A stretch of 64,000 bases of DNA from a bacterium (GTDB taxonomy: Bacteria > Patescibacteriota > Microgenomatia > Woykebacterales > RBG-16-39-9b). The DNA is taken from positions 793,702 through 857,701 of the forward strand of contig JAUYID010000009.1 in NCBI GenBank assembly GCA_030704665.1. The letters are read 5' to 3'. Below the pieces are notes generated by a model. It did not search any database. It worked only from the letters and a program-made list of their open reading frames with translations, and was not told where the DNA came from. Below, in pieces: positions 1 through 64,000 of this stretch. How positions within the stretch are numbered: position 1 is the stretch's first letter; the number at the start of each line of letters is the position of its first letter. The translations under genes were made by a program, and so were the position numbers.

Positions 1-775
1 CCGGCTTGGGTGGTTTACCGTGCCAACGGTAGTCAAACTCTTCAAAATCAACCCCCTTGCCCGGAATAGTGTGAGCGATGATCATGACCGGTTTTTCGTA
101 AATCGCCTCGCCCATCCGAGCTGCGTCAATAATATCCTGCATATTGTGCCCATCAACCTCAATGACATGCCAATTGAAAGCAAAAAACTTCTCCGCCAAC
201 GGTTCTAGGGGCATGATCTCTTCTGTCATTCCGTCAATTTGAATGTTGTTGCGATCGACAATCGCGGTAAGATTGTTGATTTTGTTTTTTCCAGCAAAGA
301 GAATTGCTTCCCAGTTTTGTCCTTCGTCGAGCTCTCCATCACTCATCAAGTTGTAGACGAGGTATTTTTTGTTGTCCATTTTGGCCGCTAGTGCCATTCC
401 AATGGCTTGGGAAAGTCCTTGACCCAAAGGACCACCAGTGTTTTCAATACCTGGCAAAGAACCATAGTGGGGATGCCCCTGCAGGCGGGAATTTAACTTT
501 CTTAACGTTTTTAATTCTTCAATCGGAAAAAAACCACGGTGAGCAAGAGTCGCGTACCAAACCGGACAGATGTGACCATTGGAGAGAACAACACGGTCGC
601 GGTCAGGGTCATCCGGTTTGGACGGATCGATATTGAGGATTTCAAAGTAAAGGGCCGTAAAGACATCAGCCATTCCGAGCGGTCCAGCCGAGTGGCCCGA
701 ACCAGCCTCAACAAGCATTTTGATCAGCTCTTGTCTAATATCGTTCGCTTTGAGCTCAAGTTCTTGGACAGTCAT
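1..775 (-). CDS. tkt: transketolase, N-terminal (TPP-binding) subunit of a split transketolase; the 3' end runs off the window
   Basis: Minus-strand translation from the ATG at 775-773 begins MTVQELELKANDIRQELIKMLVEAGSGHSAGPLGMADVF and continues with the GHPHYGSLPGIENTGGPLGQGLS and DGELDEGQNWEA transketolase N-terminal motifs. The ORF is open to position 1. Confidence 0.85.
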   Translation of the reverse strand, partial: MTVQELELKANDIRQELIKMLVEAGSGHSAGPLGMADVFTALYFEILNIDPSKPDDPDRDRVVLSNGHICPVWYATLAHRGFFPIEELKTLRKLNSRLQGHPHYGSLPGIENTGGPLGQGLSQAIGMALAAKMDNKKYLVYNLMSDGELDEGQNWEAILFAGKNKINNLTAIVDRNNIQIDGMTEEIMPLEPLAEKFFAFNWHVIEVDGHNMQDIIDAARMGEAIYEKPVMIIAHTIPGKGVDFEEFDYRWHGKPPKP

Positions 776-798
776 TACATTTTTATTTTAGCAGTTAG

Positions 799-1224
799 CT
801 ACTGAACTATGATAGTTCCCTTTTGACTTGAATTCAAATGGTTGTGATAGCCCCAAGTTCCAGTTTTCGTCAGTGTGATAGTTTTTGTTTCACCCGGATT
901 GATACTTCCTACGTTCAACTCGTTGTTGCCGGTATGAATTGGGTGGGGGTCACTGTCTAACTCAATAGTTTCGGCGCTTTCGTTGACAATTGTAACCGTA
1001 TCTCCAGACTTAACTGTAATCTCTACTGGACTAAAGCTTCCCCCAACAAAGGCAATCGTGTTTCCGGCATTTTCGTTTTGGGTAGGGTTTTGAGTATTGT
1101 TTTGAGCAGAATTAGTGGTCGTGTCCCCATTCTCACTAGACTTTTTACCAGTTCCCTTCAAAAGAAAGAAACCTAGCAAAGCGACAACTGAAACCACCGC
1201 GACAGCAATTAGCAAATTCTTCAA
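799..1224 (-). CDS. membrane-anchored secreted protein, cupredoxin-like fold (no obvious Cys ligand)
   Basis: 141 aa with an N-terminal TM helix and an N/Q/T-rich linker. The C-terminal part (HPIHTGN...GTWGYHNH...GTIIVQ) resembles a cupredoxin beta-sandwich. Confidence 0.4.
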   Translation of the reverse strand: MKNLLIAVAVVSVVALLGFFLLKGTGKKSSENGDTTTNSAQNNTQNPTQNENAGNTIAFVGGSFSPVEITVKSGDTVTIVNESAETIELDSDPHPIHTGNNELNVGSINPGETKTITLTKTGTWGYHNHLNSSQKGTIIVQ

Positions 1225-1296
1225 AGAAATTCACCTCCTCGGCTCTTTAGAGATACAGTGTGAAATCATAATCCAGAAAGGGGGTTTTGTCAAAAA

Positions 1297-1980
1297 TTAA
1301 CCAGCAGTGTCAGGCACTACATCGGCAACATCATCGACAAGGGCTTGGTAGGCGTTGGCTACTCTCTGCTCATAAGTCTCGCCAGGAATCGCCTCGCCCG
1401 CAAAAATAAACGAGCCGCTAGCCAGAATGTTGGCTCCCGTCTCGGCTAGCTTTCGGGCAATTCCTGGTTGCACCGCTCCATCCACTTCAATAGTAATATC
1501 GTTTCTCATTTCTCGCAGTTTTCGAATCTTGTTTAACGACGTGTGAACAAAATGTTGTCCGGAAAACCCAGGATGAACTGAAAGAACCAGAACAGTATCA
1601 ACTTTATCTATAAGGTGCTGCATTTTTTCTGCTCCTGTTTCGGGATTAAGTGAAAAACCAATTTCAACTTGATGTTGGCGTAAATGATTGATGATTCCGA
1701 TCGGATCCCGTACGGATTCAAAAGGAACGACGATTCGGGTGGGTCTCAGTTTGATAAAAGGGTCGATCCAGTCTTCAAGAAATTCCACCATGAGTTGAAT
1801 TTCAAAACGCAACGGGGTTCTGATCGAAGCGATATCTTTGGGTTTGACAGTTTGGTTGCGGGCGAACTTGTTGTCAACGATGTCAATCTGCACTTCATCT
1901 ACCAATTTTTCGACTGCCTTTATTTTTCGTAAATAATCCTCGACACGTTTTGAAAGAATTGCCGGCAAAATCTGGATCAT
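1297..1980 (-). CDS. rpe: ribulose-phosphate 3-epimerase family protein (divergent metal-site residues)
   Basis: 227 aa with ILPAILS, SVHPGFSGQHF and IEVDGAV matching Rpe. However QIDIVDNKF and IQLMV replace the canonical HVDVMDGHF and DVHLMV motifs. Confidence 0.75.
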   Translation of the reverse strand: MIQILPAILSKRVEDYLRKIKAVEKLVDEVQIDIVDNKFARNQTVKPKDIASIRTPLRFEIQLMVEFLEDWIDPFIKLRPTRIVVPFESVRDPIGIINHLRQHQVEIGFSLNPETGAEKMQHLIDKVDTVLVLSVHPGFSGQHFVHTSLNKIRKLREMRNDITIEVDGAVQPGIARKLAETGANILASGSFIFAGEAIPGETYEQRVANAYQALVDDVADVVPDTAG

Positions 1981-2426
1981 TCTTTTTCCTCGATTTTTTC
2001 TATTTCCTCAAGTCGACGTTGGTGTCGACCGCCTTCAAAATCTTGTTTTAACCACTCCTCAACGATCTTCCTTGCCTCCTCCTCTTTGACGAAACCGGCC
2101 CCAATCGAAAGAACATTGGCATCGTTGTGCTCTCGGGAAAGTTTGACTACTTCGGGGTTCCCCCCGTAATAGACAACCGCCCGGATGTGGTCAACTTTGT
2201 TCGCCACCAAAGCTTCCCCTTCACCTGATTTACCAAAAATTATTCCCTTGGAGCCCGGGTTCTGAGCCACTTTTTCTGCAGCCGGGTAAATCAAATCAGG
2301 GTAATCATCCCCAGGGTTGAAACTCTCCGGACCGCAATCTTCAACTTCAAGATTTTTTGAGAGTAAATAATCTCGAATTTTGTTTTTCAGTTCAAACCCA
2401 GCGTGATCGCTGGCCAAATAAATCAT
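1977..2426 (-). CDS. rpiB: ribose-5-phosphate isomerase B
   Basis: 149 aa with LASDHAGFELK, GKSGEGEA, ANVLSIGAGFV and C-terminal EGGRHQRRLEEI, all typical of RpiB/LacAB. It overlaps rpe by 4 nt. Confidence 0.85.
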   Translation of the reverse strand: MIYLASDHAGFELKNKIRDYLLSKNLEVEDCGPESFNPGDDYPDLIYPAAEKVAQNPGSKGIIFGKSGEGEALVANKVDHIRAVVYYGGNPEVVKLSREHNDANVLSIGAGFVKEEEARKIVEEWLKQDFEGGRHQRRLEEIEKIEEKE

Positions 2427-2429
2427 CGT

Positions 2430-3554
2430 TTAGCTTTTTGGTAGTTGCTCATTTGAATTGTTTTCAGCGGGCGGTTGGGACTGGCTGACAGCCTCCGAAA
2501 CCGGGGGTTGAGCGCTAGCTTCTGCGCCAGCCCCAGAACCTGCTTGAGCAACATTGATTACCTGCTCAACCAGCCGGTGTGAGTAGCCCCATTCGTTGTC
2601 GTACCAAGCAAAAACTTTGACCATATCCCCATCAACAACTTGGGTCAGTGCAAGATCCACAATCGAACTCTCAGTTCGACCAATGATATCCGAAGAAACG
2701 ATTGGCTCATTGGTCACCGCCAAAATTCCTTTGTACTTTGCTTGAGTGGACGCTTCAGTTAGGGCTTGGTTGACTTGCTCAACAGTTACTTTAGTTTTTA
2801 AGAGGAAAGTAAAATCAGAAATTGACCCGACCGGGGTCGGAACCCGGATACTCATCCCATCAAACAAACCTTTGAGTTCTGGAATAGCTTCGGTTGTTGC
2901 AATCGCCGCTCCGGTTGTTGTCGGGGTAATATTTTCCGCCGCGGCCCGAGCTCGGCGCAAATCTTTGTGGGGGCCGTCTTGCAAATTCTGATCAGCGGTA
3001 TAGCTGTGGACCGTAGTCATCATTGCTTTCGCTATGCCAAATTTACTGTGGATAACGGCTGCCACCGGAGCAATACAGTTGGTGGTACAAGAAGCGTTGT
3101 TGATGATTTTTTCTTCCGGTCTGTAAGTCTCATCGTTAACCCCCATCAAATAGGTTCCAACCTTACCTCCTTTGGCCGGAGCAGAAATAACAACTTTTTT
3201 CGCTCCAGCTTTTAAGTGCTGAGCCGAACCTTCATAGTCGGTAAAGCGTCCAGTGGACTCGATGACGATATCAACCCCGAGGCTGGACCAAGGTAGTTTG
3301 GCTGGGTCTTTTTCTGCAAAAATTTCGTAGGCCCGCCCATCAACGATAATGTGCTTTTCATCGCTACCAATTTCGCGCCCGTATTGGCCATAGGCAGTAT
3401 CGTATTTGAGAAGATGGGACAAAGTCCTAGCATCGGTCAAATCATTGATGCCAACTACTTCTGCTTCTGAAGAATGTTCGTCGAGGATTATTTTAAAAGC
3501 GTTGCGGCCAATGCGACCGAAACCGTTGATTGCTACCTTGATCATACTAGGCAT
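2430..3554 (-). CDS. gap: glyceraldehyde-3-phosphate dehydrogenase with a low-complexity C-terminal extension
   Basis: KVAINGFGRIGR NAD-binding motif, the ASCTTNC active-site Cys motif and WYDNEWGYS near the C-terminus. There is an A/S/Q/P-rich tail of about 40 aa. Confidence 0.9.
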   Translation of the reverse strand: MPSMIKVAINGFGRIGRNAFKIILDEHSSEAEVVGINDLTDARTLSHLLKYDTAYGQYGREIGSDEKHIIVDGRAYEIFAEKDPAKLPWSSLGVDIVIESTGRFTDYEGSAQHLKAGAKKVVISAPAKGGKVGTYLMGVNDETYRPEEKIINNASCTTNCIAPVAAVIHSKFGIAKAMMTTVHSYTADQNLQDGPHKDLRRARAAAENITPTTTGAAIATTEAIPELKGLFDGMSIRVPTPVGSISDFTFLLKTKVTVEQVNQALTEASTQAKYKGILAVTNEPIVSSDIIGRTESSIVDLALTQVVDGDMVKVFAWYDNEWGYSHRLVEQVINVAQAGSGAGAEASAQPPVSEAVSQSQPPAENNSNEQLPKS

Positions 3555-3648
3555 GCTCCTTTTCGCCTCAATTCGCTGATACTTGTCGCGACGAGGCAGG
3601 TATCTATTTTAATCTGGCTTTGTTTTATTATACACTCGGAAAACCCTT

Positions 3649-4014
3649 CTAACCAGCCTCTTGTAGAACGTGGTTAATTAACCCCGGCAACCCCCTTGCC
3701 AGGGAATAATAGACCACTTTTTTCTTTCTTTTGGCACTCACCAAGTTGTAGTCTTTTAACAATCTTAATTGATGGGAAACCGCCGAAATATTTAGTCTGA
3801 CCACGTCTGCCAGATCTCCAACACAGAGCGAGTCTTTTTTCCAGAGCACCAAAAGAAGTTGCAGCCTAGTTTCTGAATTTAGTAAATTGATCCACTCTGC
3901 AGATTCTTTAATTTTTGAACTGAAAATTTCCTTTTGCAAACTTTGGAGGGTAGAGGGGGGAGAGCTATGGGGCTTCGTTCCAAAAGTCCGGGCGGGTTTA
4001 ACAATTTTTCTCAT
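3649..4014 (-). CDS. ArsR/SmtB-family winged-helix transcriptional regulator
   Basis: 121 aa. The segment LLLVLWKKDSLCVGDLADVVRLNISAVSHQLRLLKDYNLV matches an ArsR HTH. Confidence 0.6.
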   Translation of the reverse strand: MRKIVKPARTFGTKPHSSPPSTLQSLQKEIFSSKIKESAEWINLLNSETRLQLLLVLWKKDSLCVGDLADVVRLNISAVSHQLRLLKDYNLVSAKRKKKVVYYSLARGLPGLINHVLQEAG

Positions 4015-4103
4015 CTTTAATTATTATAGTTGAATGTTTATTCAAATGACAGTGGGGAAGAGTGCTAAGTTAAAGTTTTTTTAATAGTGAATTTAATTTG
4101 TGT

Positions 4104-5033
4104 TTAACCGACAGGAACTACCTTGACTCCAACCAAGTCGGGGAAGCTCTTCGTGCGCCAGTCCAAATCCCCAACCCCCTCACCTTTTATCCCACTGCTT
4201 GGTTGGGTCGGATCCTTGCGCAGCTGTTCCAACCCAACTTCTGCCGCCACGCTCTCTATATCAACAGTAGTTGGGACCACGAGTCGATATTCTTCCTTAC
4301 CCTCCGGGTTGAACAAGGCCAGTTCAATCTTTCCATCTGTCTGGCTGAATTTGGCATCAATTCTCAAGCCGTTCAGGGTGTAGCTTTTTCCTTCCCCAAG
4401 ATCAGCTAAAAATTCTTCCAGGCTTCCAAACAAACCGCCTTTTGGGTCCTGGTCAATCAGTGCAAGATCACCCGTTCCACCCATCACAAAGGGTTGTAGG
4501 TAATCTAGCTTTCCGTTCGGTGCGTATTCAAAGTAAAGTTGGCTGCCCCACTCCCCCGCTGGCGCACCAGGAGAAGCGGCTTCTCCTTTTATATTATGCA
4601 AACCATAGTTTAATCTAAATCCCCCATTTTCCTCGAGAAATTCCAAAGTTTCAAACTCTTGCTTTGAAGCAAATCCATATCTACCCAAGACTGCTCGACC
4701 GTATTTAGTAAAAGAATAATTTTTTCCATCGTTATTTTCTTCCGAGCGAAACCAACTGGTTAACGTAAAACCAATTCTATCGTTTTCAGTCCTGACTGCC
4801 TGGTAATAACGCCGACTAGCTGCGTAAGTTCCTTCGACACTGGTATCATCAAGAGCAACAAAAAGGTTTTCTTTTTCTAGAGCTTTAACTTTAAAGTTCT
4901 CATCTACTGGCGCTATTACATTCTGAACATAGGTTTCAAATTTATCTTCAATTTCGGTTTTCCCCTTGTCTTCTTTGTTTCCGGCTTGGGAGATACCCAT
5001 TTCCTCAGGACTTGGTCCGTCAAGTTCGCTCAT
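4104..5033 (-). CDS. hypothetical protein (N-terminal GPSPEEMG motif)
   Basis: 309-aa ORF with no recognisable domain. Its N-terminus MSELDGPSPEEMGIS shares an 8-aa motif with the ORF at 51800. Confidence 0.5.
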   Translation of the reverse strand: MSELDGPSPEEMGISQAGNKEDKGKTEIEDKFETYVQNVIAPVDENFKVKALEKENLFVALDDTSVEGTYAASRRYYQAVRTENDRIGFTLTSWFRSEENNDGKNYSFTKYGRAVLGRYGFASKQEFETLEFLEENGGFRLNYGLHNIKGEAASPGAPAGEWGSQLYFEYAPNGKLDYLQPFVMGGTGDLALIDQDPKGGLFGSLEEFLADLGEGKSYTLNGLRIDAKFSQTDGKIELALFNPEGKEEYRLVVPTTVDIESVAAEVGLEQLRKDPTQPSSGIKGEGVGDLDWRTKSFPDLVGVKVVPVG

Positions 5034-5066
5034 AGTTTTAACTATACCCTAAGTTTAGAATTTTAA

Positions 5067-6182
5067 TCAAAAAGACACCGGGGCAAGGAAAAGAACCTGC
5101 TGCAATCTTTCCAGAGCAATGATATTGGAGCCAAACTCAACGTTTTGCCCGACCAGATTGTAAAAATTGTTTGAGTCGCTGCCTGCTTTTCCTCCGAGAA
5201 TGTCTTGCAAAATTTCCAAGCTAGAAGCTCTTGACACTACCTTTTCTGGCTCTACAAAATCCGGTTTTTGATTTATTTTGTCCAGATCCATTTGGAAACT
5301 TAGCTGAACTCTTTGCTTTGGGTCCTTAAAAAATGGATTCACTCCCAAATCGTTTAGAACTTTGACCGGAATCTCGGACCGAAAACTAGCTGAGACCAAA
5401 AAGCCGCTCTTTTCCTCAACGACCAAAACCAAGTGGCTGTTTTTGGCCTCGATTTTAGCAGAAAAAAACTCATCGACTGTTTCCGGACGTAAGTCTGTTG
5501 AAAATTGGAGGTAGTTTTGACCATCCTTTCTGACGACTTCTCTCTTTAACGAGCGAAAACGAAGCTCAGAACTTTTTAGTCCCTCCTGAAGAAATCTTTT
5601 TACCTCTTTTCTTAGCTCCTCGTCGCTTTTTACTTCAGCTTGCAGACTGCTCGCCAAATCGTCCACGTCAAGGGCATACCAACGGCCATAAATCCTAGCA
5701 AGATCCAAACCAAAAAGGGGTTGGAAAAAATCAACCTTGAAAAAAAGTTTACTTTCTTTTTCCAAACTTTCCAAATTGATCAACTTGATTCCTTCTTTTG
5801 GACCCGCAGTTCCGACAAGCCTTGCTTGATATGTTTTCTCCTGACTTTTGTCAAACGCTCCCTCGAAGTTTAAATGCAGGGCTGTCTGGCCGTTTTGTGA
5901 GAGCACCAAGTCTACGTTTTCTCGAGCTGAAGTCAGTTTGGAGTTTTTGTAAAAGGCAGTTTTCAAAACTTGGTTATTGGTTTTGGGTATTAGTGGAAGA
6001 GATCCGAGAGCGACATCTACTCGATTCACCAATCCTTCCGAAACAAACCAAGGCCGCAGCTCACTGTAACTGACAAAAAGCAAAAAAGTAACTATTCCCG
6101 CAACTACTAGCAAAGCTATTTTTACTACTTTTCCTGATTTTAACTTTGACTTTGGAAGTATTTCTTCTTTTTTCTTAGACAT
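5067..6182 (-). CDS. hypothetical membrane-anchored protein
   Basis: 371 aa with a Lys-rich N-terminus followed by one TM helix. The remainder is predicted extracytoplasmic. Confidence 0.5.
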   Translation of the reverse strand: MSKKKEEILPKSKLKSGKVVKIALLVVAGIVTFLLFVSYSELRPWFVSEGLVNRVDVALGSLPLIPKTNNQVLKTAFYKNSKLTSARENVDLVLSQNGQTALHLNFEGAFDKSQEKTYQARLVGTAGPKEGIKLINLESLEKESKLFFKVDFFQPLFGLDLARIYGRWYALDVDDLASSLQAEVKSDEELRKEVKRFLQEGLKSSELRFRSLKREVVRKDGQNYLQFSTDLRPETVDEFFSAKIEAKNSHLVLVVEEKSGFLVSASFRSEIPVKVLNDLGVNPFFKDPKQRVQLSFQMDLDKINQKPDFVEPEKVVSRASSLEILQDILGGKAGSDSNNFYNLVGQNVEFGSNIIALERLQQVLFLAPVSF

Positions 6183-6183
6183 T

Positions 6184-6750
6184 TTAATGTAAGGGCTCCA
6201 AGCGCAGAAATTGCAAAACTTTTAGTAACGTCTTTGTCAAAAGATTCACCGCCTCAACTCGGGCGATCACCAGAGTAAAGACAGCTCCAATCAAGGCTCC
6301 GGCCAAAACATCACTTGGGTAGTGCACTCCAACAATTACTCTTGCTAAGGAGTAAGTCAGGGCCAAAAGTAGGCTCAGGGAGCCCAAACGCTTGTTGGTA
6401 AGCCAGATAGCTGTAGCGAGAGCAAAAGCAACTGCGGATGCGTTGGAAGGAAAAGAGGAATCGGTTGGTTTGTAGTAAAGTAAGTGAGTTGGGATTTCGA
6501 GAAAGGGACGAGCGCGAAAGTAGTTCAAGTTAATTATTTTTATCAGCAAATTACTTCCCCCAACTGCAAGCGTGGCCACCAACGCTAAATTTTTCTCTTT
6601 TTTTTCTCCTAACAGCCAGAGATAAAAAAGGGTTAGAGCTAGAGAGACCGGAACAAAGTATTCATTGACCAAGAAGCGTAAAACTGGCTGTAAAACAGCT
6701 AGCTCTGAAAAAGAATTCAAAAACGAAAAAACTTCTTTGTCTAAAGCCAT
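6184..6750 (-). CDS. PAP2-family (phosphatidic acid phosphatase type 2 / undecaprenyl-diphosphatase-like) membrane phosphatase
   Basis: 188 aa, multi-TM. It carries the PAP2 signature SFPSNAS ... GVHYPSDV. Confidence 0.7.
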   Translation of the reverse strand: MALDKEVFSFLNSFSELAVLQPVLRFLVNEYFVPVSLALTLFYLWLLGEKKEKNLALVATLAVGGSNLLIKIINLNYFRARPFLEIPTHLLYYKPTDSSFPSNASAVAFALATAIWLTNKRLGSLSLLLALTYSLARVIVGVHYPSDVLAGALIGAVFTLVIARVEAVNLLTKTLLKVLQFLRLEPLH

Positions 6751-7040
6751 TTTCTTTTTAGCCTCCCCAAAATCAAGCTAGTAAACAAAGAGGTCAGCGC
6801 GCCAAGACCAAAAATAAAGAAGAGCTGGGCACCTTCAACGACCGTGTGAACATTCCTGTCTTTGGAAAAGAAAAACCAAAAGTAAGTAGCAGCGAGAAGA
6901 ATTGTTCCCAATTTTAGGGCCAGCCCCTCTGACAAAAAACTAAATCTTGCCTTTGGTAGACAAGCGGCAGCGAGAAGAATCACCCCAAGGCCGGAAAAGA
7001 AGCTAAAAAGAAAGTAATCAATGACAAAAATCTGGTCCAT
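6741..7040 (-). CDS. small hypothetical membrane protein
   Basis: 99 aa with 3 predicted TM helices. It overlaps the PAP2 gene by 10 nt. Confidence 0.35.
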   Translation of the reverse strand: MDQIFVIDYFLFSFFSGLGVILLAAACLPKARFSFLSEGLALKLGTILLAATYFWFFFSKDRNVHTVVEGAQLFFIFGLGALTSLFTSLILGRLKRKWL

Positions 7041-7060
7041 TTTTTGGAGTTTACTTTAAA

Positions 7061-7288
7061 TTAACTGCCTTGTGAAGTTGAAGAACCTTTTCTTCCCCAA
7101 GCAATTTGGTTCCAAACTCTTTCGTGAACGAAATACAGGGCGAAGCCGAGAACAAGTTTGGCAACGGCAAACTTCGAAGCAAAATCAAACTCTCTAGTGA
7201 TAAGGTAAGCCAGAGAAAAGTCGGTCAAAAAGATGATGCTTCGCCAAGAAACGGATTTTAAAATGGAACGGGTCGAGGTTTCGTGCAT
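7061..7288 (-). CDS. DUF2061-like small membrane protein
   Basis: 75 aa. SWRSIIFLTDFSLAYLITREFDFAS ... YFVHERVWNQIAWG resembles the DUF2061 pattern. Confidence 0.45.
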   Translation of the reverse strand: MHETSTRSILKSVSWRSIIFLTDFSLAYLITREFDFASKFAVAKLVLGFALYFVHERVWNQIAWGRKGSSTSQGS

Positions 7289-7290
7289 AA

Positions 7291-8919
7291 TCAGCGGTTA
7301 ACTTGTTCTTTGTCGGCAACTAAGTGCTTCATTGAGTACTCGTCGCGCAAAAGCTTTTTTAATTGTTCCAAGCTGACACCGGTTTTTTTGCCTGGGTTTA
7401 AGATTCCATGAGGATCAAAGATTTTTTTGACACGCTCAAAAAGTCGGTACATTTCTTCTCCGTACAATTCTTTCAACCAGGGTGAGCGCATCAAGCCATC
7501 ATTGTGTTCACCCGAAGTCGTCCCACCCAATTCAATCACCATTTTGTAAAAATCATCCGTCAGATCAAAAATTTTCTTTCGATCTTTTTCACTACTCAAA
7601 TTCATAAAAGGTTGCATATGGAGATCGGCATCTCCGGCGTGTCCCCAAACTGCAATTTGCAGGTCGTATTTTTTAAAGAGTTCGTAGGCTTTCTCAAAAA
7701 AATCAGGTAGCAAGGCGGCATTGACCGTGCCGTCTTCTATAATAGGTAGGGCTTTCGCTACCCCCGGTATTGTCCACATCACTGCCGCAGCACTTCTGCG
7801 CAGTTTCCAGAGTCTAGCTTGATCCTCCGGTTTTTCTTTTTCGACCCAGTGATAGGTGTGTTTTTCCAAAATAGTTTTCGCCGCTTTGACTTTTTTCTTG
7901 ATCAGCCCAGGCTCCGGATCATCAAATTCGGCGAGCAGGACAATCGAGGGTAGTTCAGCCGGAACTAGACCAACTAATAAATCAGGATTCTGTTCGTTGA
8001 CAAGCATGATCAAGTTTTTGTCGACGATCTCAAGAGCACTTGGTTTGAGGTGGAGCAGTTTCAGGGTTGCGGCCCCAGCTTCATGAATGTCGCGAAAGTA
8101 ACCAACCAAAAGAGCCACTTTTTGAGGCACTGGAGCAGTCTTTAAAGTGATTTCGGTGATAATACCCAGCGTTCCTTGCGAGCCGGTGAGCAGTTGCCCG
8201 AGATCAAAACGGTTGTAGCGGTCAACCTCAGCAAGAGCATAGCCAGTAGAATTTTTGCTGACATGTGGACGGGTCTCCTTGATCAATTCCCAGTTGTGAA
8301 CAAGCAGATCGTCGAGCGCTCGATAGATATCTCCTTCAAAATTTTCTTGCCTTTTTTTGGCTCCAACCTCATAGCCATTTAAAGGAGCAGTTTGAACCAA
8401 CTCCCCGTTGGCCAAAACAACTTTGAGTGATTCAACATATTTTCTGGTCGCACCGTACTTGACTGTCTTTTCCCCAGCCGAGTTGTTCGCTACTGCCCCA
8501 CCAACCGTACAGAGCTCAATTGAGGCTGGGTAGGGTGGTAAATAACGGCCAAGTTTTTTCAAACCCGCTTGAAGTTCTCCATAGCGCACTCCCGGCTCGA
8601 CTCGAACAAAATCAGGACCCACTTCAAGGATGTGATTCATGTAACGGGTCGTATCAAGAATGGCCCCGTCGTTGAGTGGGCCTCCGGCTTGATCAGTACC
8701 TTTACCTCTAGGGGTAACAGAAATTTTGTGCCCTGCCCTCGCCAGCTCATTGACATAGCGAACTAAGTTTTGGATGTCCAGGGTGTCTTTCGGGTAAACG
8801 ACTACTTCTGGTTTGATCTGAAAAATACTTCCGTCAGTGGAATAGTAGTCTAAAATATCGTGGGAGTGCTCGACATCGCCTTTGAGGATATCTTTCAGTT
8901 TTTCGAGGTAGGCAGTCAT
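7291..8919 (-). CDS. FAD-binding oxidoreductase (GlcD / D-lactate dehydrogenase-like FAD-linked oxidase)
   Basis: 542 aa with an FAD-binding PCMH-type N-terminus (PRGKGTDQAGGPLNDGAILDT) and a C-terminal FAD-oxidase_C region. Confidence 0.75.
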   Translation of the reverse strand: MTAYLEKLKDILKGDVEHSHDILDYYSTDGSIFQIKPEVVVYPKDTLDIQNLVRYVNELARAGHKISVTPRGKGTDQAGGPLNDGAILDTTRYMNHILEVGPDFVRVEPGVRYGELQAGLKKLGRYLPPYPASIELCTVGGAVANNSAGEKTVKYGATRKYVESLKVVLANGELVQTAPLNGYEVGAKKRQENFEGDIYRALDDLLVHNWELIKETRPHVSKNSTGYALAEVDRYNRFDLGQLLTGSQGTLGIITEITLKTAPVPQKVALLVGYFRDIHEAGAATLKLLHLKPSALEIVDKNLIMLVNEQNPDLLVGLVPAELPSIVLLAEFDDPEPGLIKKKVKAAKTILEKHTYHWVEKEKPEDQARLWKLRRSAAAVMWTIPGVAKALPIIEDGTVNAALLPDFFEKAYELFKKYDLQIAVWGHAGDADLHMQPFMNLSSEKDRKKIFDLTDDFYKMVIELGGTTSGEHNDGLMRSPWLKELYGEEMYRLFERVKKIFDPHGILNPGKKTGVSLEQLKKLLRDEYSMKHLVADKEQVNR

Positions 8920-8961
8920 CTGATTTTAGTATAGCAGTAGCGGTCAGGCAGCTGCAACGCT

Positions 8962-10236
8962 TCAGGGGCTGATAACGAGATAAAAATCAGAGACATTTGA
9001 CTCCAGTAATCCAGTCTCAAGACTGTCCCCTAGTCTTTGGAAAAATTCAAAAGAATCGGCTCGGGCAAGAAACTCATCCGGGTTCAATCCTAAGTCCTCA
9101 GCTCGTTTTAACGAAGTTTCATCTCCGACTGCTCCGGCAGAATCAGAGTGATCGTGACCATCGCTTGCTGCCGCAATGATGACTTGGCCCTCTTTAATAT
9201 TTTTTAGGTTAGCCAAAACTAGATGTTGGTTGCGTCCTCCCACTCCGGCAGCAGCCACTTCAACACTACTCTCACCACTAGCCAGTAGTACTTCTCCGGC
9301 TTGAGCGCTGTTAAGTAATTTCAAGCCTAATTCCCCTGCTTCACCCTCCAAATCCGTTCCCAAAATTTTTATTTTCCAACCTAGTTCCCCGGCCTTGCGG
9401 GCCATCGCGCCGACGACACTGGCCGGGTCTTGCATGATTATGTTGCTGACTTTCTCAAAATACTTTTCTTCTTTTGGTGTTTCGGAAAATTCCAGTCCCT
9501 CCAATTTCAATTTATCCCAGACCCCGCGTTTTTTTAATATCTTTTCTGCTTCCTCAGAAGTCGACTGATCCAAAACCGTGGCTCCCGAAGCAATAGTAGA
9601 AAGATCGTTCCCCGGTACATCGGAAAAAATCAAAGAGACTATTTTTGCTCGGTAAGCAAGTTTAGCCAGTCGACCTCCCTTTATCTCCGAGAGGTGTTTT
9701 CTGACGACATTGAGCTGCCGGATATCAGCTTCTGCCTCCATCAAGGCTTTTGAGATCTCGGCTTTTCTCTCAACTGAAATTTTGTAAGGAGCAGTCATCA
9801 GAGCTGATCCTCCCCCAGCAATAACAAAAAGGACTAGGCTTTTTTCATTACTTTCTTTGAGTAGTTGAATGATTTTCTCGGTTGCGGCTACATTTTTTTC
9901 ACTCGGTTCGGGATGAGTTCCAGCGAAAGGTTGAACTTTCTTTAGCGCACCGACCCGGACATCAATAACTACCCCATCCTTCAATCTGTCTTCAAGTAAA
10001 TTTTCTAGTTCGACCACCGCGTCAAAAGAACCTTTGCCAATACCGAATAAATAAATATATTCTTAATCGTTTAAATTGAGGGTCTCGCTTTTTATCTTGA
10101 GTAAGTCTCCCTCCAACCGCACGTTTTTTTTGATGACGTCTTTGGTCCGAACTCCTTCGAAACCTGCTTCGATGATTTCCAGTGCAGTTTTTCGGATCCG
10201 AGTAGTGGCCAAAGAAGAAAAGTTTTTGATAATCAT
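8962..10236 (-). pseudogene. glycerate 2-kinase (MOFRL family) interrupted by a single in-frame TAA at 10063-10065
   Basis: The N-terminal piece ends ...LRLEGDLLKIKSETLNLND then TAA, and continues in the same frame EYIYLFGIGKGSFDAVVELENLL through the MOFRL body to ...YLVISP. I checked frame continuity by hand. Confidence 0.65.
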
Positions 10237-10250
10237 TTTCCGGCTAAAAA

Positions 10251-10574
10251 CTAAAAAAACTTGCTCACTTCGAAGTTTATTTTTCCGACGATTGGCACCC
10301 GCTTTTTGCGCCCCCTTAGCGAAGAATACATACCATAAACCCAAAGAATAAAGAAGGAGAAATAGATCATTGTCGCAAAAATACTTCGGAAAGGGTCTGG
10401 GAAAAGTCGAACCGTTATCAAAGCCAAAGCCCCGCTACCGATCAGCAAAAAGGACTGATTACCATAAAAAACAGCATAGTCAGATTTTTTGGCTAGAGCA
10501 AAAGGAAGGAAAAAAAGTACCCAAGCGGAAAAAGCAATAATTTTCTCTTTGGTCGTCGGTTTTTCCTGTTCCAT
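10251..10574 (-). CDS. small hypothetical membrane protein
   Basis: 107 aa with 3 TM helices. Confidence 0.4.
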   Translation of the reverse strand: MEQEKPTTKEKIIAFSAWVLFFLPFALAKKSDYAVFYGNQSFLLIGSGALALITVRLFPDPFRSIFATMIYFSFFILWVYGMYSSLRGRKKRVPIVGKINFEVSKFF

Positions 10575-10620
10575 TCTTTGGTTTTAAGTTTAGTTGAAGA
10601 GAGAGTCAATTACAATTGGA

Positions 10621-10923
10621 TCAAAAGGTAGCGGCGTCGGAATCGTTGGCTTTCAGGTCTGTTTCAGCACTATCAAGGTCAGTAGTATCCAAAGTGTTCA
10701 AAGCTTTGTCGAGATCGGCGCTGGAATTGACCGTCGGAACTGCACTTGAAGTCGATGTTGGGGTGTTGGTTGATTTAGCTGGTTGGTTGTAAACAAAGAA
10801 GTAATAAACCACAGCAGCGAGCAAAAGTACCGCTACTAGCAAACCAAGTAGCAAGGCAGTCTTGTTGTTTGTTTTTTTTGGTTCTGCGCTCACTGTCGGC
10901 TTCTGAACTTGATTTTCGTCCAT
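10621..10923 (-). CDS. hypothetical membrane-anchored protein
   Basis: 100 aa with a single TM helix and an S/T-rich extracellular tail. Confidence 0.4.
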   Translation of the reverse strand: MDENQVQKPTVSAEPKKTNNKTALLLGLLVAVLLLAAVVYYFFVYNQPAKSTNTPTSTSSAVPTVNSSADLDKALNTLDTTDLDSAETDLKANDSDAATF

Positions 10924-10925
10924 GG

Positions 10926-11555
10926 TTAGTTAGAACTTTCTGCTGAGCTAGTTGCTTCTTTTTCAGCTTTTCCAATTGCACTCTTAACCCCAACGATAAG
11001 ATCCCTGATTGATCTGCGGTAGCTCTTGAGTGCTTTGACCCCGGCACGAAAGTCATCTTTGAAATTTTGAATTTGTCCTTTGGGATCAGTACCACTGCAG
11101 TCCAAACTTTCAGCAGATTGGCTTGCCGCGTCCAGTGCAGTTTGGGCGAGAGCCTTTTTCTCGGTAATAGTGTTTTTTAGATCATCATAGTTGGGAACGG
11201 TGATCCCTCTAGGTAAGACTTTGTCGGTGTAAAAGGTTTCAACCCGAGTCGCGATCAAGCCAAAAATTTCAAACTGCCTCTCGGCCCGCTTGACTAGTCT
11301 CTCCGAGCGGTTGATGATAATATTTTTTCTGGTTTCACAAACTCTGAGTTTGACCGCGTCAAGTTTTTCTTTGTGACGGGCCGAGCGAGTGGCGATACGG
11401 TCTTCCCGTTCTTGTTCAAACTCCTTGATCCTACGCTCAATCCTATCTTTTAGGTCGTGATCCTCAGGATCGTCTTTCCCTTCCTTGGCAAAAACAGGAG
11501 TAAGTGAAGTAACTACAAACAGTGAAGAGGTGAGGAGGAAAAGAAACTTTCTCAT
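10926..11555 (-). CDS. hypothetical secreted coiled-coil protein
   Basis: 209 aa with a signal peptide (MRKFLFLLTSSLFVVTSLTPVFA) and a charged helical body. Confidence 0.5.
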   Translation of the reverse strand: MRKFLFLLTSSLFVVTSLTPVFAKEGKDDPEDHDLKDRIERRIKEFEQEREDRIATRSARHKEKLDAVKLRVCETRKNIIINRSERLVKRAERQFEIFGLIATRVETFYTDKVLPRGITVPNYDDLKNTITEKKALAQTALDAASQSAESLDCSGTDPKGQIQNFKDDFRAGVKALKSYRRSIRDLIVGVKSAIGKAEKEATSSAESSN

Positions 11556-11631
11556 TGATAATCACTCTATCTCATTTGGCAAATTTTGTCAAAAAGAGCT
11601 TTCTTAAGAAGAGTTGAAAGGCGTCGGCAGA

Positions 11632-12198
11632 TTAACGTGACTTTACATTCATATACCTACGCAAACAAAGGAAGGTCATCCCAAATTCAAAAATAACTAA
11701 ATATAACGGGTACAAGTAGCCGGATAACTGAGATTTATCCGCGCCCAAAAAAGCAAGGGCCGAAGCTACCGCAAAAAACAACCAAAACAAAATATCCTCA
11801 TCCTTCGGGTCTTCAAAAACCTTTTTGTAGGTAGGAATTCCACCAATGAAGTGGGCGAGCAAACCAATTGATAAATTTAAAAGTGGGAGTTTTGTAAACA
11901 ACCAAATGCCTAAACTAATAATTAATAAAAGGCTAGCAATAAGTTCCGTCGGACCAAATGTTTTTTTAGATTTTCTCAAGGACAAAATAAGTACGATAGA
12001 ACTACCGAAAAGTCCCAATCCAGCCAACAATATTACTGAAAAACTGTTTTTCAAAGCAACAACACTGGCAAAGGCATTGACAGATAAAAGTAACCAAACA
12101 ACTCTACTGTAGATACTCGGATAGTATTTGTTCTGAAAAATTGATTTTATGCCAACGTAGTAAGAAGCAGCTACAAACAAACCTATGAGAAAGTTCAT
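11632..12198 (-). CDS. hypothetical integral membrane protein
   Basis: 188 aa with 5-6 TM helices. Confidence 0.5.
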   Translation of the reverse strand: MNFLIGLFVAASYYVGIKSIFQNKYYPSIYSRVVWLLLSVNAFASVVALKNSFSVILLAGLGLFGSSIVLILSLRKSKKTFGPTELIASLLLIISLGIWLFTKLPLLNLSIGLLAHFIGGIPTYKKVFEDPKDEDILFWLFFAVASALAFLGADKSQLSGYLYPLYLVIFEFGMTFLCLRRYMNVKSR

Positions 12199-12241
12199 AA
12201 ACTTAGTATATCAGCTGCGGTTGGGGAGTGAATTATTGATT

Positions 12242-12315
12242 TGGCTCGGGGGCAGGGATTCGAACCCCGATAAGCAGATCCAGAATCTGCTGTCCTACCG
12301 TTAGACGACCCCCGA
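12242..12315 (-). tRNA. tRNA-Gln (anticodon CUG)
   Basis: Minus-strand sequence tcgggggtcgtctaacggtaggacagcagattctggatctgcttatcggggttcgaatccctgcccccgagcca. It has a 7-bp acceptor stem, anticodon stem gcaga/tctgc with loop ttCTGga, a GGTTCGAATCC T-arm and an encoded CCA. Confidence 0.8.
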
Positions 12316-12432
12316 AAGTGAATGTATTTTACCAGATTGCCACTCCAGCCTCAAATGCTTTAGAATTTATTTATCTTAAAATTTATTCGAAGAAATTGGA
12401 AAAAACTAATTGGGTTACTAGTAATTGCGCTT

Positions 12433-13284
12433 GTGCTTGGGTATTTAGCATTTTCTTTGTTTGCCGCCCATACTCTCACCAAACCACTGAGTCGTTATTT
12501 GGACAAGTCGCCAAAATTAATTTCCGAAAAATATGAGGATATAAATTTCACCACGGAAGATGGTTTAAAACTAACCGGCTGGCTTTTAAAGCCGCAAAAT
12601 CAAAGTGAAAAACTAATCATCTTTGTTTCTGGTCTACGGGGCAATCGTACTGATGAAGGCTACGACACGGTCAGAATTTCTCAAGAACTACTGGCCAAAG
12701 GCTATAATATTTTACTTTACGATCCTCGCGCTCGTGGAGACTCAAAGGGAACTCGCTACACTCTAGGCGACAAAGAAGCCAAGGATGTGGTTGCTGCAGT
12801 TGCCTTTGCCAAAAACCGTGGTTTTCTCCCGGAAAAAATTGGTTTGGTTGGCAATTCCACAGGAGCAATCAGTCTTCTGATGGCAATTGATAGAGTCAAC
12901 GATGTAGGGGCGGTTGTAATTGACAGCGCAGCTGCTCGTTTTGGCCCGATCATAACCTCTCGTCTTTGGGTTGAAACTCACGTTCCTTTTTTCTTTGAGC
13001 CAGGTATTTTCTTTTTTGCCAAGACTTTTTTTGGGGCAGATTTTGCCGCAATCAAACCGATCGAAAAAGTAAAACTTGTTCCTAGCCGAAAATTCCTCTA
13101 CCTTCACACCACCAACGACCACTCGGTTTTACCAAAAGAAAGCGAGGAACTCTTGGCCAGTTCCAACTCAGGTAGTAAACTTGTTCTCTTTCCCGACGGA
13201 GGACACATCGAAACTTACAAAAAGAACCCGGCTCTGTATCGAGACCAGGTTTACAAATTTTTGGACGAAGAGCTCGGCCCGTAG
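12433..13284 (+). CDS. alpha/beta-fold hydrolase (S9/dienelactone-hydrolase-like), N-terminal membrane anchor
   Basis: 283 aa with the GNSTGA nucleophile elbow (GxSxG) and downstream Asp/His (PDGGHIE). A GTG start is assumed, and an in-frame upstream hydrophobic stretch has no ATG. Confidence 0.65.
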   Translation: MLGYLAFSLFAAHTLTKPLSRYLDKSPKLISEKYEDINFTTEDGLKLTGWLLKPQNQSEKLIIFVSGLRGNRTDEGYDTVRISQELLAKGYNILLYDPRARGDSKGTRYTLGDKEAKDVVAAVAFAKNRGFLPEKIGLVGNSTGAISLLMAIDRVNDVGAVVIDSAAARFGPIITSRLWVETHVPFFFEPGIFFFAKTFFGADFAAIKPIEKVKLVPSRKFLYLHTTNDHSVLPKESEELLASSNSGSKLVLFPDGGHIETYKKNPALYRDQVYKFLDEELGP

Positions 13285-13297
13285 AAAATTGTTTTTT

Positions 13298-14542
13298 TTA
13301 ATAACTAGTCGTTGGGAAAATCAGAGTAAAAGTAGTTCCTTTTCTTCTAGCAGTCTTTACCTCCAAATCCCCTTTCATTGCCTTCATCAAACTCTTGGCT
13401 ACGTACAAGCCTAAACCCAAACCTTTGATTTCTTTGTCATTGGTTGCTTGGGTATAAAGTTTATCAAAAAGGTGTTTCTTTACTTCATCACTGATCCCCG
13501 CACCACTATCTTCAACGCTTAAGGTTAACCTGCTCAAACTGCGCTGCGAGCCAATTTTCACTCTGCCATACTCTGGGGTAAAACGCACCGCGTTCTCAAC
13601 CAAAATTGTCAGTATTTCGATCAAGCGCTCCGGATCAACTGAGACCTGATAGTTAGCTGGTACGGAAACTACCAAATCAATCTTCTTTTCTTTGGCATCA
13701 GTGGAGATTCCTTTGAGAGCGTCTTCAACTGTTTTTTTCACATTGATAGTCTGGATATAAAACCTGATTTTGCCAGTTTCCAAACGAGAAACTTCCAGCA
13801 GTAAGCTGACCAAATTTGCCAATTTGTTCGCTGTATAAAAAGCTTTTGAAAGTTTGGCATTAGCGGCAGCCTTCACCGAAGACTCATTTAGCAAAAGCTC
13901 AAGGTAACCCCGAATGGCGGTAATCGGACTACGCAACTCATGAGAGATGATGAAAACAAACTCATCTTTGAGCTTACTCACCTCTTCAAGTTGCTCAATC
14001 TTGACATCTTCTTCCTTCTTTTTTGAGTTCGAAACTTCAGAAGAAAGTAGTCTTCCGTAAGAAGCAACCAAACCTATTGCCCAAATATGGAACCCCAAAA
14101 CTGAAAGTACTTTTGGTCCGGCTGTTTCTAAATCAGCTAAACCCTGGATAGTGATAAAACTAAAAGCGCTAGCCACTATTCCGAAGGTAAAGGAAAGGGG
14201 CATGTTGGCTGCAACATTCAGAATAGGCAGGAAATAAAGAAAAAGAAAGTAGCCGTTCAAGCCACCCGTGAAGTTAACCACCAAAGAAATAGCAACGACA
14301 TCGACCACAGCCTCGATAAAATTTTTAGTTCGGCCGGTAAAATCTTTTGGGGTGAGACGATGCCAAACGACCGAAAAGGCAGCAGTGCTCAAGGCGATCA
14401 AAATAACAATTGGTCGGTTTATTTCAAACGGAAAGGGTAGCTGAATGATGATCAGTCCCATAATGACAGTAATATAGGTAAAGTACTCACCCAGTCTTTC
14501 CTGTCTTTTCAGATTTTCTTTCGAGATAGAGTCTTCTGTCAT
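13298..14542 (-). CDS. membrane sensor histidine kinase (HisKA + HATPase_c)
   Basis: 414 aa with about 6 N-terminal TM helices, an H-box FIISHELRSP and N/G boxes (LVENAVRF, GLGLGLYVAKSL). Confidence 0.8.
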   Translation of the reverse strand: MTEDSISKENLKRQERLGEYFTYITVIMGLIIIQLPFPFEINRPIVILIALSTAAFSVVWHRLTPKDFTGRTKNFIEAVVDVVAISLVVNFTGGLNGYFLFLYFLPILNVAANMPLSFTFGIVASAFSFITIQGLADLETAGPKVLSVLGFHIWAIGLVASYGRLLSSEVSNSKKKEEDVKIEQLEEVSKLKDEFVFIISHELRSPITAIRGYLELLLNESSVKAAANAKLSKAFYTANKLANLVSLLLEVSRLETGKIRFYIQTINVKKTVEDALKGISTDAKEKKIDLVVSVPANYQVSVDPERLIEILTILVENAVRFTPEYGRVKIGSQRSLSRLTLSVEDSGAGISDEVKKHLFDKLYTQATNDKEIKGLGLGLYVAKSLMKAMKGDLEVKTARRKGTTFTLIFPTTSY

Positions 14543-15808
14543 TTAAATTTTAATAGTGAATTTAAAGCTAGTCCCTTGATCAACCTCTGACTCAAACCAA
14601 ATTTTTCCTCCTTGTCTTTCAACTAATTGTTTGGTAATAAAAAGGCCAAGTCCAGTACCTTTGGGTTCAGCCCGATCGCCACGATCAACCCGGTAAAATT
14701 TTTCAAACAAGTGCTTTTGAGCTTCTTGGGGAATTCCAAAACCTTGATCTTGCACCTCTACTACGACCATACCTTCCTTTTTTTCTAGACTCACCTTGAC
14801 CTCTTTGCCCGGATAAGAGTACTTGATTGCGTTGTCGACCAAGTTGGCAATCACCTCGTGAAGTCGACCTGAATCGGCTTGAACAATAAGTTGGTTTTTT
14901 GGCGGCTCATAAATTAGCTTGATGTTTTTTTCGTGGGCGGGAAAAGTAAAGTCCGACATAGTTGAGGCGATAACTTGTCCCAAATCGACATCCTTGATCT
15001 CAAGATTTAGCTTGCCTGACTCAAGCCTCGAGAGATCGGAAAGATCACCCACCAAACTTGCCAAGCGGTCAGAATTTTCCTGGGTTTTTTGCAAAATGTC
15101 ATTTTGTTCTGCTTTGAAGTTTTTTGCTTCTTGAGCTAAATCCTTGAGGTACTCTTGGAGAAACCCAATCGGCTCTTTAAGTTTGTTGGAGATAATAAAA
15201 ACAAACTCATTTTTTACCTGATCAACAGCCTCAACTTTCTCCATTTTTGCTTCTTCTTCACGCCCCTTCGCCGCCTTTTCCTCCTGGAAAATAAGCCACC
15301 CGTAGCTGGTCGTCAAAAGCAATCCCCAAGTATGCAAAAACCCCATGCTAATACTTTTGCTTCCCAAACTAGGATCAGCACTTCCCAAAAAAGCTTCCAA
15401 GCCGATGAAAAATGTAGCCAAGACTACAACGGCAACTGTTTTCATCATGGTCATACTTGCCGCGGTCGTAATAGAAGCGACATAAAAAAGAAAAATCACT
15501 GCGCTCTGCGAACCTCGAGTGAAATGCACCACAACCTCAATGAAAAAGATGGTCAACAAGGCAAAAACAAAGTTTTTAGTTTCTCCGGAGAATTTTTTTG
15601 GTAGAAGCCGAAACCAGGCCACACTCAGCCCGGCAATGATGGCAATTGAGATATGAAGACTTCTTTGGTCAAATGTGAATTGGAAGGGTAAAAAGGAAAA
15701 AAAGAAACCGCCAACAATCGCTATGTAAGTAAAAATTTCTGCTAGAGCCTCAAAGTGCAGGTATTTTTCTTTCGCACTTTCCTCTATTCTCGCATCGGCA
15801 GTTTCCAT
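14543..15808 (-). CDS. membrane sensor histidine kinase (HisKA + HATPase_c)
   Basis: 421 aa, multi-TM, with H-box FIISNKLKEP, N-box LVDNAIKYS and G-box GTGLGLFITKQL. It lies immediately upstream of the other kinase and abuts it with no gap. Confidence 0.8.
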   Translation of the reverse strand: METADARIEESAKEKYLHFEALAEIFTYIAIVGGFFFSFLPFQFTFDQRSLHISIAIIAGLSVAWFRLLPKKFSGETKNFVFALLTIFFIEVVVHFTRGSQSAVIFLFYVASITTAASMTMMKTVAVVVLATFFIGLEAFLGSADPSLGSKSISMGFLHTWGLLLTTSYGWLIFQEEKAAKGREEEAKMEKVEAVDQVKNEFVFIISNKLKEPIGFLQEYLKDLAQEAKNFKAEQNDILQKTQENSDRLASLVGDLSDLSRLESGKLNLEIKDVDLGQVIASTMSDFTFPAHEKNIKLIYEPPKNQLIVQADSGRLHEVIANLVDNAIKYSYPGKEVKVSLEKKEGMVVVEVQDQGFGIPQEAQKHLFEKFYRVDRGDRAEPKGTGLGLFITKQLVERQGGKIWFESEVDQGTSFKFTIKI

Positions 15809-15835
15809 TCTTCCTTTATGTTAGCAGGAAAAGCC

Positions 15836-17254
15836 TTAATCAGAAAGCTTGGCTACTACCTGACCTAGTCTCGCTAAAGTTTTTTCTTTGCCAAGAGCTT
15901 CGAGAGTATCGAAAAGAGGCGGTGTTGCTCTACTTCCAGTGGCAGCAAGGCGAAGTGTCATAAACAAGTCACTATTTGACCAATCAATTTCTTTTTGCTT
16001 ATTTTTAATAGCTTCTTCAATTTTGTCTTTTTCCCATGAATTTAACTGCTTTAATGGTTTTTCAAAAATTTCCAAGACCTTCTTTGTCTCTTCCTTCGTT
16101 TTGCCCTTTTGCACAAGAAGATCAACAGCAATCTCGCTATCTTCAAAAAAGTAACTTACTAGTTGATCAAACTCGGACAGCTTCTTCATTCTCTCCTTGA
16201 CCAAAGGTAAAACCAATTTCATTTGTGCTTCTGAAAACTTGGTAAATTTTCCTTTTATTAACGTGCTTGCCAAGTCTGTTTCAGAAATTTTTCGGATATA
16301 CTCTCCGTTGAGCCAATCAAGTTTTTGGTTATCGAAAACTGGTCCCGCCGGGTCTACCCTTTTTAAATCCAGTTTTTCAACGAATTCCTCAAGACCAAAA
16401 ATCTCTTTCCCGTCTGGCATCGACCAGCCCATCAGAGCAAGAAAATTGCGTAGAGCTTCGGGCAAATAGCCTTGCTGCCGATACCAAAGAACTGAGACTG
16501 GGTTTTTCCTCTTTGAAAGTTTTGATTTATCTGGATTGCGCAGCAGAGGCAAATGAGCAAAAACCGGTAACTCCCAGCCAAAAGCTTGGTAGAGGAGGAC
16601 ATGTTTTGAGGTAGATGAAAGCCAGTCTTCCCCTCGAATCACGTCAGTGATCTCCATCAAGTGATCGTCGACCACGGCAGCAAGATGATAAGTGGGAAAA
16701 CCATCGGATTTCAACAAAACTTGATCATCAATGTCAGAGTTTTTGAAAGTGACTTTGCCCCGGATCAGATCTTCAAACGAAGTTTCTCCTTCTTTGGGAA
16801 CTTTGAGACGGACAACTGTTTTTGTAAGCTGCGTGGGAGGGTTTTCCCTGCACTTTCCGTCGTAATGAGGTACTTGTCCTCTGGATTGTTGTTCCTCCCG
16901 AACTTTTTGCAATCTTTCTGAGGAACAGTCACAATAAAAGGCTGCGCCTTTTTCCACCAGTTCTTGCGCATGTTTTTTGTAAATTGAAAGTCTTTCTGAT
17001 TGTTTGTAGGGCCCAAAGTCTCCTCCTTGTTTCGGACCTTCGTCGGCTTTGAGACCAAGCCAGTCGAGAGCTTCGTAAATTTCTTCTTCGGCTCCTTGAA
17101 CGAGTCTGGTCTGATCGGTATCTTCAATACGAACGATGAAATCTCCCTTGTTTTTTCGAGCAAAGGCGTAGTTGAACAGCGCCGTGTAGGCAGTACCAAT
17201 GTGAGGGTCTCCCGTCGGAGAAGGAGCGATTCGGACTCGAGTTTTCTTTGACAT
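15836..17254 (-). CDS. gltX: glutamyl-tRNA synthetase
   Basis: Has the class I HIGH motif (PSPTGDPHIGTAYTALFN) and KMSKS-like LSKRK. I placed the start at MSKKTRVRIAPSPTG, because the ORF-track start 40 codons upstream looks like an artefact. Confidence 0.85.
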   Translation of the reverse strand: MSKKTRVRIAPSPTGDPHIGTAYTALFNYAFARKNKGDFIVRIEDTDQTRLVQGAEEEIYEALDWLGLKADEGPKQGGDFGPYKQSERLSIYKKHAQELVEKGAAFYCDCSSERLQKVREEQQSRGQVPHYDGKCRENPPTQLTKTVVRLKVPKEGETSFEDLIRGKVTFKNSDIDDQVLLKSDGFPTYHLAAVVDDHLMEITDVIRGEDWLSSTSKHVLLYQAFGWELPVFAHLPLLRNPDKSKLSKRKNPVSVLWYRQQGYLPEALRNFLALMGWSMPDGKEIFGLEEFVEKLDLKRVDPAGPVFDNQKLDWLNGEYIRKISETDLASTLIKGKFTKFSEAQMKLVLPLVKERMKKLSEFDQLVSYFFEDSEIAVDLLVQKGKTKEETKKVLEIFEKPLKQLNSWEKDKIEEAIKNKQKEIDWSNSDLFMTLRLAATGSRATPPLFDTLEALGKEKTLARLGQVVAKLSD

Positions 17255-17343
17255 GAGACGATTATAGCTTCTCAAGTAAGTTTTAAACAAGTTGGGCCGA
17301 ACTTGAAGCTCGGAGTACCTTTCCGTTATACTAAAAAGAAGAG

Positions 17344-18432
17344 ATGAACCTGTCCCAAACCGCCATTGAAGCACGTTTGATCATCCGCTGGGCTCTGATC
17401 GCTATCGGAGGAATCATTTTTCTCTGGTTTGTTTTTATCACCACTCGGGCGATTGTTCGAGCTCTTTTGCCCAAAGAGCCCGTTCTTCCGACGGTAGCAT
17501 TTGGAAGGTTGCCGACCCCGCTTGCTACCAACGGTGCCATTTCGGGGGCCTCAATCGAAATTGACACTCCTGATGGCAGTCTTCCCTCTTTTCCCTCAAT
17601 GGTCAAGGTTTACGCAATACCCCAACCAAGTGGAAAAATCAATTCTTTGGATATCGCCAGCAAAAGAGCGGGCCAATATGGAATCAACGGCAATCCTAAG
17701 GCTCTTTCTTCTACTTTGTACCGCTGGCAAGACAAGGAAAGACCAGCACTCACTATCACTATCGATATCGTCACCGGTAATTTTAACTACAAATATGATT
17801 GGGTCGCAGATCCCAAAGTACTCCCCAAATCTTTTGACAAAGACGAGCTTCTCGCCGCTGGACCACGAGCACAAACCTTTCTTGGGCAGGGTTTTTCGGG
17901 CTTCAATGATTTTAAAGACGGTGAAGTAAAATCAAGCTATGTCCATATTTCCGGCTCAGAAAGAAGCACGGTTTCTAGCCCTTCGGAAGCGAATGCAGTT
18001 GAGGTCGATGTTTTCCGCAAAAAACTTGAGAGTAAATATTCCGTCGTCAGCTTCCACCCAACTCAATCTTTGATGAGAGTCTTGGTCGTTCCAGATGTAC
18101 CCAACAACAGTAGCGTTGATATACTCCAGGCCAGTTTTACTCATTGGGCAGTTGACTTTGACAATGGTTCGACCTACCCACTGAAAACTTCTTCGCAGGC
18201 TTTTGACGAGCTAAGGACGAATCGCGCTTATATTGTTTCAGGAAAACTGCAAGGTTTAGCTCGAGTAAAGGTAACTGATGTGCAACTTTCTTATTTAGAA
18301 ACAGAAAACTACTCTTCCTACTTACAGCCGATTTTTGTTTTCAAGGGCCAAGCACAATCCGGAAAAACCAAAGCTGATTTCATCGCCTATGTCCCCGCCG
18401 TCAGCTCCGATTGGCTACGATCAATTAACTAA
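17344..18432 (+). CDS. hypothetical membrane-anchored extracytoplasmic protein
   Basis: 362 aa with an N-terminal TM helix. No recognisable domain. Confidence 0.5.
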   Translation: MNLSQTAIEARLIIRWALIAIGGIIFLWFVFITTRAIVRALLPKEPVLPTVAFGRLPTPLATNGAISGASIEIDTPDGSLPSFPSMVKVYAIPQPSGKINSLDIASKRAGQYGINGNPKALSSTLYRWQDKERPALTITIDIVTGNFNYKYDWVADPKVLPKSFDKDELLAAGPRAQTFLGQGFSGFNDFKDGEVKSSYVHISGSERSTVSSPSEANAVEVDVFRKKLESKYSVVSFHPTQSLMRVLVVPDVPNNSSVDILQASFTHWAVDFDNGSTYPLKTSSQAFDELRTNRAYIVSGKLQGLARVKVTDVQLSYLETENYSSYLQPIFVFKGQAQSGKTKADFIAYVPAVSSDWLRSIN

Positions 18433-18436
18433 CTAT

Positions 18437-18880
18437 TTAGTCTTCCCTGATAAAATGAATTTTTAAAGCTAGTTTTTTTGCTGTTTTGTACTCGTCGGTA
18501 GCGCCTTTTGATTCTTGCCACCTTGGAGTCATAAAAATATGTGATACCCAACCACTATTTAGAATTTGCCTCCAAAAATCCTCAAAACTTTCAGCTGGGA
18601 GCTCAAAAGCATTGAGACGGGCAAAAACTTCGTTTGAGAAGACATCAACTGCTGAAAAAATTGGAAATTCTCTTTGTGCACGAACTTTGGCAGTGTAACC
18701 ATCGAGAACCTCAATGTTTTTCTGAATTTTATCTGGTCCATCCGAAGTAATAATTCCTGAAACATAGCCAATAGACTTTTTCTTCCCATCCCCAGCAACG
18801 TGAAAGGCCTTGAAAACACCCTCTAAAACTTCTGCCAGGGTGCTTGCCTCTTTCACATGTTCTTGCAGCAACTCGGTCAT
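18437..18880 (-). CDS. hypothetical protein, possibly nucleoside 2-deoxyribosyltransferase-like (DUF4406-like) fold
   Basis: 147 aa. KSIGYVSGIITSDGPD resembles the N-terminal motif of NDT-like/DUF4406 proteins. The match is weak. Confidence 0.35.
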   Translation of the reverse strand: MTELLQEHVKEASTLAEVLEGVFKAFHVAGDGKKKSIGYVSGIITSDGPDKIQKNIEVLDGYTAKVRAQREFPIFSAVDVFSNEVFARLNAFELPAESFEDFWRQILNSGWVSHIFMTPRWQESKGATDEYKTAKKLALKIHFIRED

Positions 18881-18887
18881 AAACTAG

Positions 18888-19343
18888 TTAGATTTTAACC
18901 CTTTCCAAATCATTCTCAACAAAAATTGGGTTAAGCCCAAGTATTTCTTCCTTTAACATTAACTCGTCTGCAACGTAATTTAAAATAAAAATTGGCTTTT
19001 TGTGCAAGTAAGCAACTAACATCTCCAAGAGCACGTTTCCCCCAATGTAACCTTCAATATCCTTTTTCGTATGATTCAAAACTAGAATTGCGTCCGATTC
19101 AATTACTTTTTTGAAATGTTGTTTCATCAATTTGGTTTTTATTTTGTAATCGTCGGGGTTGTTCAGCCAAGTGCGTACTTTCGAAACGTCGAAATCATTA
19201 CTTCTTTGCATTTTGCGAGCGATAAAAGGGATTTTAACTTTAAAACCAAGTTTCTTGAGTTCTTTTTCTGTACTTAAAACATCACGATAAAAATAAGCGC
19301 TGGAACACAGAGTGATTGTCTTTTTAGAAGTTTTCATGACCAA
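18888..19343 (-). CDS. nucleoside 2-deoxyribosyltransferase-like protein
   Basis: 151 aa. ITLCSSAYF ... SDAILVLNH ... IEGYIGGNVLLEMLVAYLHKKPIFIL matches the NDT-family pattern, recalled from memory. Confidence 0.4.
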   Translation of the reverse strand: MVMKTSKKTITLCSSAYFYRDVLSTEKELKKLGFKVKIPFIARKMQRSNDFDVSKVRTWLNNPDDYKIKTKLMKQHFKKVIESDAILVLNHTKKDIEGYIGGNVLLEMLVAYLHKKPIFILNYVADELMLKEEILGLNPIFVENDLERVKI

Positions 19344-19349
19344 AAGAGC

Positions 19350-20738
19350 CTATTTTTTGTCCAGTTTTAAACCTAGTTCTTTGAGTTGCTTTTCATCGAG
19401 GCGGCTGGGTGCATCCATGACGGAGGTCTCCCCAGAAGAAGTGACCGGAAAAGCGACAACTTCACGAATCGAGCTTTCTCCGGTGAAAACGGCCGTCAAG
19501 CGTTCCAGACCAATCGCGATACCACCATGAACCGGTGCCCCATACTCATAAGCTTTCAGTAAATGACCGAAGTCAGATTCAATTTTTTCTTTCGAGTAAC
19601 CCATGATTTTTAGAGCTTGTCTTTGAACCTCTGGTTTGTTGATACGAATACTTCCAGAGGCCATCTCAAAGCCATTGCAAACCAAATCGTACTGCAGGGA
19701 AGAAATTTTGGCGATCTCTTTTTCCGCTTTTAATTTTTCTTCGTCCTCTGGCTTTGGAGCGGTAAAGGGGTTGTGAGAAAAAGTCCAGGCTTTTTCCTCC
19801 TCATCTCTTTCAAAAAGAGGGAAATCGAGAACAAAGGCAAAGGCGAGCTCCTCAGTCTGGTTTTTGTTGCGGAGATCAAATTTGTCGGCTCCAAACTGCT
19901 TCATTGCTTCGGTATGGGTGAAACGAGGGAAAGGTTTTTCCAAAATCTTTTTCCCCATTTTTTCCGCGACAAAGGTTATCATTTCTTCGACTAAATTAAG
20001 GATGTCCTCTCTTTCAACAAAAGCCATCTCGAGATCGATCTGGGTATGCTCCATCTGTCGGTCAGCTCTCAAATCCTCGTCTCGAAAAGCGCGGGAAAGT
20101 TGGTAGTATTTTTCGAAACCGGAAATCATGAGCAACTGTTTATATTGTTGTGGGGCTTGAGCAAGAGCGTAGAAGTTTCCTTTTTGGTGTCGAGACGGAA
20201 CAACAAAATCACGGGCGCCTTCCGGAGTTGTTTTAGTTAGGTAGGGAGTTTCAATTTCAACGAAATTTTCTTTGTTCAAAAACTCTCGAGCCGCGACCGC
20301 GATACGGTGGCGGGTTTTTAAATTAGTCTGCAGACGCTGCCGGCGTAGATCGATATAGCGGTACTTCATGCGCACCAGCTCATCTATCTCTGTTCCGGGA
20401 GTGTCAATGGGAAAAGGTAGTTCGTTGGCTTTGTTGATGAGATTAATTTGTTTCAGAGTCAGTTCAACTTTTCCTGTTTCCAAGTCTGGATTGACGTTTG
20501 CTTGAGGACGAGCTTTAACTTCTCCTACTACCTCAACGACGTCCTCCGCTCCCAGACTGTTGGCGGTTTCATAGGCCTGTTCTTCTTTTGGAGTCGCGAC
20601 ACTTTGGATCAGCCCTGAAGCATCACGAAGATCAAGGAAAATTATTTTACCGTGGTCACGTCGCGAATTTACCCAACCGGCAAGTTTCACTTCCTCCCCA
20701 CCCTTTTCTGCTGCTTTGACGATAGGAATTCTTTTCAT
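19350..20738 (-). CDS. aspS: aspartate--tRNA ligase (short form lacking the GAD insertion domain)
   Basis: 462 aa with an N-terminal OB fold and class II motif 2 (FRDEDLRADRQMEHTQIDLEMAF) and motif 3 (GGIAIGLERL). Only about 80 aa separate motif 2 from FVLDFPLFE. Confidence 0.85.
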   Translation of the reverse strand: MKRIPIVKAAEKGGEEVKLAGWVNSRRDHGKIIFLDLRDASGLIQSVATPKEEQAYETANSLGAEDVVEVVGEVKARPQANVNPDLETGKVELTLKQINLINKANELPFPIDTPGTEIDELVRMKYRYIDLRRQRLQTNLKTRHRIAVAAREFLNKENFVEIETPYLTKTTPEGARDFVVPSRHQKGNFYALAQAPQQYKQLLMISGFEKYYQLSRAFRDEDLRADRQMEHTQIDLEMAFVEREDILNLVEEMITFVAEKMGKKILEKPFPRFTHTEAMKQFGADKFDLRNKNQTEELAFAFVLDFPLFERDEEEKAWTFSHNPFTAPKPEDEEKLKAEKEIAKISSLQYDLVCNGFEMASGSIRINKPEVQRQALKIMGYSKEKIESDFGHLLKAYEYGAPVHGGIAIGLERLTAVFTGESSIREVVAFPVTSSGETSVMDAPSRLDEKQLKELGLKLDKK

Positions 20739-20759
20739 CGAAGGCCATTCTAGCTTTTT

Positions 20760-22415
20760 TCAGCTTGCTTGTCCAGCCTCGGCTAAATCTTTGATTCTAA
20801 ACTCAAGATTGGTTCTCCCTCCCCAAGTATTTTTTACTAAATTGAAGACAATGTCTTTTTTTCCTTTTTTAAGGGGTTCTTCCCCAAAACCAAATGCAAT
20901 CGCCGGAAAGATTCTCCCGTCTGGCAAACGCGAGGTCAAACGCAAATGATTTTTCTCTTTACCAACTGGCTTTTCTTCAAGAACTTCAACCTCTCGAAGC
21001 AAAAAAACAGGTTCTGGGTTTCCCATTCCGAAAGGTTCTAAATCTCGAACTGCCTCAAAGAGTTGGTCGTTAATTTCTTCAGCCTCAACCTGCGCATCTA
21101 TTTTTAAAACCGGCGTTAGTTGTTCTTCAGTCAAAAGCTCCTCCGCAGTTTTAATCATCTTCTCCCGAAAAGGAGCGATCTTGGCTCTATCCAAAGAAAA
21201 TCCTGCTGCCATGGGGTGTCCTCCGTGGGAAAGTAAGATGTCGGCGTGTTTATGAATTGCCTCTGTAATATTAAAACCCTTAATTGATCTGGCTGACCCC
21301 TTGCTAACTGGCAACCCTTCACTGATGACCGCCGAAGGACGGTGAAACCTTTCCGTCAGTCTTCCGGCAACCAGACCAACTACTCCTTGTTCATAATTCT
21401 TTGAAGAAACGACGAAAAACTTGGCTCCCAAATATTCTTTCTCTACCTGCTTTTTAGCATCTTCCAAAGCTGACAAGGTTGCTTCTTGGCGAAGCCGATT
21501 GGTTTGTCCGAGTTTTAATGCCAACTTGCTGCCTCGCTCTGGATTTCTTGTCAGCAAAAGTCGAAGAGAATCTAGGGCGCTTTCCATCCTTCCCATAGCA
21601 TTGAGCCGAGGAGAAATGACATGGCCAATCTCGTAAGTTCCAATACTATTACTCAACCCTGCTTCCTCGTAAAGGGACTTGAGGCCGATCCGCTTGGAGG
21701 CGGCTAGGTTCAAAAGTCCGTTTTTGACAATGACTCGGTTTTCCCCAAGCAAAGGTACCATATCCGCTACCGTACCGAGGGTAGCTAGCTCCAAGTTTTT
21801 GAAGAACTGTTCATCTTGATCTTTCCCATATTCCGAAAGTAGGGCGGTCGCAAGTTTGAAGGCTACCCCACTCCCCGCCAAAGTGGTGGTGTGAAGGGTA
21901 GCGAAAGAAGAAGGGAGAACTTCTTGCGCCTGATGGTGATCGGTAATAATCAAATCTAGTTTTAGCTCTTTAGCATAATTTGCTTGCTCGATCGCAGTAA
22001 TACCACAGTCTACGGTGATAACAAGCTTGGCACCTTCGCTAGACAAAAATTTTAAGGCTTCGTTGTTTAGACCGTAACCCTCACTGTGGCGCGAAGGAAT
22101 ATAGGGCAAGATTTTTGCTCCTAGTAAATCGAGGCTCTCCCAAAGGATGGCGCAAGCAGTGATACCATCGACGTCGAAGTCACCGTAAATATAGATTAGC
22201 TCTTTTTCGGTGATTGCTTTTTTTATCCGGGCAAGAGCTCGCCCTAGATCAGGAAAAAGTTTTTCCGGATCAGTCAGAAGATTTAAATGGGGGTGAATAA
22301 ATTTTTCTTTAGAGTTCGAATCTTTTAGATTACGGTTGAGAAGTAGTTGATTTTTTAAATCTCTCTCAACCCGTGGAAAAACTTCCCAGTGCTTTGGCTC
22401 TAAACTACTCGCCAT
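20760..22415 (-). CDS. recJ: single-stranded-DNA-specific exonuclease RecJ
   Basis: 551 aa with DHH motifs (IYGDFDVDGITACAIL, LIITDHH), a DHHA1 region and a C-terminal OB-like domain. Confidence 0.85.
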   Translation of the reverse strand: MASSLEPKHWEVFPRVERDLKNQLLLNRNLKDSNSKEKFIHPHLNLLTDPEKLFPDLGRALARIKKAITEKELIYIYGDFDVDGITACAILWESLDLLGAKILPYIPSRHSEGYGLNNEALKFLSSEGAKLVITVDCGITAIEQANYAKELKLDLIITDHHQAQEVLPSSFATLHTTTLAGSGVAFKLATALLSEYGKDQDEQFFKNLELATLGTVADMVPLLGENRVIVKNGLLNLAASKRIGLKSLYEEAGLSNSIGTYEIGHVISPRLNAMGRMESALDSLRLLLTRNPERGSKLALKLGQTNRLRQEATLSALEDAKKQVEKEYLGAKFFVVSSKNYEQGVVGLVAGRLTERFHRPSAVISEGLPVSKGSARSIKGFNITEAIHKHADILLSHGGHPMAAGFSLDRAKIAPFREKMIKTAEELLTEEQLTPVLKIDAQVEAEEINDQLFEAVRDLEPFGMGNPEPVFLLREVEVLEEKPVGKEKNHLRLTSRLPDGRIFPAIAFGFGEEPLKKGKKDIVFNLVKNTWGGRTNLEFRIKDLAEAGQAS

Positions 22416-22702
22416 AAATATTGCTCTAGATCAACTTTATCCCCAACAACTTCCACCCCTTCCCTTTCCAAACGAGCTTTTTGAACCCCTGTTCCGCCAA
22501 AAGCAAAAGAAGGGGCGAGTCGGCCTTTCATATTGACCACTCGATGACAGGGAATTGCCTCTTCATCAGGATTTTGATGAAGGTAATTACCGACCAGACG
22601 GGGATTTGTCACTCCGGAAAGCAGGGCCAGTTTTGAGTAGGTCAGAACCTTTCCCTGGGGAATTTCTGAAGTTATTTGATAGACAATTTCTCTTTTGTTC
22701 AT
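22400..22702 (-). CDS. methylated-DNA-protein-cysteine methyltransferase-like protein (MGMT DNA-binding domain, PCHRV active site)
   Basis: About 100 aa. IPCHRVVN and the helix-turn-helix YSKLALLSG match the Ogt C-terminal domain. I placed the start at MNKREIV; the gene overlaps the recJ start. Confidence 0.6.
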   Translation of the reverse strand: MNKREIVYQITSEIPQGKVLTYSKLALLSGVTNPRLVGNYLHQNPDEEAIPCHRVVNMKGRLAPSFAFGGTGVQKARLEREGVEVVGDKVDLEQYLWRVV

Positions 22703-22751
22703 GGAAAACAATTTTACCACGGCAAAAACCAATCTAAAACGGGCATACTGA

Positions 22752-23651
22752 CTACTTTTTCCTTCTTCTGTCCGTCCACTCCTGCCAAAGTACTAGAATC
22801 GGGGCGGCGTTAAAGATCGAAGAATAGGTTCCAGAAATGACTCCAACCAAAAGAGCGACAACAAACCAGCGGATTGAAACCCCACCGAAAAGCAACAGGG
22901 CGGAAAGAACAAAAACAACGGTCAGAGACGTATTCAGTGAACGACCGATGGTCTGCATGATTGAGTGGTTGACCGTTTCAGCAAAGCTTGGATAGGTCCG
23001 TTTGTTCAAATTTTCCCTGATACGGTCAAAAACAACAATCGTATCGTGGACCGAGAAACCAATGACAGTGAGTAGGGCGGTAACAAAAAGTGAGTCGATC
23101 TCAACTGCGAAAAAATGTCCCAAAATAGAGAAAACACCCAGGACCAAAAAGGCATCATGCAGCAAAGCAACGATCGCCGCCAGACCAAAACGCCAACTTG
23201 AGGCCGGGGCGGGAAGAGATCTAAACGCCCAGGAAATGTAAATCACGATCATGATTGAAGCTATCACCAAAGCAAGCAGAGATTTACGCAAAAGCTCAGC
23301 TCCGACTGTCGGTCCGACCGTTTCGTGGCGCAGCTCGGCCACCTTACCGTACTTCTTGTTTAGAGCAGAGATAAGGGTTTTGTAATTCTCGTCAGAAAGA
23401 GGCTTGGTCCGAAGCAAATAGCTTGATTGGCCAGTAGTCTGCACAGTGGAGACTTCAATCTTTGCTTCTTTGCTGACTGTTACTAGTTCACTTCGTTCCA
23501 CTGTTTTCTCTAGGCGTATCTCAACTAAGGTCCCTCCGGTAAAATCAATTCCCAAGTTTAGCCCCCAAATCATTAGAGAAATCAAGCCGGGAAGAATGAT
23601 CAGTCCGGAAAAAGCAAAGTACCAAAATTTTTTTCCAACTACATTTAGCAT
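22752..23651 (-). CDS. secF: protein translocase subunit SecF
   Basis: 299 aa with an N-terminus of MLNVVGKKFWYFAFSGLIILPGLISLMIWGLNLGIDFTGG and 6 TM helices typical of SecF. Confidence 0.85.
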   Translation of the reverse strand: MLNVVGKKFWYFAFSGLIILPGLISLMIWGLNLGIDFTGGTLVEIRLEKTVERSELVTVSKEAKIEVSTVQTTGQSSYLLRTKPLSDENYKTLISALNKKYGKVAELRHETVGPTVGAELLRKSLLALVIASIMIVIYISWAFRSLPAPASSWRFGLAAIVALLHDAFLVLGVFSILGHFFAVEIDSLFVTALLTVIGFSVHDTIVVFDRIRENLNKRTYPSFAETVNHSIMQTIGRSLNTSLTVVFVLSALLLFGGVSIRWFVVALLVGVISGTYSSIFNAAPILVLWQEWTDRRRKK

Positions 23652-23657
23652 AGTGTT

Positions 23658-24002
23658 TTATCCTTTTGCGCTCTTGCGCCTTTTATTTACTTCCATTTCC
23701 AGCATTTCAAAAACTTCTAGCTCAAGTTCGGCGACCAGGGTGGTTATTTTTTCATCTAAGTTTTCGACCCGATCCTGCAAAAAACCAATCACTTCAGTTT
23801 CAGTGGCATAATAAAACTTTTCCAAAAAACTAGTCCGTTCGTCATCGGCGAGCAGATCCAACAAACCTATCAAGAGATGCTGTTGATAAATTTTAGCTAG
23901 TAAGTCAAGTAAATGCTCTCTTTCATGCTCTGCCAAGTCTAGCTGGGTGAGTTTGTTTTCGATATTTTCTTTGTTTGCAAAGCGTTCGTAGAGAGTAATC
24001 AT
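23658..24002 (-). CDS. hypothetical acidic helical protein
   Basis: 114 aa with no domain recognised. It sits between secD and secF. Confidence 0.4.
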   Translation of the reverse strand: MITLYERFANKENIENKLTQLDLAEHEREHLLDLLAKIYQQHLLIGLLDLLADDERTSFLEKFYYATETEVIGFLQDRVENLDEKITTLVAELELEVFEMLEMEVNKRRKSAKG

Positions 24003-24931
24003 TGCAAAACTCCTAAGGGCTTGGAAGCCTCACTATCATCAAGAAAAAGGAACAGAACTCCTTGTTTGGCTTTGGGTGGGTAAAGCCCCAAACCATCCAT
24101 CACTTCTGGACTTCCTCCAAAATGCTTGCCAGTGCTAAGTGCAGGGCCAGCATCGGCAATGTCTCCAATCACTGCTTGCCCCGTCAAAGGGTTGATGGCA
24201 AGCATTCTCCGATGTTTAAACCATTGCCAGGCATTTGCTTGTCCCCAGTTCGGAGAGTCGAAGGTTTGCACCACCAGATAAAATTTTTCCATTTCAGCGT
24301 CACGTGCGGTCAGGCTTTGGCGGTTGGGAGCAAAATACCCATAGGCACCTCGACCACCTGCCATTCCAGTCCGACTGTAGTTTGCGCGCGCTACTTCCGA
24401 ATCAAAGTGCGAATCAAAAGTATCCCCTGGATAGCGAGTCAAGTGAGACTCTGTGCCAATGTAACCATAGCTAGTGTTCAGTCGGTAACCTTGCAGTTCT
24501 GCTTTGACTCGAACGCCCAAGATTTTATAGACTGCTTGCTCAATTTTCCTTTCTTCCTCTTTTGTTAAGGGTCTTACCTCATGGGGAAGTTTCCCCAAAA
24601 GTTCTTTTCTCAACTCGTCTGTTCTGTCTTTCCCCGCTGTAACACTCGGCTTTATTGTTCCGGGAAGTAACTCTCTCTGCTGAAAAACTCCCGGTAGCTC
24701 TTTGGTTGGACTCAACCCTGAAGAAAGGAGCATCACTCCCGCCGCTGTTCCGGCTACGACACTTCGTCCTGTCTGACGCGCCACGTCCTCAACATTGATC
24801 CCCTTTTCTCTGACCCAAGTCAGACTCTCACCGTGTTTTTCTTCAAACACTGTGAGCAGGTCTTTGTATTTCTTTTCAAAACTTGAAGCCAAAAGTTTAA
24901 AGGCTTCGGTTTTTGCTTTTGTTTTAGGCAT
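23999..24931 (-). CDS. hypothetical protein with possible C-terminal DPBB/3D-like (RlpA-like) domain
   Basis: 310 aa. The C-terminal INPLTGQAVIGDIADAGP...GGSPEVMDGLGL resembles the end of a double-psi beta-barrel domain (weak). It is inserted between secD and secF. Confidence 0.4.
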   Translation of the reverse strand: MPKTKAKTEAFKLLASSFEKKYKDLLTVFEEKHGESLTWVREKGINVEDVARQTGRSVVAGTAAGVMLLSSGLSPTKELPGVFQQRELLPGTIKPSVTAGKDRTDELRKELLGKLPHEVRPLTKEEERKIEQAVYKILGVRVKAELQGYRLNTSYGYIGTESHLTRYPGDTFDSHFDSEVARANYSRTGMAGGRGAYGYFAPNRQSLTARDAEMEKFYLVVQTFDSPNWGQANAWQWFKHRRMLAINPLTGQAVIGDIADAGPALSTGKHFGGSPEVMDGLGLYPPKAKQGVLFLFLDDSEASKPLGVLQ

Positions 24932-26267
24932 TTCGATAAACTAAGCGCAAAAAGTTTCTGGTCACGACAATAGCGGTAAACATTGAAACCAGAATCCCTA
25001 TAGCCAAGGCGAGAGCAAAACCTTTCACTTGACCGGTTCCAAGCCAAAACAAAATACCGCTAGTGAGAAGTGAAGAGACATTCGAATCACGAATCGAGTT
25101 CCAAGCCCGGGAAAAACCAATCTCAGTCGCATTTATCTTTGATCTGCCTTCTCTGAGTTCCTCTTTCATTCTTTCAAAAATCAAGATATTAGCATCCACC
25201 GCCATACCAATCGAGAGAATAAAGCCAGCAATTCCGGCTAGAGTCAGAGTGACCGGGATAGTTTTGAAGACTGCCAAAACAATCAGGGCATAGACCAAAA
25301 GAGCCAAGTCAGCTAGTAGACCAACGACGCCGTAATAAATCAGCATGAAGGCAGCCACGATACTGATCCCGACTATTCCGGCGAAAAGACTTTTTTCCAC
25401 AGACTCTTTACCCAAAGTTGCACCAATTGATTGATCAGAAATGATGTCAATTTTTTTCACTGGCAAAGCCCCGGCGGAGAGCTGAATTGCTAGGGTTTTG
25501 GCCTGATCAGGAGAATCCATACCACTGATCTGACCTTTGTCACGAATTTCACTCTGTACTGTAGCATAGTTGATGATTTGATCATCCAAAAAAGTCATCA
25601 ATGGCTTTTGAATCAGCTCACGGGTAACTTTGGCAAACTTATCTTGAGAAGAAGATTTAATTTCAAAATTTACAACTGCCCCAGGAGTGGTTCCTTGGCC
25701 AGCGGAGTTAAAACCGGCATCCGCCCTTTGCAAATCTTTGCCGGTAACCCCTGTGGGTTCAGTATTTTCCAAGGTTGGTATCACCTCGGGTTTTGTGTAA
25801 TCGACCCCCGCTTTAAATTTTCTAAACTCAAGCTTGGCGGTTTGACCCACCAGTTTTTTGGCTTCATCTGGGTTGTTTATCCCAGGCAGTTCAACAATGA
25901 TCCGGTATTCTCCGGCAACTTTGGCGGTTTGCACCAGGGCTTCGGCGACCCCAAGCCCATTGACCCGTTTTTCAATCACCTCTTTGGCTGCCTCCAAAGC
26001 TTTGTCGCGATCGGCTGCGGCTACATCGGACATGTCCGCTCGCAAAGTCAAGGCAGTCCCACCCTGAAGATCAAGACCAAGTTTGACATCAAATTTTCTG
26101 GCGAAGCTTATCCCAAAACGACTTAGGTTGAGGTCTGGGCCTTTGAGAACTCGATCAACTTTGATTGGCCCGAGGTTAAATTTGACTGGTACGCTTGGCC
26201 AATCAATAAGAATAGAAGCAAAAACTATCAGTCCAATGAAAAGAAGGACAAATCTGGGTTTCTTCAT
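24924..26267 (-). CDS. secD: protein translocase subunit SecD
   Basis: 447 aa with an N-terminal TM helix, a periplasmic domain and C-terminal 5-TM RND-like SecD core (GLDLQGG, IGPSLG-like motifs). Confidence 0.85.
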   Translation of the reverse strand: MKKPRFVLLFIGLIVFASILIDWPSVPVKFNLGPIKVDRVLKGPDLNLSRFGISFARKFDVKLGLDLQGGTALTLRADMSDVAAADRDKALEAAKEVIEKRVNGLGVAEALVQTAKVAGEYRIIVELPGINNPDEAKKLVGQTAKLEFRKFKAGVDYTKPEVIPTLENTEPTGVTGKDLQRADAGFNSAGQGTTPGAVVNFEIKSSSQDKFAKVTRELIQKPLMTFLDDQIINYATVQSEIRDKGQISGMDSPDQAKTLAIQLSAGALPVKKIDIISDQSIGATLGKESVEKSLFAGIVGISIVAAFMLIYYGVVGLLADLALLVYALIVLAVFKTIPVTLTLAGIAGFILSIGMAVDANILIFERMKEELREGRSKINATEIGFSRAWNSIRDSNVSSLLTSGILFWLGTGQVKGFALALAIGILVSMFTAIVVTRNFLRLVYRNA

Positions 26268-26305
26268 CGCAGAGAATTATAATAGTAACGAAGCTAGAGA
26301 GTCAA

Positions 26306-26740
26306 TCAGGCAAGAGTTTTGATAAAGTCCTCGATTGAGGGGTAGGCTTCCTCAAAAATTAGATATAAACTTTCCGTCTCTTTTTGCTCTCCAACCAAAA
26401 TGCACTTCTTTCCCATCCCAAAAGCAACTCCAGCTTCCAGATGGGCTGATTTCCCGGCTGGAAGCAGTAGAATCAAGGCCGAAGATTCTTTCAAAGCATT
26501 CATACCTACGTCAAAAATTTCCTTAACGTGAGGGGAGTTTTTCCAGTTGGGTATGCTTTCGAATTTTTCCATGAATTGTTCTGGAGAGTAATTTCTTTCC
26601 CATTCCTGAAGTTTATACTCGGCTCCATCACTATCAACAAAGCAATAAACCGTTTTTCCTTTTGCCTTTATTTTCCCCGCAAAGTCTACAACCGTTTCCT
26701 TATTTCTCCACCTTGAAGCAATAAAGTAATCGTACTTCAT
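26306..26740 (-). CDS. nucleoside 2-deoxyribosyltransferase-like protein
   Basis: 144 aa. YDYFIASRW ... SALILLLPAGKSAHLEAGVAFGMGKKCILV matches the NDT-family pattern. Confidence 0.45.
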   Translation of the reverse strand: MKYDYFIASRWRNKETVVDFAGKIKAKGKTVYCFVDSDGAEYKLQEWERNYSPEQFMEKFESIPNWKNSPHVKEIFDVGMNALKESSALILLLPAGKSAHLEAGVAFGMGKKCILVGEQKETESLYLIFEEAYPSIEDFIKTLA

Positions 26741-26742
26741 CT

Positions 26743-27345
26743 TTAGCGGCTCATCTCTTCTTCGTCACCGAGAAGCATAACGTGGGGTTTTTCGAGAATT
26801 CCAACGACAAAGGGGTCACGGCGGTTTTTGCGGAAGGCGAACTCATCTTCAGTCATAACAGTGTAGTTTACTTCCCGACCCACTTCTTCTTCCGCCTCTT
26901 TAACTAGTTGGGCTAGCTGAGGCAAAACTACACTACCAACCACCAGAAGGTCAACGTCGGAAGCACCAAGCGGGTAGCGACGGATGTAGCCCCCGGCCAG
27001 AGTGGCAAATTTTATCTTGCCGAGCTTGCCTCGCTCGTGAATGATAGCTCCGCCAAGTCCAGAAGCCTTAGCCATCATACGAGACAGTTCGTCGAAAAAT
27101 GAGTAGTCTTTGCGAAAACCGTAGAATTTACGGTTGGCCCGCGCTTCAGATGTAACCATACCCGCTTTTTCCATACGCGATAGTTCCGCCCGAACCGCGT
27201 TTATCTGCTCATTGACTGCTCTGACCAACTCCCGAACGTAAAAAATCTTGCCGGGGTTGGTAAAGAAGACCTGGAGAAGTTTGATCCTGGTCTTGGAAAT
27301 AAAAAGATTTTTCAGGGCAGGATTACTTGCAGCTTGGTCTGTCAT
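26743..27345 (-). CDS. winged-helix DNA-binding domain fused to a minimal nucleotidyltransferase domain
   Basis: 200 aa with an N-terminal wHTH (IFYVRELVRAVNEQINAVRAELSRMEKAGMV). The C-terminal GGYIRRYPLGASDVDLLVVG fits the GS-x(n)-DxD minimal NTase signature. Confidence 0.55.
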   Translation of the reverse strand: MTDQAASNPALKNLFISKTRIKLLQVFFTNPGKIFYVRELVRAVNEQINAVRAELSRMEKAGMVTSEARANRKFYGFRKDYSFFDELSRMMAKASGLGGAIIHERGKLGKIKFATLAGGYIRRYPLGASDVDLLVVGSVVLPQLAQLVKEAEEEVGREVNYTVMTEDEFAFRKNRRDPFVVGILEKPHVMLLGDEEEMSR

Positions 27346-27389
27346 TTATCCTCCTTGGGCAAGTAAATCAAAATTATAATTTACTCTTA

Positions 27390-28508
27390 TCATTTAAAAG
27401 AGACTGAAGAGCCAACAGGAACTATCTCAATCCAAATTTTGCCTCGATTGAGTTCTATCTCTTTGTTTCTTTTGTCATAAAATCGAGTTCTTCCTTCCCG
27501 TGAGCTTTTTTTCCACGTTCCGGTAAAAACTTTGCCGTCAGTAAAAATCTTGACCTTCCCTTTGCCAATTGTGCTCATGTGCAATCGACCGTGACCGCCG
27601 GAAACCGCTAGTTGTGTCGGGACATACTCAACAATGATATTTTTTGCTGTTAGTTGTTTTTTGGTTGCAGCATCAGTATGAACTAGGCCACCGTTTTTGC
27701 GCAAGTAAAGATTGGTCTTTGGGTCATAAATCCAATCAACATCATAACTTCCGATAGAATAAGAAGAGCCAAACTTTACTTTCAAAGAAAACTTTTTCGG
27801 CCGCTCCTCAGGCTCAGCTTCCTTATCTTTAAACAACCAAGATTCGATTGAGACTGGACCGGTATACCCTTTTTTTGCGGCGGCGGCGCGAAGCTTTGTG
27901 GTCGTTGTGTAAACATTGTGAGGGGCAAAACGAAAAGTTACTCTTTCATAGGTAGGCGCACCAAGACCAAATTGATCAAGGTCTTTGATACCGTACTGAC
28001 GCACTTTTGCTTGTGCCTCGGGACTACCTCCGATATGAGCGTAGCCTGCCTTGTACTCGCTGAGCCAATCAAGAAAGTACGGCCGGTTACTACGCACTGG
28101 TCCCAATTGTGTATCGGGAGCTAAATAAATATTTAATGTGCGAGTAATGCCACCTTCAGCCAAGGCTTCATAGGTAATCTCGGCTTTAGCCATCCCAGTT
28201 TGAGGACGAGCGTCTGTATGGTTTTCAATCACCACTGCCAAAGGCAGCCGATTCTTCCATCTGTTTGCCTCAGTTTGAGTGTACAAAACCCCATTCAAAG
28301 GGTCAGGGACGTCTCTTGCTTCTTTTGGTTTGCCAGTCAGAAGTGTTCCGAGAGGAGAAAAAACTTTCTGCAAACTTTTCTCGATATAGCTGCGCCCGAA
28401 CCAAAAGCCAAGACCGCCCAAAAGAACAATGAAGGAGAGGAGAACGACCACCACAAAAAATTTCTTGATCTTTGAAAGTTTTTTAAACCTTTTGATCCAA
28501 TAAAACAT
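27390..28508 (-). CDS. DUF3048-domain (YerB-like) membrane-anchored protein
   Basis: 372 aa with an N-terminal TM helix. AVVIENHTDARPQTGMAKAEITYEALAEGGITR matches the DUF3048 N-terminal signature. Confidence 0.6.
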   Translation of the reverse strand: MFYWIKRFKKLSKIKKFFVVVVLLSFIVLLGGLGFWFGRSYIEKSLQKVFSPLGTLLTGKPKEARDVPDPLNGVLYTQTEANRWKNRLPLAVVIENHTDARPQTGMAKAEITYEALAEGGITRTLNIYLAPDTQLGPVRSNRPYFLDWLSEYKAGYAHIGGSPEAQAKVRQYGIKDLDQFGLGAPTYERVTFRFAPHNVYTTTTKLRAAAAKKGYTGPVSIESWLFKDKEAEPEERPKKFSLKVKFGSSYSIGSYDVDWIYDPKTNLYLRKNGGLVHTDAATKKQLTAKNIIVEYVPTQLAVSGGHGRLHMSTIGKGKVKIFTDGKVFTGTWKKSSREGRTRFYDKRNKEIELNRGKIWIEIVPVGSSVSFK

Positions 28509-28643
28509 TTATTCTTTGTTTCCCACCCAATCTAAGACTTCTGGGTACTAGTATTACCCATCAGCTTAAACTTTTTGATTTTGTTTTGCAAGACTTACCT
28601 ACTTGCAGGCGAGGGTAGGCTTGTGCTAAAGTGGCCAGCAGCA

Positions 28644-28949
28644 ATGCCGAAAAAAACTAGGGAAGAAAAAATTTTGGCCCGCTTACGCCGCCTGGAACAA
28701 GCCAAACAGTCTCCGGAAGGCGTAGCCCCCATGCCAAACTCCACAACAGCCGAGGCGACTTCATCTGCTTACAATATAAAAAACCTTCACAAAACTGAAA
28801 AAATCCCTGAGCCAGCAAAAGTCAGGACCGAAGTCGTGGACTATTCTTATGTAAAAACCGACCTACGGAAGACCGCTGTTTTGACAGCTGCTGCGCTGGT
28901 CATCGAGATTGGTTTGAGCCTGTTTTTGGGAGGAAAATCTATTTTTTGA
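28644..28949 (+). CDS. hypothetical small protein with C-terminal TM helix
   Basis: I trimmed the ORF-track entry 28575-28949 to start at MPKKTREEK. No homology recognised. Confidence 0.3.
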   Translation: MPKKTREEKILARLRRLEQAKQSPEGVAPMPNSTTAEATSSAYNIKNLHKTEKIPEPAKVRTEVVDYSYVKTDLRKTAVLTAAALVIEIGLSLFLGGKSIF

Positions 28950-29135
28950 GGTAGATTAGGCACATTTGCGCTTGACAGCCTCAGGTAGGTGTGCTAAGCT
29001 TTTTTTCGAGGCTGTTTAGCCTCATTTACGTTAGATTTTTAGTCACTTAGTCACTGCTCGAAGGGAGGTGACAGAAAAGATCAGAAAATCAAAGTTGAAG
29101 AACCACACTTTGATTTTTCCATATCTCAACTAATT

Positions 29136-29276
29136 ATGGCTTCAATGTATTGTGTAAAATGTCGTGCAAAGAAAGAAGTTGCTAACCCAGAGCAAGTCAC
29201 CATGAAAAATGGCAAAAAAGCTCTTCGAGGAACATGTCCAGACTGCGGAACCAAGATGTTCAAGATTGGCGGCTAG
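29136..29276 (+). CDS. small zinc-ribbon protein (46 aa, CxxC...CxxC)
   Basis: MASMYCVKCRAKKEVANPEQVTMKNGKKALRGTCPDCGTKMFKIGG. The ORF is below the track size cutoff. Two CxxC pairs form a typical rubredoxin-like ribbon. Confidence 0.45.
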   Translation: MASMYCVKCRAKKEVANPEQVTMKNGKKALRGTCPDCGTKMFKIGG

Positions 29277-29375
29277 TTCTCTTTTGTACCATTAACAGAA
29301 AGGCCCCTAGTGATAGGGGTTTTTCTGTTTTGAGAAGTCATTGACAAGAAAACCGTTTGCTATTACGATTTAACA

Positions 29376-29774
29376 GTGAAAATTCTGCCGCTACTTGAAT
29401 CGAGAAATGGTTTCGGGGTCCTTCTTTCTCTCGCTCTTTTCCTTTCAGCACTTATTACCAGCCTGCTTGCATTAAACACACGCAGCATTTATTCTCTTGC
29501 CGCCGCGGAAACACCCCTTGCCGCTTGCTATATCTCCCCAACTCCAAGTTCGGTGGGAGAGGATTTTAATATTTTCGGCTCAGGGTTGCCTAGCTCAAGT
29601 CCTTTATCTCTCAAAATGTCGGAGTCAGGAAACCAAACCTTCCTCTCTTCCCTAACCAACCCATCAGGAGAGCTTGCCGCAACTTGGCATTCAAATTTTG
29701 GTGGTACCGCCATCATTTACATTTATGATTCTTCTGGAACCCTTCTAACCAGCTGTTCTTTTGAAGTACTCTAA
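29376..29774 (+). CDS. hypothetical secreted protein
   Basis: 132 aa with a signal-peptide-like N-terminus and a Ser-rich body. Confidence 0.35.
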   Translation: MKILPLLESRNGFGVLLSLALFLSALITSLLALNTRSIYSLAAAETPLAACYISPTPSSVGEDFNIFGSGLPSSSPLSLKMSESGNQTFLSSLTNPSGELAATWHSNFGGTAIIYIYDSSGTLLTSCSFEVL

Positions 29775-29775
29775 T

Positions 29776-30939
29776 CTATTTTCCGGCGGAGAGAGTTTTT
29801 GCTGAAGAGTAATTCTTCTGAAGCGTCAACAAGACGGCTCCCAGTCCAAAAAGTAAAACAAAGAAAGCAACTATCCCTGAAACAATAGGGACAAAGCTAA
29901 TAATTGTAAAGACAACCAGTCCCAGAAAAAAGGTTAAAAACCTTCCTGCCTGGCGGCCGCCTTGGTTGAGAAGAGCCTGACCAGCCCAGTAAACAACAAA
30001 GATTCGCACTACAAACAAACTTATCAAGTAAAGTGCGAGAAGAATCAGAGCAAGAGGAATCCCAACGATCGAAATCAACAGAAGCACAAAAGCAATTGGG
30101 GTCAGTATCAACGCCAAAAGCCCAAAACCGAGAGAGGCAAGTGGTCTTGCTTTCAGTGTTGCGACCGTTTCGTCGGCAAATTTTGGGAAAAAATGAAGCA
30201 AAAGAAACCCGAGAATCAAAATAGAAACAAAACTAATTATTTTCAAAAAGAGATTTACCCCCGCCAAAACTCCCAAAACCTTTTCTGTAGAAACCTGGGT
30301 TCGGGCAGGAAAAGTTTTCTTGGAAACAGTGCCTGCTACTTTCGCGTTTGAATCCAAAGAGAGATCGCGGTCACTCCAGTAGGTTATACTTCCACCTACT
30401 TTAGCTTTTGAGGTCAGACGTAGTTGCCCCGTCCCTGCATTTATATCACCGCCAACGGAATTCGAAATTGTTACATTTCCTGCACCCAGATAAACATCTT
30501 TAGCAATGCTTCCGGCTAAACTTAAATTTCCGGCTCCCGCCACTACCCCACCGGAAACTTCAGACTCCCCAGTCAAATCGACATTTCCTCCTCCAACAGT
30601 CAGGTTGCGACCAAGCTTTCCGCTGATAGAAACTTGTCCACCAGCCACACGCACATCTTGACTGACCTGCCCGGAGATTGTGACTGTACCACCAGCGGCG
30701 ATGACGTCTCCATTAACCTTGCCGTCAATGAGGACTTGACCGGCGAAAGCATAAAGATCCCCGTTAATAGTTCCGGAAATTTCTGCACTATCACCAAAAG
30801 CAAAATAGTCTTTTTCAACTGTTTCTCCGGACGCAACGACAACTCTTTTGGGGGTTTCTTCTTTGGAATCCTTAGCAAAGGAGACAGGGGCAATGAAGAG
30901 CAAACTCAGCGCAGATAAAGCCAACAAAACCTTTTTCAT
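29776..30939 (-). CDS. bactofilin-like beta-helical repeat protein with C-terminal multi-TM domain
   Basis: 387 aa with a signal peptide, then repeated G-x-V/I-x-ISG-x-V/L units (ISGTINGDLYAFAGQVLIDGKVNGDV...) typical of bactofilin/polymer-forming domains, then about 5 TM helices. Confidence 0.55.
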   Translation of the reverse strand: MKKVLLALSALSLLFIAPVSFAKDSKEETPKRVVVASGETVEKDYFAFGDSAEISGTINGDLYAFAGQVLIDGKVNGDVIAAGGTVTISGQVSQDVRVAGGQVSISGKLGRNLTVGGGNVDLTGESEVSGGVVAGAGNLSLAGSIAKDVYLGAGNVTISNSVGGDINAGTGQLRLTSKAKVGGSITYWSDRDLSLDSNAKVAGTVSKKTFPARTQVSTEKVLGVLAGVNLFLKIISFVSILILGFLLLHFFPKFADETVATLKARPLASLGFGLLALILTPIAFVLLLISIVGIPLALILLALYLISLFVVRIFVVYWAGQALLNQGGRQAGRFLTFFLGLVVFTIISFVPIVSGIVAFFVLLFGLGAVLLTLQKNYSSAKTLSAGK

Positions 30940-30992
30940 CTCGGCAAGCTTAAGTTTTAATTGACTAAATTGTCAATAGCCAAGGGAGCAAA

Positions 30993-31457
30993 TTAGTTTA
31001 GTTCCACTTTGTATTGCAAGGCTTCGGCGAGATGCGAGGGGGTAATTTTTTCTTTGGCATCAAGGTCAGCAATCGTTCGCGAGACTTTAAGAATACGGTA
31101 AAAACTGCGGGCGGAAAGATTCATTTTGTTGATCGCCGCCGAAATGAGTTCTCGACACTCTGGCTCAAGACGACAAAATTCTTTGACTTGTCTCGCAGTC
31201 ATCTCGGCGTTAGAAACGATACCAGTACTCTTGAAACGTTTTTCTTGCTCGTTTCTGGCTAGTTGCACTCTTTTCCGGATTTGGGCCGAGCTTTCACCAG
31301 CTGGTATATCAAGCAAATCTTTGGTTTTCACAGCCGGAACACTGATGTGCAAGTCAATACGGTCGAGAATCGGCCCGGAAATTCTCTTTTGATAGCGGGT
31401 TACTTGTCCGGGCAAACAGGTGCATTCTTTGGTTGTATCACCAAAGAAACCGCAGGG
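30993..31457 (-). pseudogene. comM: comM (Mg-chelatase-like YifB/ComM) 3' portion, separated from its 5' portion by the inserted element
   Basis: Minus-strand translation PCGFFGDTTKECTCLPGQVTRYQKRISGPILDRIDLHISVPAV...AEALQYK matches the ComM C-terminal region. It is in the same reading frame as the upstream recombinase gene (ORF-track 30993-33284). Confidence 0.8.
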
Positions 31458-31478
31458 ATGTGGCTTTACATAAAGACC
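31456..31478. repeat. attL-type junction: core GG (31456-31457) plus element arm with TACATAAAGACC
   Basis: By direct reading, the host comM sequence ends at 31455, then the core GG, then ATGTGGCTTTACATAAAGACC. Confidence 0.55.
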
Positions 31479-33149
31479 TACAGAGGCTCCAGAGTCGTAT
31501 TTATAAACAATCTCGACCCGACCTCTGAAAATAAACACCTTATCAATAATCCTTCCGACCATTTCCTTCCGAACCATGGGTTCAGTCGCCGCTTCAAACA
31601 TTTCAAGTAACTGCCTTAAAGTTGAAAGAACATCCTTTCGTTTTACCTGGTCGTTAATTAGAAATTGTATTTTTTCAACTTCTTGTTCTAACAGAGCTCT
31701 TTCATTTTTTTGTACTTCGTACCGCCTATCAAACACATCGCGAATTATTCCTCCATCCTCAAACAGTTCTACCAACCTATCAACTTTACTATCGTATTCC
31801 TGTAGGTGTTTTTGGGCAACCTTAAAATGAGCCGTTAGTGATCCAGTTGATTGTGCTTCCTCCAAAGACAATTCGTTACTAACATCCTCCTGTCGGAGCT
31901 CTTTCAACCTGGTTTTCAATTTTGTGAGCACGAGATGTTCCAGTTTTGGGGCCGCCAAAAGATGTCTTCTACAAGTATTACCTCTGACGTAACTACTATC
32001 AATGAAGTCGCTTCTTACATAAACCTGACCATTCGGTTTCTTAGCCCTTCTGGTTTTCAGATAGGCCCTCTTTTGGCAATCACCGCACCATATTTTTCCA
32101 GCCAGCAATGAATCCGAAGCAAGTTGTCTACCAGTAACTTTAGATCTTGATTTCACCCTGTCTTGAATCTTATTGAAAGTAGCCTCATCAATAATACTCG
32201 GAACGTTTTTAGCTTCTTGTTGTACCCACCTATCAGGAGCAGTAAATACTCGTTTTTGTTTGCCGCTAACTGTTTTTCCTTGTTTGTATTTACTTCCGAG
32301 TTTCCGACCCCATCTCACTTTCCCAACCAAAGCGGGGTTGGTTAAAATGTTTTTTATTGTCGCAGACGACCAACTCCCTGGGCCCAGTTTACCTGTCGGG
32401 GAAGGGATTTTATCTCCAACAAGACTAAAAGCAATTTTACGAAAACTTCCACTAGAGAGGTATTCATCAACAATACGTTTAGCCACAACCGCTTTTGAAG
32501 GAATTAACTCAAAATGCCAATCGTACACCTGCTTACCATCAGCAAGAGTTTCAATCTTTGGTACTTTTTTAAGCCAAAAGGGAGCGAACACCATCTTGCC
32601 TCTTTCGGCTAATCCTCTGAATCCAGACCTAACTCTTTCACCCCGTGTTACGTTCTCTTGTTGGTCTTGGACTCCCGCTAAGGCGGCTGTCATCTGTTGG
32701 ACATAATTACCACCCCAGTAGTAATCAGTAGGTGTAATTGGTTCAACCGCAACGTTTCTCATGTAAACTTGGATGTTTGCAGTTTGAGCTAATCTCCTGT
32801 GAAACCTAAGAATTAAATCTGCTTCCCTTGCTAACCTTGATGAGTGGTAAACAAGTACGATGTCAAACTTTCGGAGTAAGCTATTTAGCGGTTTTACATC
32901 CTCCAGTAAACTTGCGGCTGCGGGTCTGTCTTCAAACTCAATATCACCGAATACCCCTGGCTCGATGTAGGGCTCAACAAAAGCCCAACCTCTCTGTTCA
33001 CAAATATCTTTTGCCCATTTTACTTGGTCAAAAATTGAAACTTTTTCCTCGGCAGCTTGGTCTAACGTGCTAACACGGGCATAAACCACCGCTTTTAAGG
33101 TCGGGGCTTGTATTGTCGGTCTGTAGCCTAAATTTAGTCCATCCTCCAT
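31456..33149 (-). CDS. large serine recombinase (integrase); ORF continues without a stop across attL into the comM 3' portion
   Basis: Has the N-terminal resolvase catalytic motif AVVYARVSTLDQ, a recombinase domain, a zinc ribbon (CGDCQ...C..C) and a coiled-coil. The recombinase part is about 560 aa with a likely start at MEDGLNLG. Confidence 0.8.
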
Positions 33150-33173
33150 CTGTCTTTGCTCCTTATTAACTAT

Positions 33174-33186
33174 GTGGCGGCCACAC
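33174..33186. repeat. 13-bp perfect palindrome TGTGGCGGCCACA (copy 1), between the AlpA-like gene and the recombinase start
   Basis: A GC-rich palindrome in an AT-rich context. An identical copy lies at 39155-39167. Confidence 0.5.
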
Positions 33187-33190
33187 AGCT

Positions 33191-33367
33191 TTAGTGTTGG
33201 GACATAAATTCCAACAAGTCGTCTTTCTTGAATCGGAGAGTCCGACCGTGTTTGTAACCCTTGAGTCCTTTTTTCAGCCACCAACGTCGGAGTGTTTCGT
33301 AATGAACACCCAACATGGTAGCGGCTTCTCGAAGGGTTAGGAATTCTTTTTCGACTGGTTTAGACAT
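33191..33367 (-). CDS. AlpA/Xis-like HTH_17 small DNA-binding protein (candidate excision/regulatory factor)
   Basis: 58-aa ORF not in the track: MSKPVEKEFLTLREAATMLGVHYETLRRWWLKKGLKGYKHGRTLRFKKDDLLEFMSQH, which matches the AlpA / excisionase HTH pattern. It sits immediately upstream of the integrase. Confidence 0.6.
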   Translation of the reverse strand: MSKPVEKEFLTLREAATMLGVHYETLRRWWLKKGLKGYKHGRTLRFKKDDLLEFMSQH

Positions 33368-33395
33368 TTTGATTACTCCTTAATTAAATAATACA

Positions 33396-33590
33396 TCACT
33401 TGTCAATGCTGTTATCTACTTGTTTACTAGCCTCAAGAGCCGACAGAGCTAGCTGTGTGAAATTTCGTTTTCCGACCTGATTAAAATTATCAACCACGTC
33501 TTGAGACGAGCAGACAGAACACCCACACCCAGATTTTGCCAAGTCGTCAAGTGTCTGCCGCTTCTTATCTACCAAAGTCCCTCGTCTCAT
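33396..33590 (-). CDS. hypothetical small protein (Cys-rich)
   Basis: 64 aa containing CGCSVC. It overlaps the upstream NTPase gene by 4 nt, which is operon-like. Confidence 0.35.
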   Translation of the reverse strand: MRRGTLVDKKRQTLDDLAKSGCGCSVCSSQDVVDNFNQVGKRNFTQLALSALEASKQVDNSIDK

Positions 33591-35062
33591 AACCCCCTCC
33601 TGCTTAACTCTTGGTACGAAGTCTCTAGTTCTTGACCGATTAAATTACGATTTGGATTATCATCAGGAGCGGCTTCATATTGTTCTAACAAAGTGTTAAT
33701 CCTGGACTGTAACTCCTCAACCGATAATTTTTTAACGTCAAAGTTTACCCCACCATGCCACTCACTATATTGTTTTGACGTTTCCTTACCTGTCGAAACA
33801 TTGGGTCGGGTAGTAGGGTAAGTTAGTTTTTCTCTTTTGTTTAGAGGGTTTTCCTCCTGATAAATCAGCCCAGAAGTCTCTAAAACAGGAATGATTTGCT
33901 GTCTTAGCTGCCAGTCCGCCAAGTGTCGCTGGTAAACTTCAAAGTGCTTTTTCAGGATTTCGTTTCTTGATACCCCAAGTTTTACCCCACCCCCTAACTC
34001 ACTATATTTATCGGTATAGGCGGGGACGATCACTTCCTTAAAAAGGTTAAAGACATAAGGTGGTAAGTTTAACTCCTGGCTTTCCGAAATCGAATCCCAA
34101 AGCTTGAATGCTTCCCGAACATCGTCCTCGTTGGCAACAAGTAATCCGTTTTGTCTTTCCCTGAACCACAAGTTAAGCAACGCAAAGGTTTTTATCAGGT
34201 TGATGATGCGGCCGACATCCCGTTGGTGGCGGGGTTTGTAAATCTTAATCCTGTCGGAAAGCAGTTTTTGAATCAGTTGCGGCGAAGCGATCTTGACGTC
34301 TTTGATCCCAGCTTGCTTGATAGCCTTGATACGGTCTTTTAGCATTTTTCTGACTGGGTCGAGGTCTAGGCTGCTTTGGTACTCGGTAACGTTTGATTCT
34401 CGTTTAATCCGCTCCGATATAGCTTCACGGATTTTTTCTTGATTCGTTTCTGGTGAAAGTAACAGGAACCTCGTGGTTTCTTGCTCATCGAGGTTTAGCC
34501 CAACTGTGCAAAAGATGACCACAGGGAAACCGATCAATTTTATATTCTTTGTCCTTAAACCCTGCCGTTGATTCTTGTCCGTAATTTTCAGTTCGATTAC
34601 CTTTTTGTCGTGTGAAAGTAGCGGCCTTAAATGTTCCAACAGTTGCGTGTGGGGTTGGTCTAGGAATATCAAAATTTTACGTGACAAGTCAGCCCTGTAA
34701 CTTTTAGACTCTGGGTCGTAAGAGCTTTGATCGTGAAAGAAAGCTGTTGGTGAACAATAACCAACTTCAACCACATCCTCCTCTGGAAACAATTTGGCAA
34801 TCTCCATCGGGATAAAGCTTTTGCCGCTTGAGGACGGTGCGTTGAAGGAGATGTTTAGCTGAGCGTCTTCCGTGTAACAAGAGAGCTGGGTCAGGAAAGT
34901 AATAAGCTTGTTTACCTCGTCCTTTTTAATCGTCAGACCAAGTATTTTTATCAGTTCTTGGCTAGTGATGGGCCCAAACTGGGACACGTCAATTTGTTCC
35001 TCTTGCTTCTGCTCAACCTCTTGTTCGGCTTTATCAATCAGATCAAAGGCTTCGTCGCTCAT
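33587..35062 (-). CDS. P-loop NTPase, phage/plasmid primase-helicase (SF3/D5-like) C-terminal-type
   Basis: 491 aa with a Walker A motif FNAPSSSGKS and a downstream Walker B-like IFLDQ. It is in an operon with the CHC2 zinc-finger protein. Confidence 0.55.
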   Translation of the reverse strand: MSDEAFDLIDKAEQEVEQKQEEQIDVSQFGPITSQELIKILGLTIKKDEVNKLITFLTQLSCYTEDAQLNISFNAPSSSGKSFIPMEIAKLFPEEDVVEVGYCSPTAFFHDQSSYDPESKSYRADLSRKILIFLDQPHTQLLEHLRPLLSHDKKVIELKITDKNQRQGLRTKNIKLIGFPVVIFCTVGLNLDEQETTRFLLLSPETNQEKIREAISERIKRESNVTEYQSSLDLDPVRKMLKDRIKAIKQAGIKDVKIASPQLIQKLLSDRIKIYKPRHQRDVGRIINLIKTFALLNLWFRERQNGLLVANEDDVREAFKLWDSISESQELNLPPYVFNLFKEVIVPAYTDKYSELGGGVKLGVSRNEILKKHFEVYQRHLADWQLRQQIIPVLETSGLIYQEENPLNKREKLTYPTTRPNVSTGKETSKQYSEWHGGVNFDVKKLSVEELQSRINTLLEQYEAAPDDNPNRNLIGQELETSYQELSRRGL

Positions 35063-35610
35063 GCCAGCCTCCTAACCGCGACCTTGAACTCCAAGTTTTC
35101 CAACCTCATCAGTAGATCAAGGCTGTCTCCACCCTGGTTGCAGCCGAAGCAGTACCAAGAGTTGTTGTGGGTGTAAATTGTGAAGGATGGGGTTTTTTCT
35201 TGGTGAAGTGGGCAAAGTCCCACAAATCTACTTCTGCTCACTTTTCTCAGTTTTCCAGCGAAAAGTTCTTCTATGGGGATTTGTCGGGCGGTTTCAACTT
35301 TCCTTTCCCAATCTTTGTTCTCACCTTTGTTGAGAAGTAGCATGGCACGATCAATGCTTTTACGTTCTTTTTTGATCCTGGCTAGCCATGAGGCGGTTCG
35401 ATAGGTCGCTATCCTAGTAAGGAACCAACTAACGAACTCATCATACTTTTGGTAGCTTCTTTTTGCGGCGGCGACTTTCAAGTCCAGCAGGGCTTGGGTT
35501 TTTTCCTCATCCTCATTCAGACTCCAGGCCTTTTCATTCAGGACAGGAACGGCGTCTTTACCAAAGACTTCGACCGCTTCCAACAAGGAGACTTTATTAC
35601 TTTCCATCAC
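35059..35610 (-). CDS. CHC2-type (DnaG-like) zinc-finger protein, replication initiation module
   Basis: 183 aa. The C-terminal CPLHQEKTPSFTIYTHNNSWYCFGCNQGGDSLDLLM matches the DnaG zinc-binding domain CPFH-EKTPSF...CFGCG-GG. The finger is unusually C-terminal. Confidence 0.6.
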   Translation of the reverse strand: MMESNKVSLLEAVEVFGKDAVPVLNEKAWSLNEDEEKTQALLDLKVAAAKRSYQKYDEFVSWFLTRIATYRTASWLARIKKERKSIDRAMLLLNKGENKDWERKVETARQIPIEELFAGKLRKVSRSRFVGLCPLHQEKTPSFTIYTHNNSWYCFGCNQGGDSLDLLMRLENLEFKVAVRRLA

Positions 35611-35797
35611 CGTCTCCTTCCTCAGAGTTTGGGACTAGAACATAACCCTTGCCTCCACAGCCTTGGCAGATTTTTGAACCAAACTTGACCGTACCGAAGC
35701 CATTGCAAACCACACACCGAAACGGGACGAACTTTGGTCTAACTTGGACGTTTTCAGGGTTGTCGTTATTCTGTCTGTCCATCTTTTCCTCCAACAA
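35597..35797 (-). CDS. small zinc-ribbon protein
   Basis: 66 aa with CVVC...CQGC. It is the first gene of the leftward operon. Confidence 0.4.
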   Translation of the reverse strand: MLEEKMDRQNNDNPENVQVRPKFVPFRCVVCNGFGTVKFGSKICQGCGGKGYVLVPNSEEGDGDGK

Positions 35798-35946
35798 AAA
35801 AACAGGCCTAAAATTCTCATTTTTATTTTCATTCTTATTACTTGAGAATTTTTCGGTCTGCCTTTGGCAAACTGTGGGGGGATTTACGAGCCCTTGTCCT
35901 CTTTATTTATTTTTACTTTTATAAGTATACCATAGTGTCGCCATCC

Positions 35947-35975
35947 TTGCTTATGCTTGGTAGAAGTGCGATAAT
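35947..35975 (+). promoter_or_regulatory. sigma70-like promoter (TTGCTT-17-GATAAT) for the thermonuclease gene, short leader
   Basis: The -35 is at 35947-35952 and the -10 at 35970-35975. The ATG is at 35987 with no SD, so the transcript is probably near-leaderless. Confidence 0.35.
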
Positions 35976-35986
35976 CTGGCCATCTT

Positions 35987-36886
35987 ATGCCAAAAATTAA
36001 CGCCGAGGAAATAAGAAAACTGTTTGAAGGTAAAAAGAAATTCTTTACTATCCCTATGGCCATAATCTTGGGTCTAGGTTTACTTCCAATCACAATCGGG
36101 TTAGGTATCGGCTACTTAGCTTACAAAAAGATTCCCAACACTACCCAAAGAAATGTTGCCCTGGGAGTCATTGCTTTAGTTACTTTGGGAGCCACCTTTG
36201 CTTGGTTTAACATGTCCTCCACCGAGCCTGAACCTCAACCTAGCCAACAAACAACACAATCAAATGAAACCAAAGAGAAAGCAAAGATTGAGAATGTCTT
36301 TAAGGTCACTAAGGTAGTTGACGGCGACACTATTGAAATTGAAGGTGGGAAACACGTCCGCTACATCGGGATTGATACTCCAGAAACAGTTGATCCCAGA
36401 AAAGAAGTCCAATGCTTTGGCCAGGAAGCCTCCGACAAAAACAAAGAGATGGTCGAAGGGAAAGAAGTTAGGCTTGAGAAAGATGTTTCCGAAACTGACA
36501 AATACGACCGACTCCTCCGTTACGTTTATGTTGGCGATACTTTTGTTAATGACAGCCTTGTTAGGCAAGGTTACGCTAGAGCTTCGTCTTACCCACCAGA
36601 CGTAAAACACCAAGACCAGTTCACCGAAGCAGAGAAGGAGGCTAGGGAAAACGATCGAGGCCTGTGGTCAGAATGTGAGAAAAAAGAGGAAGCAGCACCC
36701 CCAACAACAACCCCACCGCCAACAACTAGTGGGAATTGTGATCCTTCCTACCCTGATGTTTGTATTCCGAAGTACCCACCTGACCTAGACTGCGGCGACA
36801 TTACTTACAGGAAGTTTAAGGTCTTACCTCCTGACCCACATGGGTTTGACGGAAAGGACAACGACGGGGTCGGTTGTGAAAGTTGA
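35987..36886 (+). CDS. membrane-anchored secreted thermonuclease (SNase-like) with C-terminal Excalibur Ca-binding domain
   Basis: 299 aa with a TM helix. The SNase core is VVDGDTIEI...RYIGIDTPE...RLLRYVY and the C-terminal Excalibur motif is DGKDNDGVGCE. Confidence 0.75.
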   Translation: MPKINAEEIRKLFEGKKKFFTIPMAIILGLGLLPITIGLGIGYLAYKKIPNTTQRNVALGVIALVTLGATFAWFNMSSTEPEPQPSQQTTQSNETKEKAKIENVFKVTKVVDGDTIEIEGGKHVRYIGIDTPETVDPRKEVQCFGQEASDKNKEMVEGKEVRLEKDVSETDKYDRLLRYVYVGDTFVNDSLVRQGYARASSYPPDVKHQDQFTEAEKEARENDRGLWSECEKKEEAAPPTTTPPPTTSGNCDPSYPDVCIPKYPPDLDCGDITYRKFKVLPPDPHGFDGKDNDGVGCES

Positions 36887-37197
36887 TGGATTGGGGAATT
36901 TTTTTAATCGTCTTATTCTTTGGTTGGATAATAATAGCCTTCATTAACGACTCAAGATTTTCCAAAGATCATAAAATTCTAAGTAAGCTAACGATAGTAA
37001 TTGTGGGTATTGCTGCCCTTGTAATAGGTTTGGCTTGGGCAGAGGAGTCCCCACGAACTCCAACAAGAACTAGAAGTACCACACCTTACATTCAACAATC
37101 AGAACCAAGTGCACTCTGTCGAGATGGAACATTAAGTTACAGCTCCAATCGGCGGGGAACTTGCTCCCATCATGGCGGAGTAAGTGTTTGGTACTAA
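36883..37197 (+). CDS. DUF3761-domain membrane protein
   Basis: 104 aa with 2 TM helices. The C-terminal CRDGTLSYSSNRRGTCSHHGGV matches the DUF3761 signature. Confidence 0.55.
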   Translation: MMDWGIFLIVLFFGWIIIAFINDSRFSKDHKILSKLTIVIVGIAALVIGLAWAEESPRTPTRTRSTTPYIQQSEPSALCRDGTLSYSSNRRGTCSHHGGVSVWY

Positions 37198-37210
37198 TTA
37201 AGGAAATACT

Positions 37211-38311
37211 ATGACTGACGATGAGATTTTGAAATTAAGAAAAGAATACAAACTCCACGAAGTCGTTGAAGACAGACTGGTGAAGTTGTTTAAGGAACTT
37301 TCTCCAACGAACTACACCTTGAAAGAAGGGATTGGCCTTACAAGCGGCCGCACCGACACAAGCCACTATATCGGAGGCGGAAAAATAATTCACGTTGAGG
37401 TAATAGCCTCCGCCAACATGGTTGCTAAGGATTTACTTAATCTCCACCAGAGTGTCGCCGACGGTAAGGTTGTTGTGTTGATGGATGAGGAAATTGATCC
37501 AACAGTAACCAAGGAGTATTTTTCGGATCATGCCACCGACAGGTTTCCCAGACTTTCAATCAGCGAAGTTCTGGACGAGGACAAGAAAGAGGCTGTTCTT
37601 GTAAAGCTAGCCGACATTGTCCAGGAAATTGACAAAACCACCGTTAAGTTCAAAAACGAATCACAGAAAAAGTTTGACCAATTCCTCAAGGACTTGAACC
37701 GACAAGGAGAGTTGATAACCTATGACTTCGGGTTTTTCCCTAGAAAAAATTTGGGGGTTTTCCAGAAACTCTCGGACGCAGAAAAACTCTATCACGAGCT
37801 AGACCCACTTGGATTTTCCGCCGCCGCAGGTCTTCATAGAGGGTATGGTTTATCGTGGGAGTTCGGGAACGACGGTAAGTTTTTGCGGTTAGGATACTCT
37901 GACAAGGACAACAACTTGATCCCCTTTGTCTCTGTTGGAGACTACGGTGAGGTAATTCACACCAGCTCCTACCACAAGGAGGGCTTTACCGAAATTCATA
38001 AACCTACACTCCTAAGCTTGTTGAATCCCGTAGTTGAATTTTACAAAGAGCTAGTCAAAAAGAAAGGCTACAAAGGAATGGTGGATGTAATCGCACACTT
38101 TAGCGGTTTCGAAGGTCTGAAGTGGGTAACTACCAATGACCCCGCCGCACTAATAATTAGAGGTAAAGCCTTCTACAGCGATGAAATTACTTGTCCAGTA
38201 TTCTCAATTACAGCAGAGGATTTGCAGAAGCCTGAGAAAGTCCAAAGTTTAATTGGTGAGATGCTCCTAGTCTTGGAGAGAAACAGCAATAAAATTCCTT
38301 GGAGCAGGTAG
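37211..38311 (+). CDS. hypothetical protein (element cargo, unknown function)
   Basis: 366 aa with a good SD (aaggaaatactATG). No domain recognised. Confidence 0.5.
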   Translation: MTDDEILKLRKEYKLHEVVEDRLVKLFKELSPTNYTLKEGIGLTSGRTDTSHYIGGGKIIHVEVIASANMVAKDLLNLHQSVADGKVVVLMDEEIDPTVTKEYFSDHATDRFPRLSISEVLDEDKKEAVLVKLADIVQEIDKTTVKFKNESQKKFDQFLKDLNRQGELITYDFGFFPRKNLGVFQKLSDAEKLYHELDPLGFSAAAGLHRGYGLSWEFGNDGKFLRLGYSDKDNNLIPFVSVGDYGEVIHTSSYHKEGFTEIHKPTLLSLLNPVVEFYKELVKKKGYKGMVDVIAHFSGFEGLKWVTTNDPAALIIRGKAFYSDEITCPVFSITAEDLQKPEKVQSLIGEMLLVLERNSNKIPWSR

Positions 38312-38397
38312 TATTCAGCACCTGCTATAATAAGTCAAACTGCCAGAATTACCTTACAAGCAAGTTAAAAGCTTGGTGTAAGTAGCGTAGCTACATT

Positions 38398-39021
38398 ATG
38401 AGACTAAAGATATTACTGGTGATTTTGGGTTCTCTGCTTCTTGCCTCTGGAATCTATCTCGGAATAAATAAATTTATACTTCAACCAAAAGAAAAAAGCC
38501 CTGTTGCTTCTGTTGTGGAAACCAAAGTGGCGACTGAGTCTGCCGAGCCAAAACCCGAAGGAAAGAAGGAGGACGCAAAAGCTCCAACAGGGGAAGTTTC
38601 GGGTGCGACTACAAATACTGTCCAGCTCCCAACACAACAGAATACACCTCCACTATCAGTACCAGATGAATCAGGCAAGATCGCTACTCTTAACAGCTTA
38701 ATTGAGAAACTAGTCGGTTTGGCTGTAAAAATATGGGCGGAGGACGAAAAAATTAAAGCAACTACTCAAGGTTGGTTTGCTGCTCTGGAAAATTGTAATT
38801 CCGATCCAATAATTCCCTATGCTGACTGCGTTGAACTAAAAAACACTTATTACTCAGCACTTCTAAACATATCCAATGCTGCAAGAAAGAGTTATTTGGC
38901 TGATTATCGCAATTACGAGGCCCAGGCTAACCAAATAAAGGCTTCGTGCTCCTCAGTCTGTCAAACTATTTGGAATGACTACATCCAAGCACTTCAAAAG
39001 GGTGGTATTCCTCAACCTTAA
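38398..39021 (+). CDS. hypothetical membrane-anchored protein
   Basis: 207 aa with an N-terminal TM helix, a charged linker and a Cys-containing C-terminal domain. Confidence 0.45.
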   Translation: MRLKILLVILGSLLLASGIYLGINKFILQPKEKSPVASVVETKVATESAEPKPEGKKEDAKAPTGEVSGATTNTVQLPTQQNTPPLSVPDESGKIATLNSLIEKLVGLAVKIWAEDEKIKATTQGWFAALENCNSDPIIPYADCVELKNTYYSALLNISNAARKSYLADYRNYEAQANQIKASCSSVCQTIWNDYIQALQKGGIPQP

Positions 39022-39154
39022 AACACTAAGCTGACCAAATACACCACTCCACCAATACAAACAGTTTTACCAGTCAGACAGGTTCGGCTGTGGACTAGAG
39101 ATGGCTAATTATGTGGTGTCCGCCGACCAACATCGTTAATCCTTATCCCTTGTG

Positions 39155-39167
39155 TGGCGGCCACATA
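39155..39167. repeat. 13-bp perfect palindrome TGTGGCGGCCACA (copy 2), between convergent genes downstream of terS
   Basis: Identical to 33174-33186. Confidence 0.5.
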
Positions 39168-39293
39168 TGGTTTAACCACCTTGACCAGGGAATTAGTAAA
39201 ATTTATATCGCGGATTTCTGTGGCACTTAACGGTTATATTTATTTTGTAACAAAGGGTGTGGTGGGGGTAGTTCGGGACTAACTGACTTGGTC

Positions 39294-39746
39294 TTAATTC
39301 ATCTTGGCCAACACTTGTCTCGTGTTTTCTTGTGTTTCGGCTAGTATCTGCTTTAACTCCTCAATAGTCTTACCCTCCAGCTCTTTGTGAAACTCTAAGT
39401 TAGCGTTGAGGTTTAAGTTCCTAGAGGCTGGGAAGCGGTCTTTTAGTTTGTTGACCATTTCGATTGCTTGCAAGGCGACGCTTGGTTTGGCTTGTCGGGC
39501 GTTCTTGAGACCTGCTTCAATTATCTGTCTGGTGGATTCATCAACATAAGTATCACTCAAACCCGCTCCTTCAAGCTGTTGTCGGATCGCTGTCAAGACG
39601 TGAGGTCTACCAAGATTTTTGTAGGCTTCGTTGTTGGCCTTCGTAATAGAGTACCCAGCCTTGCGAGCCGCCAGGCTTCCGTTGCCGTTAGCTTCACCGA
39701 CGTAGTATTTAACGAATTTTTCCTGCTTTAGTGTCAGCTTTTTCAT
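39294..39746 (-). CDS. phage terminase small subunit (Terminase_2 family)
   Basis: LTLKQEKFVKYYVGEANGNGSLAARKAGYS matches the terS (PF03592-type) N-terminal HTH LTPKQE-FC-EY...NATQAA-RAGYS. No terminase large subunit is present in the window. Confidence 0.7.
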   Translation of the reverse strand: MKKLTLKQEKFVKYYVGEANGNGSLAARKAGYSITKANNEAYKNLGRPHVLTAIRQQLEGAGLSDTYVDESTRQIIEAGLKNARQAKPSVALQAIEMVNKLKDRFPASRNLNLNANLEFHKELEGKTIEELKQILAETQENTRQVLAKMN

Positions 39747-39927
39747 ATTTAATCTTTTTGCATGGCCTTGCAACTTACCGCCTGGCAGGAAGTTAAGGAA
39801 CTTTACAACAGCCAGTCAAATTTCTACCCATATATAGTATAACTGACAAAGAATATAGTGAGTTAGATGGTGGAGTAAACAGATTTTAGGTTCAATAATA
39901 TAGTGAGTGGGGTGGTGGGGTAAACTT

Positions 39928-40287
39928 TTAGTTAGATTTTTCGACTTGCCAGTCCCCACCTTTAGTGTCGTAAATCACACAGTAACGTCCTTCGAAAGTA
40001 ACCGCCTTACCGCATTCCTGGCTAGAAATCGAAACGTAGCCGCCATTGGGAAACTCCATCTCAACAATTCTCTTATCCTCAACTGTTACTGCCAAGGTGT
40101 AGCAATTATCATTGTTTGGATTGTGAACCACGCAGACTCTTTGGTACTCAGTACCATCCCACCAAGGCTTATCGTAACTGATTCCAAAAGGCCACCAATG
40201 AAAAAAGAAAGCACCAATCAAGTAGAGGATTATTAGTCCCACTACTCCACCGCCTACTTCGTTTGTATGATTCTCGTCGTTTTCCAA
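39928..40287 (-). CDS. hypothetical membrane protein
   Basis: 119 aa with one TM helix and a Cys-containing C-terminal domain. It is the last gene inside the element's right end. Confidence 0.4.
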   Translation of the reverse strand: MENDENHTNEVGGGVVGLIILYLIGAFFFHWWPFGISYDKPWWDGTEYQRVCVVHNPNNDNCYTLAVTVEDKRIVEMEFPNGGYVSISSQECGKAVTFEGRYCVIYDTKGGDWQVEKSN

Positions 40288-40331
40288 TTAAACCTCCCTA
40301 GTCAATTATAACGCTTTTTAGGTGTCGGGAT

Positions 40332-40354
40332 GGTCTTTATGTATATCCTTAAGG
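40332..40354. repeat. attR-type junction: element arm GGTCTTTATGTATATCCTTAA plus core GG (40353-40354)
   Basis: This is the inverted counterpart of the left arm. The TTA at 40349-40351 is the reverse complement of a TAA that terminates the comM 5' fragment. Confidence 0.55.
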
Positions 40355-41407
40355 ACAAGGATTCGCCGCTGCAATCAAGACAAATTTGGCCGGAAAAGTC
40401 ACGTTGGTCGCTGCCCTCGACACCGTCACAAACCCATCTTCGAGAGGCTGGCGCAGTGCCTCGAGAACATTTCTCGGAAACTCCGGGAACTCATCAAGAA
40501 AAAGTACGCCGCGGTGTGACTGCGATATTTCTCCTGGTTTGGGATTGGCTCCACCACCAATGATACCCACACTACTCGCGGTGTGATGGGGACTACGAAA
40601 CTGTCTTTTTGTGACTAAACCACCGTTGACTCCGCCTAGAACAGAGAAGATTTTAGTAACTTCCACTGCTTCCGAAAAAGTCAAACGAGGCAGTATCGAA
40701 ACAAAAGTTCGTGCCAGTAGCGTCTTACCCGCCCCTGGTGGTCCTTTGAGTAGAACGTTGTGACCACCAGCAGCTGCAATCTCCAGTGCTCGTTTGGCTT
40801 GTTCCTGTCCTTTGACCTCTTTCATATCTAGTTCGAACTCTTCCTCAGGAGCAAAATCAAACTTTCTTGGTTTAAACGGGTTGATGGGTGAGACAGCAGT
40901 AAAATGATCAAAAACCTCCCGGATATTTTTCACTGGGAGTATTTTTACCTTCTCAACGACAGAAGCTTCAATTGCATTTTCGGTCGGGAGTATCAGAGAA
41001 TCAAAATTTTTTTCTTTGGCTAGTAGTGAGAGAAGCAGAGCTCCCTTGGTTGAGTTGACTGAGCCGTCAAGCGAAAGCTCACCAAAAATTAAGGTCTTGG
41101 CAATATCAGCTTCAAGTTGACCCGAAGAAAGCAAAATCCCCAAAGCAATTGGCAGGTCAAAACTTGGACCTTCCTTGGGCAAATCAGCTGGAGCAAGGTT
41201 GACCGTAATGCGTTTAGCGGGGAAATCAGCACCAACGTTTTTCAGAGCGGCCCGGACCCTCTCGCGAGACTCCTCAACCGCCTTGTCCGGCAAACCAACG
41301 ATTGTGAATGAGGGTAGCCCTTGAGAAGCAATATCAACTTCAATTGTTACCGGCACTGCTTCCAGGCCAACTAGAGAACCGGAGTGGATTTTGGATAGCA
41401 TTGCCAA
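40349..41407 (-). pseudogene. comM: comM (Mg-chelatase-like YifB/ComM) 5' portion, truncated by the insertion; ends NPCP followed by an element-derived TAA
   Basis: 352 aa with N-terminal Lon-like and ChlI AAA+ domains (Walker [18 protein letters not shown]). It ends exactly where the ComM zinc-finger PCPCG motif should continue. Confidence 0.85.
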
Positions 41408-41448
41408 GCAGAATAAAGTAAACAGATCAAGGAATCAAGAGGGCTTTT

Positions 41449-42447
41449 TCACTTCTTTGTCTGTTTTGTTTTCATAATTTCCTCAACTATCACTCCAATC
41501 CCGACCGCAGCGGGAACAGAAACTACCGCTCCTAGAAAACCAAACAAAACTGTTCCAATCAAAAGAACAAAAAGAATCATAAACGCGTTCAGACCAATAA
41601 TACCACTCATCACTTTGGGTACCAAAAAATTGTCTTTCAATGTCTGGATGATATTGTAGAAAAGAAAAATCCAAACTGCCAGAATCGGGTTCTGTACTGC
41701 AGAAATGACGAGTGCCGGTATCAAGGCAAGCAACGGCCCGAGACCAGCAATCGGGCTCAAAAAAGTAGCAATCATGGTCAGGGTCAGACTATAGTTTACT
41801 CCGAGAACAGTCAGACCAGCAAAAGTTGTGATACCAACCAAACCAGCAATCAAAATCTGCCCAAGCACCCAACCACCAATACGTCTTTCAATTTCTGCCT
41901 CAAGAGCTTTTAGCTTTTCTTCTTTACCAGGAAAAAAACTTGCAAGAAAATCTAGTGTTTCGTCATGCTCCAACAAAAGATAGAAAGTAACCACAAAAAC
42001 CCCTACGAAGAAAAGAAACCCAGAAATAGAACTCAAGGTCAGATTTATCAAACTACCGATCCCCTGATTCAAGACCGGAGAGAGAGTTTTTTGAAGCTGT
42101 TCTGCGCTAACATTGACCCCCAGACTCTGAGCCCGAGCCAGGACCTCGCCTAAAATAGCTGGGAAATTGGCTACGAAAAGTTGAAACTGAGAAATAAAAG
42201 GGCTAAAGAAAAGACCCAAGAGAGTAAAGAAAAGCCCAAAACAAACGAAAAAAGTGAGAAAGGCAGATACTTTATAGCTTAAATGAAACCCCCGCTGCGT
42301 TTTTTTTACCAACGGACGAAAACCACTAACCAGTATGTAGGAAAGAATCAGACTGAGAACCAAGGTGCGCAGCTGCCAAAGGAAAATTAATAATATGATC
42401 AAAAAAACACTGAGAAAAATCGTTTTTTTGGAAATAGCAATTGTCAT
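41449..42447 (-). CDS. AI-2E family transporter (PerM-like)
   Basis: 332 aa with 8 TM helices and the typical AI-2E topology and motifs (GGW, FIP). Confidence 0.7.
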   Translation of the reverse strand: MTIAISKKTIFLSVFLIILLIFLWQLRTLVLSLILSYILVSGFRPLVKKTQRGFHLSYKVSAFLTFFVCFGLFFTLLGLFFSPFISQFQLFVANFPAILGEVLARAQSLGVNVSAEQLQKTLSPVLNQGIGSLINLTLSSISGFLFFVGVFVVTFYLLLEHDETLDFLASFFPGKEEKLKALEAEIERRIGGWVLGQILIAGLVGITTFAGLTVLGVNYSLTLTMIATFLSPIAGLGPLLALIPALVISAVQNPILAVWIFLFYNIIQTLKDNFLVPKVMSGIIGLNAFMILFVLLIGTVLFGFLGAVVSVPAAVGIGVIVEEIMKTKQTKK

Positions 42448-42475
42448 TTATTTTATTATAGCCTAACTTGGGGAT

Positions 42476-45400
42476 TTATTTACTAACTGTAAAGTCAAGG
42501 TCGTTTTGTCCAACCTGAGTTGTATTTGTTGAAGCATAGACAGCGGCTTTCCAAGTCGTTTCGTAAGTACTTAACGGTACCACTAAGGTTAGAGTGCCAG
42601 AAGAGTTTGTTTCCAAATTTGGGTTCCAATACAAAGTATCTACTAACTTGTCTGCGGTAATTCCCCCACCTCCTCCACCACCCCCGCCTCCATAGTCGCC
42701 AATTTTGATGAGAGAGGAAGAAGCATTGGTTGACCTACCCCGGAAGTAATAGAAAGAAGAATGAATCGCAGGTAAAGCTGATTTCCTTAGTATATAAATG
42801 GATTTATCGACAAGGCTGAGCGAGATTTTTGCGGCAATTGGATTACCCGAATTATCTTTGGTTGTGATTGTAAGTTTTGCTTTTTCACTTGGTTTGTATT
42901 GATCCTTATCAGTTTTTATTTCTACCTTTACGAGTTTGTGCATTGCAGGTACATTCAAGGAAAGGCCTTCGGAATAGTACTTCCCATCCTTGAAAAAGGT
43001 AAAAACAAGACTAAAAGATGGGCTTAGTTCTTCATTTATTTCCAGCGGGAAAATACTTTTGCCTTTTTTAATTTCTTTCCATTCCGAAGAATAAATTCTT
43101 CCCCTTTCTGTAGTAACTAAAGCTTTTATGTCCTCTGGTACTTCGATTTGCAAATTAGCGGTGTCCCCCACAAGATAAGAATTTTTTTCAGCGGTTACTG
43201 ATAACTTTGTTAGATTTTGATCGGAGAAGAAAGTAAAGCCTCTAGGTTCATCAGAAATATAAAGGGATTTTGAATCATCAATATAATTTCCAGACCCATC
43301 AGTACCCTTTACTCTCAAAATGTAGGAGGAGTTTTTCTCTTGAACTTCAAGTTTTTGTTTTATTATCCCTATTCCGTTGTTGTCTGTTTTTGTCGATCCT
43401 GAAATTTCAACCTTCTCAACACTCTCATATGTTTTGTTGTCATAACTAACTGAACTAATTGTATAGTTAAATGTTTTATTTCCCTGTTTAACCCCTTCTC
43501 TAGTCTCGGAGTAAAAACTCGCCACCAAATTTTCGCCCTTTAGGTAGGCCCACTTGATTGGTCTTATAAATAAGTTTGCGTTTCCTTGATGGACTATACC
43601 CTTACCTGCGCCAAAAATTCTGTTTTTATTCTCATCGGTTTTTATTGCCACCACAGTTACGTTTTGGCTGCTATTTGTTTTAAACTCGTTTGTGTTGACA
43701 GTTACGGTTGCCGTTCCTTTGGCATCCAAAGTCACTTCCGGTGAATCTTGATTTATTGAGTCAAAATATTGATCCTCCTGAAAACCACCCCCACACATAC
43801 CACCCCAAGAGTTTAGATTGAAATTTTGGTTATAAACTGCCTTATCTGTTTCAAAATAAGAGCTAGTGACATAGCCATAGTTTACTTTTGTTTTGGCTAA
43901 AGGTGTACCGTTATTATACTTTCCTCTGATTGTGGCTTGTATTTTGTCTTTTAGAAGATACTCACCCTTATCAAGTTCAACTGTTAGATCAAAATTGGGT
44001 TTTTTGTAATCCAATACTTCATAATAGACAGAAGCTTCGGAATAATTTTCCTTAGTTTCTCCAAGAACTTCTGCCGTTAAAGGGCCAGTGCCTTCGGCTG
44101 CAATAAGCTCACCGGAAAAAATACCTCCGGAATTTGTGGTCTGATCTTTTTGGAAAACGACTTTTTCACTCTCTGTTTTACTATCATAACTTTTGACTGA
44201 TACCCGAACGGTCTGGCTACCCGGCATTTTATAGATAGCGTCGTTATCTTTTCTCACTAGCCCACGGTAACGGATTTTGTCTCCTTTTTTGTAAATTGGA
44301 CGGTCAGTATAAAGAAAAATTTCATTATTTTCACTGAGATTTGAACGGACCCGAATATCGGCTTGGCTAAGCAAAATAGCAACGGGAACGATTAAAACCT
44401 CACCTTGAGTTTTTCCAACCACCAAATCGACTTTTTTTGGATAAATGAAACTGATTTCTTTCTGGTCTGTTACTTCGGCACTATTAATAATTGTTGGTTT
44501 GTCCAACATGCTGTAAAAATCAACCTCGATTGGTTGAGTTAAAACATTTCCATCCAAATCTTGTCCCGCCAAAAGAATTTTTTGATCGTCTTGTCGGAAA
44601 ATTAGTCCTTTTGAATTCGAGACAAGCCAAATTTGCCCCACTCTATCACCTCCATCATTTACCGCTTCCAAGAAGTAGATCCCCTTTTCCTCCTTAACAA
44701 AATAGTTCTCTTTGTCTTTTACCTTTTCTTTGCTTGATAGTTTCTCCAACTTCTCACTATTGACCAATTTATTTGCATAGTCTAAATAATTAGTGCCCCC
44801 TATGTCTTTCTTGGCTCTGTAAACAAAGGAGTTTAATAAGGTATCCAAATCGGCTTTGTAAAGATTGAGGTTTACATCCGAGAATCCCTTTCCAACTCGG
44901 ACGGTGAGGGTTGAACCTCTAGTTGAAGAAAAGCTTAATAACTTTGTAACTAGGTCTTCATCTTTTTCCGAAAAAAATACTTCGTTAGAACTGAGATCAG
45001 TTGAAAAGACTAAATAGTAAGTAGATATTAGTGCTTGTCCAGCTTTTGATCTCAATTGATCGGAGATGGTGATACTATACGAAGTCGTGTCCAAAAGAGT
45101 CTCCTGTGGAATGAAAGTTACCTGTTTTTCTGAAGCGCTTAGCGAAAAGGTTCCCTCTACTTCTGGAGAAATACTGAAATTGTGTTCGAAATCGTGCAAT
45201 CTTACTTCTTGGTTAAAAACAAAACTAATTTTTTTGTTTACCGCAACCCCAACCGCATCGTTTATAGGATCTGTTTGTAAAAGTAAAAATTCGTTGACCA
45301 CACTTTTTGAACCAACCTTAAGAGTTTTTGGTTGGTTCAATTTGAGGTAAGCTAATGCAGTAGTTGAGAAAAGTATTAAAAAAACACCTAGTCCAATTGC

Positions 45401-45541
45401 TAAGGAAAGTTTGCGGTGGGAGGAAATCCAGTTTTTTACCCTTTTCTTTAATCCTAATTTCTCAGAACTAGCCAAAGTTTCACTAGAAATCTTTTCTTCC
45501 AGTGCCGCCTCGTTAGTAGTATTTGCTTGGTCTTCAGGCAT
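42476..45541 (-). CDS. large membrane-anchored surface protein with alpha-2-macroglobulin-like MG domains; contains a Gly10 tract
   Basis: 1021 aa with an N-terminal TM helix. YTDRPIYKKGDKIRYRGLVR and KTDKDQYKPSEKAKLTI match the A2M_N/MG-domain motif TDKPIY-PG. No CGEQ thioester was seen. Confidence 0.45.
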   Translation of the reverse strand: MPEDQANTTNEAALEEKISSETLASSEKLGLKKRVKNWISSHRKLSLAIGLGVFLILFSTTALAYLKLNQPKTLKVGSKSVVNEFLLLQTDPINDAVGVAVNKKISFVFNQEVRLHDFEHNFSISPEVEGTFSLSASEKQVTFIPQETLLDTTSYSITISDQLRSKAGQALISTYYLVFSTDLSSNEVFFSEKDEDLVTKLLSFSSTRGSTLTVRVGKGFSDVNLNLYKADLDTLLNSFVYRAKKDIGGTNYLDYANKLVNSEKLEKLSSKEKVKDKENYFVKEEKGIYFLEAVNDGGDRVGQIWLVSNSKGLIFRQDDQKILLAGQDLDGNVLTQPIEVDFYSMLDKPTIINSAEVTDQKEISFIYPKKVDLVVGKTQGEVLIVPVAILLSQADIRVRSNLSENNEIFLYTDRPIYKKGDKIRYRGLVRKDNDAIYKMPGSQTVRVSVKSYDSKTESEKVVFQKDQTTNSGGIFSGELIAAEGTGPLTAEVLGETKENYSEASVYYEVLDYKKPNFDLTVELDKGEYLLKDKIQATIRGKYNNGTPLAKTKVNYGYVTSSYFETDKAVYNQNFNLNSWGGMCGGGFQEDQYFDSINQDSPEVTLDAKGTATVTVNTNEFKTNSSQNVTVVAIKTDENKNRIFGAGKGIVHQGNANLFIRPIKWAYLKGENLVASFYSETREGVKQGNKTFNYTISSVSYDNKTYESVEKVEISGSTKTDNNGIGIIKQKLEVQEKNSSYILRVKGTDGSGNYIDDSKSLYISDEPRGFTFFSDQNLTKLSVTAEKNSYLVGDTANLQIEVPEDIKALVTTERGRIYSSEWKEIKKGKSIFPLEINEELSPSFSLVFTFFKDGKYYSEGLSLNVPAMHKLVKVEIKTDKDQYKPSEKAKLTITTKDNSGNPIAAKISLSLVDKSIYILRKSALPAIHSSFYYFRGRSTNASSSLIKIGDYGGGGGGGGGGITADKLVDTLYWNPNLETNSSGTLTLVVPLSTYETTWKAAVYASTNTTQVGQNDLDFTVSK

Positions 45542-45605
45542 TAATTTTAGTATGGAAGTTTTTTAATGCTTAGTCAAGAAAAAAATCCCACCGAAGTGAG
45601 ATTTT

Positions 45606-46086
45606 TTCTGCTCAAAGGTAACCCGTAAGCCAGATTCTGTTTTCCCGCTTCGATACGAATCGAGGCGAGTAGCGACCATCTATCTAGATGTGGCGAATGC
45701 TCACAACTTCTTGGGGTAAACCAAGATGCCTGCGACTTTCTGGTTCAGACTAGTAACTCATTACCAGGTTCGGCAGTTACAGCGAGTAGGATTGCCCGTT
45801 TCACTTTCACCCCTAATTGTCGAGGGATGAAACTTCGTCTCTGTTGCTCTCGAAACCTGTCAATTCAGGTTCCGTCCGAACAAGGCTTTCGACTCAAACC
45901 TTTGTTCGACACTAGCACTTACGTGTTTCGCCTTACGACGAATCCTCCACTAGTCAGCTGTCTGGACTTTCCTCCCCACCCTTTCCAGTCACAAATTTAA
46001 ACCCTTCAATTCTACCAACTCATCTACTAAAGGAGTCTAACTTCTAACCAGAAAGGGTGGGGCGGCCGCTCAACTACCTTTGAGCG
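45606..46086 (-). ncRNA. rnpB: RNase P RNA (bacterial type A-like, with expansions)
   Basis: The minus strand contains GGAGGAAAGUCC (P4 5' strand; reverse complement of 45966-45975), AGGGGUGAAAGUGAAACGGG (P10-12 region) and ACAGAAUCUGGCUUAC (P4 3' strand). A 14-bp P1 forms between 46072-46085 and 45610-45623. Confidence 0.65.
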
Positions 46087-46116
46087 TCCCTATTTTACCA
46101 TTTTGGAAGAGGTTTT

Positions 46117-47148
46117 TCAACTTTTAGGGTTTAGAGAGTGGCGACGAGCGTCGCGAAAATGAATGACAACCACTTGCAAAGCTGCGGCCGTTGGAACAGC
46201 AATCGCTGCCCCGAGAGCACCAAAAAGGCTCCCTCCCACCAAAATTGAGATGATAGTGACCAAAGGACTCAAGCCGACTACTTCTTTCATGACTTCGGGA
46301 ACAATGAAGTAGTTTTCGAACTGTTGAATCAGGGTGTAAAGGGCGACTACACCGAGCAAAACTAAGGGTGAGGAACCCGTCGCCAAAACAATGATCAGTG
46401 CCGGTACGACTGCAAGAATTGGACCGATGACCGCAACTGTTTCTAGCAAACCCGCGATCACCGCCAAAGGAAGGGCAAACTCAACTCTTAGTAGGCTAAG
46501 CCCGACCCAAACAGCGAGTCCGACCAAAAACATTAAAATTAATTGCCCACGAACCCAAGCACCCAACTGCTTTTCAATCTGATGGGCGATCCTTAGTGTT
46601 TCTACTTTTGGCATGTTGGGAAAAAAGAGAAAAATGCTTTCCTTGATTTTGTCTCTTTCCAAAAGCAAGTAAAAACTGAAAACTGCAATTGAAACAAAAA
46701 CCAAAATACCGTTAAAAGCGTTCAGCAACAAGGCAAGGGCATTGGCCAGAGCATCGTTAACTCTCTCGCTGGCAAGTTGAAACAAATGATCAGAGGTCAC
46801 GACTGGCAATCCCAGACCGTCCAAATAATTAGTTATCCGTTGGATATAGACTGGAAGATCAGCCACAAAGATCCTAGTTTGCTCAATGAGCGGTGGAAGG
46901 ATGAAAAATAGGAGCGCGCCAAGCCCACCGATAGCAATTAAATAAGTCAACCCAACAGCCAAGGCTTTGGGAAGACCTACTTTCTCAAAACGGTCGACAA
47001 GTGGAGCAAAACCACTCATCAAAATCACCGAAATCCCCAAGGCGATCAAAATACCCCGAATCTGCCAAGCAAAGACCAAGGCCACCAGCAAAAAAATAGT
47101 GAAAGCGATAGTTTTGGGGGAAATTTCAACTGTAGTTGTATTTTCCAT
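46117..47148 (-). CDS. AI-2E family transporter
   Basis: 343 aa with 8 TM helices. It is a paralog of 41449 and 47155. Confidence 0.7.
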   Translation of the reverse strand: MENTTTVEISPKTIAFTIFLLVALVFAWQIRGILIALGISVILMSGFAPLVDRFEKVGLPKALAVGLTYLIAIGGLGALLFFILPPLIEQTRIFVADLPVYIQRITNYLDGLGLPVVTSDHLFQLASERVNDALANALALLLNAFNGILVFVSIAVFSFYLLLERDKIKESIFLFFPNMPKVETLRIAHQIEKQLGAWVRGQLILMFLVGLAVWVGLSLLRVEFALPLAVIAGLLETVAVIGPILAVVPALIIVLATGSSPLVLLGVVALYTLIQQFENYFIVPEVMKEVVGLSPLVTIISILVGGSLFGALGAAIAVPTAAALQVVVIHFRDARRHSLNPKS

Positions 47149-47154
47149 CTTTAA

Positions 47155-48222
47155 TCAATCAGAGCTTTTGGTCCAAAAATAATCTAACAAAATTCTTGCC
47201 GAAGCAGCGATCGGTACTCCCAGTATAAACCCAATTGGCCCAGCCAGTTTCCCCCCTGCCAAAACGGCAAAAAGCACTACCATTGGGTGGAGCCGAGTAA
47301 GCCGGCCTAACAACTGCGGTATAACGAAGTAATCTTCAATCTGACGAAGGACAAAGTAAATCAAAACGATAACAATTGCCAGGGTCATCGGATCCAACCC
47401 AAAACGATTGACTCCAAGTACATAGCCTGTGGTCGCGGCCAAACCTCCAGCCGCGATTGGGCCGATGAAAGGTATCAGTTCCAAAAACCCAGTCAAAACC
47501 CCAATAATCAAAGCAAAGGGAACTCCAAGAATTACTAGAGCAATACTAGTGGCAATGCTCATTATGAAAACCAAGATTATTTGGCCGCGCAAATAACCCC
47601 CCAGAGCGTTGTTGATTTGCCCAAGCAGTCTTTCTACATCTTCTTGATGGTGTGAAGAAAACCGGCTTTTAATCGCCCGAACTAGATGCTGACCATCTTT
47701 GAGAAAGTAGAAAGTGGCTACCAGAAAAACTAAAACTTGCAAAACCCTGGACAAAGCCCCGGTAAAAATCGTCAGGAGTGAGTCTTGCGTGTGACTGATA
47801 GCAGTGTTTAAACCAATCAGAACCGCTCTTGCGGCTGACTGAAAACCAACACTTTGTCCAGCGATCGTCCATTCGGGCAAGCGCGCCACTGCGTTCTGAC
47901 TAAGATAGTTGATATCCTTGACTTCAATTTGTAGCTGACTTATTTCGTAGAGCAGTTTTCCACCAAGCCAAGTGACTGTGTAAATCACCAGTCCAAAAAC
48001 AACTAAGTAGATCAGCAAGATGGCCACCACTCGATGTATCTTCAAATATCGTTCCAGGAGTTTTACCACTGGGTTCAAAACGTAAGCAAGCAGCCCAGCT
48101 AGAATGAAGGGGGTAAGAATATCCCGAATTAGATAAGCAAGGACAAGTAAACCGAGCAAAAAGTAGATAAACAACCAGCTTTTTGATCTCATTAATTTGA
48201 TTATAACGTTATTTATTCTCAA
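47155..48222 (-). CDS. AI-2E family transporter
   Basis: 355 aa with 8 TM helices. Confidence 0.7.
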   Translation of the reverse strand: MRINNVIIKLMRSKSWLFIYFLLGLLVLAYLIRDILTPFILAGLLAYVLNPVVKLLERYLKIHRVVAILLIYLVVFGLVIYTVTWLGGKLLYEISQLQIEVKDINYLSQNAVARLPEWTIAGQSVGFQSAARAVLIGLNTAISHTQDSLLTIFTGALSRVLQVLVFLVATFYFLKDGQHLVRAIKSRFSSHHQEDVERLLGQINNALGGYLRGQIILVFIMSIATSIALVILGVPFALIIGVLTGFLELIPFIGPIAAGGLAATTGYVLGVNRFGLDPMTLAIVIVLIYFVLRQIEDYFVIPQLLGRLTRLHPMVVLFAVLAGGKLAGPIGFILGVPIAASARILLDYFWTKSSD

Positions 48223-49238
48223 GTAGTAGGAGTTTCTTCAGAAACGGTAAGCCAGCTTTGGATGAGTCGTTTCATTTCCTTTTTGTCCAGCGCCTCAATA
48301 TTGAACCAGTTGATTTTTCCCATTTTTCGAAACCAGGTCAGCTGTCGGCGAATATAAGCATGGTGCTTGAATTTTGTTCTTTGGATTGCTTCCTCTAGAG
48401 TCAACCTACTTGTCAAAAGACCAATGACATCTTGATAACCCAAAGAAGTAAAACTTGGTAGATCCTGCGGATAGTCTTGCAACAAAGCTTCAACTTCTTT
48501 TTGAAAAGCTCCTGAGCCGAACCACTCATCGACGCGCTGATCAGTGTTTTCATAAAGCCTTTCCCGGGTTGCGGTCAAACCGAGAATAAGTAAGTCAAAA
48601 TTAACTTTGTATTTTTCCCTAAGCTCCGAAAAGGGTTTTCCAGTTGCCTGGTAAACTTCCAAAGCTCGGGTGATGCGGCGGCGGTTGTTTTGGTCAATTT
48701 TTTTGTAACTAGCCGGATCAATTTCGAGAAGCAGGCCTAGCAAGCGTTCCGTAGATTTCTTTTCTAGCGATTCACGCAGGGCCGTGTCCGGAGCAACTTT
48801 GGGAATTTTCAGCCCTTCCGTGATTGCTTGGACGTAGAGCCCGGTGCCACCAACCAAAATCGGTAGTTTCTTTCTGGAAATGATTTCAGCAATTTTTTCT
48901 AAAGCCAACTGCTGAAACTGCGCAACTGAAAAGCGCTCATCTGGATCGACTACATCATAAAGGTGAATTGGTATTCCCTCAACTCGCCAAAAACCGTCAT
49001 GCTTCTCAAACCTCTCGTTAATTCTTACTTTCGAAGAAAGCAGTCTCTGAGCTTGCGAGGAGTTTAATTCTTCATTCTTCATTCTGAATTCAACTTTACC
49101 TGTCCCAACATCCATACCAGAAAAAATTTGCCGGCTGTCAGCACTGACTAGCTCGCCGTCGAATTTTTTTGCTAGTTCCAGGGCGAGACTGGTTTTTCCG
49201 GTTCCGGTCGGACCAACAATGACTAGTAGTTTGTTCAT
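48219..49238 (-). CDS. miaA: tRNA dimethylallyltransferase
   Basis: Has the P-loop VIVGPTGTGKTSLAL, the SADSRQIF motif and the MiaA body. Confidence 0.85.
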   Translation of the reverse strand: MNKLLVIVGPTGTGKTSLALELAKKFDGELVSADSRQIFSGMDVGTGKVEFRMKNEELNSSQAQRLLSSKVRINERFEKHDGFWRVEGIPIHLYDVVDPDERFSVAQFQQLALEKIAEIISRKKLPILVGGTGLYVQAITEGLKIPKVAPDTALRESLEKKSTERLLGLLLEIDPASYKKIDQNNRRRITRALEVYQATGKPFSELREKYKVNFDLLILGLTATRERLYENTDQRVDEWFGSGAFQKEVEALLQDYPQDLPSFTSLGYQDVIGLLTSRLTLEEAIQRTKFKHHAYIRRQLTWFRKMGKINWFNIEALDKKEMKRLIQSWLTVSEETPTT

Positions 49239-49318
49239 GGGTTTAGTTTAACAGAGGGTTCAACTAAATTCGTAGTTTAACTGTTTTTTCCCGACTCTAA
49301 ATTCATCATTCTGCATTC

Positions 49319-50584
49319 TTAATTCTGAATCATATCCACCACCAAAGTCGACCAGCTGAAATCTTCAGCTCCAAAGCCTTTGCCGCTGATGGGATCGAAA
49401 AATTCTCGGAAACCCTGCTGTCGCACTAGCCCAACTGAGGCCTCAACAATTTTTTCTGCCTGCTGCCCAAAACCGTGTTCCCTCAACCCATTAACTAGGT
49501 ACCAGTTGGTGCTGATCCAGGTTGGTCCGCGCCAAATCAAGGGCTCTCCAAAAATCATGGTTGGTCGGGCTCGAAAATCAGGATCATCAGCGGCTACTGT
49601 TGGAACTGGATAAGGTAGGTCAAACTCATCTTTGTTGGACAGGTGTTTTGTCACCAAATTTTTAGCAATTTTCTCATCGATACCCAGAATCAAAGGCATC
49701 AGTCCTTTGATCGTTTTTGCGGTTGTGTTTTTCTCTTCTTTGGAATAGGTATCGAAGAAAAAGTTTGTTTTTTCATCAAAACATTTCGCAATTAGATTGT
49801 CCTGAGCTTTTTTGGCAATTAAAGAAAACTTTTTAGCTTGTTTTTCTTCCCCAAAACTTTCAAGTAGTCGAACTAGAACTTTTAAGTTTTTAATATAAAT
49901 AGAATTTACAAAAACATCCTCAACGTTGAAATAGTCTTCGGCAAAAATTTTCTTCAGGTCATAGTTGTGAAGCATGTGGCGCAAGGTCACTTTGCGGCAG
50001 CCGATCGCAACTCCCAACTTGGTTTTGCTACGAATATCACAGACTTCATCGTAGCTTGGCGACTGATCCATACCTGATTCATAAGGAGCAATGATGGAAA
50101 GTAAGCCGTCGCGATCCGGATCGCGGTTGTCCGCAAGCCACGAGTAATAATCAGTCAGTTTAGGTAGCATCTCTACCAAAAAATAGCGGTCTTTGTCTTT
50201 TTGATAAATTGCGTTCACTGCCTCTGCCAAAAGTGGCGGCTGGATCAACTCCGTGGTCTTCGGAAAAAGAGAAAACTTCGACTCAAGAGCTGCTCCGTGT
50301 AAGGAAAGCAGCGGTGGGTCCCAAAAAATGACGTGTGGGATGAAACCATCCTCTCGCTGCATTTTCGTCAAATTGCGCAGCTCATTTTTAGCTAGTTCCG
50401 GATCAAAGTGGGAAAGAACGATAGCGTGAAAACAGCTATCCCAAAACCATTGGTGAGAGTAGTGATGGCGCGAAGGACAAATATATTTGTACTCCATCTT
50501 GGCCCAGTTGGAGTAGCCAGTCTTGAGGTTGCCGTAGATAACTTGCTTGGCTTTATCTATAACATCCTGGGCAGGGATTTTCAT
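49319..50584 (-). CDS. six-hairpin glycoside hydrolase (GH63/MGH1-like or GDE_C-like)
   Basis: 421 aa. HQWFWDSCFHAI and an (alpha/alpha)6-like composition. Family assignment is from memory and uncertain. Confidence 0.4.
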   Translation of the reverse strand: MKIPAQDVIDKAKQVIYGNLKTGYSNWAKMEYKYICPSRHHYSHQWFWDSCFHAIVLSHFDPELAKNELRNLTKMQREDGFIPHVIFWDPPLLSLHGAALESKFSLFPKTTELIQPPLLAEAVNAIYQKDKDRYFLVEMLPKLTDYYSWLADNRDPDRDGLLSIIAPYESGMDQSPSYDEVCDIRSKTKLGVAIGCRKVTLRHMLHNYDLKKIFAEDYFNVEDVFVNSIYIKNLKVLVRLLESFGEEKQAKKFSLIAKKAQDNLIAKCFDEKTNFFFDTYSKEEKNTTAKTIKGLMPLILGIDEKIAKNLVTKHLSNKDEFDLPYPVPTVAADDPDFRARPTMIFGEPLIWRGPTWISTNWYLVNGLREHGFGQQAEKIVEASVGLVRQQGFREFFDPISGKGFGAEDFSWSTLVVDMIQN

Positions 50585-50707
50585 TGCGAGCTTGCGAGCA
50601 ACATCGACCGCATATTAATAATCTTTTAGTTTTTCAAAAACTCTCTTTAGGTCGATATTATTTTTAGTTTAATGCAAATAGAGTGCCAGCGCTAGACTTG
50701 CTACTTT

Positions 50708-50895
50708 GTGTCATCCTGAGAACTTAGCAAAGGATCTCCTTCGACAAGCTTAGGACAGGTCGGAGATTCTTCATTTCATTCAGAATGACACGAACAAAAA
50801 TGTTAAACTTGCGAAATTGTCATCCTGAACTCGGTTCAGGATCTAAGGGATTCCGAAACCTCTCTCGCGACAAGGTGGACAAGTTCGGAATGACA
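50708..50895. repeat. intergenic cluster of four alternating-orientation copies of TGTCATyCyGAa motif forming two nested/adjacent long hairpins
   Basis: Copies are tgtcatcctgag (50708-50719), ttcagaatgaca (50779-50790), tgtcatcctgaac (50809-50821) and ttcggaatgaca (50884-50895). Confidence 0.4.
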
Positions 50896-50933
50896 TAACT
50901 GCTAAACCTTGTCCTGCCTGTTAAACTATTGAT

Positions 50934-51767
50934 ATGGCTTTTAATCCGAACACCATCTGGGTTTCACACACCAGCCTCAATGATTTTGGGAAATGCAAAC
51001 AGCTCTACTATTTGCGCGGTCTTTATCGCGACCAAAAGTATGGTAATAACTTTCGAATTCAAGTCGCCTCACCCTATTTAAGTCTCGGAGAAGCGGTGCA
51101 TGACGCCATTGACCAATTGATCAAGCGCTACCCAAAAGGCGAAAGAAGCAAGGACAAGCTCTTTTATGAGTTTAACCGAGGCTGGAAACTAAAACCAGGC
51201 AAGGTGGGTGGCTTTCAATCAGAGTCTCAGGAAAAAGAATTCAAGGCTCGTGGAGAAGCCATGCTCGAGCGCTTTTGGAAACACGAGCATTTCAAAAATA
51301 GTGAGCCAATTTTAGTCGATTTTCCAAAGCTTCCCTTGATCGGTCAGGATGAGGCTATTCTCGTAGGCAATTTTGATTGGCTCGAAAAAAATGAATCCGG
51401 GCTACATATACTAGACTTCAAAACTGGCCAGAACGAAGAAGAGGAGGGCTCCCGCCAGCTTCCACTTTACGCGATACTGGGTGAGCACGTACTGAAGAAA
51501 CCGGTGACCAAAGTCAGCTACTGGTATCTCGACAAAGACGATGAGCCAGTTGAGATGACTCTTCCGGATTTGGGGGGAACTCTAGATGAAGTAAAAACAC
51601 AAGCATTAGAAATGCAAAAGGCTGTGAATAGCAAGGATTTTGCTTGTACCACAGATGTCGGCTACTGCCGAGCCTGTCATGATTATCATGCGGCAATTAA
51701 TGATATTGCCGAACACGTCGCCACTGATTTCAAACGCAAACGTGAGGTCTTTTTCCTTCCAACTTGA
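50934..51767 (+). CDS. PD-(D/E)XK nuclease, Cas4/RecB-like with C-terminal Cys cluster
   Basis: 277 aa. GNFDWLE...LHILDFKTG matches the D...ExK motif. The C-terminal C-x5-C-x2-C with an earlier Cys is typical of Cas4/AddB Fe-S nucleases. Confidence 0.55.
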   Translation: MAFNPNTIWVSHTSLNDFGKCKQLYYLRGLYRDQKYGNNFRIQVASPYLSLGEAVHDAIDQLIKRYPKGERSKDKLFYEFNRGWKLKPGKVGGFQSESQEKEFKARGEAMLERFWKHEHFKNSEPILVDFPKLPLIGQDEAILVGNFDWLEKNESGLHILDFKTGQNEEEEGSRQLPLYAILGEHVLKKPVTKVSYWYLDKDDEPVEMTLPDLGGTLDEVKTQALEMQKAVNSKDFACTTDVGYCRACHDYHAAINDIAEHVATDFKRKREVFFLPT

Positions 51768-51799
51768 CAAACAAAATTGGGGGGGGTTAAACTTAAACC

Positions 51800-52198
51800 A
51801 TGGGTGAAACTATGGGGCCATCTCCCGAAGAGATGGGCTTGAGACCAGAACCAAAAATCGATCTTGAAGGTGGGCAACAAGTACCTAAACCAGAATTTAA
51901 TAAAATAGACCCTGAATTAAAATCAATAGTACAATCACGGGCTGGAGAGTTCGTGGAAGGTGTGATGGGAAGCGACGTTGAAGGAAATCTTTATGAAGAC
52001 AGAGTCAAAGCACAAGAAATGGAAAGGATATTAAGAATATTGGAGTTATCTTTGGGATCCTCTCTTAAAGATACTATTGATCATGAGGAGATAGTGAGAG
52101 CACAGAGAAACCCAGACTACCAGAGTACAACAAAGGTTATGGACAATTTTATCCAAGCTGCTCGAGAAAGACTAAAGGGTCCCAAGACTTCAGAGTAA
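51800..52198 (+). CDS. hypothetical protein (N-terminal GPSPEEMG motif)
   Basis: 132 aa with N-terminus MGETMGPSPEEMGLRPEP. Confidence 0.45.
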   Translation: MGETMGPSPEEMGLRPEPKIDLEGGQQVPKPEFNKIDPELKSIVQSRAGEFVEGVMGSDVEGNLYEDRVKAQEMERILRILELSLGSSLKDTIDHEEIVRAQRNPDYQSTTKVMDNFIQAARERLKGPKTSE

Positions 52199-52261
52199 GA
52201 GTTGTTTTTAACAGTTTCGTTGGTAACGACTTCGCAAGAGGTCGTTTTTCTTTTATGAAAT

Positions 52262-52837
52262 TTATTTCGTGTAGTCTTCTAAAACCGTATCCTCTGTTAC
52301 AACCTGAACAAAAGTTTTTTTCTTGGCTAGTTCCGCGACCTTGTGTTTGATCGAAAAGTCGTCAAAATAAACTTCAATAGTAGCTGGGAAAATGTTCTCT
52401 GTGACAAACTTTGTCAATACAGGATAATCTTTATTTCTTTCCTTGTATCTTTTCAAAGCCTCCTCCTGTGAAATTATTTTTACCTCCCTTACTCCCTTTA
52501 CCTTCTCAATCTCATTCTTAAGACTTTCTTCTTGTTCAGTGCTTGCCTCACCCTTAAGAAAGGCAATGACTTGCGCTCTTTGTTTTCTTGCTTCTTCGCC
52601 TTTACTGATGCTTGGATAAAGTCGGGGGTCTAGATACAAAAGCCCACACTCTTTTCTAGCTGTGTAGTACTGAATCAAGGCATACCTTTCCTCACCGTTT
52701 TTCAGACTTTTGTTCCCGATCGAGATCCGTTCCTGAGCTTTTTTGCACGCAGAATTAGGAATAAAGAACAAAGAGACGGCTCCAATTAAAGCAAGAACAA
52801 GGGTACCTCCAAGAATAAGAACGGCTCTTTTTTTCAC
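52262..52837 (-). CDS. hypothetical membrane-anchored protein
   Basis: 191 aa with an N-terminal TM helix. It overlaps the miaB stop by 4 nt. Confidence 0.45.
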   Translation of the reverse strand: MKKRAVLILGGTLVLALIGAVSLFFIPNSACKKAQERISIGNKSLKNGEERYALIQYYTARKECGLLYLDPRLYPSISKGEEARKQRAQVIAFLKGEASTEQEESLKNEIEKVKGVREVKIISQEEALKRYKERNKDYPVLTKFVTENIFPATIEVYFDDFSIKHKVAELAKKKTFVQVVTEDTVLEDYTK

Positions 52838-54021
52838 CCTGATACCCCAACTTTCTGCTTATTAATAAGGTTGTCGAGGATGTGGAAGCGGCGGTGTTTT
52901 TCTTCGTTTGAGATGTTATCTTCAAGGTTTTTTTGCGCTACTGTCCCCGGTCTGGTAGAATACATGCCAATGTAGGCGACAACCCAACCGACTTTTTTTG
53001 CTAGTGTAACTGTCGACTGAAATTCGTCCTGCGTTTCTCCGGGAAAGCCCACGATGATATCAGTTCCAATCTGCACTTCGGGAATTTTTGTTTTTAACTT
53101 ATTAACTAATTCTAGATAATCATTTTGCGTGTAATAGCGGTTCATTCGTTTCAGAACTGAGTCAGAACCAGATTGCACCGGCAGGTGAATATAGCGGTCA
53201 ATATTGGGGTACTTGGCAATAAGGCCAATTAGCTCATCAGAAAAATCCCAGGGGTTTGAAGAAAGAAAAGAAACTTTTTCAAAGCCTTTTCTGGCAACTT
53301 CCTCGAGCAGTTGCGGAAAAATGGTTGGGATTCGCTTTCTTCCCATACTCATCTTTACCATGACTGGGAGTAACGAACGGCCGTCCTGCCTCGATTTGCC
53401 ATTCTCGTCAAGGCTGGCAGGCAGGGGATACAGACCGTCCTTAAGGTTTTCTTTGATGAAATCAGCTCCGTAAGAATTGACGTTTTGTCCGAGAAGTGTA
53501 ACCCGCTTGTAACCGGCGGTCTGAAGATCGTCAACTTCGTGAATAATGTCATTCCAGGGTCTGGAAATCTCTCTTCCGCGCGTGAAAGGGACAATACAAA
53601 AAGTACAAAAATTGTTGCAGCCTTGAGAAATGACTACCCAGCCGTGCTGCCGATCTTCCCGCCGGATGGGGGTGTTGAAACCGACCTCATCAATAGGAAG
53701 AAATTCGTCCACAAGTGGGAGTCGTGCTTTCATCACCCGGTACATTTTGCCGCTGGGATCGCGCACCATTGCCCCAACTAGACAACCGGTGACTGTAATT
53801 TTGAAGCCGGGTTTGGCCTCTTTGATTTTACCGAGTTTCTGCATCATACCGTAGACACGGTCTTCAGCGTGTTGCCGCACCATGCAAGTGTTGATGACAA
53901 CATGGTCAGCTTCTTCAAGATTTTTTGCGGGGGTAAAATTACGCGATTCGAAAGCGCCGGCAACCCGCTCCGAGTCAGCGAAGTTTTGCTGACAGCCAAA
54001 GGTGGTAATGAAGTATTTCAT
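52834..54021 (-). CDS. miaB: tRNA-2-methylthio-N6-dimethylallyladenosine synthase (radical SAM methylthiotransferase)
   Basis: Has the MTTase N-terminal domain (KYFITTFGCQQNFADSE), the radical SAM CxxxCxxC (CNNFCTFC) and a TRAM C-terminus. I placed the start at MKYF. Confidence 0.8.
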   Translation of the reverse strand: MKYFITTFGCQQNFADSERVAGAFESRNFTPAKNLEEADHVVINTCMVRQHAEDRVYGMMQKLGKIKEAKPGFKITVTGCLVGAMVRDPSGKMYRVMKARLPLVDEFLPIDEVGFNTPIRREDRQHGWVVISQGCNNFCTFCIVPFTRGREISRPWNDIIHEVDDLQTAGYKRVTLLGQNVNSYGADFIKENLKDGLYPLPASLDENGKSRQDGRSLLPVMVKMSMGRKRIPTIFPQLLEEVARKGFEKVSFLSSNPWDFSDELIGLIAKYPNIDRYIHLPVQSGSDSVLKRMNRYYTQNDYLELVNKLKTKIPEVQIGTDIIVGFPGETQDEFQSTVTLAKKVGWVVAYIGMYSTRPGTVAQKNLEDNISNEEKHRRFHILDNLINKQKVGVSG

Positions 54022-54126
54022 AGACGAATTAAGAGCAAAACCCAAAATTCACCTTTTACGCTTGCGCAAAAGGCAAAGTTCTGCGCAGTAAGCAGTAAAT
54101 TAATCTCACTGCGAACCAGCAGGTCT

Positions 54127-54402
54127 TTACTTCCGGACTTGTTTCTTAATCCCTTTGGCAGCAATAAACCCAACTGTATTCATTTGCGGAAGTTGCAAAC
54201 TTTGTCCTGTCTTGGGGTTGCGTCCAGTTCTAGCCTTTCGACCACGAATGATAAAGGTACCAAAACCTGAAATGACGACCTTGTCCCCTTTTTTGAGGGC
54301 TTCCTCAATCGTATCAAAAGTAGAGTCAACTGCTTCTTTGGCAGCTTTCTTGGTCAGGTGAGCTTCTCGGGAAACTTTTTCGATTATATCTGCTTTGAGC
54401 AT
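54127..54402 (-). CDS. hup: HU family DNA-binding protein
   Basis: 91 aa. MLKADIIEKVS...GFGTF...RKARTGRNPKTG is the classic HU pattern. Confidence 0.85.
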   Translation of the reverse strand: MLKADIIEKVSREAHLTKKAAKEAVDSTFDTIEEALKKGDKVVISGFGTFIIRGRKARTGRNPKTGQSLQLPQMNTVGFIAAKGIKKQVRK

Positions 54403-54416
54403 GACAACACCTCCTT

Positions 54417-55205
54417 TCAGTCAACACTACGATCTATTCTTAAAATCGACTTGGCAGCCCCTTTTTTGTCGGTTTCGATCAGTACCGAACGGAAAACTTT
54501 CGGGCCTGAATCAACCCATTCGAACTTCGCGGGCGCCGTGTCTTTTTGTTTTTTGATAATTATTTCTGGGACCACTCCAAGAACTGAGTGGAGAGCTCCG
54601 GTCATACCAATGTCAGAAACGTAAGCTGTCCCCTTTGGCATGATCCAGTTATCGGCCGTTGGCACGTGGGTGTGAGTTCCAACCACAGCAGTCACCCGAC
54701 CGTCAAGAAACCAACCCATGGCATTTTTTTCACTCGTTGCCTCGGCGTGAAAATCAACGAGGATGATAGCAGGCTTTTCTTTTTCAACTTCATTGAGCAG
54801 AATGCTATCCACAGTTCGGAAGGGCTCGTCTGTTGGCTCGGGAATCCACTGTTTTCCGATGAGATTGATAAGCATCACCTTTTCCTTCCCGACATTAGCG
54901 TAAGTAAAACCAAAACCAGGATTGTCCGCCGGGTAGTTCGCCGGCCGGATCACGGTCGGATCGTTGTTGAGCTCAGAAACAAATTCTTCTTTAAACCAAA
55001 TGTGATTTCCAGAAGTAAAAAGGTCAACCCCGTAGCCACGCAGCTCGTCAACCTTATCTTTAGTCGCCCCTTTGCCATGGGCGAGATTCTCGATATTGGC
55101 GACCACAAGATCGATTTTTTCTTCTTTAATTAGGTCCGGCAAAACCTCGGCGACTGCTCGCCGACCTGGTCTTGCCACTACATCCCCAATCATTAATATT
55201 CGCAT
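54417..55205 (-). CDS. YmdB-like TIGR00282-family metallophosphoesterase
   Basis: 262 aa. MRILMIGDVVARPGR...NIENLAHGKG...VDFHAEATSEK. It is adjacent to rny, as in Firmicutes. Confidence 0.75.
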   Translation of the reverse strand: MRILMIGDVVARPGRRAVAEVLPDLIKEEKIDLVVANIENLAHGKGATKDKVDELRGYGVDLFTSGNHIWFKEEFVSELNNDPTVIRPANYPADNPGFGFTYANVGKEKVMLINLIGKQWIPEPTDEPFRTVDSILLNEVEKEKPAIILVDFHAEATSEKNAMGWFLDGRVTAVVGTHTHVPTADNWIMPKGTAYVSDIGMTGALHSVLGVVPEIIIKKQKDTAPAKFEWVDSGPKVFRSVLIETDKKGAAKSILRIDRSVD

Positions 55206-55260
55206 AGATTTAAGGTTTAAGTTTTAAGATATCTTAAAGCTGACATCATAAATCTTATAA

Positions 55261-56733
55261 CTATTTAGCTATTGCCTCCGCTCTTGTTTCTCGCATCACG
55301 GTAACTTTGACTTGTCCCGGGTAAGTGATCGAGTCATGAATTTTGTCAGCAATGTCATGAGCCAACTTTTCAATGCTGGCATCATCCATCTGTTCTGGGA
55401 AAACAATGACTCGGACTTCCCGACCCGCCGCGATCGCGAAAGAGCGGTCAACACCTTGGAAAGAGCTCGCCACATTTTCGATTTCAGTCACCCGTTTGAT
55501 GTAGTCTTCAACTGATTCGTGGCGCGCTCCGGGGCGGGAACCGGAAATGGCGTCCGCAATCCAAACGATGACTGACTCAACCTGAGAAAAGGGTATATCC
55601 TCGTGGTGCTCAGCTACACAAGCAATGACTTTGGGATCGACGTTAAATTTCTTAAGATAATCGACTCCAAGTTGAACGTGAGTTCCTTCTTGCTCACCGG
55701 TGAAAACCTTGCCAATATCGTGGAAGAGACAACCCAAGCGGACGATGTTGACGTCAGCTCCTACCATGCGCGCAATTGCCATGCCGATTTTCGTTTCTTC
55801 GATCGTATGCAGCATCAAGTTCTGTCCGTAGGAAAATCTCCACTTGAATCTGCCGAGTGTTTCGACAATTTCGGCCGGAAGGTTGTGGACCCCAACTGTA
55901 GTCAAAAGCTTTTCGCCCTCCTCACGGCGGATTTTTTCAAAGTTCTTGCGCACTTGCTCGACGATTTCTTCAATCCGGCTTGGTTGGATTCGTCCGTCAG
56001 CCATCAAGCGCTCAAGAGCAACCCGAGCAATTTCTCGTCTCTCCCCATCGAAAGAGGAAAGTCGGATACTTCCCGGTGTATCATCGAGATCAACGTCGAC
56101 TCCGGTCGCTACCTCAAAGGTTTTGATGTTTCGCCCCTCTCGACCAATGATGCGACCTTTCATATCTTCATCGGAAAGTTTCACCGTGGAAGTCGTGTAC
56201 TCGGCCACATAGTCGGTGGCTCCGGCCTTCATCGCGTCAATCAAAATTCCTTTGGCTTTTTCATCGGCTTCGCGCTTGATTTGGTCTTCTGCTTCTCGAA
56301 TCCGACGGGCGATTTCTTCTTTAAGGTGTGACTCAGTTGCATCAAGAATAAGCTTTTTTGCTTCCTCTCGTGTCACGCCGGCGACTTTTTCGAGTTTGGC
56401 TCCGAGCTCAGCTTTGGTTTTTTCTAGATCGTCAACCTTGTCCTGAATTGTTTTGTCTTTGCTCTCCACTTCAGTCAGTTTTTTCTCGATTGATTCTTCT
56501 TTGACTGCCAAACGAGACTCTAGTCCGAGCACCTCGGAACGAATCTTGCGCGCCTCTTCCTCAGCTTCTTTTTTGATTTTTAGGGCTTCTTCTTTCGCCT
56601 CTAGAACAATTTCCGAAGCAGCAGTTTCTGGCTTCGCGGCCTTTTTGCTGTTTGGCTGAATTTTATTTTGATAAACGTAGGAAACCCCTCCTCCGACCAA
56701 GAGGGCTATCACTGCTATTGCGATTGGATCCAT
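55261..56733 (-). CDS. rny: ribonuclease Y
   Basis: 490 aa with an N-terminal TM helix, a long coiled-coil, a KH domain (GRIIGREGRNIK) and an HD domain (LFHDIGK). Confidence 0.85.
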   Translation of the reverse strand: MDPIAIAVIALLVGGGVSYVYQNKIQPNSKKAAKPETAASEIVLEAKEEALKIKKEAEEEARKIRSEVLGLESRLAVKEESIEKKLTEVESKDKTIQDKVDDLEKTKAELGAKLEKVAGVTREEAKKLILDATESHLKEEIARRIREAEDQIKREADEKAKGILIDAMKAGATDYVAEYTTSTVKLSDEDMKGRIIGREGRNIKTFEVATGVDVDLDDTPGSIRLSSFDGERREIARVALERLMADGRIQPSRIEEIVEQVRKNFEKIRREEGEKLLTTVGVHNLPAEIVETLGRFKWRFSYGQNLMLHTIEETKIGMAIARMVGADVNIVRLGCLFHDIGKVFTGEQEGTHVQLGVDYLKKFNVDPKVIACVAEHHEDIPFSQVESVIVWIADAISGSRPGARHESVEDYIKRVTEIENVASSFQGVDRSFAIAAGREVRVIVFPEQMDDASIEKLAHDIADKIHDSITYPGQVKVTVMRETRAEAIAK

Positions 56734-56848
56734 AAATTATTTTCACCTTTTTACCTTTCCTTGGGCAAAGTTCGCCTCGTCTCCGAGACGTGTAAGAGAA
56801 TTGCTTGATATAACAATGAAAAGTTCTCTATCTTTTCGTTCCACTATT

Positions 56849-57508
56849 CTAGCCTTTTTGCACTAGCCTGTCAACGATTTTTTTGATTAGGTCCCAAGCA
56901 AAGCCACGGCGGGCCAAAAACTGACTAAGTTTTCGCCGAAATTCCTCCTTTGCTAAACCCCTCAAGGTTTTTGCTTTTTTCTGCGCAATCTTGTTTGCTT
57001 TTTCTTCTTCTGATTCAACTTTGTTCAAAACTTCGTTAACAACCTCTTTGTTGACCCCCTTCATGACTAGCTCACTTCTCAAGATTCTCTCTGAAATACT
57101 TCTTATTTCCCCTCTTTCTTTCACCCACCAACTAGCAAATTCAGTATCATTCAAATAATTAAGTTCTTTTAATTTAGCGGTAACTTGGTCCATGGAACCT
57201 AAGTATTCCTGCTTCTCTTCTTCGGTTTCCAGGTCTTTGAGCTTGCCCTTGTAGGTCAAATAGTCTTTGACTTCCTTTTCCGAGTGAGGTCGGGAGCCGA
57301 GGAAACGCAGGGCTTTGTTTAGTAGTCTTTCAACTTGATCTTTGTGAATGAGATCCTTAATTTCGCTGTCAGTAACTTGCCTACCGATTTTGAGCTTGTT
57401 GAGGTAAGCAATCTCGGCTGAACTTCCGAAAGCAAACTCCTCGTCAATGAAAACATTGACTCGGTCAGCTCTTTTCTTTTGTTTTTCTACAGCAGTAATT
57501 AAGCCCAT
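56849..57508 (-). CDS. recX: RecX-family regulatory protein
   Basis: 219-aa helical-repeat protein with RecX-like repeats (ALRFLGSRPHSEKEV, WVKERGEIRSISER). It lies downstream of recA with an intervening gene. Confidence 0.65.
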   Translation of the reverse strand: MGLITAVEKQKKRADRVNVFIDEEFAFGSSAEIAYLNKLKIGRQVTDSEIKDLIHKDQVERLLNKALRFLGSRPHSEKEVKDYLTYKGKLKDLETEEEKQEYLGSMDQVTAKLKELNYLNDTEFASWWVKERGEIRSISERILRSELVMKGVNKEVVNEVLNKVESEEEKANKIAQKKAKTLRGLAKEEFRRKLSQFLARRGFAWDLIKKIVDRLVQKG

Positions 57509-57581
57509 ATAAATTGATTTTGAGGTTACTTTTTAGTATAATACGCCGTAACTGAGCGGAATTCAAAGAAGGAGTCTGATC

Positions 57582-58040
57582 ATGCCGATTCCAGGTGTTG
57601 TCATAGTGAAAGGTGAGACCCTCGTTGCTGACGAACAGGTCGTGATTACCCAACATGGTAAAGATCTCGTCTGCACTGTTCAGCTCATGGAGAGTAAGGT
57701 CTGGGCAGTTCACCCGAAACTCATCAACGAGGGAAGAGTGTGTATCTGGCCGCGCGACAAAATCGCCAAGTACAACTCGAGGAAGGCTAGTCCCCAACCG
57801 AAGTACAAGCTTGTCCGCGCCCGAGAAGCCACTGGCCTCTATCCCGTCCTTTACGAGGGGAGAACCCTGAAAGTTGTTCCACGCTGGGGACAGAGTCCGG
57901 AGTTCTGGGATGGTGGGGCCAAGGTCAAGGTCCCTGACAACGACTTCGTCATCATCAAGATTGAAGAAACCCACCCAGCTGCAGCAACAAAACCTTCTCT
58001 CTGGAAGCGCCCACTGAAAACACTAGGCATCGTGAAGTAG
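57582..58040 (+). CDS. hypothetical protein, GC-rich relative to flanks, strong SD
   Basis: 152 aa, preceded by a perfect RBS (GAAGGAGtctgatcATG). The region is visibly more GC-rich than its neighbours. I preferred it over the overlapping minus ORF 57465-57974, which overlaps the recX start and lacks an RBS. Confidence 0.5.
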   Translation: MPIPGVVIVKGETLVADEQVVITQHGKDLVCTVQLMESKVWAVHPKLINEGRVCIWPRDKIAKYNSRKASPQPKYKLVRAREATGLYPVLYEGRTLKVVPRWGQSPEFWDGGAKVKVPDNDFVIIKIEETHPAAATKPSLWKRPLKTLGIVK

Positions 58041-58065
58041 ACGTCAGCCACGGACTGCTCAAACC

Positions 58066-58092
58066 CAGTCGGAGAGAAACTCTTTCCGACTG
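58066..58092. terminator. stem-loop (8-bp stem CAGTCGGA/TCCGACTG, 11-nt loop) between convergent recA and the + strand ORF
   Basis: Read directly from the sequence. There is no strong U-tract, so it could serve either strand or neither. Confidence 0.35.
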
Positions 58093-58094
58093 GT

Positions 58095-59123
58095 TTAGTC
58101 CTCCTCTGGACCTACAACCATCGGAGTTTTACCATTCGCCATTGCTTCTCGAACTTTTTTGTCAATCTCAGCATAGATCTTGGTGTTTTCAGCTAAATAC
58201 ATTTTGGCTGCTTCCCGTCCCTGAGCAATTTTTTGTTTGTCATACTCAAACCAAGCTCCGGCTTTTTGGATGATTCCAGTATCAACTGCGGCATCGAGCA
58301 TCGAGCCTTCCCGGGAAATACCTTTGTCAAACATAATGTCGAACTCGACTGTTCGAAAGGGCGGCGCAACTTTGTTTTTGACGACTTTGACTTTGACTTT
58401 GTTGCCCACCACTCGGTCTCCATCGGTAATGCTCTCAACCCGACGGACCTCAAGACGTACTGAGGAGTAAAACTTCAAGGCTCGTCCACCCGGGGTCACC
58501 TCAGGATTGCCGAACATGATTCCCACCTTTTCCCGCAGCTGGTTGATGAAAACTACCAAAGTGTTTGATTTGGAAATTGCACTAGTAAGCTTTCTCATTG
58601 CTTGAGACATAAGCCTAGCCTGAAGACCGACGACCGCATCCCCCATATCCCCTTCAACCTCAGCGCGAGGAACTAGAGCCGCCACCGAATCAATGACCAC
58701 AATATCAATTGCTCCGCTGCGAACTAAAGTCTCAACTATCTCGAGAGCTTGCTCACCGGTATCTGGTTGGGAAATAAGCAATTCTTTGATGTTAACCCCG
58801 ATTGTTTCCGCTCGCTGTGGGTCCAGTGCATGCTCAGCATCGACAAAAGCGGCAGTTCCCCCTTTTTTCTGAGCCTCAGCAACGACATGAAGAGCAAGAG
58901 TCGTTTTTCCGCCGCCTTCCGGGCCAAAAATTTCCACAATTCTTCCTTTTGGCAAACCCCCGACTCCAAGAGCCATGTCCAAACCCAAAGACCCGGTCGG
59001 AATGACATCTACATTCATCTTGTCCCCAGCTTCTCCGAGCTTCATGATCGCGCCTTTACCAAACTGTTTTTCGATTTCCGCCATTGCAGTTTTGATGGCT
59101 TCTAGTTTTCCGTCTGTAGACAT
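58095..59123 (-). CDS. recA: recombinase RecA
   Basis: 342 aa with Walker [13 protein letters not shown] and RecA L1/L2 loops. The ends KLGEAGDK and [15 protein letters not shown] are canonical. Confidence 0.95.
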
Positions 59124-59267
59124 GTGAATTCCTCCTTAAAAATTAGTCTTATAAGAGTAGATATTATCGTTAACGTACCATAAGAAATGGGGTGTGACAA
59201 GCGATCATTTTTGGGGATTTTTCTGGATGGTTGCTTTTAAATCCTGCTTTGCTCTAAAATAAAGATA

Positions 59268-59474
59268 ATGGACAAAAGCTTTAGGTCAGTACTCACTCTA
59301 GTTGCCTTCATCAGTATTTTGGTCTGTGCTTTGCTCGCCATTGCTTTGATTCTTGATCTTGCTCCTTCTGAGGAACTTCGCACCGCACTCTCAAAAACTC
59401 TGCAGGTCCTAGGAGTGATAGCAATCGCTTCCCTTGCCATTTCATTTATCTTTTCCCTAACCAACAAATCTTAA
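59268..59474 (+). CDS. small hypothetical 2-TM membrane protein
   Basis: 68 aa and hydrophobic. The coding assignment is weak. Confidence 0.3.
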   Translation: MDKSFRSVLTLVAFISILVCALLAIALILDLAPSEELRTALSKTLQVLGVIAIASLAISFIFSLTNKS

Positions 59475-59589
59475 AATTTTTCTAGCATTGAAGATTGACC
59501 GCAAAGTAAATATAATCTGCTAACTCCTTTAGTTCGGGGAGTAGGACTTTTTTGAGAGTTATATCAAAAAAGATCCTGCGGGCTTTAAA

Positions 59590-59645
59590 AGCCCTTAGTT
59601 CAGTGGTAGGCTAGTCTTACCGACTGGTCCTCCCACTTCACAAAT
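59590..59645 (+). other. tRNA-like remnant sharing the 14-nt D-arm segment TAGTTCAGTGGTAG with the downstream tRNA-Pro but lacking a T-arm or acceptor pairing
   Basis: The segment 59596-59609 is identical to 59662-59675 of tRNA-Pro. I could not find a canonical cloverleaf on either strand. Confidence 0.3.
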
Positions 59646-59654
59646 TAATAATAT

Positions 59655-59729
59655 CGGGGTGTAGTTCAGTGGTAGAACGCAGGGCTGGGGGTCCTGATGT
59701 CGTAGGTTCGATTCCTATCACCCCGACCA
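59655..59729 (+). tRNA. tRNA-Pro (anticodon GGG)
   Basis: cggggtgtagttcagtggtagaacgcagggctgggggtcctgatgtcgtaggttcgattcctatcaccccgacca. It has a 7-bp acceptor stem, anticodon loop cuGGGgg with U33 and G37, a T-loop TTCGATT and an encoded CCA. Confidence 0.8.
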
Positions 59730-59795
59730 AGGTTTTTGAAGCTAAAACCCTTCTCAACCCTAAAATTTAATCGAACCTTATGCTAGAATTTAGGG

Positions 59796-60515
59796 GTGAA
59801 TATTTTGTTTTTTCTCTCCGCCTATGTCGCTGAAATCATTGGCACAACTGCTGGTTTTGGCTCCTCCACTGTTTTTCTCCCATTAGCGTTACTGTTTTTT
59901 GATTTTCGGACAGCTTTAGTCTTAGTTGCTTTCCTTCATATTGCCGGAAGTATCGGCAGGATTAGTTTTTTCCGATACGGGTTAGACCGAAATCTTATTA
60001 TTAAGTTCGGGATTCCTAGCGTTGTATTAACTTTGGTCGGGGCTTTACTTGTTGCTCAACTTAACCAAGAGGTTTTGAAAGGTATTCTTGGTACCTTCTT
60101 AATAATGTACGCCAGTTACTCTCTTTGGAAGGAAATTTTTCAGTTTAGTGCTACAACAACCAATGCAGTGATTGGTGGAAGTCTGTCTGGATTTCTGGCC
60201 GGACTCATTGGAACAGGAGGGGCCTTGAGAGGAGCGTTTCTGACTGCCTTTGGGTTACCAAAAGAAAAGTATATTGCCACCGCTGCTTCTATCGCCCTTG
60301 CGGTTGACTTAACAAGAATTCCGGTCTACCTACAACAAGGCTTCTTAGACCAAAAGTATTACTGGTATTTACCGGTGTTAGTAGTTTTGGCTTTTGCGGG
60401 CTCGTTTACTGGAAAACAAATCGTTCAACGTTTGCCCCAAGATAAATTTAAGAAAGTTGTTTTGGTAGCAATTCTCTTGATTGGTTTGAAGTTTATTTAC
60501 GATTGGTTGTTTTAA
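59796..60515 (+). CDS. TauE/SafE (DUF81) family sulfite/anion exporter
   Basis: 239 aa with 7-8 TM helices and Gly-rich G-x-G-G-G motifs in TM1 and TM5 (GTTAGFGSS; GLIGTGGALRG). Confidence 0.7.
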   Translation: MNILFFLSAYVAEIIGTTAGFGSSTVFLPLALLFFDFRTALVLVAFLHIAGSIGRISFFRYGLDRNLIIKFGIPSVVLTLVGALLVAQLNQEVLKGILGTFLIMYASYSLWKEIFQFSATTTNAVIGGSLSGFLAGLIGTGGALRGAFLTAFGLPKEKYIATAASIALAVDLTRIPVYLQQGFLDQKYYWYLPVLVVLAFAGSFTGKQIVQRLPQDKFKKVVLVAILLIGLKFIYDWLF

Positions 60516-60690
60516 CTAGCCAAGAAAAACCTATTTAGGTTCGCGGGGCTGAAATCTAAAGAGTTCGTCTGAGGACAAAGTTTCCTGATACGTCCAACAA
60601 GGCCGACCAACACAATTTGTGCCTGAGTTACTCTATATCATAATATATCAAGGCTGAAGTGTTATCTAACCTCTGAGGCTAATAAGCACG

Positions 60691-61407
60691 TCAATTAGAT
60701 ACAATTAGACTTGCAGACATTGTTGAAGCGTGAGCACTACAGTGGTAATTATATTGACCTAAAGTCGTGAAGATTTGAGAAAAAGTTTGTCCTTGAGTTA
60801 ACTCTCTTGAGTTCTGTTGTGGAAAATAAGTGTGTTCTGGGTGAGTTTCTGTATTAACAAAGTGTCCAACACTATCTTGATTTACCCAAACAACTTTAGT
60901 TCCTGGTGAAATAATTACTTTATCCTCCCCAAACTTAATATCTTTCATTTCAATCGCAACTTCTGTTTGACCTCTTAAATCTTTGTATGAGGCTTTTTTT
61001 GAAAAATCAATTGTAAAGGAAAAATTACCCTCGTGGCAGCTATCGTCAGGCCAACAAGCCGTATATTTTACTAAATATTCGCCATTAAGCATCTCTCCCT
61101 TAAGCATCCTCTTCAGAGCTGTTTTGGAATCCTCAATTAAAACTTCTCCCTCTGACCACTCCTTCCCAGATTTATCAGTAACAGATACCCTACTTTTATC
61201 TGAGAGGTCAAAATCAAAGTTTATTGTCACGTTTATTGGTTGGGCTGCATAAGTTTCGTTGTGTAGTGGGGTTGAGTCCAGGAAATGAGGGGTTTTCTTC
61301 TGTCCCTTGGAGGAAGTTTTGTCTTGGTTGAGAAAAAACACCACTCCAACCACAATCAGTAAAGAAGTAGCAGCTATCCCAGTTAAAATTATATAAGTTC
61401 GTTTCAT
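60691..61407 (-). CDS. membrane-anchored CopC-like domain fused to a type-1 copper cupredoxin domain
   Basis: 238 aa. The CopC-like segment ...VKYTACWPDDSCHEGNFSFTI is followed by a plastocyanin-like C-terminus with H...C-x2-H-x4-M ligands (YNYHCSAHASTM). Confidence 0.55.
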   Translation of the reverse strand: MKRTYIILTGIAATSLLIVVGVVFFLNQDKTSSKGQKKTPHFLDSTPLHNETYAAQPINVTINFDFDLSDKSRVSVTDKSGKEWSEGEVLIEDSKTALKRMLKGEMLNGEYLVKYTACWPDDSCHEGNFSFTIDFSKKASYKDLRGQTEVAIEMKDIKFGEDKVIISPGTKVVWVNQDSVGHFVNTETHPEHTYFPQQNSRELTQGQTFSQIFTTLGQYNYHCSAHASTMSASLIVSN

Positions 61408-61892
61408 AACTTAACTGAGAAGCCAAAAGAACCTTGATGGCAGCTTCCATCTGGCCAGCAAGCAGAATAAGAAACGGAGTAGTTTCCAGTTTGAGAGGTG
61501 TTTATAGGTACATTAATATTAAGCTTATCGGAACTTATTTGCTTTTCTCCGGTAACAACACTAACCCCATCGCGTGTGACTTCAATAGTCGAGTTGTTCG
61601 CCAGGTCAAAGTTAAACTGAATTGATACCTGATTTAAACTTGTGGTTAACAGCTCATTATTGGCTGGGGCGCTAGACACATAATGGGGCGTCTTAATGTT
61701 TTGAAAAGTTTCCTGGATAAACTCTGTGTTTGTAGGGATTGTTGAGGTAGCCTCGTCTGTTGAATTTGTAGAAGAAGTTAGTGAAGATGTTGTGTCCTCA
61801 CCTGTCTTAATATTGTTGTAGTAAAGGATAAGAACTACGGTGATTAATGCCAAAATTACTACGCCAGCTGAAATAATCGCCACTTTTTTCAT
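61404..61892 (-). CDS. membrane-anchored CopC-like copper-binding protein
   Basis: 162 aa. YSACWPDGSCHQGSFGFSV is paralogous to the CopC-like segment of the preceding gene. Confidence 0.5.
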   Translation of the reverse strand: MKKVAIISAGVVILALITVVLILYYNNIKTGEDTTSSLTSSTNSTDEATSTIPTNTEFIQETFQNIKTPHYVSSAPANNELLTTSLNQVSIQFNFDLANNSTIEVTRDGVSVVTGEKQISSDKLNINVPINTSQTGNYSVSYSACWPDGSCHQGSFGFSVKL

Positions 61893-62143
61893 ATTAAAGC
61901 TATTCTAACACATAAAATTAAAATCCTGACTGAAAACGGTTTAAATTTGCAGGAGAGAAATTAAAAGAATTTAATTGAGACCAGAGGTGCCTGAAGTTTC
62001 TTAACACAAGATTCTTTAGAATTTTACATCGTCTACCTGTCTTACAGCTCCAAAGCCGAGCAAAAACGAAATATACCCGTCCACAATTCCTTTATTAAAA
62101 TAACCAGTTTGCGATACTTACAAGAAAGGATATAATTTACTCA

Positions 62144-62719
62144 ATGGTCGAGAATCCAAATTCAACAAACCAACCAAACACTCCCAATAATAAAGTGAGT
62201 AGTTTGTCTAAAAGGAAACTGGTTTGGGTGGTTTCAATAATTGCCCTGATAATATTAGCTGTTGTATTGTACTTAACTTTTGTATCGGACAACCAAAAGA
62301 CAACTGATACGAACAAGGCCGATAATAAAACGGCAACAAAAAGTGTTGGAAAAAATTCAACCGCAGCAAATACTAAAGAAGATACGAAAACGGTCGAGGA
62401 GGGTGCTACTACTCAGAAAGAGGGGGAATTAATTATTACTGAAAAAGACTTTGGTCAGTTCTTTGCCATAAGTAATGGCCAACAAGTTTTTCTGAGGTTG
62501 TCAAACAAGTACAGTTGGTCAGAAACAGAACCAAAGACCACCGGGGAAATTACGTTAGTTCCGACTAACTATAAAACTGACCCAGGTTTCAAAGAATGGC
62601 AGGTGAACTACACAACCTCTTCAACCGCAACTATTGAATCAAATATCACAACCGGAACACTGGGAACAGATGCGGAAATTACAAAGTTCTTTGTCACCCT
62701 AAAAATCCAAAAGATCTAA
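62144..62719 (+). CDS. hypothetical membrane-anchored protein
   Basis: 191 aa with an N-terminal TM helix. A TTGCGA-16-TATAAT promoter-like sequence sits immediately upstream, about 62114-62141. Confidence 0.45.
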   Translation: MVENPNSTNQPNTPNNKVSSLSKRKLVWVVSIIALIILAVVLYLTFVSDNQKTTDTNKADNKTATKSVGKNSTAANTKEDTKTVEEGATTQKEGELIITEKDFGQFFAISNGQQVFLRLSNKYSWSETEPKTTGEITLVPTNYKTDPGFKEWQVNYTTSSTATIESNITTGTLGTDAEITKFFVTLKIQKI

Positions 62720-62804
62720 AGAAGTGTTCCTAAGTCCAGAGATTTCTCAAATTGCCTGCTGCGCGAAGCTTTAGCGAAGTGTAGTCCAACAAGGACGACC
62801 AAAT

Positions 62805-63089
62805 TTAGGCAAGTTTTGCTCGATGTTGAAGAATGTTAGCCCATGTTAAGGCCTCTTCGGCCCAAACTTCGTCGTATGAAGATTTGCTCTTTAATTCGTT
62901 AAAGGCAGATTTGAAATCCTGAATTGTTTTTTCAAACCGAGAATTCTTCTTAACATTTTCTAATTCAATTAAATAATCTTGAGTCTCACTAATAAAGGCG
63001 GGGATCCGTGCTGTCTTTCCCTCATCTGCCCAACGACCCAGTCTCCCTAAATTTACAGCAATGTTTAAAGTTATTTCTTGTGCAGTCAT
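62805..63089 (-). CDS. hypothetical protein
   Basis: 94 aa. It overlaps the upstream gene by 4 nt. Confidence 0.4.
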   Translation of the reverse strand: MTAQEITLNIAVNLGRLGRWADEGKTARIPAFISETQDYLIELENVKKNSRFEKTIQDFKSAFNELKSKSSYDEVWAEEALTWANILQHRAKLA

Positions 63090-63415
63090 TTTAGTAGCTT
63101 AATGATAATTTCTGTCATTGCCGAGCGGGTTTCCTCATCCAACACCTCACGACTATTATTGTTCTGAATAGGTCTTAAGTTTATCATTGAGTCGTAATCA
63201 ATTTCACCTGTTTCTAAATCTAAACCCCCACCCCAAAGACTGCTTTGCTTACTTCCGTTTTGCAACAACATTTGCTCTCCGTCAAAATGTCTTTTACCTC
63301 CGGCCGTTAGGATTTCTTTTTCAATATCGACGACTACTTTAATATAGCCATCAAACTCTTCGGCTGCTTTCTTGAGATTTTCTTCTGAGATTGACTTATC
63401 AATTAGTAACAACAT
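63086..63415 (-). CDS. DUF5674-like hypothetical protein
   Basis: 109 aa. The family assignment is from memory and weak. Confidence 0.4.
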   Translation of the reverse strand: MLLLIDKSISEENLKKAAEEFDGYIKVVVDIEKEILTAGGKRHFDGEQMLLQNGSKQSSLWGGGLDLETGEIDYDSMINLRPIQNNNSREVLDEETRSAMTEIIIKLLK

Positions 63416-63541
63416 ACAGCTGCCATTTTAACACGTAGTGAGAAAATATCGATCGTAATAATGATAAATGCAGTATTTCTCGGAAACTTCCCTTTGATCG
63501 ATATTCTAGCATTTTCTATAAAACCCCAAAACTTGACATAT

Positions 63542-63569
63542 ACGCCAGTTCTGTTACAATTCCAGTTAG
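63542..63569. promoter_or_regulatory. inverted repeat TGTTACAA-N12-TTGTAACA immediately upstream of the HTH gene start (operator-like)
   Basis: Read directly from the sequence. It lies 7 nt before the ATG at 63576. Confidence 0.3.
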
Positions 63570-63575
63570 ACTTGT

Positions 63576-64000
63576 AACAATTTCTATGGAAAAGGTAGCT
63601 AATTTGTACACAGCTCAGGAATTGGAAGAACTTCTCGGGAAGAAGTACTTTTATAGACAGGGAATATATCGACTTGCTGAAGACGGCAAAATAAACTCTT
63701 ACCAAGTCAGTGGTGTGTTGTATTTCTCCCGTGCTGAATTAACTCTGGCAGCTCTTAACAAACTGGTAGAACGAATCAGGTATAGATATCCTTGGGTGAC
63801 TAGGTTTCCACTAAAGGTTAGGGATACCGATAGTAAAGAGATAATAGTTTACGGGTTTCCTGATGGCAGAGAAATAGCGGCCGATACAGAAAGTGAAACA
63901 GAAGAAGATTTATTAAATAAACTTGAAATTCTACGAGAGGAGGTGACAAGAATGGCAGACATACCAGTTAACCCACCACATGAACCAGGACCACTACCCC
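63576..64000 (+). CDS. HTH_17/excisionase-family DNA-binding protein, 3' end beyond window
   Basis: An open ORF, not in the track because it has no stop. MEKVANLYTAQELEELLGKKYFYRQGIYRLAEDGKINSYQVSGVLYFSRAEL matches the Xis/AlpA-type HTH. Confidence 0.5.

Follow-up and report, generated by a model that had tools for sequence, protein, structure and literature searches.

A serine-recombinase-mobilised element with a lone small terminase gene in comM of a Patescibacteria genome, a candidate phage satellite

Gene content and ends of the comM insertion

The window, a stretch of 64,000 nucleotides from a 938-kb contig of a MAG of an ultra-small (CPR) bacterium from Patescibacteria (Microgenomates/Woykebacteria-like), contains an element of ∼8,897 bp (31457..40353; ∼8.9 kb) that splits the minus-strand comM gene at the codons NPCP|CG. 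The N-terminal fragment of comM (40349..41407, minus strand; 352 aa, ending ...LIAAANPCP) carries the Pfam ChlI domain and Mg_chelatase profile positions 1-160, with coding sequence at 40352..41407 and an element-supplied TAA stop codon at 40349-40351. The C-terminal fragment (30993..31455, minus strand; 154 aa, starting CGFFGD) carries Mg_chelatase positions 135-206 and Mg_chelatase_C. Fusion of the two at their common CC (40353-40354 and 31456-31457) restores an open frame for a 505-aa ComM, to whose residues 1-352 the N-terminal fragment is a 100% match, and this reconstructed protein is 70-73% identical, over 99-100% of the length, to intact ComM/YifB proteins of 500-506 aa from Candidatus Woykebacteria and relatives. 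Because the joined frame is open and matches intact ComM/YifB from end to end, the fragments represent one interrupted gene, as the first-pass annotation had proposed, and an origin from different paralogues is ruled out. A syntenic relative has an uninterrupted comM, i.e. the empty site, with the same A2M-like, AI-2E transporter, DUF8173, and DUF3048 neighbours as here. comM has repeatedly been documented as a target of mobile elements (PMC4774983).

The ends of the element are a canonical serine-integrase attL/attR pair. Sequence, inverted-repeat, and symmetry analysis place attL at 40332..40354, with core CC at 40353-40354 and element-side half-site TACATAAAGACC at 40332-40343, and attR at 31456..31478, with core CC at 31456-31457 and element-side half-site GGTCTTTATGTA at 31467-31478, the latter lying within the final codons of the recombinase gene. 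The reconstructed attP, GGTCTTTATGTA-aagccacat-CC-ttaaggata-TACATAAAGACC, has perfect 12-bp inverted repeats that each lie 9 bp from the 2-bp core in an exactly symmetric arrangement. Of its 24 analysed positions 17 are symmetric, as compared with 10 of 24 in attB, aatccttgtCCctgcggtttc, which had been given correctly by the earlier reader, and joining the flanks restores the target exactly.

The large serine recombinase of ∼564 element-encoded residues (31458..33149, minus strand) has the catalytic serine motif YARVSTLDQ and the three-domain architecture of its class (Pfam Resolvase, Recombinase, and Zn_ribbon_recom; phrog_95, E 1.6e-71), in agreement with the original call. In the integrated state its reading frame runs across attR into the comM C-terminal fragment and is called at 718 aa; in a circular form, as read from the joined ends, it would stop at a TAA just beyond the core. 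No NCBIfam match to CcrA, CcrB, or CcrC reached equivalog level: the best were sub-threshold matches to CcrB and CcrC, at 73.5 and 55 bits, respectively, where the cut-off is 900. A gene for a 58-aa MerR/excisionase-type protein (33191..33367, minus strand) ends 42 nt upstream of the recombinase gene. It had been described as an AlpA-like regulator, and whereas the helix-turn-helix and its position stand, the protein belongs to HTH_17 (E 9e-14; phrog_66, excisionase/regulator) with a weak MerR_1 match, and the families listed for it at E ≤ 0.01 do not include Phage_AlpA. It is a candidate directionality factor or regulator; no repressor of Stl or CI type was found, and neither the element nor the window showed a master repressor.

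The insertion probably disables comM, and reversible control of the gene by the element may at most be inferred. A domesticated switch, in which programmed excision turns comM on and horizontal transfer no longer matters, has precedents in the Bacillus skin and SPbeta elements and the Listeria comK phage. It would draw on the possible in-frame restoration of comM, on the difference between the integrated and excised C termini of the recombinase, and on L089, a related element in a different genome that is inserted in comM at nearly the same point. We nevertheless regard it as improbable, since comM is intact in most related genomes and a full replication module with variable cargo, both superfluous for a pure switch, has been kept.

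Several further genes lack database matches. These include orf64, a small Cys-containing protein next to the HTH_17 gene (33396..33590, minus strand), and orf119 (39928..40287, minus strand), the first gene inside attL, which has no Pfam, PHROG, NCBIfam, or PADLOC match. A block of four accessory genes lies on the opposite, plus strand (35987..39021) and encodes a membrane-anchored SNase nuclease (35987-36886; Pfam SNase E 2.4e-28; PADLOC candidate SNc+LTD), a DUF3761 protein (36883-37197; E 9e-11), and orf366 (37211-38311) and orf207 (38398-39021), both without matches. Pfam, PHROGs, and NCBIfam gave no match in the element to terL, capsid, tail, or lysis genes, in agreement with what had been noted from the sequence, nor to portal, holin, or head-tail connector genes. 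The GC content equals that of the flanks, every open reading frame is open, and no pseudogene debris or frameshifts are present; the element is apparently discrete and intact.

The helicase and its element family

The hallmark gene (33587..35062, minus strand) encodes an MCM-like AAA+ helicase of 491 aa whose C terminus carries a winged helix, identified through structural matches that include the SCCmec Cch helicase. The gene for a 183-aa CHC2 protein (35059..35610, minus strand) overlaps its start by 4 nt, and the two are translationally coupled. A DnaG-type zinc finger (Zn_ribbon_DnaG, E 5e-20, residues 120-183) is confined to the C-terminal 64 residues of the CHC2 protein, with a TIGR01391 score far under the cut-off for that model, and the CHC2 gene is preceded by one for a 66-aa protein with two CxxC motifs (a zinc ribbon; 35597..35797, minus strand) that has a homologue in L089. 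The replication module recognised in the first-pass annotation thus holds for the CHC2 finger and the P-loop helicase, but the NTPase is MCM-like, and neither Toprim nor any other primase catalytic domain was found in the element. Assignment of the 491-aa protein to SF3/D5 or to PICI Pri-Rep was rejected.

Homologues of the helicase occur in 188 species genomes, the majority from Patescibacteria; the gene marks a family of integrative elements that is large and apparently undescribed, with a serine recombinase one to five genes downstream in 65 of 81 family loci. Membership was defined by a helicase at least 55% identical to those of members and a serine recombinase at most five genes downstream; here the helicase is 58-66% identical to those of 80 family loci and the recombinase lies three genes downstream. 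That the insertion is an integrative element of this helicase-defined family, mobilised by its serine recombinase, is held with high confidence. Fusion to Toprim (Toprim-MCM-winged helix), seen in the majority of relatives, identifies the helicase as a primase-helicase. In gene content the present element is atypical of the family: the usual partners (the N-terminal Toprim fusion, a DUF5659 protein, and 65-aa and 199/174-aa proteins) are missing, and a separate CHC2 protein stands in for the Toprim fusion, as in L005 and L006.

A DNA motif accompanies the family, with the pattern ATAGTGAG-N6-GGTGGGGTA at the 3′ end of the helicase coding sequence and one or more inverted copies kilobases upstream. 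Here two copies (33743-33771 and 33980-34008, plus strand) lie antisense to the helicase gene within its 3′ third, where they flank the region coding for the winged helix, and two inverted copies lie upstream of terS. The motif is family-wide with frozen synonymous codons, there being four copies in this element, and together with conserved flanks it is present in a few IMG/VR viral contigs, a point in favour of a satellite.

The family as a whole bears on what kind of element this is. None of the other 80 sampled loci has a terS, nor does L089; no packaging, capsid, or phage structural family recurs among 131 cargo proteins sampled from 61 other loci; and relatives of the family were found neither in IMG/VR nor among INPHARED isolate phages nor, apart from one weak match, in PLSDB. 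Sampled cargo consists of recurrent restriction-modification enzymes, helicases, sigma factors, and toxins, as is typical of defence or addiction islands. Because of the terS-free loci, the lack of a structural cargo family, and the lack of viral relatives, the backbone is not generally satellite-like, and terS has been acquired here as an accessory gene. These observations favour the main rival to a satellite, an integrative replicon resembling an integrated plasmid, as proposed for staphylococcal SCC. Such a replicon would excise, replicate transiently, and re-integrate by means of the serine recombinase and the MCM-like helicase, and would spread passively through transformation, vesicles, or generalised transduction; its terS-like gene would be cargo picked up by chance of capture, a regulator that binds DNA, or a decoy directed against phages, hampering their packaging and not serving transfer of the element. 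The CcrB/CcrC and Cch resemblances point in the same direction, and we consider this reading nearly as probable as a satellite; several properties of terS speak against it.

The lone terS

The terS gene (39294..39746, minus strand) encodes 150 aa from its ATG, the reading frame reaching 39773, with an SPP1/SF6 G1P-type DNA-binding domain followed by a helical C-terminal half. Among the sampled family members, this is the only one with a lone terS of the SPP1/SF6 type. The protein scores 46.3 bits against Terminase_2 (cut-off 26.1), over profile positions 1-56 of 141 alone, and also matches phrog_51; PDB entries 4zc3, 2cmp, and 3zqp are matched with E-values of 3e-11 to 1.5e-10, and in Foldseek the top matches to the model are all small terminases, with a TM-score of 0.93 for the DNA-binding domain. 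Profile, solved-structure, and fold searches thus uphold the earlier Terminase_2 assignment, but for the DNA-binding domain alone, support being restricted to the N-terminal 56-60 residues. For the C-terminal half, the part expected to form oligomers and touch TerL, the model has a pLDDT of 37-70. The replicon reading gains from this restriction; on the other hand, a length of 150-159 aa and a C-terminal half made of helices are in keeping with a full small terminase, as are the leading fold matches.

The closest homologues, at L086 and L087, are 44-51% identical and share a highly conserved central segment with an invariant 14-residue block, AIEMVNKLKDRFPA. Invariance of this block despite an overall identity of only 45-51% suggests a conserved protein partner, which speaks against the replicon reading. 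No terL lies downstream of terS here or at L086 and L087; the orphan arrangement is seen in three independent contexts, again a point against the replicon reading, and what emerges looks like a consistently orphan terS subfamily. P0124, which is more distantly homologous, is a true phage terS, located two short genes upstream of terL in a terL-portal-capsid module, and no close relative was found in the viral and metagenome contigs searched.

The two tandem copies of the family motif upstream of terS (GTTTACCCCACC-N6-CTCACTATATT; 39852..39925, minus strand) are 45 nt apart, lie 80-150 nt upstream of the gene, and are promoter-like (TTTACC-16-TATATT). Through them terS appears wired into the regulation of the element, a further point against the replicon reading. 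Downstream, a non-coding stretch (39181..39268, minus strand) is conserved in alignment with L086 and L087 (blastn 74% over 89 nt, E 2.8e-8) and is a candidate cis site; no RNA structure or Rfam signal was found in it.

A terS and a serine integrase of phage type could also be left over in a decayed prophage now devoid of terL and of genes for capsid, tail, and lysis. The absence of debris or frameshifts, the perfectly symmetric attP arms, and the exact restoration of comM are at odds with decay, the conserved family to which the helicase-recombinase backbone belongs is non-viral, and the two closest terS homologues lack terL as well, all of which makes a remnant very improbable.

A possible satellite life cycle and its relation to known systems

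Taken together, these data make the element a believable, if unproven, candidate for a phage satellite, and the literature searched describes none from this group. We put the probability of a helper-packaged satellite life cycle at roughly 0.45: it is plausible for this element, but the family lacks terS at the other 80 loci, was not found in the phage and virus collections searched, and carries restriction-modification cargo. In the integrated state comM is split and probably disabled, between the attL and attR described above. Precise excision by the recombinase, with the HTH_17 protein probably acting as directionality factor, would restore comM, form a circle, and return the recombinase stop codon to its gene. 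Replication of the circle would depend on the MCM-like helicase, which may bind the copies of the family motif through its winged helix; as the element has no primase catalytic domain, primers would be supplied by the host or a helper. In what would be the weakest step, TerS may bind element DNA and recruit the large terminase of a co-infecting helper phage, after which concatemers would be packaged in helper capsids as in PICIs and SaPIs; at 8.9 kb the element, if phage-packaged, would need concatemer or small-capsid packaging. A helper phage, of the kind for which the first-pass annotation suggested looking, was not found; terL, a pac site, and a gene for capsid redirection or capsid size were likewise found in neither the element nor the window. 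In a new cell the recombinase would insert the element into comM, which may also shield it from transformation-driven removal.

Among known satellites, P4 offers two parallels. Its alpha protein is a primase-helicase-winged-helix protein, comparable with the Toprim-MCM-winged helix of the relatives, and its ori and crr are two separated sets of repeat sites, one in or near the replication gene. P4 differs in its SF3 helicase, tyrosine integrase, Sid/Psu capsid-size redirection, and lack of a terS, and no homology was detected. The PLEs of Vibrio cholerae are phage satellites with a large serine recombinase and their own replication initiator, and they resemble the element in serine-recombinase integration and excision and in a self-encoded replication gene. 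The novelty first claimed is narrowed accordingly: no satellite of a CPR bacterium was found in the literature searched, but serine integrases were already known in satellites. PLEs are ∼18 kb, restricted to Vibrio, and dependent on the packaging machinery of ICP1; unlike the element, they have no Terminase_2-type terS among the core markers given in the passages of PMC10085698 used here.

The closest overall likeness is to PICIs and SaPIs. In the SatelliteFinder definition (PMC10085698), a PICI comprises an integrase (tyrosine and serine types being exchangeable), alpA/merR/stl regulation, Pri-Rep, a capsid-morphogenesis gene that is optional in Type B, and terS, with tail, holin, portal, and head-tail connectors forbidden. 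The element shares the size class and the order of modules, which runs from the integrase through a small HTH regulator, replication, and accessory genes to a lone terS close to the far end; by analogy, four of the five functional core components are present. It has an integrase and a small terminase subunit, no forbidden components, and, as in PICIs, no tail, lysis, or portal genes. The PICI-type gene set originally proposed is matched in gene order, but a Pri-Rep homologue is lacking and no capsid-morphogenesis gene was matched in Pfam, PHROGs, or NCBIfam. The element does not fit cfPICI or P4-like definitions, having no capsid, portal, or terL and no P4-type proteins (psu, sid, delta, alpha). 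PICMI integrates next to fis in Vibrionaceae (PMC10803314), in contrast to the comM site in a CPR genome.

Outside the satellites, the element resembles SCC/SCCmec in its sub-threshold CcrB/CcrC matches and the structural match to Cch. The comM-targeting islands (Aggregatibacter, AbaR, and others) likewise insert into comM, at a conserved position that is orthologous, though not identical, to the one used here, and this has been proposed to block element removal by transformation (PMC4774983; see also PMC11441513). Those islands belong to Proteobacteria and rely on integrases of another lineage or on Tn7-like machinery, whereas the two elements found here, the one in the window and L089, are in CPR genomes and target the NPCPCG codons with a serine recombinase.

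Insertion in comM and the ends of the element

The two parts of comM lie about 8.9 kb apart on the same (minus) strand, the N-terminal part as a 352-aa ORF (40349..41407) covering ChlI and Mg_chelatase profile positions 1–160, and the C-terminal part at the end of a 763-codon ORF (30993..33284) in which recombinase domains come first and ComM residues last. The final 154 residues of this ORF match Mg_chelatase positions 135–206 and Mg_chelatase_C in Pfam. The junctions read ...AATCCTTGTCC/TTAAGG... and ...CCACATCC/CTGCGG..., and merging the comM sides at the common CC reconstructs an open 505-aa ComM that is 70–73% identical to intact ComM/YifB proteins of 500–506 aa over 99–100% of the length, with named matches from Candidatus Woykebacteria and Levybacteria. 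In a syntenic relative (L088), comM is uninterrupted and flanked by the same neighbors as in the window, and this locus therefore represents the empty site in a related genome. The fragments thus belong to one gene, not to different paralogues, and the insertion is in-frame, both as proposed in the first-pass annotation. The host contig, part of a Patescibacteria MAG, is 938 kb long, and within the window the GC content of the element does not differ from that of its flanks.

Joining the element sides gives an attP (full reconstructed sequence GGTCTTTATGTAAAGCCACATCCTTAAGGATATACATAAAGACC) of the form GGTCTTTATGTA-N9-CC-N9-TACATAAAGACC, with perfect 12-bp inverted repeats placed exactly symmetrically around the core; symmetry extends to 17 of 24 positions in attP versus 10 of 24 in the reconstructed attB (GCGAATCCTTGTCCCTGCGGTTTCTTTGG). 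Such an anatomy is that expected of a serine-integrase site, and it fixes the element bounds at 31457..40353. Within the element, the recombinase gene (30993–33149, minus strand) lacks its own stop codon. Because attP sits within its final codons, the integrated copy encodes a fusion of the recombinase with the ComM C terminus; the ORF runs through attR into the comM C-fragment and appears in public annotation as a single protein of 718 aa that has both Resolvase and Mg_chelatase_C domains. The excised gene is predicted to finish in ...KPHP-TAA, with the TAA supplied by the other end of the element, so that integration alters the C terminus of the integrase.

A metagenome scan with the recombinase yielded a second comM-inserted element, L089, on a CPR-like contig (JGI Ga0172379_10003826, 170–13238). 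Its recombinase is 43% identical to that of the window, and it shares homologues of the CHC2, CxxC-motif, and SNase proteins described below, in addition to encoding Cro-like, Rep_O-like, and FtsK_alpha-like proteins and a 1106-aa protein without assignment. L089 is inserted two codons downstream of the window position (...NPCPCG-stop), its layout differs in that the recombinase is at the opposite end and in the opposite orientation, and no terS was found in it. The comM insertion and related recombinase of L089 reveal that CPR genomes harbor a lineage of comM-targeting serine-recombinase elements. In Proteobacteria, insertion of mobile elements in comM is a recurrent, convergent phenomenon, interpreted as the element's defense against removal by transformation (PMC4774983). 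CPR bacteria now join the lineages whose comM is targeted, which bears on the idea that elements disable transformation to escape deletion. These bacteria are thought to be dependent on DNA uptake.

Gene content and the terminase small subunit

Read on the minus strand from attL (near 40353–40354), the element encodes orf119 (no match in searches), terS, four oppositely oriented genes (an SNase nuclease with a membrane anchor, a DUF3761 protein, orf366, and orf207), a 66-aa protein in which the CxxC motif occurs twice, a 183-aa protein ending in a 64-residue CHC2 zinc finger of DnaG type, a 491-aa NTPase (33587..35062, minus strand), orf64, a 58-aa HTH_17 protein, and the recombinase. Resolvase, Recombinase, and Zn_ribbon_recom domains identify the last of these as a large serine recombinase, as originally called. 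Searches of Pfam, PHROGs, and NCBIfam gave no match to terL, portal, capsid, tail, holin, or endolysin among the element proteins, bearing out the earlier statement that terL, capsid, tail, and lysis genes are missing. PADLOC, applied to the element genes without assignment, returned only a candidate SNase family, and a defense-system identity for these genes was rejected on that basis.

Membrane-anchored SNases recur as cargo of related elements (window 35987–37197, L089, and the family loci L011, L017, L033, L060, and L070), the window protein having a Cys-rich C-terminal tail and being followed by the DUF3761 protein. Carriage of a secreted nuclease by an element that interrupts a gene for transformation may have a bearing on DNA scavenging or inter-element competition. 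A 33-nt repeat (76% identical between copies), containing the palindrome TGTGGCGGCCACA, is found just upstream of the recombinase ribosome-binding site (33153–33185) and in the non-coding DNA downstream of terS (39133–39165); the two copies may represent a common operator or be left over from a duplication.

The terS match to Terminase_2 exceeds the gathering cut-off and spans just the first 56 of 141 profile positions, and the match to phrog_51 is likewise confined to the N terminus. A profile of TerS and four homologues matched the SF6/SPP1 G1P DNA-binding domain (E 3e-11 to 1.5e-10). In the structure model residues 1–60 are confident and the remainder poor, and the best PDB fold matches of the predicted structure are all small terminases, with full-length SF6-like 3zqq followed by PaP3 and NV1. 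The initial identification of a lone terS therefore withstood profile searches as far as the DNA-binding domain is concerned, but had no profile support beyond this N-terminal domain.

One distant homologue (P0124) is a true phage terS: it belongs to a module with terL, portal, and capsid genes and precedes terL by two short genes. Isolate phages match the TerS DNA-binding domain only (43–45% identity). The two close homologues (L086 and L087, 44–51% identity) have in common with the window TerS an invariant 14-residue block, AIEMVNKLKDRFPA, in a highly conserved central segment. At all three loci, terS is followed by a gap and opposite-strand genes, not by terL, and the neighboring genes in L086 and L087 gave no matches. 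Neither close terS relatives nor a helper phage were found in IMG/VR or JGI metagenome contigs. The window terS appears to belong to an "orphan" subfamily of terS genes.

The non-coding stretch downstream of terS at 39181–39268 is 74% identical over 89 nt to its counterpart in L087 (1309–1396), with a shorter match in L086 (about 640–700). The conserved DNA includes CCCC(T/C)ACCACACCCTT in all three loci and ATATAACCGTTAAG in the window and L087 only, and could be a pac-like or regulatory site. Identity as a phage pac site was rejected for want of an IMG/VR match, and as a structured RNA given a z-score of −0.3 and no Rfam match.

The helicase family and its embedded DNA motif

The 491-aa NTPase, annotated at first pass as SF3/D5-like, is instead an MCM-like helicase and the marker of a large family. 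Relatives were found in 188 loci (GTDB, one genome per species), the majority in Patescibacteria and a minority in MAGs labeled, as given, Margulisbacteria, Melainabacteria, Planctomycetota, Omnitrophota, Gammaproteobacteria, or DPANN archaea. ORF clustering covered 81 loci (80 fetched loci and that of the window), 65 of which contain a large serine recombinase, usually 1–5 genes downstream of the helicase. The helicase is usually accompanied by a DUF5659 protein and by proteins of 65, 199, and 174 aa, with the upstream cargo mainly consisting of methyltransferases, restriction subunits, helicases, sigma factors, and toxins. There was no recurrent packaging or capsid family among 131 representative cargo proteins, the helicase family was not found in IMG/VR or in isolate phages, and plasmids gave a single weak match (a Leptospira plasmid). 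With neither phage or virus matches nor recurrent capsid or packaging cargo, the family backbone is a non-viral integrative replicon. A literature search found no paper describing the helicase family, no mention of DUF5659, and nothing on MCM/recombinase elements of CPR bacteria.

Identity among the helicases is 55–66% across MAGs labeled Patescibacteria, other bacterial phyla, or DPANN archaea. Helicases 55–65% identical occur in MAGs labeled DPANN archaea (Woesearchaeota and Pacearchaeota), Planctomycetota, Margulisbacteria, Gammaproteobacteria, and others (e.g. L006, L050, and L052), an identity that is unusually high across these taxa, as labeled, for a mobile-element protein.

The window element is an atypical member of this family. 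It lacks Toprim, DUF5659, and the other usual partners, carries CHC2 as a protein of its own, a feature shared with L005 and L006, and has a recombinase of a different lineage from most of the family, matched only by L015 (45%). A TerS HMM found no further terS in the 1,402 ORFs of the family loci, and terS is thus an accessory acquisition by this one element. On a non-viral backbone, a terS acquired in this way could simply be cargo of an integrative replicon that is not a satellite, a quite plausible reading although at somewhat worse than even odds; it has to accommodate a terS of apparently "orphan" type and the DNA motif that precedes it.

Four copies of this motif, GTTTACCCCACC-N6-CTCACTATATT, are found in the element and none in the rest of the 64-kb window. 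Two are in tandem 80–150 nt upstream of terS and on its strand (39852–39880 and 39897–39925, minus strand), and two lie antisense in the 3′ third of the helicase gene (33743–33771 and 33980–34008, plus strand). [quoted passage not shown] Synonymous codon choice within it is frozen when compared with usage elsewhere in these genes: Ser is AGT in 47/47 cases (17% elsewhere), the first Gly is GGT in 46/47 (21%), the second Gly is GGG in 47/47 (16%), and Val is GTA in 43/47 (22%). A further 34 copies, in inverted orientation, are located outside the helicase gene in about 30 loci, mostly in intergenic DNA and nearly all 0.4–8.9 kb upstream of that gene; with a reversed sequence as control, there were 0 matches. 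The motif is absent upstream of the terS homologues in L086 and L087.

The motif scores as a sigma-70-like promoter (TTTACC-16-TATATT), and CTCACTATA is identical to the T7 promoter core, possibly by coincidence. In many loci the distal copy adjoins the 3′ ends of convergent cargo genes, and the motif was consequently rejected as a simple outward promoter. This placement, together with a face-to-face pair 18 nt apart in one viral contig, makes a protein-binding site equally possible; such copies might be iterons for the winged helix of the helicase, comparable to P4 ori/crr. Sigma-70-type proteins are encoded in some family loci (L005, 2741–3301 and 8412–8711; L028, L030, and L045), including a 99-aa form with region 2 only, 3–4 genes upstream of the helicase, and in L005 a full-length sigma gene adjoins the distal motif copy. 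A promoter for an element-encoded sigma factor was rejected, as sigma genes occur in few loci and in 0 viral contigs.

The 17 specified motif bases occur in eight IMG/VR contigs (L091–L098, for example L098 at 9816–9879), which is about chance expectation, with the unspecified flanking TT and A/T-T tail also present in five of seven independent viral instances (TTTACCCCACC...CTCACTAT[AT]T). In two viral instances the motif falls within genes for unrelated small membrane proteins, with its reading frame unchanged (NSExSGGVK), and no family helicase was detectable in the fetched stretches of the motif-bearing viral contigs.

The satellite reading and comparison with known systems

The element is intact and was precisely inserted in comM by a serine recombinase; it combines replication genes of MCM type with a lone terS and has no morphogenesis genes. 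As a phage satellite, it would be excised by the recombinase with the HTH_17 protein as cofactor, replicate as a circle, be packaged by a helper phage under the direction of TerS, and re-insert in comM. The probability of this reading is put at roughly 0.45. The non-satellite replicon with terS as cargo comes close behind it, and each other reading is highly improbable. A prophage remnant was rejected, since every ORF is open, the attP arms are perfectly symmetric, comM is restored exactly, the backbone is non-viral, and the two closest terS homologues also have no terL. A more specific and rather unlikely proposal is that the element is the first satellite of a phage in a CPR (Patescibacteria) bacterium, formed when a member of the integrative-replicon family captured terS, and that the motif acts as a phage-responsive or phage-shared signal coupling element to helper. 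Such a signal, in tandem upstream of terS and also present in viral contigs, would be a promoter or a protein-binding site.

A large part of bacterial diversity is accounted for by CPR bacteria, which do not grow in isolation and whose mobile elements are, to our knowledge, almost unknown. In a recent preprint, the existence of satellites of viruses of CPR or DPANN hosts is stated as unknown (10.1101/2025.02.15.638363). The element provides a concrete, testable satellite candidate with defined attP and attB, and exposes a very widespread, highly conserved integrative-replicon family with a DNA signal embedded in its helicase gene. Another possible use of the recombinase, with its 50-bp sites, is as an integration tool.

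The published definition of phage-inducible chromosomal islands (PICIs) comprises an integrase, an alpA/merR/stl-type regulator, a primase-replicase, capsid morphogenesis, and terS (PMC10085698). Four of these five functions are present in the element by analogy. Homology is lacking for the replication module, and the regulator matches at superfamily level only. On paper the element works as a PICI would, but it is not a member of the PICI family. Although a CcrB score of 73 bits against a cut-off of 900 places the window element outside SCC, the SCC element, with its serine recombinases and MCM-like Cch helicase, is the nearest described architecture.

Follow-up and report, generated by a model that had tools for sequence, protein, structure and literature searches.

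Results

The window, by which we mean the whole stretch of 64,000 nucleotides analysed, belongs to a Woykebacteria-like (Microgenomates/CPR) genome and carries a comM/yifB gene in two separate parts. The 3' part (30993-31454, minus strand; 153 codons plus stop) is host DNA, while the 5' fragment (40349-41401, minus strand) codes for 350 aa followed by a stop codon supplied by the inserted DNA, as assigned from the junction sequence and domain matches. Between them lies an integrated element of 8,897 bp from core to core (31457-40353), with a G+C content of 43.3% compared to 43.4% for the whole window. Excision restores comM exactly in silico, as the sequence-only reading of this DNA had claimed. 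The rebuilt protein of 503 aa aligns without interruption to the whole of TIGR00368 (YifB; positions 1-499 of 499) and is 70-73% identical to intact Woykebacteria homologues of 500-503 aa. Of the 120 best homologues, 115 have the motif NPCPCG[FY], and comM is uninterrupted in most relatives of the host.

The gene content of the element resembles that of phage-inducible chromosomal islands (PICIs), as far as domain predictions go, since it combines an integrase, an HTH_17 protein, a CHC2 primase zinc finger and a small terminase subunit with no virion genes. The HTH_17 excisionase-like gene (33191-33367, minus strand) is situated 41 nt upstream of the recombinase gene and is a candidate for a directionality factor or for a regulator. 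Five related elements (L006, L007, L008, L009 and L027) likewise carry a gene of the HTH_17 or MerR type immediately upstream of the recombinase. A putative replication module (33587-35610, minus strand) comprises two genes, one for the protein with the CHC2 primase zinc finger (35059-35610), the other for a protein of 491 aa (33587-35062). The latter is kept as proteins of 471-507 aa in related elements; it has no family match, and searches of PDB and with PADLOC gave no identity. A gene for the small terminase subunit (Terminase_2; 39294-39773, minus strand) was assigned by domain match, and a 119-aa ORF (39928-40287, minus strand) begins 61 nt past the stop codon at the far end of the element. 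The cargo, which varies between copies of related elements, is here a membrane-anchored staphylococcal-nuclease-like protein (35987-36886, plus strand) according to sequence matches. Neither structural genes nor TerL were found among the Pfam and PHROGs matches of the element, and IMG/VR held no match to a degenerate attP pattern and no relatives of the recombinase. Within the window no ORF of the element is broken, and the two att arms as well as the two halves of comM are complete.

In the integrated state one ORF of 718 aa (30993-33149, minus strand) joins recombinase residues 1-565 in frame with ComM residues 351-503 and ends at comM's own stop. Its domains are, in this order, Resolvase, Recombinase, Zn_ribbon_recom, Mg_chelatase (C-terminal part) and Mg_chelatase_C. 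It had been noticed before that the recombinase gene lacks an own stop and reads through attL into the 3' portion of comM, which is indeed the case. The predicted length of the fusion product has to be revised, however: the 763-aa version begins at TTG 33284 and overlaps the HTH_17 gene upstream, whereas the ATG at 33149 (MEDGLN...) agrees with the N-termini of homologues, hence the product is likely 718 aa in the integrated and 565 aa in the free form.

The recombinase proper (565 aa; 31455-33149, minus strand) comprises a Resolvase domain with the catalytic residues R25 and S27 (PF00239, E=2.6e-13), a Recombinase domain and a zinc ribbon with coiled coil (PF07508 and PF13408, both above cut-offs), a predicted architecture that identifies it as a large serine recombinase (LSR, serine integrase). 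R25, S27 and T28 (YARVSTLDQ) are invariant throughout the LSR clade, and the LSR of the window has kept all invariant residues for catalysis and zinc binding. SprA is the best full-length PDB relative; the alignment covers SprA residues 212-505 and stops about 30-40 residues short of both C-termini. The best NCBIfam matches, CcrB and XisF, are both far below cut-off. The LSR closes with a C-terminal extension of 14 codons, DSGASVGLYVKPHP (31455-31496, minus strand), in which a G/S/T-rich linker is followed by codons that double as the P arm of the attachment site. An AF2 model, which is weak with a mean pLDDT of 61 and an alignment of 9 sequences, places long helices at LSR residues 400-520 and a beta hairpin at residues 535-549 as the end of the core fold, and it predicts for the chimera a low-confidence segment at residues 562-618 before a confident helical domain at residues 620-712. 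The peptide predicted to span the junction of the chimera is ...LYVKPHPCGFFGDTTK. In public records such chimeras are labelled 'recombinase family protein' or 'Competence protein ComM'.

The crossover site lies within the recombinase ORF. At attL (31435-31478, minus strand), composed of the P arm (31458-31478), the core CC (31456-31457) and the B' arm (31435-31455), the coding strand reads ...aag cca cat CC/c tgc ggt ttc (KPHP/CGF; the slash marks the crossover). At attR (40332-40375, minus strand), with the B arm at 40355-40375, the core CC at 40353-40354 and the P' arm at 40332-40352, the comM 5' fragment ends with aat cct tgt CC/t TAA. The element's TAA at P' positions +2 to +4 (40349-40351, minus strand) terminates this fragment right after NPCP, and the same codon would stop the LSR in the circular form; both points were already part of the earlier claim and agree with the reconstructed sites. 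The reconstructed attP, ggtctttatgtaaagccacat-CC-ttaaggatatacataaagacc (in full ggtctttatgtaaagccacatCCttaaggatatacataaagacc), reads KPHP followed by the stop and forms an imperfect palindrome of 21+CC+21, in which 16 of the 21 arm positions match as inverted repeat. The reconstructed attB, gcggcgaatccttgtCCctgcggtttctttgg, encodes AANPCPCGF.

Similar features were observed in related elements. P matches the reverse complement of P' around CC at 15-18 of 21 positions (7 elements), B matches that of B' at just 6-9 of 21, and P and B share 4-10 of 21. Judged from these alignments, the att sites fit the pattern of serine integrases, namely a dyad-symmetric attP, a 2-bp core and an attB that shares little beyond the core. 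The core CC provides bases 1-2 of the last sense codon of the LSR (Pro), and the P half-site doubles as coding sequence for its last ~7 residues. The stop in the P' arm is TAA in six and TAG in one of the seven known P' arms, always at +2 to +4 after the CC core; the wobble base at +1 is variable among the P' arms, and so are the mirror positions in the P arm. The entropy of the P arm is 0.25/0.47/1.09 at codon positions 1/2/3. This three-base periodicity was not accepted as proof of translation, because the P arm mimics the coding B arm and mimicry could explain it. Scans for promoters, terminators, tRNAs and Rfam families added nothing at either junction.

The absence of an own stop combined with in-frame reading into comM was found in 14 further independent elements from several CPR lineages, i.e. 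in 15 including that of the window, all with the junction P-x-P/CG[FY]. The LSRs of these elements are 27-91% identical, including the distant L024 (37%) and L027/P0095 (27%). A scan of a genome collection gave eight loci with one new fused example among them. The extensions comprise 13, 14, 18 or 29 codons, all in frame, and contain frame-0 stops in none of the 15 elements, while stops occur in frame +1 in 11 and in frame +2 in 14 of them. After shuffling, each extension had a chance of about 0.5 of being stop-free; as the 15 elements share ancestry and do not represent 15 origins, such statistics are upper bounds on significance. Even so, the sequences indicate that the in-frame arrangement without stop is not due to chance. 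In most members inspected, the residue in place of ComM's first Cys is His or Cys. Homologues extend beyond the KPHP position exclusively via ComM fusion, so the condition that would have refuted the sequence-only reading, namely longer homologous recombinases, does not apply. In an unfused sister clade the LSR has its own stop after ...INYRI, 14 residues earlier, and the extension is absent; in its member L029 this stop precedes the same comM junction by about 390 bp. One scaffold (L032) seemed to carry an LSR with an internal deletion, but the gap is a run of N.

The ComM tails differ much more than the recombinases they are fused to. L003 and L007 have LSRs with 88% identity and tails with only 59%, and for L014 and L015 the values are 91% and 53%, the latter over 17 available tail residues. 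Similar LSRs with dissimilar tails indicate that the tail is host DNA and that the elements move between hosts. The possibility that the tail is part of the element itself was rejected, because tails follow hosts and not LSRs and a relative with intact attP lacks the tail. In L017, the comM 5' fragment has been irreversibly deleted, and the fused tail ORF is intact.

The relative with intact attP (L010) is a 1.15-kb contig (k141 assembly, in 3 samples), in which the LSR ends with NVNPCP-TAA. The 3' end of this LSR has the sequence ...aat cct tgt ccc TAA gga tat aca taa aga cc and is followed by a homologue of the attR-proximal 119-aa ORF of the window (54% identity), situated 60 nt past the TAA. 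Across its last 168 residues this LSR shares 89% identity with P0004, which is integrated and fused; hence integrated and intact-attP forms are both present within one sub-lineage. Their coexistence indirectly suggests that LSRs of this family carry out the integration/excision reaction. L010 is the sole attP contig for the whole family and short, and it might represent a tandem array instead of a circle. A third homologue search, with a profile built from the C-terminal 165 residues of the LSR, retrieved P0059 only and no further attP contig, and the free form of the window element itself was not found.

Discussion

We consider it likely that the window harbors an 8.9-kb satellite-like element that has inserted with the help of its own LSR into the NPCP/CG segment of comM/yifB and whose attP overlaps the 3' end of the LSR gene. 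The anatomy of the locus, its conservation, the host origin of the fused tail and the intact attP form are evident at the level of DNA sequence, and the element behaves like a mobile, satellite-like integrative element that uses comM as landing site. In such a cycle, the circular element would produce the 565-aa enzyme, which would integrate it into the host chromosome. Upon integration the stop codon would come to lie at a distance of 8.9 kb, as the end of the truncated ComM, and the 153 codons of the comM tail would be appended in frame to the recombinase ORF. The recombinase made from the integrated copy would then be the 718-aa chimera, hence excision must be the work of the chimera, probably with the HTH_17 neighbour as accessory factor. 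We infer that the chimera is expressed and competent for excision, and that the G/S/T/E-rich extension acts as a linker letting the enzyme tolerate the added tail. In our reading, selection would maintain translation across the P arm as far as the stop in P', and the ComM tail itself is probably tolerated as a passenger and less probably a dedicated regulator. It could also be that the chimera is inactive and this copy immobile.

The fused tail might nevertheless have acquired a function. It is possible, though we rather doubt it, that the ComM tail with its ~55 probably unfolded residues and helical domain serves as an adaptive switch. In the integrated state the added residues would influence how stable the integrase is, how it oligomerises or in which direction it works; spontaneous excision might be dampened, for instance, or the tail might be needed alongside the HTH_17 protein. 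In this way the enzyme would sense whether it is integrated. No lineage has gained a stop in the extension despite many codons that are one mutation away and a substitution-saturated linker, which is rich in G/S/T/E/N and resembles a designed tether. The sister clade shows that an own stop before attP is viable, the fused tail of L017 has stayed open although the comM 5' fragment is irreversibly lost, and the preference for His or Cys in place of ComM's first Cys points in the same direction. There is also a precedent: in mycobacteriophage BPs and its relatives attP lies in the repressor gene, and integration alters the C-terminus of the repressor, which is shortened and loses a degradation tag (PMC4557955, PMC3694055). 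However, the missing stops would be explained equally well if selection acted only on proper termination in the free state, L017 is one case only, and tails that differ by 40-50% between hosts of near-identical LSRs imply that any interaction must be generic. A more specific version, in which two integrase isoforms exist, the short one from the circle integrating and the long chimera acting with altered stability, assembly or directionality via the host tail, is put forward as a speculation that we regard as improbable; here, the tail might even dock onto the orphaned N-fragment of ComM.

The sequence-only reading had compared the locus to the developmental excisions of the skin/SpoIVCA and nifD type. 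Its observation that the C-terminus of the recombinase and the integrity of comM both change upon integration holds, but a host-domesticated switch with programmed excision restoring comM is very unlikely. Excision would give back the exact comM as in an intervening element, yet inheritance is not vertical and host-fixed: hosts of close LSRs have ComM tails that are only distantly related, a sign of horizontal movement, cargo differs among copies, replication and packaging genes are retained, an intact attP form exists, and comM is uninterrupted in most relatives of the host. That the window contains a dead remnant, which no longer excises and whose fusion ORF is a by-product before decay, appears unlikely as well. 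It would agree with the missing circle of this exact element, the missing IMG/VR relatives and the onset of comM decay in L017, but not with intact ORFs, att arms and comM halves in the window and an LSR that has kept its catalytic and zinc residues. Finally, a shared frame at a single origin has a prior chance of 1 in 3; an assembly or sequencing artefact or a coincidence of frame is nonetheless hardly credible, because 15 assemblies from unrelated projects and assemblers show the same arrangement, the stop is at a constant P' position and every indel is in frame.

The insertion of LSR elements into comM-like genes is already known. In an LSR survey, one 'ATP-dependent protease' gene family takes 12.4% of site-specific LSRs (Durrant et al., bioRxiv 10.1101/2021.11.05.467528), and the sr1WO prophages of Wolbachia adjoin a 'Mg chelatase-related' gene (PMC5447182). 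Such comM-targeting elements resemble that of the window in the Resolvase/Recombinase/zinc-ribbon LSR, the ~44 bp palindrome-like att sites with 2-bp core, the conserved AAA+ gene as insertion site and the position of the integrase at the edge of the element. The 'ATP-dependent protease' family is possibly comM. The difference is that the integrase ORF of the window crosses attP and has its stop in P', resulting in an in-frame integrase-host chimera. The part of the literature that was covered contains no account of a serine integrase with its stop codon across attP, and an integrase with the stop beyond its own crossover appears to be undescribed.

An attP inside the recombinase ORF, so that the enzyme's own reaction rewrites its gene, is found among the SSV1-type (fusellovirus) archaeal tyrosine integrases (PMC8371274) and in Riemerella RAP44-like phages, where attP covers nucleotides 25-43 of the tyrosine int gene (PMC12169736). 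These are tyrosine recombinases, and the split takes off a real part of the protein, whereas the serine recombinase of our CPR host stays whole, loses the stop only and gains a host tail. It does not belong to the SSV family, because it is a serine recombinase in which the stop codon alone is separated. With phage BPs, the window element shares an attP in the 3' part of an element gene and C-termini that differ between the integrated and free state; here, the affected gene is the integrase itself, which is lengthened by 153 host residues. In phage lambda, sib mediates retroregulation of int at the level of RNA processing, being a 3' element across attP that is disconnected by integration. The same disconnection of an int-controlling 3' element occurs in the window, but the element is a stop codon and the effect concerns the polypeptide.

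Serine recombinases also restore interrupted host genes in the skin (SpoIVCA), SPbeta (SprA) and fdxN (XisF) systems; the nifD element with XisA belongs to the same group of intervening elements. Those excisions are programmed and timed by the host, and skin and the nif elements are immobile, whereas the family described here is mobile and replicative with no evident developmental cue. Elements of the 'active lysogeny' kind are known to target competence genes such as comK and those of the comM type, a point in favor of the developmental reading. Regulated gene integrity is discussed in PMC7192596. PICIs and phage satellites correspond to the window element in size (~9 kb) and in having an integrase, an excisionase-like HTH protein, a primase module and a small terminase without capsid, tail or large terminase genes; their integrase is usually a tyrosine recombinase, in contrast to the serine recombinase of this CPR element, which has no known helper phage and no match in IMG/VR.

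Serine integrases are valued for their simple control of direction, which depends on the geometry of attP/attB versus attL/attR and a directionality factor. An integrase family that alters its own polypeptide at each reaction represents a natural test of whether direction or stability can be biased by an appendage at the C-terminus. Integrase tools that are self-limiting could be designed along the same lines. If two isoforms are indeed made, they would provide a protein-level memory of the integration state, a control principle that has not been described for serine integrases. For the annotation of genomes it should be considered that protein-length filters used in integrase mining would mis-size such chimeras. 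Moreover, the present data define a family of integrative elements, small and satellite-like, for CPR/Patescibacteria, a group in which little is known about the biology of mobile elements. In these genomes, the site in comM that codes for NPCPCG is the target of several LSR clades.

Results

Junctions of the integrated element and the rebuilt comM

The recombinase ORF of the window (30993-33284, minus strand) has 763 open codons counting from a TTG, the length given in the sequence-only reading. This TTG overlaps the upstream HTH_17 gene, and the ATG at 33149 (MEDGLNLGY...) agrees with homologue N-termini; hence, the product is likely 718 aa. The Pfam families Resolvase, Recombinase and Zn_ribbon_recom cover residues 20-412, followed by the C-terminal part of Mg_chelatase and Mg_chelatase_C (538-714), so that a large serine recombinase (LSR) is fused to a ComM/YifB tail. 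At the attL junction between LSR and comM 3' part (CC core at 31457-31456, minus strand), ...gta aag cca cat CC/c tgc ggt ttc is translated into VKPHP/CGF (slash, crossover). The comM 5' fragment (40349-41401, minus strand; ChlI and Mg_chelatase profile positions 1-160) encodes the first 350 ComM residues and sits nine kilobases upstream of this junction on the same strand. It ends at attR (CC at 40354-40353, TAA at 40351-40349, minus strand) with aat cct tgt CC/t TAA gga tat aca taa aga cc. Swapping the arms at CC yields attB, ...gcg aat cct tgt CCc tgc ggt ttc (AANPCPCGF), and attP, ggtctttatgtaaagccacat-CC-ttaaggatatacataaagacc, translated K-P-H-P-stop, the arms of which form an imperfect inverted repeat with 16/21 positions alike. 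Apart from the protein length, the initial description of the shared frame, junctions, TAA, attP and attB was right throughout.

The restoration of comM in attB, also claimed initially, holds for the entire protein. The rebuilt 503-aa ComM covers TIGR00368 (YifB) from 1 to 499 of 499 in a single stretch (608 bits) and is 70-73% identical to uninterrupted proteins of 500-503 aa over 99-100% of the length. The named organisms among these matches are Candidatus Woykebacteria, thus the host is a Woykebacteria-like member of the Microgenomates/CPR. The motif NPCPCG[FY] occurs in 115 of the best 120 ComM matches.

Conservation of the open frame through attP

Homologues of the 565-aa LSR part fell into two groups of proteins. 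Ten proteins from Woesebacteria, Woykebacteria and Parcubacteria bins, 47-53% identical to the window LSR, are also LSR-ComM chimeras (eight of 714-724 aa, two cut at 622-623 aa). The second group, a sister clade of about forty proteins (514-541 aa, one 448-aa fragment), ends with ...INYRI and a stop, aligned with ...EIVYKY of the window protein; hence, the fused clade carries a C-terminal extension of 13-14 residues that is absent from the sister clade. On the fetched contigs the junctions of 15 distinct elements were read, in which the LSR without own stop continues in frame into P-x-P/CG[FY]. Two distant ones among the 15 are L024 (37% LSR identity, 29-residue extension ...GLNGLIGKPCP/CGF) and L027 (protein P0095, 27%, ...NNVHPHP/CGY).

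In-frame stops are absent from the extension in 15/15 elements, compared to stops in 11/15 for frame +1 and 14/15 for frame +2; after shuffling, the chance of a stop-free extension is approximately 0.5 apiece, and these statistics overstate independence because the lineages are related. The extensions of 13, 14, 18 and 29 codons always differ by whole codons. Among the seven elements with known P' arm (window, L003, L008, L009, L017, L027 and the attP of L010), a stop occupies +2 to +4 past CC in all cases, six times TAA and in L027 TAG. The P' +1 base, i.e. the wobble of the last Pro codon, is variable, as are the mirror-image positions of the P arm. A fixed stop beside variable +1 and mirror bases points to a working stop codon beyond a mere conserved binding site, and the reading frame through attP has clearly been kept in the fused family, kinship notwithstanding. 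The seven P-arm codons vary chiefly at third positions (entropy 0.25/0.47/1.09 at codon positions 1/2/3); this periodicity is no proof of selection on the protein, since the target that the arm mimics is itself coding.

The public annotations of P0001, P0003 and P0225 name the chimeras either "Competence protein ComM" or "recombinase family protein", and "YifB family Mg chelatase-like AAA ATPase" is the name given to the 350-aa comM fragment; the interruption is flagged in none of them.

A natural attP

The exhaustive representative search yielded P0059, a fragment of 168 aa that ends with ...NVNPCP and is encoded on contig L010. This contig (1,153 bp, k141 assembly, present in three samples) reads ...aat cct tgt ccc TAA gga tat aca taa aga cc, and sixty bases on follows a homologue (54% identity) of the window ORF 39928-40287, the first gene within the attR end. 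L010 is an intact attP, in which the LSR terminates on the P' stop as the sequence-only reading had predicted for the free recombinase. At a k-mer of 141, the 11-13-nt similarity of P and B arms cannot have produced a chimeric join; the attP might still stem from a tandem array instead of a circle. Over its 168 residues P0059 is 89% identical to the integrated, fused P0004 from a Woykebacteria genome, hence both states are found in one sub-lineage.

The sister clade in comM

The sister LSRs are also inserted in comM at the NPCPCG-coding site, sometimes terminating the comM fragment as NPCPCG-stop. In L029 the sister LSR has the same orientation, its own stop about 390 bp from the junction, and a P arm (LNNIYPYP/CGY) outside the ORF, while those of L018-L022 lie in opposite orientation. 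The NPCPCG site is a hot spot that several LSR clades share in CPR genomes, and the window architecture thus looks as if it had been compacted by loss of the spacer, the ORF now extending through the P arm. Near the core, the P arm AAyCCnyryCC resembles the B arm AAyCCnTGyCC, as expected if one protein domain reads both sites, which explains the same open frame in both arms. With alternative junction frames, the integrated enzyme would have a tail of merely 5 or 18 residues.

Origin and structure of the tail

LSR and tail identities are decoupled: the LSRs of L003 and L007 are 88% identical but their tails just 59%, and those of L014 and L015 91% but their tails 53% (17 available tail residues). 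Hence, the chimera was formed afresh in each host; the fused tail is host DNA and the elements of this family move. Their cargo varies, including restriction-modification genes, Vsr, a nuclease, and in L027 an extra tyrosine integrase (PF00589, 8038-8949); the latter 9.6-kb element, with its 27% identical LSR, thus has two recombinases and also a SpoVG-like gene.

In L017 the comM 5' fragment (813-1136) lacks residues 38-278 of 350 by an in-frame deletion without N runs, and has NPYP in place of NPCP; this comM is thus irreversibly inactivated, yet the LSR-tail ORF is intact. A second partial comM 3' copy, beginning at HISLRLLETDKLVG, is found at L003:17885-18262, L005:8643-9020 and L012:17840-18196. 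It lies 5.7 kb downstream of the fusion, and is 79% identical to the fused tail. Between the two copies lie response-regulator, histidine-kinase and MacAB-like ABC genes, as if a second island had duplicated the target 3' end; no integrase was seen there.

The best full-length PDB relative is SprA of SPbeta, the alignment stopping 30-40 residues short of both C-termini. In a weak AF2 model (mean pLDDT 61), the LSR fold closes with a beta hairpin (535-549), residues 562-618, spanning the extension and some 55 residues at the start of the tail, are of low confidence, and a helical domain is modelled confidently for 620-712. Within the extension, the linker is rich in G/S/T/E/N and weakly conserved. 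The window codon 31458-31460 replaces the first Cys of the ComM C-P-C...C-x-C cluster; most members inspected have His or Cys here, exceptions including Gln (L008, L032) and Tyr (L009). The chimera might thus retain a metal site with four ligands, though a DNA-level constraint (Y-R-N) explains the His/Cys pattern equally well.

Discussion

The LSR gene runs at its 3' end into attP, with its stop across the crossover; integration yields an LSR-ComM' chimera and a truncated ComM that terminates on the P' stop, and excision would restore both genes. The architecture is probably a maintained design. The 565-aa form would integrate, and the 718-aa chimera would be the sole form an integrated copy can make, so excision must presumably fall to the chimera, probably with the excisionase-like HTH_17 protein encoded 41 nt upstream of the LSR. 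The toggle assumed initially is real. Its likeness to domesticated skin/nifD-type excision is not supported, the tails made anew per host and the gene content speaking against it. Moreover, a 119-aa ORF starts 61 nt past the shared TAA and precedes terS on the comM strand (39294-40351, minus); since no terminator-like site was found between this TAA and these genes, their transcription could switch with the state, the LSR operon possibly serving them in the circle and the comM promoter after integration.

Most likely, selection keeps translation through the P arm up to the P' stop, and the flexible linker lets the tail be tolerated. An active role of the tail in regulating LSR stability or directionality is less likely, though three observations hint at it: the extension has not gained a stop in any lineage, the sister clade demonstrates that an LSR can do with its own stop, and the L017 tail is intact despite the real 240-codon deletion in the comM 5' fragment.

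LSR insertions into Mg-chelatase-like/comM genes are known from Wolbachia WO phages (PMC5447182) and are probably common at comM-like genes in isolate genomes, the target family there being a candidate comM (bioRxiv 10.1101/2021.11.05.467528). An attP inside the recombinase gene has been described for archaeal SSV-type integrases (PMC8371274), which are tyrosine recombinases in contrast to the serine integrase of the window, and for a Riemerella phage (PMC12169736). Integration is known to rewrite the C-terminus of an element protein in the case of the BPs repressor (PMC4557955, PMC3694055). In the part of the literature covered, no serine integrase with its stop across the crossover giving an in-frame host chimera was reported. 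The missing stop and shared TAA noted at the outset are confirmed and recur in a conserved family, one member of which shows a natural attP.

Furthermore, the element encodes a CHC2 primase zinc-finger protein, a conserved 491-aa protein without family match (471-507 aa in relatives), a membrane-anchored SNase-like nuclease and a small terminase (TerS). Its genes gave no matches to capsid, tail or large terminase, and IMG/VR holds no relatives. In gene content, the element is laid out like a phage satellite or a small integrative replicon, and the gene set at 33191-40287 may represent an undescribed class of such satellites or replicons in Patescibacteria.

Follow-up and report, generated by a model that had tools for sequence, protein, structure and literature searches.

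How an intact competence gene could be cut in two by foreign DNA at a single dinucleotide, and by which enzyme, are the questions raised by the locus described here. In the window, by which we mean the whole 64,000-nucleotide stretch of DNA that was analysed, from an uncultured ultra-small (CPR) bacterium, a gene of the YifB/ComM family of AAA+ proteins lies in two fragments on the minus strand, over which the ChlI, Mg_chelatase and Mg_chelatase_C domains are divided. A recombinase gene borders one of the two breaks, and our analysis concerned the anatomy of both junctions, the enzyme, and the relatives of the element in other genomes.

A comM gene split by an element with its own recombinase

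The 5' part of comM (40349..41407, minus strand, 352 codons) carries the ChlI and Mg_chelatase AAA+ domains and ends in AAANPCP, terminated by an element-borne TAA directly after the crossover. The 3' part (30993..31455, minus strand, 153 codons) holds the end of Mg_chelatase together with Mg_chelatase_C and is in frame with the integrase gene. Deletion of 31458-40354 in silico produced an uninterrupted ComM ORF of 505 aa (...AAANPCPCGFFGD...), whose restored junction codes for NPCP/CG. In a search of 5.8 billion proteins, the nearest proteins to this restored ComM were 70-73% identical, some of them Mg chelatase-family proteins of Candidatus Woykebacteria. A conspecific empty comM was found neither in that search nor in a scan of the genome collection; because the top relative is only 73% identical, the exact attB can be compared just at the codon level and with more distant genomes. 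At that level, 80 related genomes were compared, most of them from Patescibacteria and Chloroflexota (best identity 64%), and NPCPCG was unbroken in 74. Thus the alignment with uninterrupted comM genes of relatives, the check proposed with the original prediction, came out in its favour, as did the length of the restored ORF.

The gene at the left end of the element encodes a large serine recombinase (LSR; 31456..33149, minus strand). It probably starts with the ATG at 33149 (MEDGLN...) and has no stop within the element. [quoted passage not shown] The catalytic-serine motif YARVSTLDQ (KAVVYARVSTLDQ) aligned with that of the TP901-1 integrase (KVAIYTRVSTTNQ); S7 is invariant across nine integrase homologues, and so are the C/C/C/H ligands C335, C338, C373 and H376. 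A coiled coil beyond the zinc ribbon is only suggested, by an AF2 model with long helices at 403-444 and 450-500 (pLDDT 72-86) that is poor overall (pLDDT 58, pTM 0.32). Annotated phage LSRs are about 24-26% identical to the window integrase, the closest being of the SPbeta type. A promoter and terminator scan around int gave background levels only.

Just upstream of int lies a gene for a 58-aa HTH_17 excisionase-like protein (33191..33367, minus strand). This HTH_17-int order is repeated in L085-L088 (L numbers designate contigs with related elements), and the protein is a candidate recombination directionality factor (RDF) or regulator; an Xis-like RDF is known for the phiRv1 serine integrase. 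A replication module follows (33587..35610, minus strand), syntenic in L083, L085, L087 and L131 and made up of a 491-aa protein with the Walker A motif APSSSGKS (33587-35062) and a CHC2 zinc-finger primase-like protein of 183 aa (35059-35610). The cargo region (35987..40287) encodes a SNase-family nuclease, probably membrane-anchored (35987-36886), a DUF3761 protein (36883-37197), a TerS-like HTH protein (39294-39773, minus strand) and three ORFs of unknown function. The TerS match spans just the N-terminal 56 of 141 profile positions, and no capsid, large terminase or tail gene was found within the element cargo. With replication genes and no virion genes, the element would be an integrative replicon or possibly a phage satellite, not a complete prophage. 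L131 instead has an FtsK-like gene, and an integrative plasmid would fit that just as well. Judged by gene content, a phage satellite or integrative plasmid gene set in a CPR bacterium is possible.

Two families of repeats were seen in the same region. Four copies, 85-91% alike, of a repeat of about 30 nt (AATATAGTGAGT..GGTGG.GTAAAC) occur at 33740-33774, 33976-34008, 39848-39880 and 39894-39928; two are in tandem in the intergenic region beside the TerS-like gene, and the other two, inversely oriented, fall within the 3' part of the gene for the 491-aa Walker A protein. They resemble iterons or a replication origin. A 33-nt repeat (76% alike) is present directly upstream of the integrase start codon (33153-33185) and downstream of ORF 38398-39021 (39133-39165). 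It ends in a perfect 13-bp palindrome (TGTGGCGGCCACA) and may be an operator or terminator.

Junction anatomy and the position of the crossover

The left junction reads ...GAAACCGCAG-GG-ATGTGGCTTTACATAAAGACC, with GG at 31456-31457, and the right junction reads GGTCTTTATGTATATCCTTAA-GG-ACAAGGATT..., with GG at 40353-40354. The junction letters quoted in the original prediction were recovered on both sides, and the perfect 12-bp inverted arms that it had described on the element side were confirmed, at 40332-40343 (GGTCTTTATGTA) and 31467-31478 (TACATAAAGACC). At both junctions the perfect arm is spaced from GG by exactly 9 nt, so that the axis of symmetry passes between the two G's. Compared in register, the 24-nt element arms are complementary at 17 of 24 positions, with a longest run of 12 (binomial P ~5e-6 for the in-register symmetry). 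When 400,000 position pairs were drawn at random from the window, 17/24 was reached by two and a run of at least 12 by none. Inverted repeats of similar size are not rare, with 79 pairs across 9.8 kb; the non-random feature is the exact registration of the inverted arms on both junctions.

The window junctions have three bases in common, GGA (31456-58 and 40353-55), and GG and GA are therefore inseparable from the window genome alone. A crossover at the overlapping GA (31457-58 and 40354-55) would fit this shared GGA as well as GG does, yet we consider it very unlikely. The axis of the 12-bp arms sits exactly between the G's, and the related elements point to the same place. In the L083 element attL and attR are identical over TCCCT; in L087 and L088 the identity is CC only, the bases 5' and 3' of it differing between attL and attR. 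A serine recombinase needs identity only across its 2-nt overlap, so CC is the sole overlap available in these two elements: the crossover is CC (GG on the plus strand) and GA is excluded there. The intact attP of L131, described below, is symmetric around the same CC. Hence the GG core of the original prediction stands on the dyad axis and on L087 and L088, but not on the window by itself.

In comM orientation, the left GG belongs to attR (P-O-B', 31432-31481) and the right GG to attL (B-O-P', 40329-40378). On the element side, half-site P (31458..31481, left junction) contains the arm TACATAAAGACC and doubles as the last ~8 integrase codons (..GLYVKPHP); half-site P' (40329..40352, right junction) contains the arm GGTCTTTATGTA and, immediately past the core, a TAA stop at 40349-40351 on the minus strand. 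On the host side, B (40355..40378) codes for ComM IAAANPC(P) and B' (31432..31455) for CGFFGDTT. attP spans about 50 bp and forms an imperfect dyad around a non-palindromic CC (GG on the plus strand). attB is formed by the ComM codons AANPCP/CGFFGD, and the crossover takes up the first two bases of the second Pro codon, which makes the CC invariant under any codon usage. The predicted joined sites are CACCAAAGAAACCGCAGGGACAAGGATTCGCCGC for attB and TATGTATATCCTTAAGGATGTGGCTTTACATAAAG for attP.

The same Pro codon of comM is used by integrases 37-54% identical in at least 11 CPR lineages. Four complete elements whose integrase is fused to ComM use the same dinucleotide, namely those of the window (8,897 bp), L083 (10,258 bp), L087 (7,652 bp) and L088 (11,264 bp), and in L128, which belongs to a sister clade, an element of 11,130 bp splits comM there too. 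Cargo and length differ among these five (7.6-11.3 kb). The same attR at P/CG was present on six more contigs (L081, L085, L086, L091, L092 and L093).

Half-site consensus sequences, read toward the core, were ..taATG..aA.CC.cat/CC for P, ATGTA.A.CCttA./CC for P', TtGCaGCg...AA.CC.TG./CC for B and Tc.CCaa..tA.CC.CA./CC for B'. A(-8) and CC(-6,-5) are common to all four half-sites, and an outer ATGT(A) motif at -14 to -10 is restricted to the attP arms; by eye, attB held no convincing copy of this outer motif in the inward-shifted position of the A118 model. Between the two arms of attP, 17 of 24 positions match in the window and 13-19 in four relatives, always with CC at the centre, as against 5-11/24 in attB. 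A more symmetric attP than attB is, as far as these alignments go, the pattern expected for LSR sites. The host arms had been described as not symmetrical, but both carry A(-8) and CC(-6/-5) like the element arms and so are not devoid of symmetry.

An intact site was found on L131 alone, a contig of 8,493 bp with an integrase of 42% identity. Between the FtsK-like gene and int, at 1565-1615, it reads AAACAATGTCAACCCCTGC-CC-GTAAGGATAGACATTGTTT; the contig has no terminal overlap. L131 thereby presents, in a natural unintegrated relative, exactly the P-CC-P' arrangement that was predicted.

Inverted repeats near both ends plus a short direct repeat are also what a transposon would display, with the arms as terminal inverted repeats and GG(A) as a 2-3-bp target-site duplication. 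We give this reading practically no credence. The LSR is the only recombinase of the element, which encodes no transposase, and the perfect repeats begin 10 nt inside the element ends. Moreover, in five elements with integrases only 41-54% identical to that of the window, the insertion falls, across different hosts, at one and the same dinucleotide of one codon, as in site-specific recombination, and precise removal gives back the comM ORF. All together, the LSR at the element end, the in-register arms and the use of one dinucleotide by four further complete elements uphold the identification of a serine-integrase attP. We conclude, with a probability of about 0.9, that the element comprises 31458-40352 plus one GG (8,897 bp) and was integrated by its own LSR through conservative site-specific recombination.

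An integrase gene that continues into comM

Since attP lies within the last int codons and int has no stop of its own, the integrated copy encodes an Int::ComM' fusion. Indeed, the ORF 30993-33284 (763 codons) runs in frame from int through the P arm and the core into the comM 3' part, and the product of the integrated gene would be an Int::ComM' protein of about 718 aa, ending at 30993. In the circular form, the predicted product is a 565-aa Int ending in ..KPHP, with the P' arm providing the TAA. The same TAA has two roles: it ends the truncated ComM when the element is integrated, and it would end the 565-aa integrase in the circle. It stands straight after the core (CCn TAA GG) in all four complete elements of the fused clade, and annotated fusion proteins of about 715 aa occur in at least nine other lineages.

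The lack of a stop in the integrated int ahead of the comM sequence might be taken to mean that the att sites are genuine relics of an element now fixed, its integrase made only as the 718-aa fusion, excision lost and comM permanently inactive. Our searches are compatible with this, as they returned neither an excised form nor an empty site of the window element. Nevertheless, we judge such a fixed state unlikely. The int ORF is intact, as are both arms and the TAA, and absence from the sparse CPR metagenome data is weak evidence. Moreover, the fusion architecture is kept in at least nine lineages at about 50% identity, in complete elements that differ in cargo, which argues for repeated mobility from the fused state.

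Free copies were also looked for directly. Neither a degenerate attP pattern nor a profile of the integrase detected an excised form of the fused clade among viral contigs, and no free copy of the window element was found; the fused-clade metagenome contigs that were found are all integrated. Two short contigs were considered as possible free forms and rejected: L130 (8,925 bp) is integrated, with attR at the contig end, and L089 (7,662 bp), which had the look of a possible circle, is an integrated fragment.

In several assemblies of related hosts (L081, L082, L085 and L086) the contig ends within the element, some few kb upstream of int. This is a typical sign of assembly ambiguity caused by the coexistence of integrated copies with free or variant ones.

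On L083, a Woesebacteria-type contig, a second comM 3' fragment (17894-18262, 122 aa) is 78% identical to the integrase-fused ComM' part. It is situated 5.7 kb further downstream, behind genes for a two-component system and MacB-type efflux, which suggests an older insertion that carried its own replacement comM 3' end.

Sister integrase clades (about 40-47% identical) hit comM at or beside the same Pro codon but are arranged differently: attP lies 5' of int in L128 and L131, and in L129 (2675-3232) a separate, element-encoded leader ORF of 27 codons is fused in frame to comM'. The attP/attB identity of L128, whose comM junctions lie near 9,950 and 21,080, extends over 20 bp, an unusual length for a serine integrase. 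The unfused clades represented by L128, L129 and L130 are all in comM, so that fusion of int is not required for use of this site.

The two predicted integrase isoforms, a 565-aa circular form and an integrated form of about 718 aa with a 153-residue ComM lid, could act as a switch that provides a built-in control of directionality or commitment, much like the integration-dependent immunity of mycobacteriophages. This would be the case if the ComM extension altered coiled-coil behaviour or stability. We regard such a switch as improbable. Nevertheless, an integrase whose C-terminus depends on its state is a small and testable oddity.

Proposed reaction and comparison with known systems

By analogy to the biochemistry of the LSRs of phiC31, Bxb1, A118 and SPbeta, from which the following steps are inferred, integrase dimers would bind attP and attB and then synapse. 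Double-strand cuts with a 2-nt stagger would be made at the central CC, and a 180-degree rotation of subunits followed by religation would yield attL and attR, with the orientation set by the non-palindromic CC. The recombinase domain would recognise the inner motif shared by all half-sites, and the zinc ribbon the outer motif of attP. Excision would restore comM precisely and would probably involve a directionality factor, for which the HTH_17 protein is the obvious candidate. As ComM is a transformation helicase, insertion in its gene may inactivate the recombination of incoming DNA and thereby shield the element from deletion by transformation.

These sites have some practical interest. To our knowledge, almost no genetic tools exist for CPR/Patescibacteria, and the locus offers a defined attP/attB pair, with the crossover pinned to one dinucleotide, for a serine-integrase family of these bacteria. 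An attB located in the near-universal NPCPCG of comM could be a landing site in many of them. The known preference of mobile elements for competence genes is here extended to ultra-small episymbiotic bacteria, a group in whose physiology DNA uptake probably plays a central part.

The target itself is a familiar one. Of the site-specific LSRs predicted in a published survey, 12.4% target Mg-chelatase/ATP-dependent-protease homologues, and competence genes are over-represented among the targets (PMC10083194); the sr1WO serine recombinases of phage WO insert into the Mg-chelatase gene of Wolbachia (PMC9203015). A comM-type target is the commonest known for this class of enzymes, and the window element forms an ordinary integration junction. 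It has in common with the elements of Durrant et al. 2022 and of phage WO the enzyme class, the target gene family, the intragenic split, the precise restoration and a very short core. Unlike those, it resides in a CPR/Patescibacteria host (Microgenomates-like), and its attP overlaps the 3' end of int.

Among solved structures, SPbeta SprA (YokA; PDB 9dxh and 9dxd, with DNA and RDF) has the same domain order as the window integrase and was its best full-length match (E 8e-5, residues 235-535). It was also the best among phage records, at 25.6% identity; the homology is remote. It differs in its target, spsM, and in its RDF, SprB, which is unrelated to the HTH_17 protein.

The Listeria comK gene is the subject of an 'active lysogeny' switch. 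The integrase of Listeria phage A118 / phi10403S inserts in this gene (PMC3556126). As in A118, the window LSR has entered a competence gene, and attP is an imperfect dyad around a 2-bp crossover; the A118 reaction is unidirectional without RDF. The two systems differ in that A118 targets comK, not comM, and is a complete phage, whereas the window element lacks virion genes.

The closest parallels to the state-dependent C-terminus involve integrases of another class. In SSV1-type archaeal integrases, the int gene is split by attP. In the integration-dependent immunity of mycobacteriophages, attP is inside a gene and integration alters the C-terminus of its product (PMC8092301). As in both systems, the recombination site of the window element lies in its own coding sequence, the free and integrated proteins end differently, and the junction creates or abolishes a stop codon. 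Both systems rely on tyrosine integrases, however, and the mycobacteriophage gene affected is a repressor, whereas in the window element a serine integrase exchanges only its last codon and stop and gains 153 residues of the host protein.
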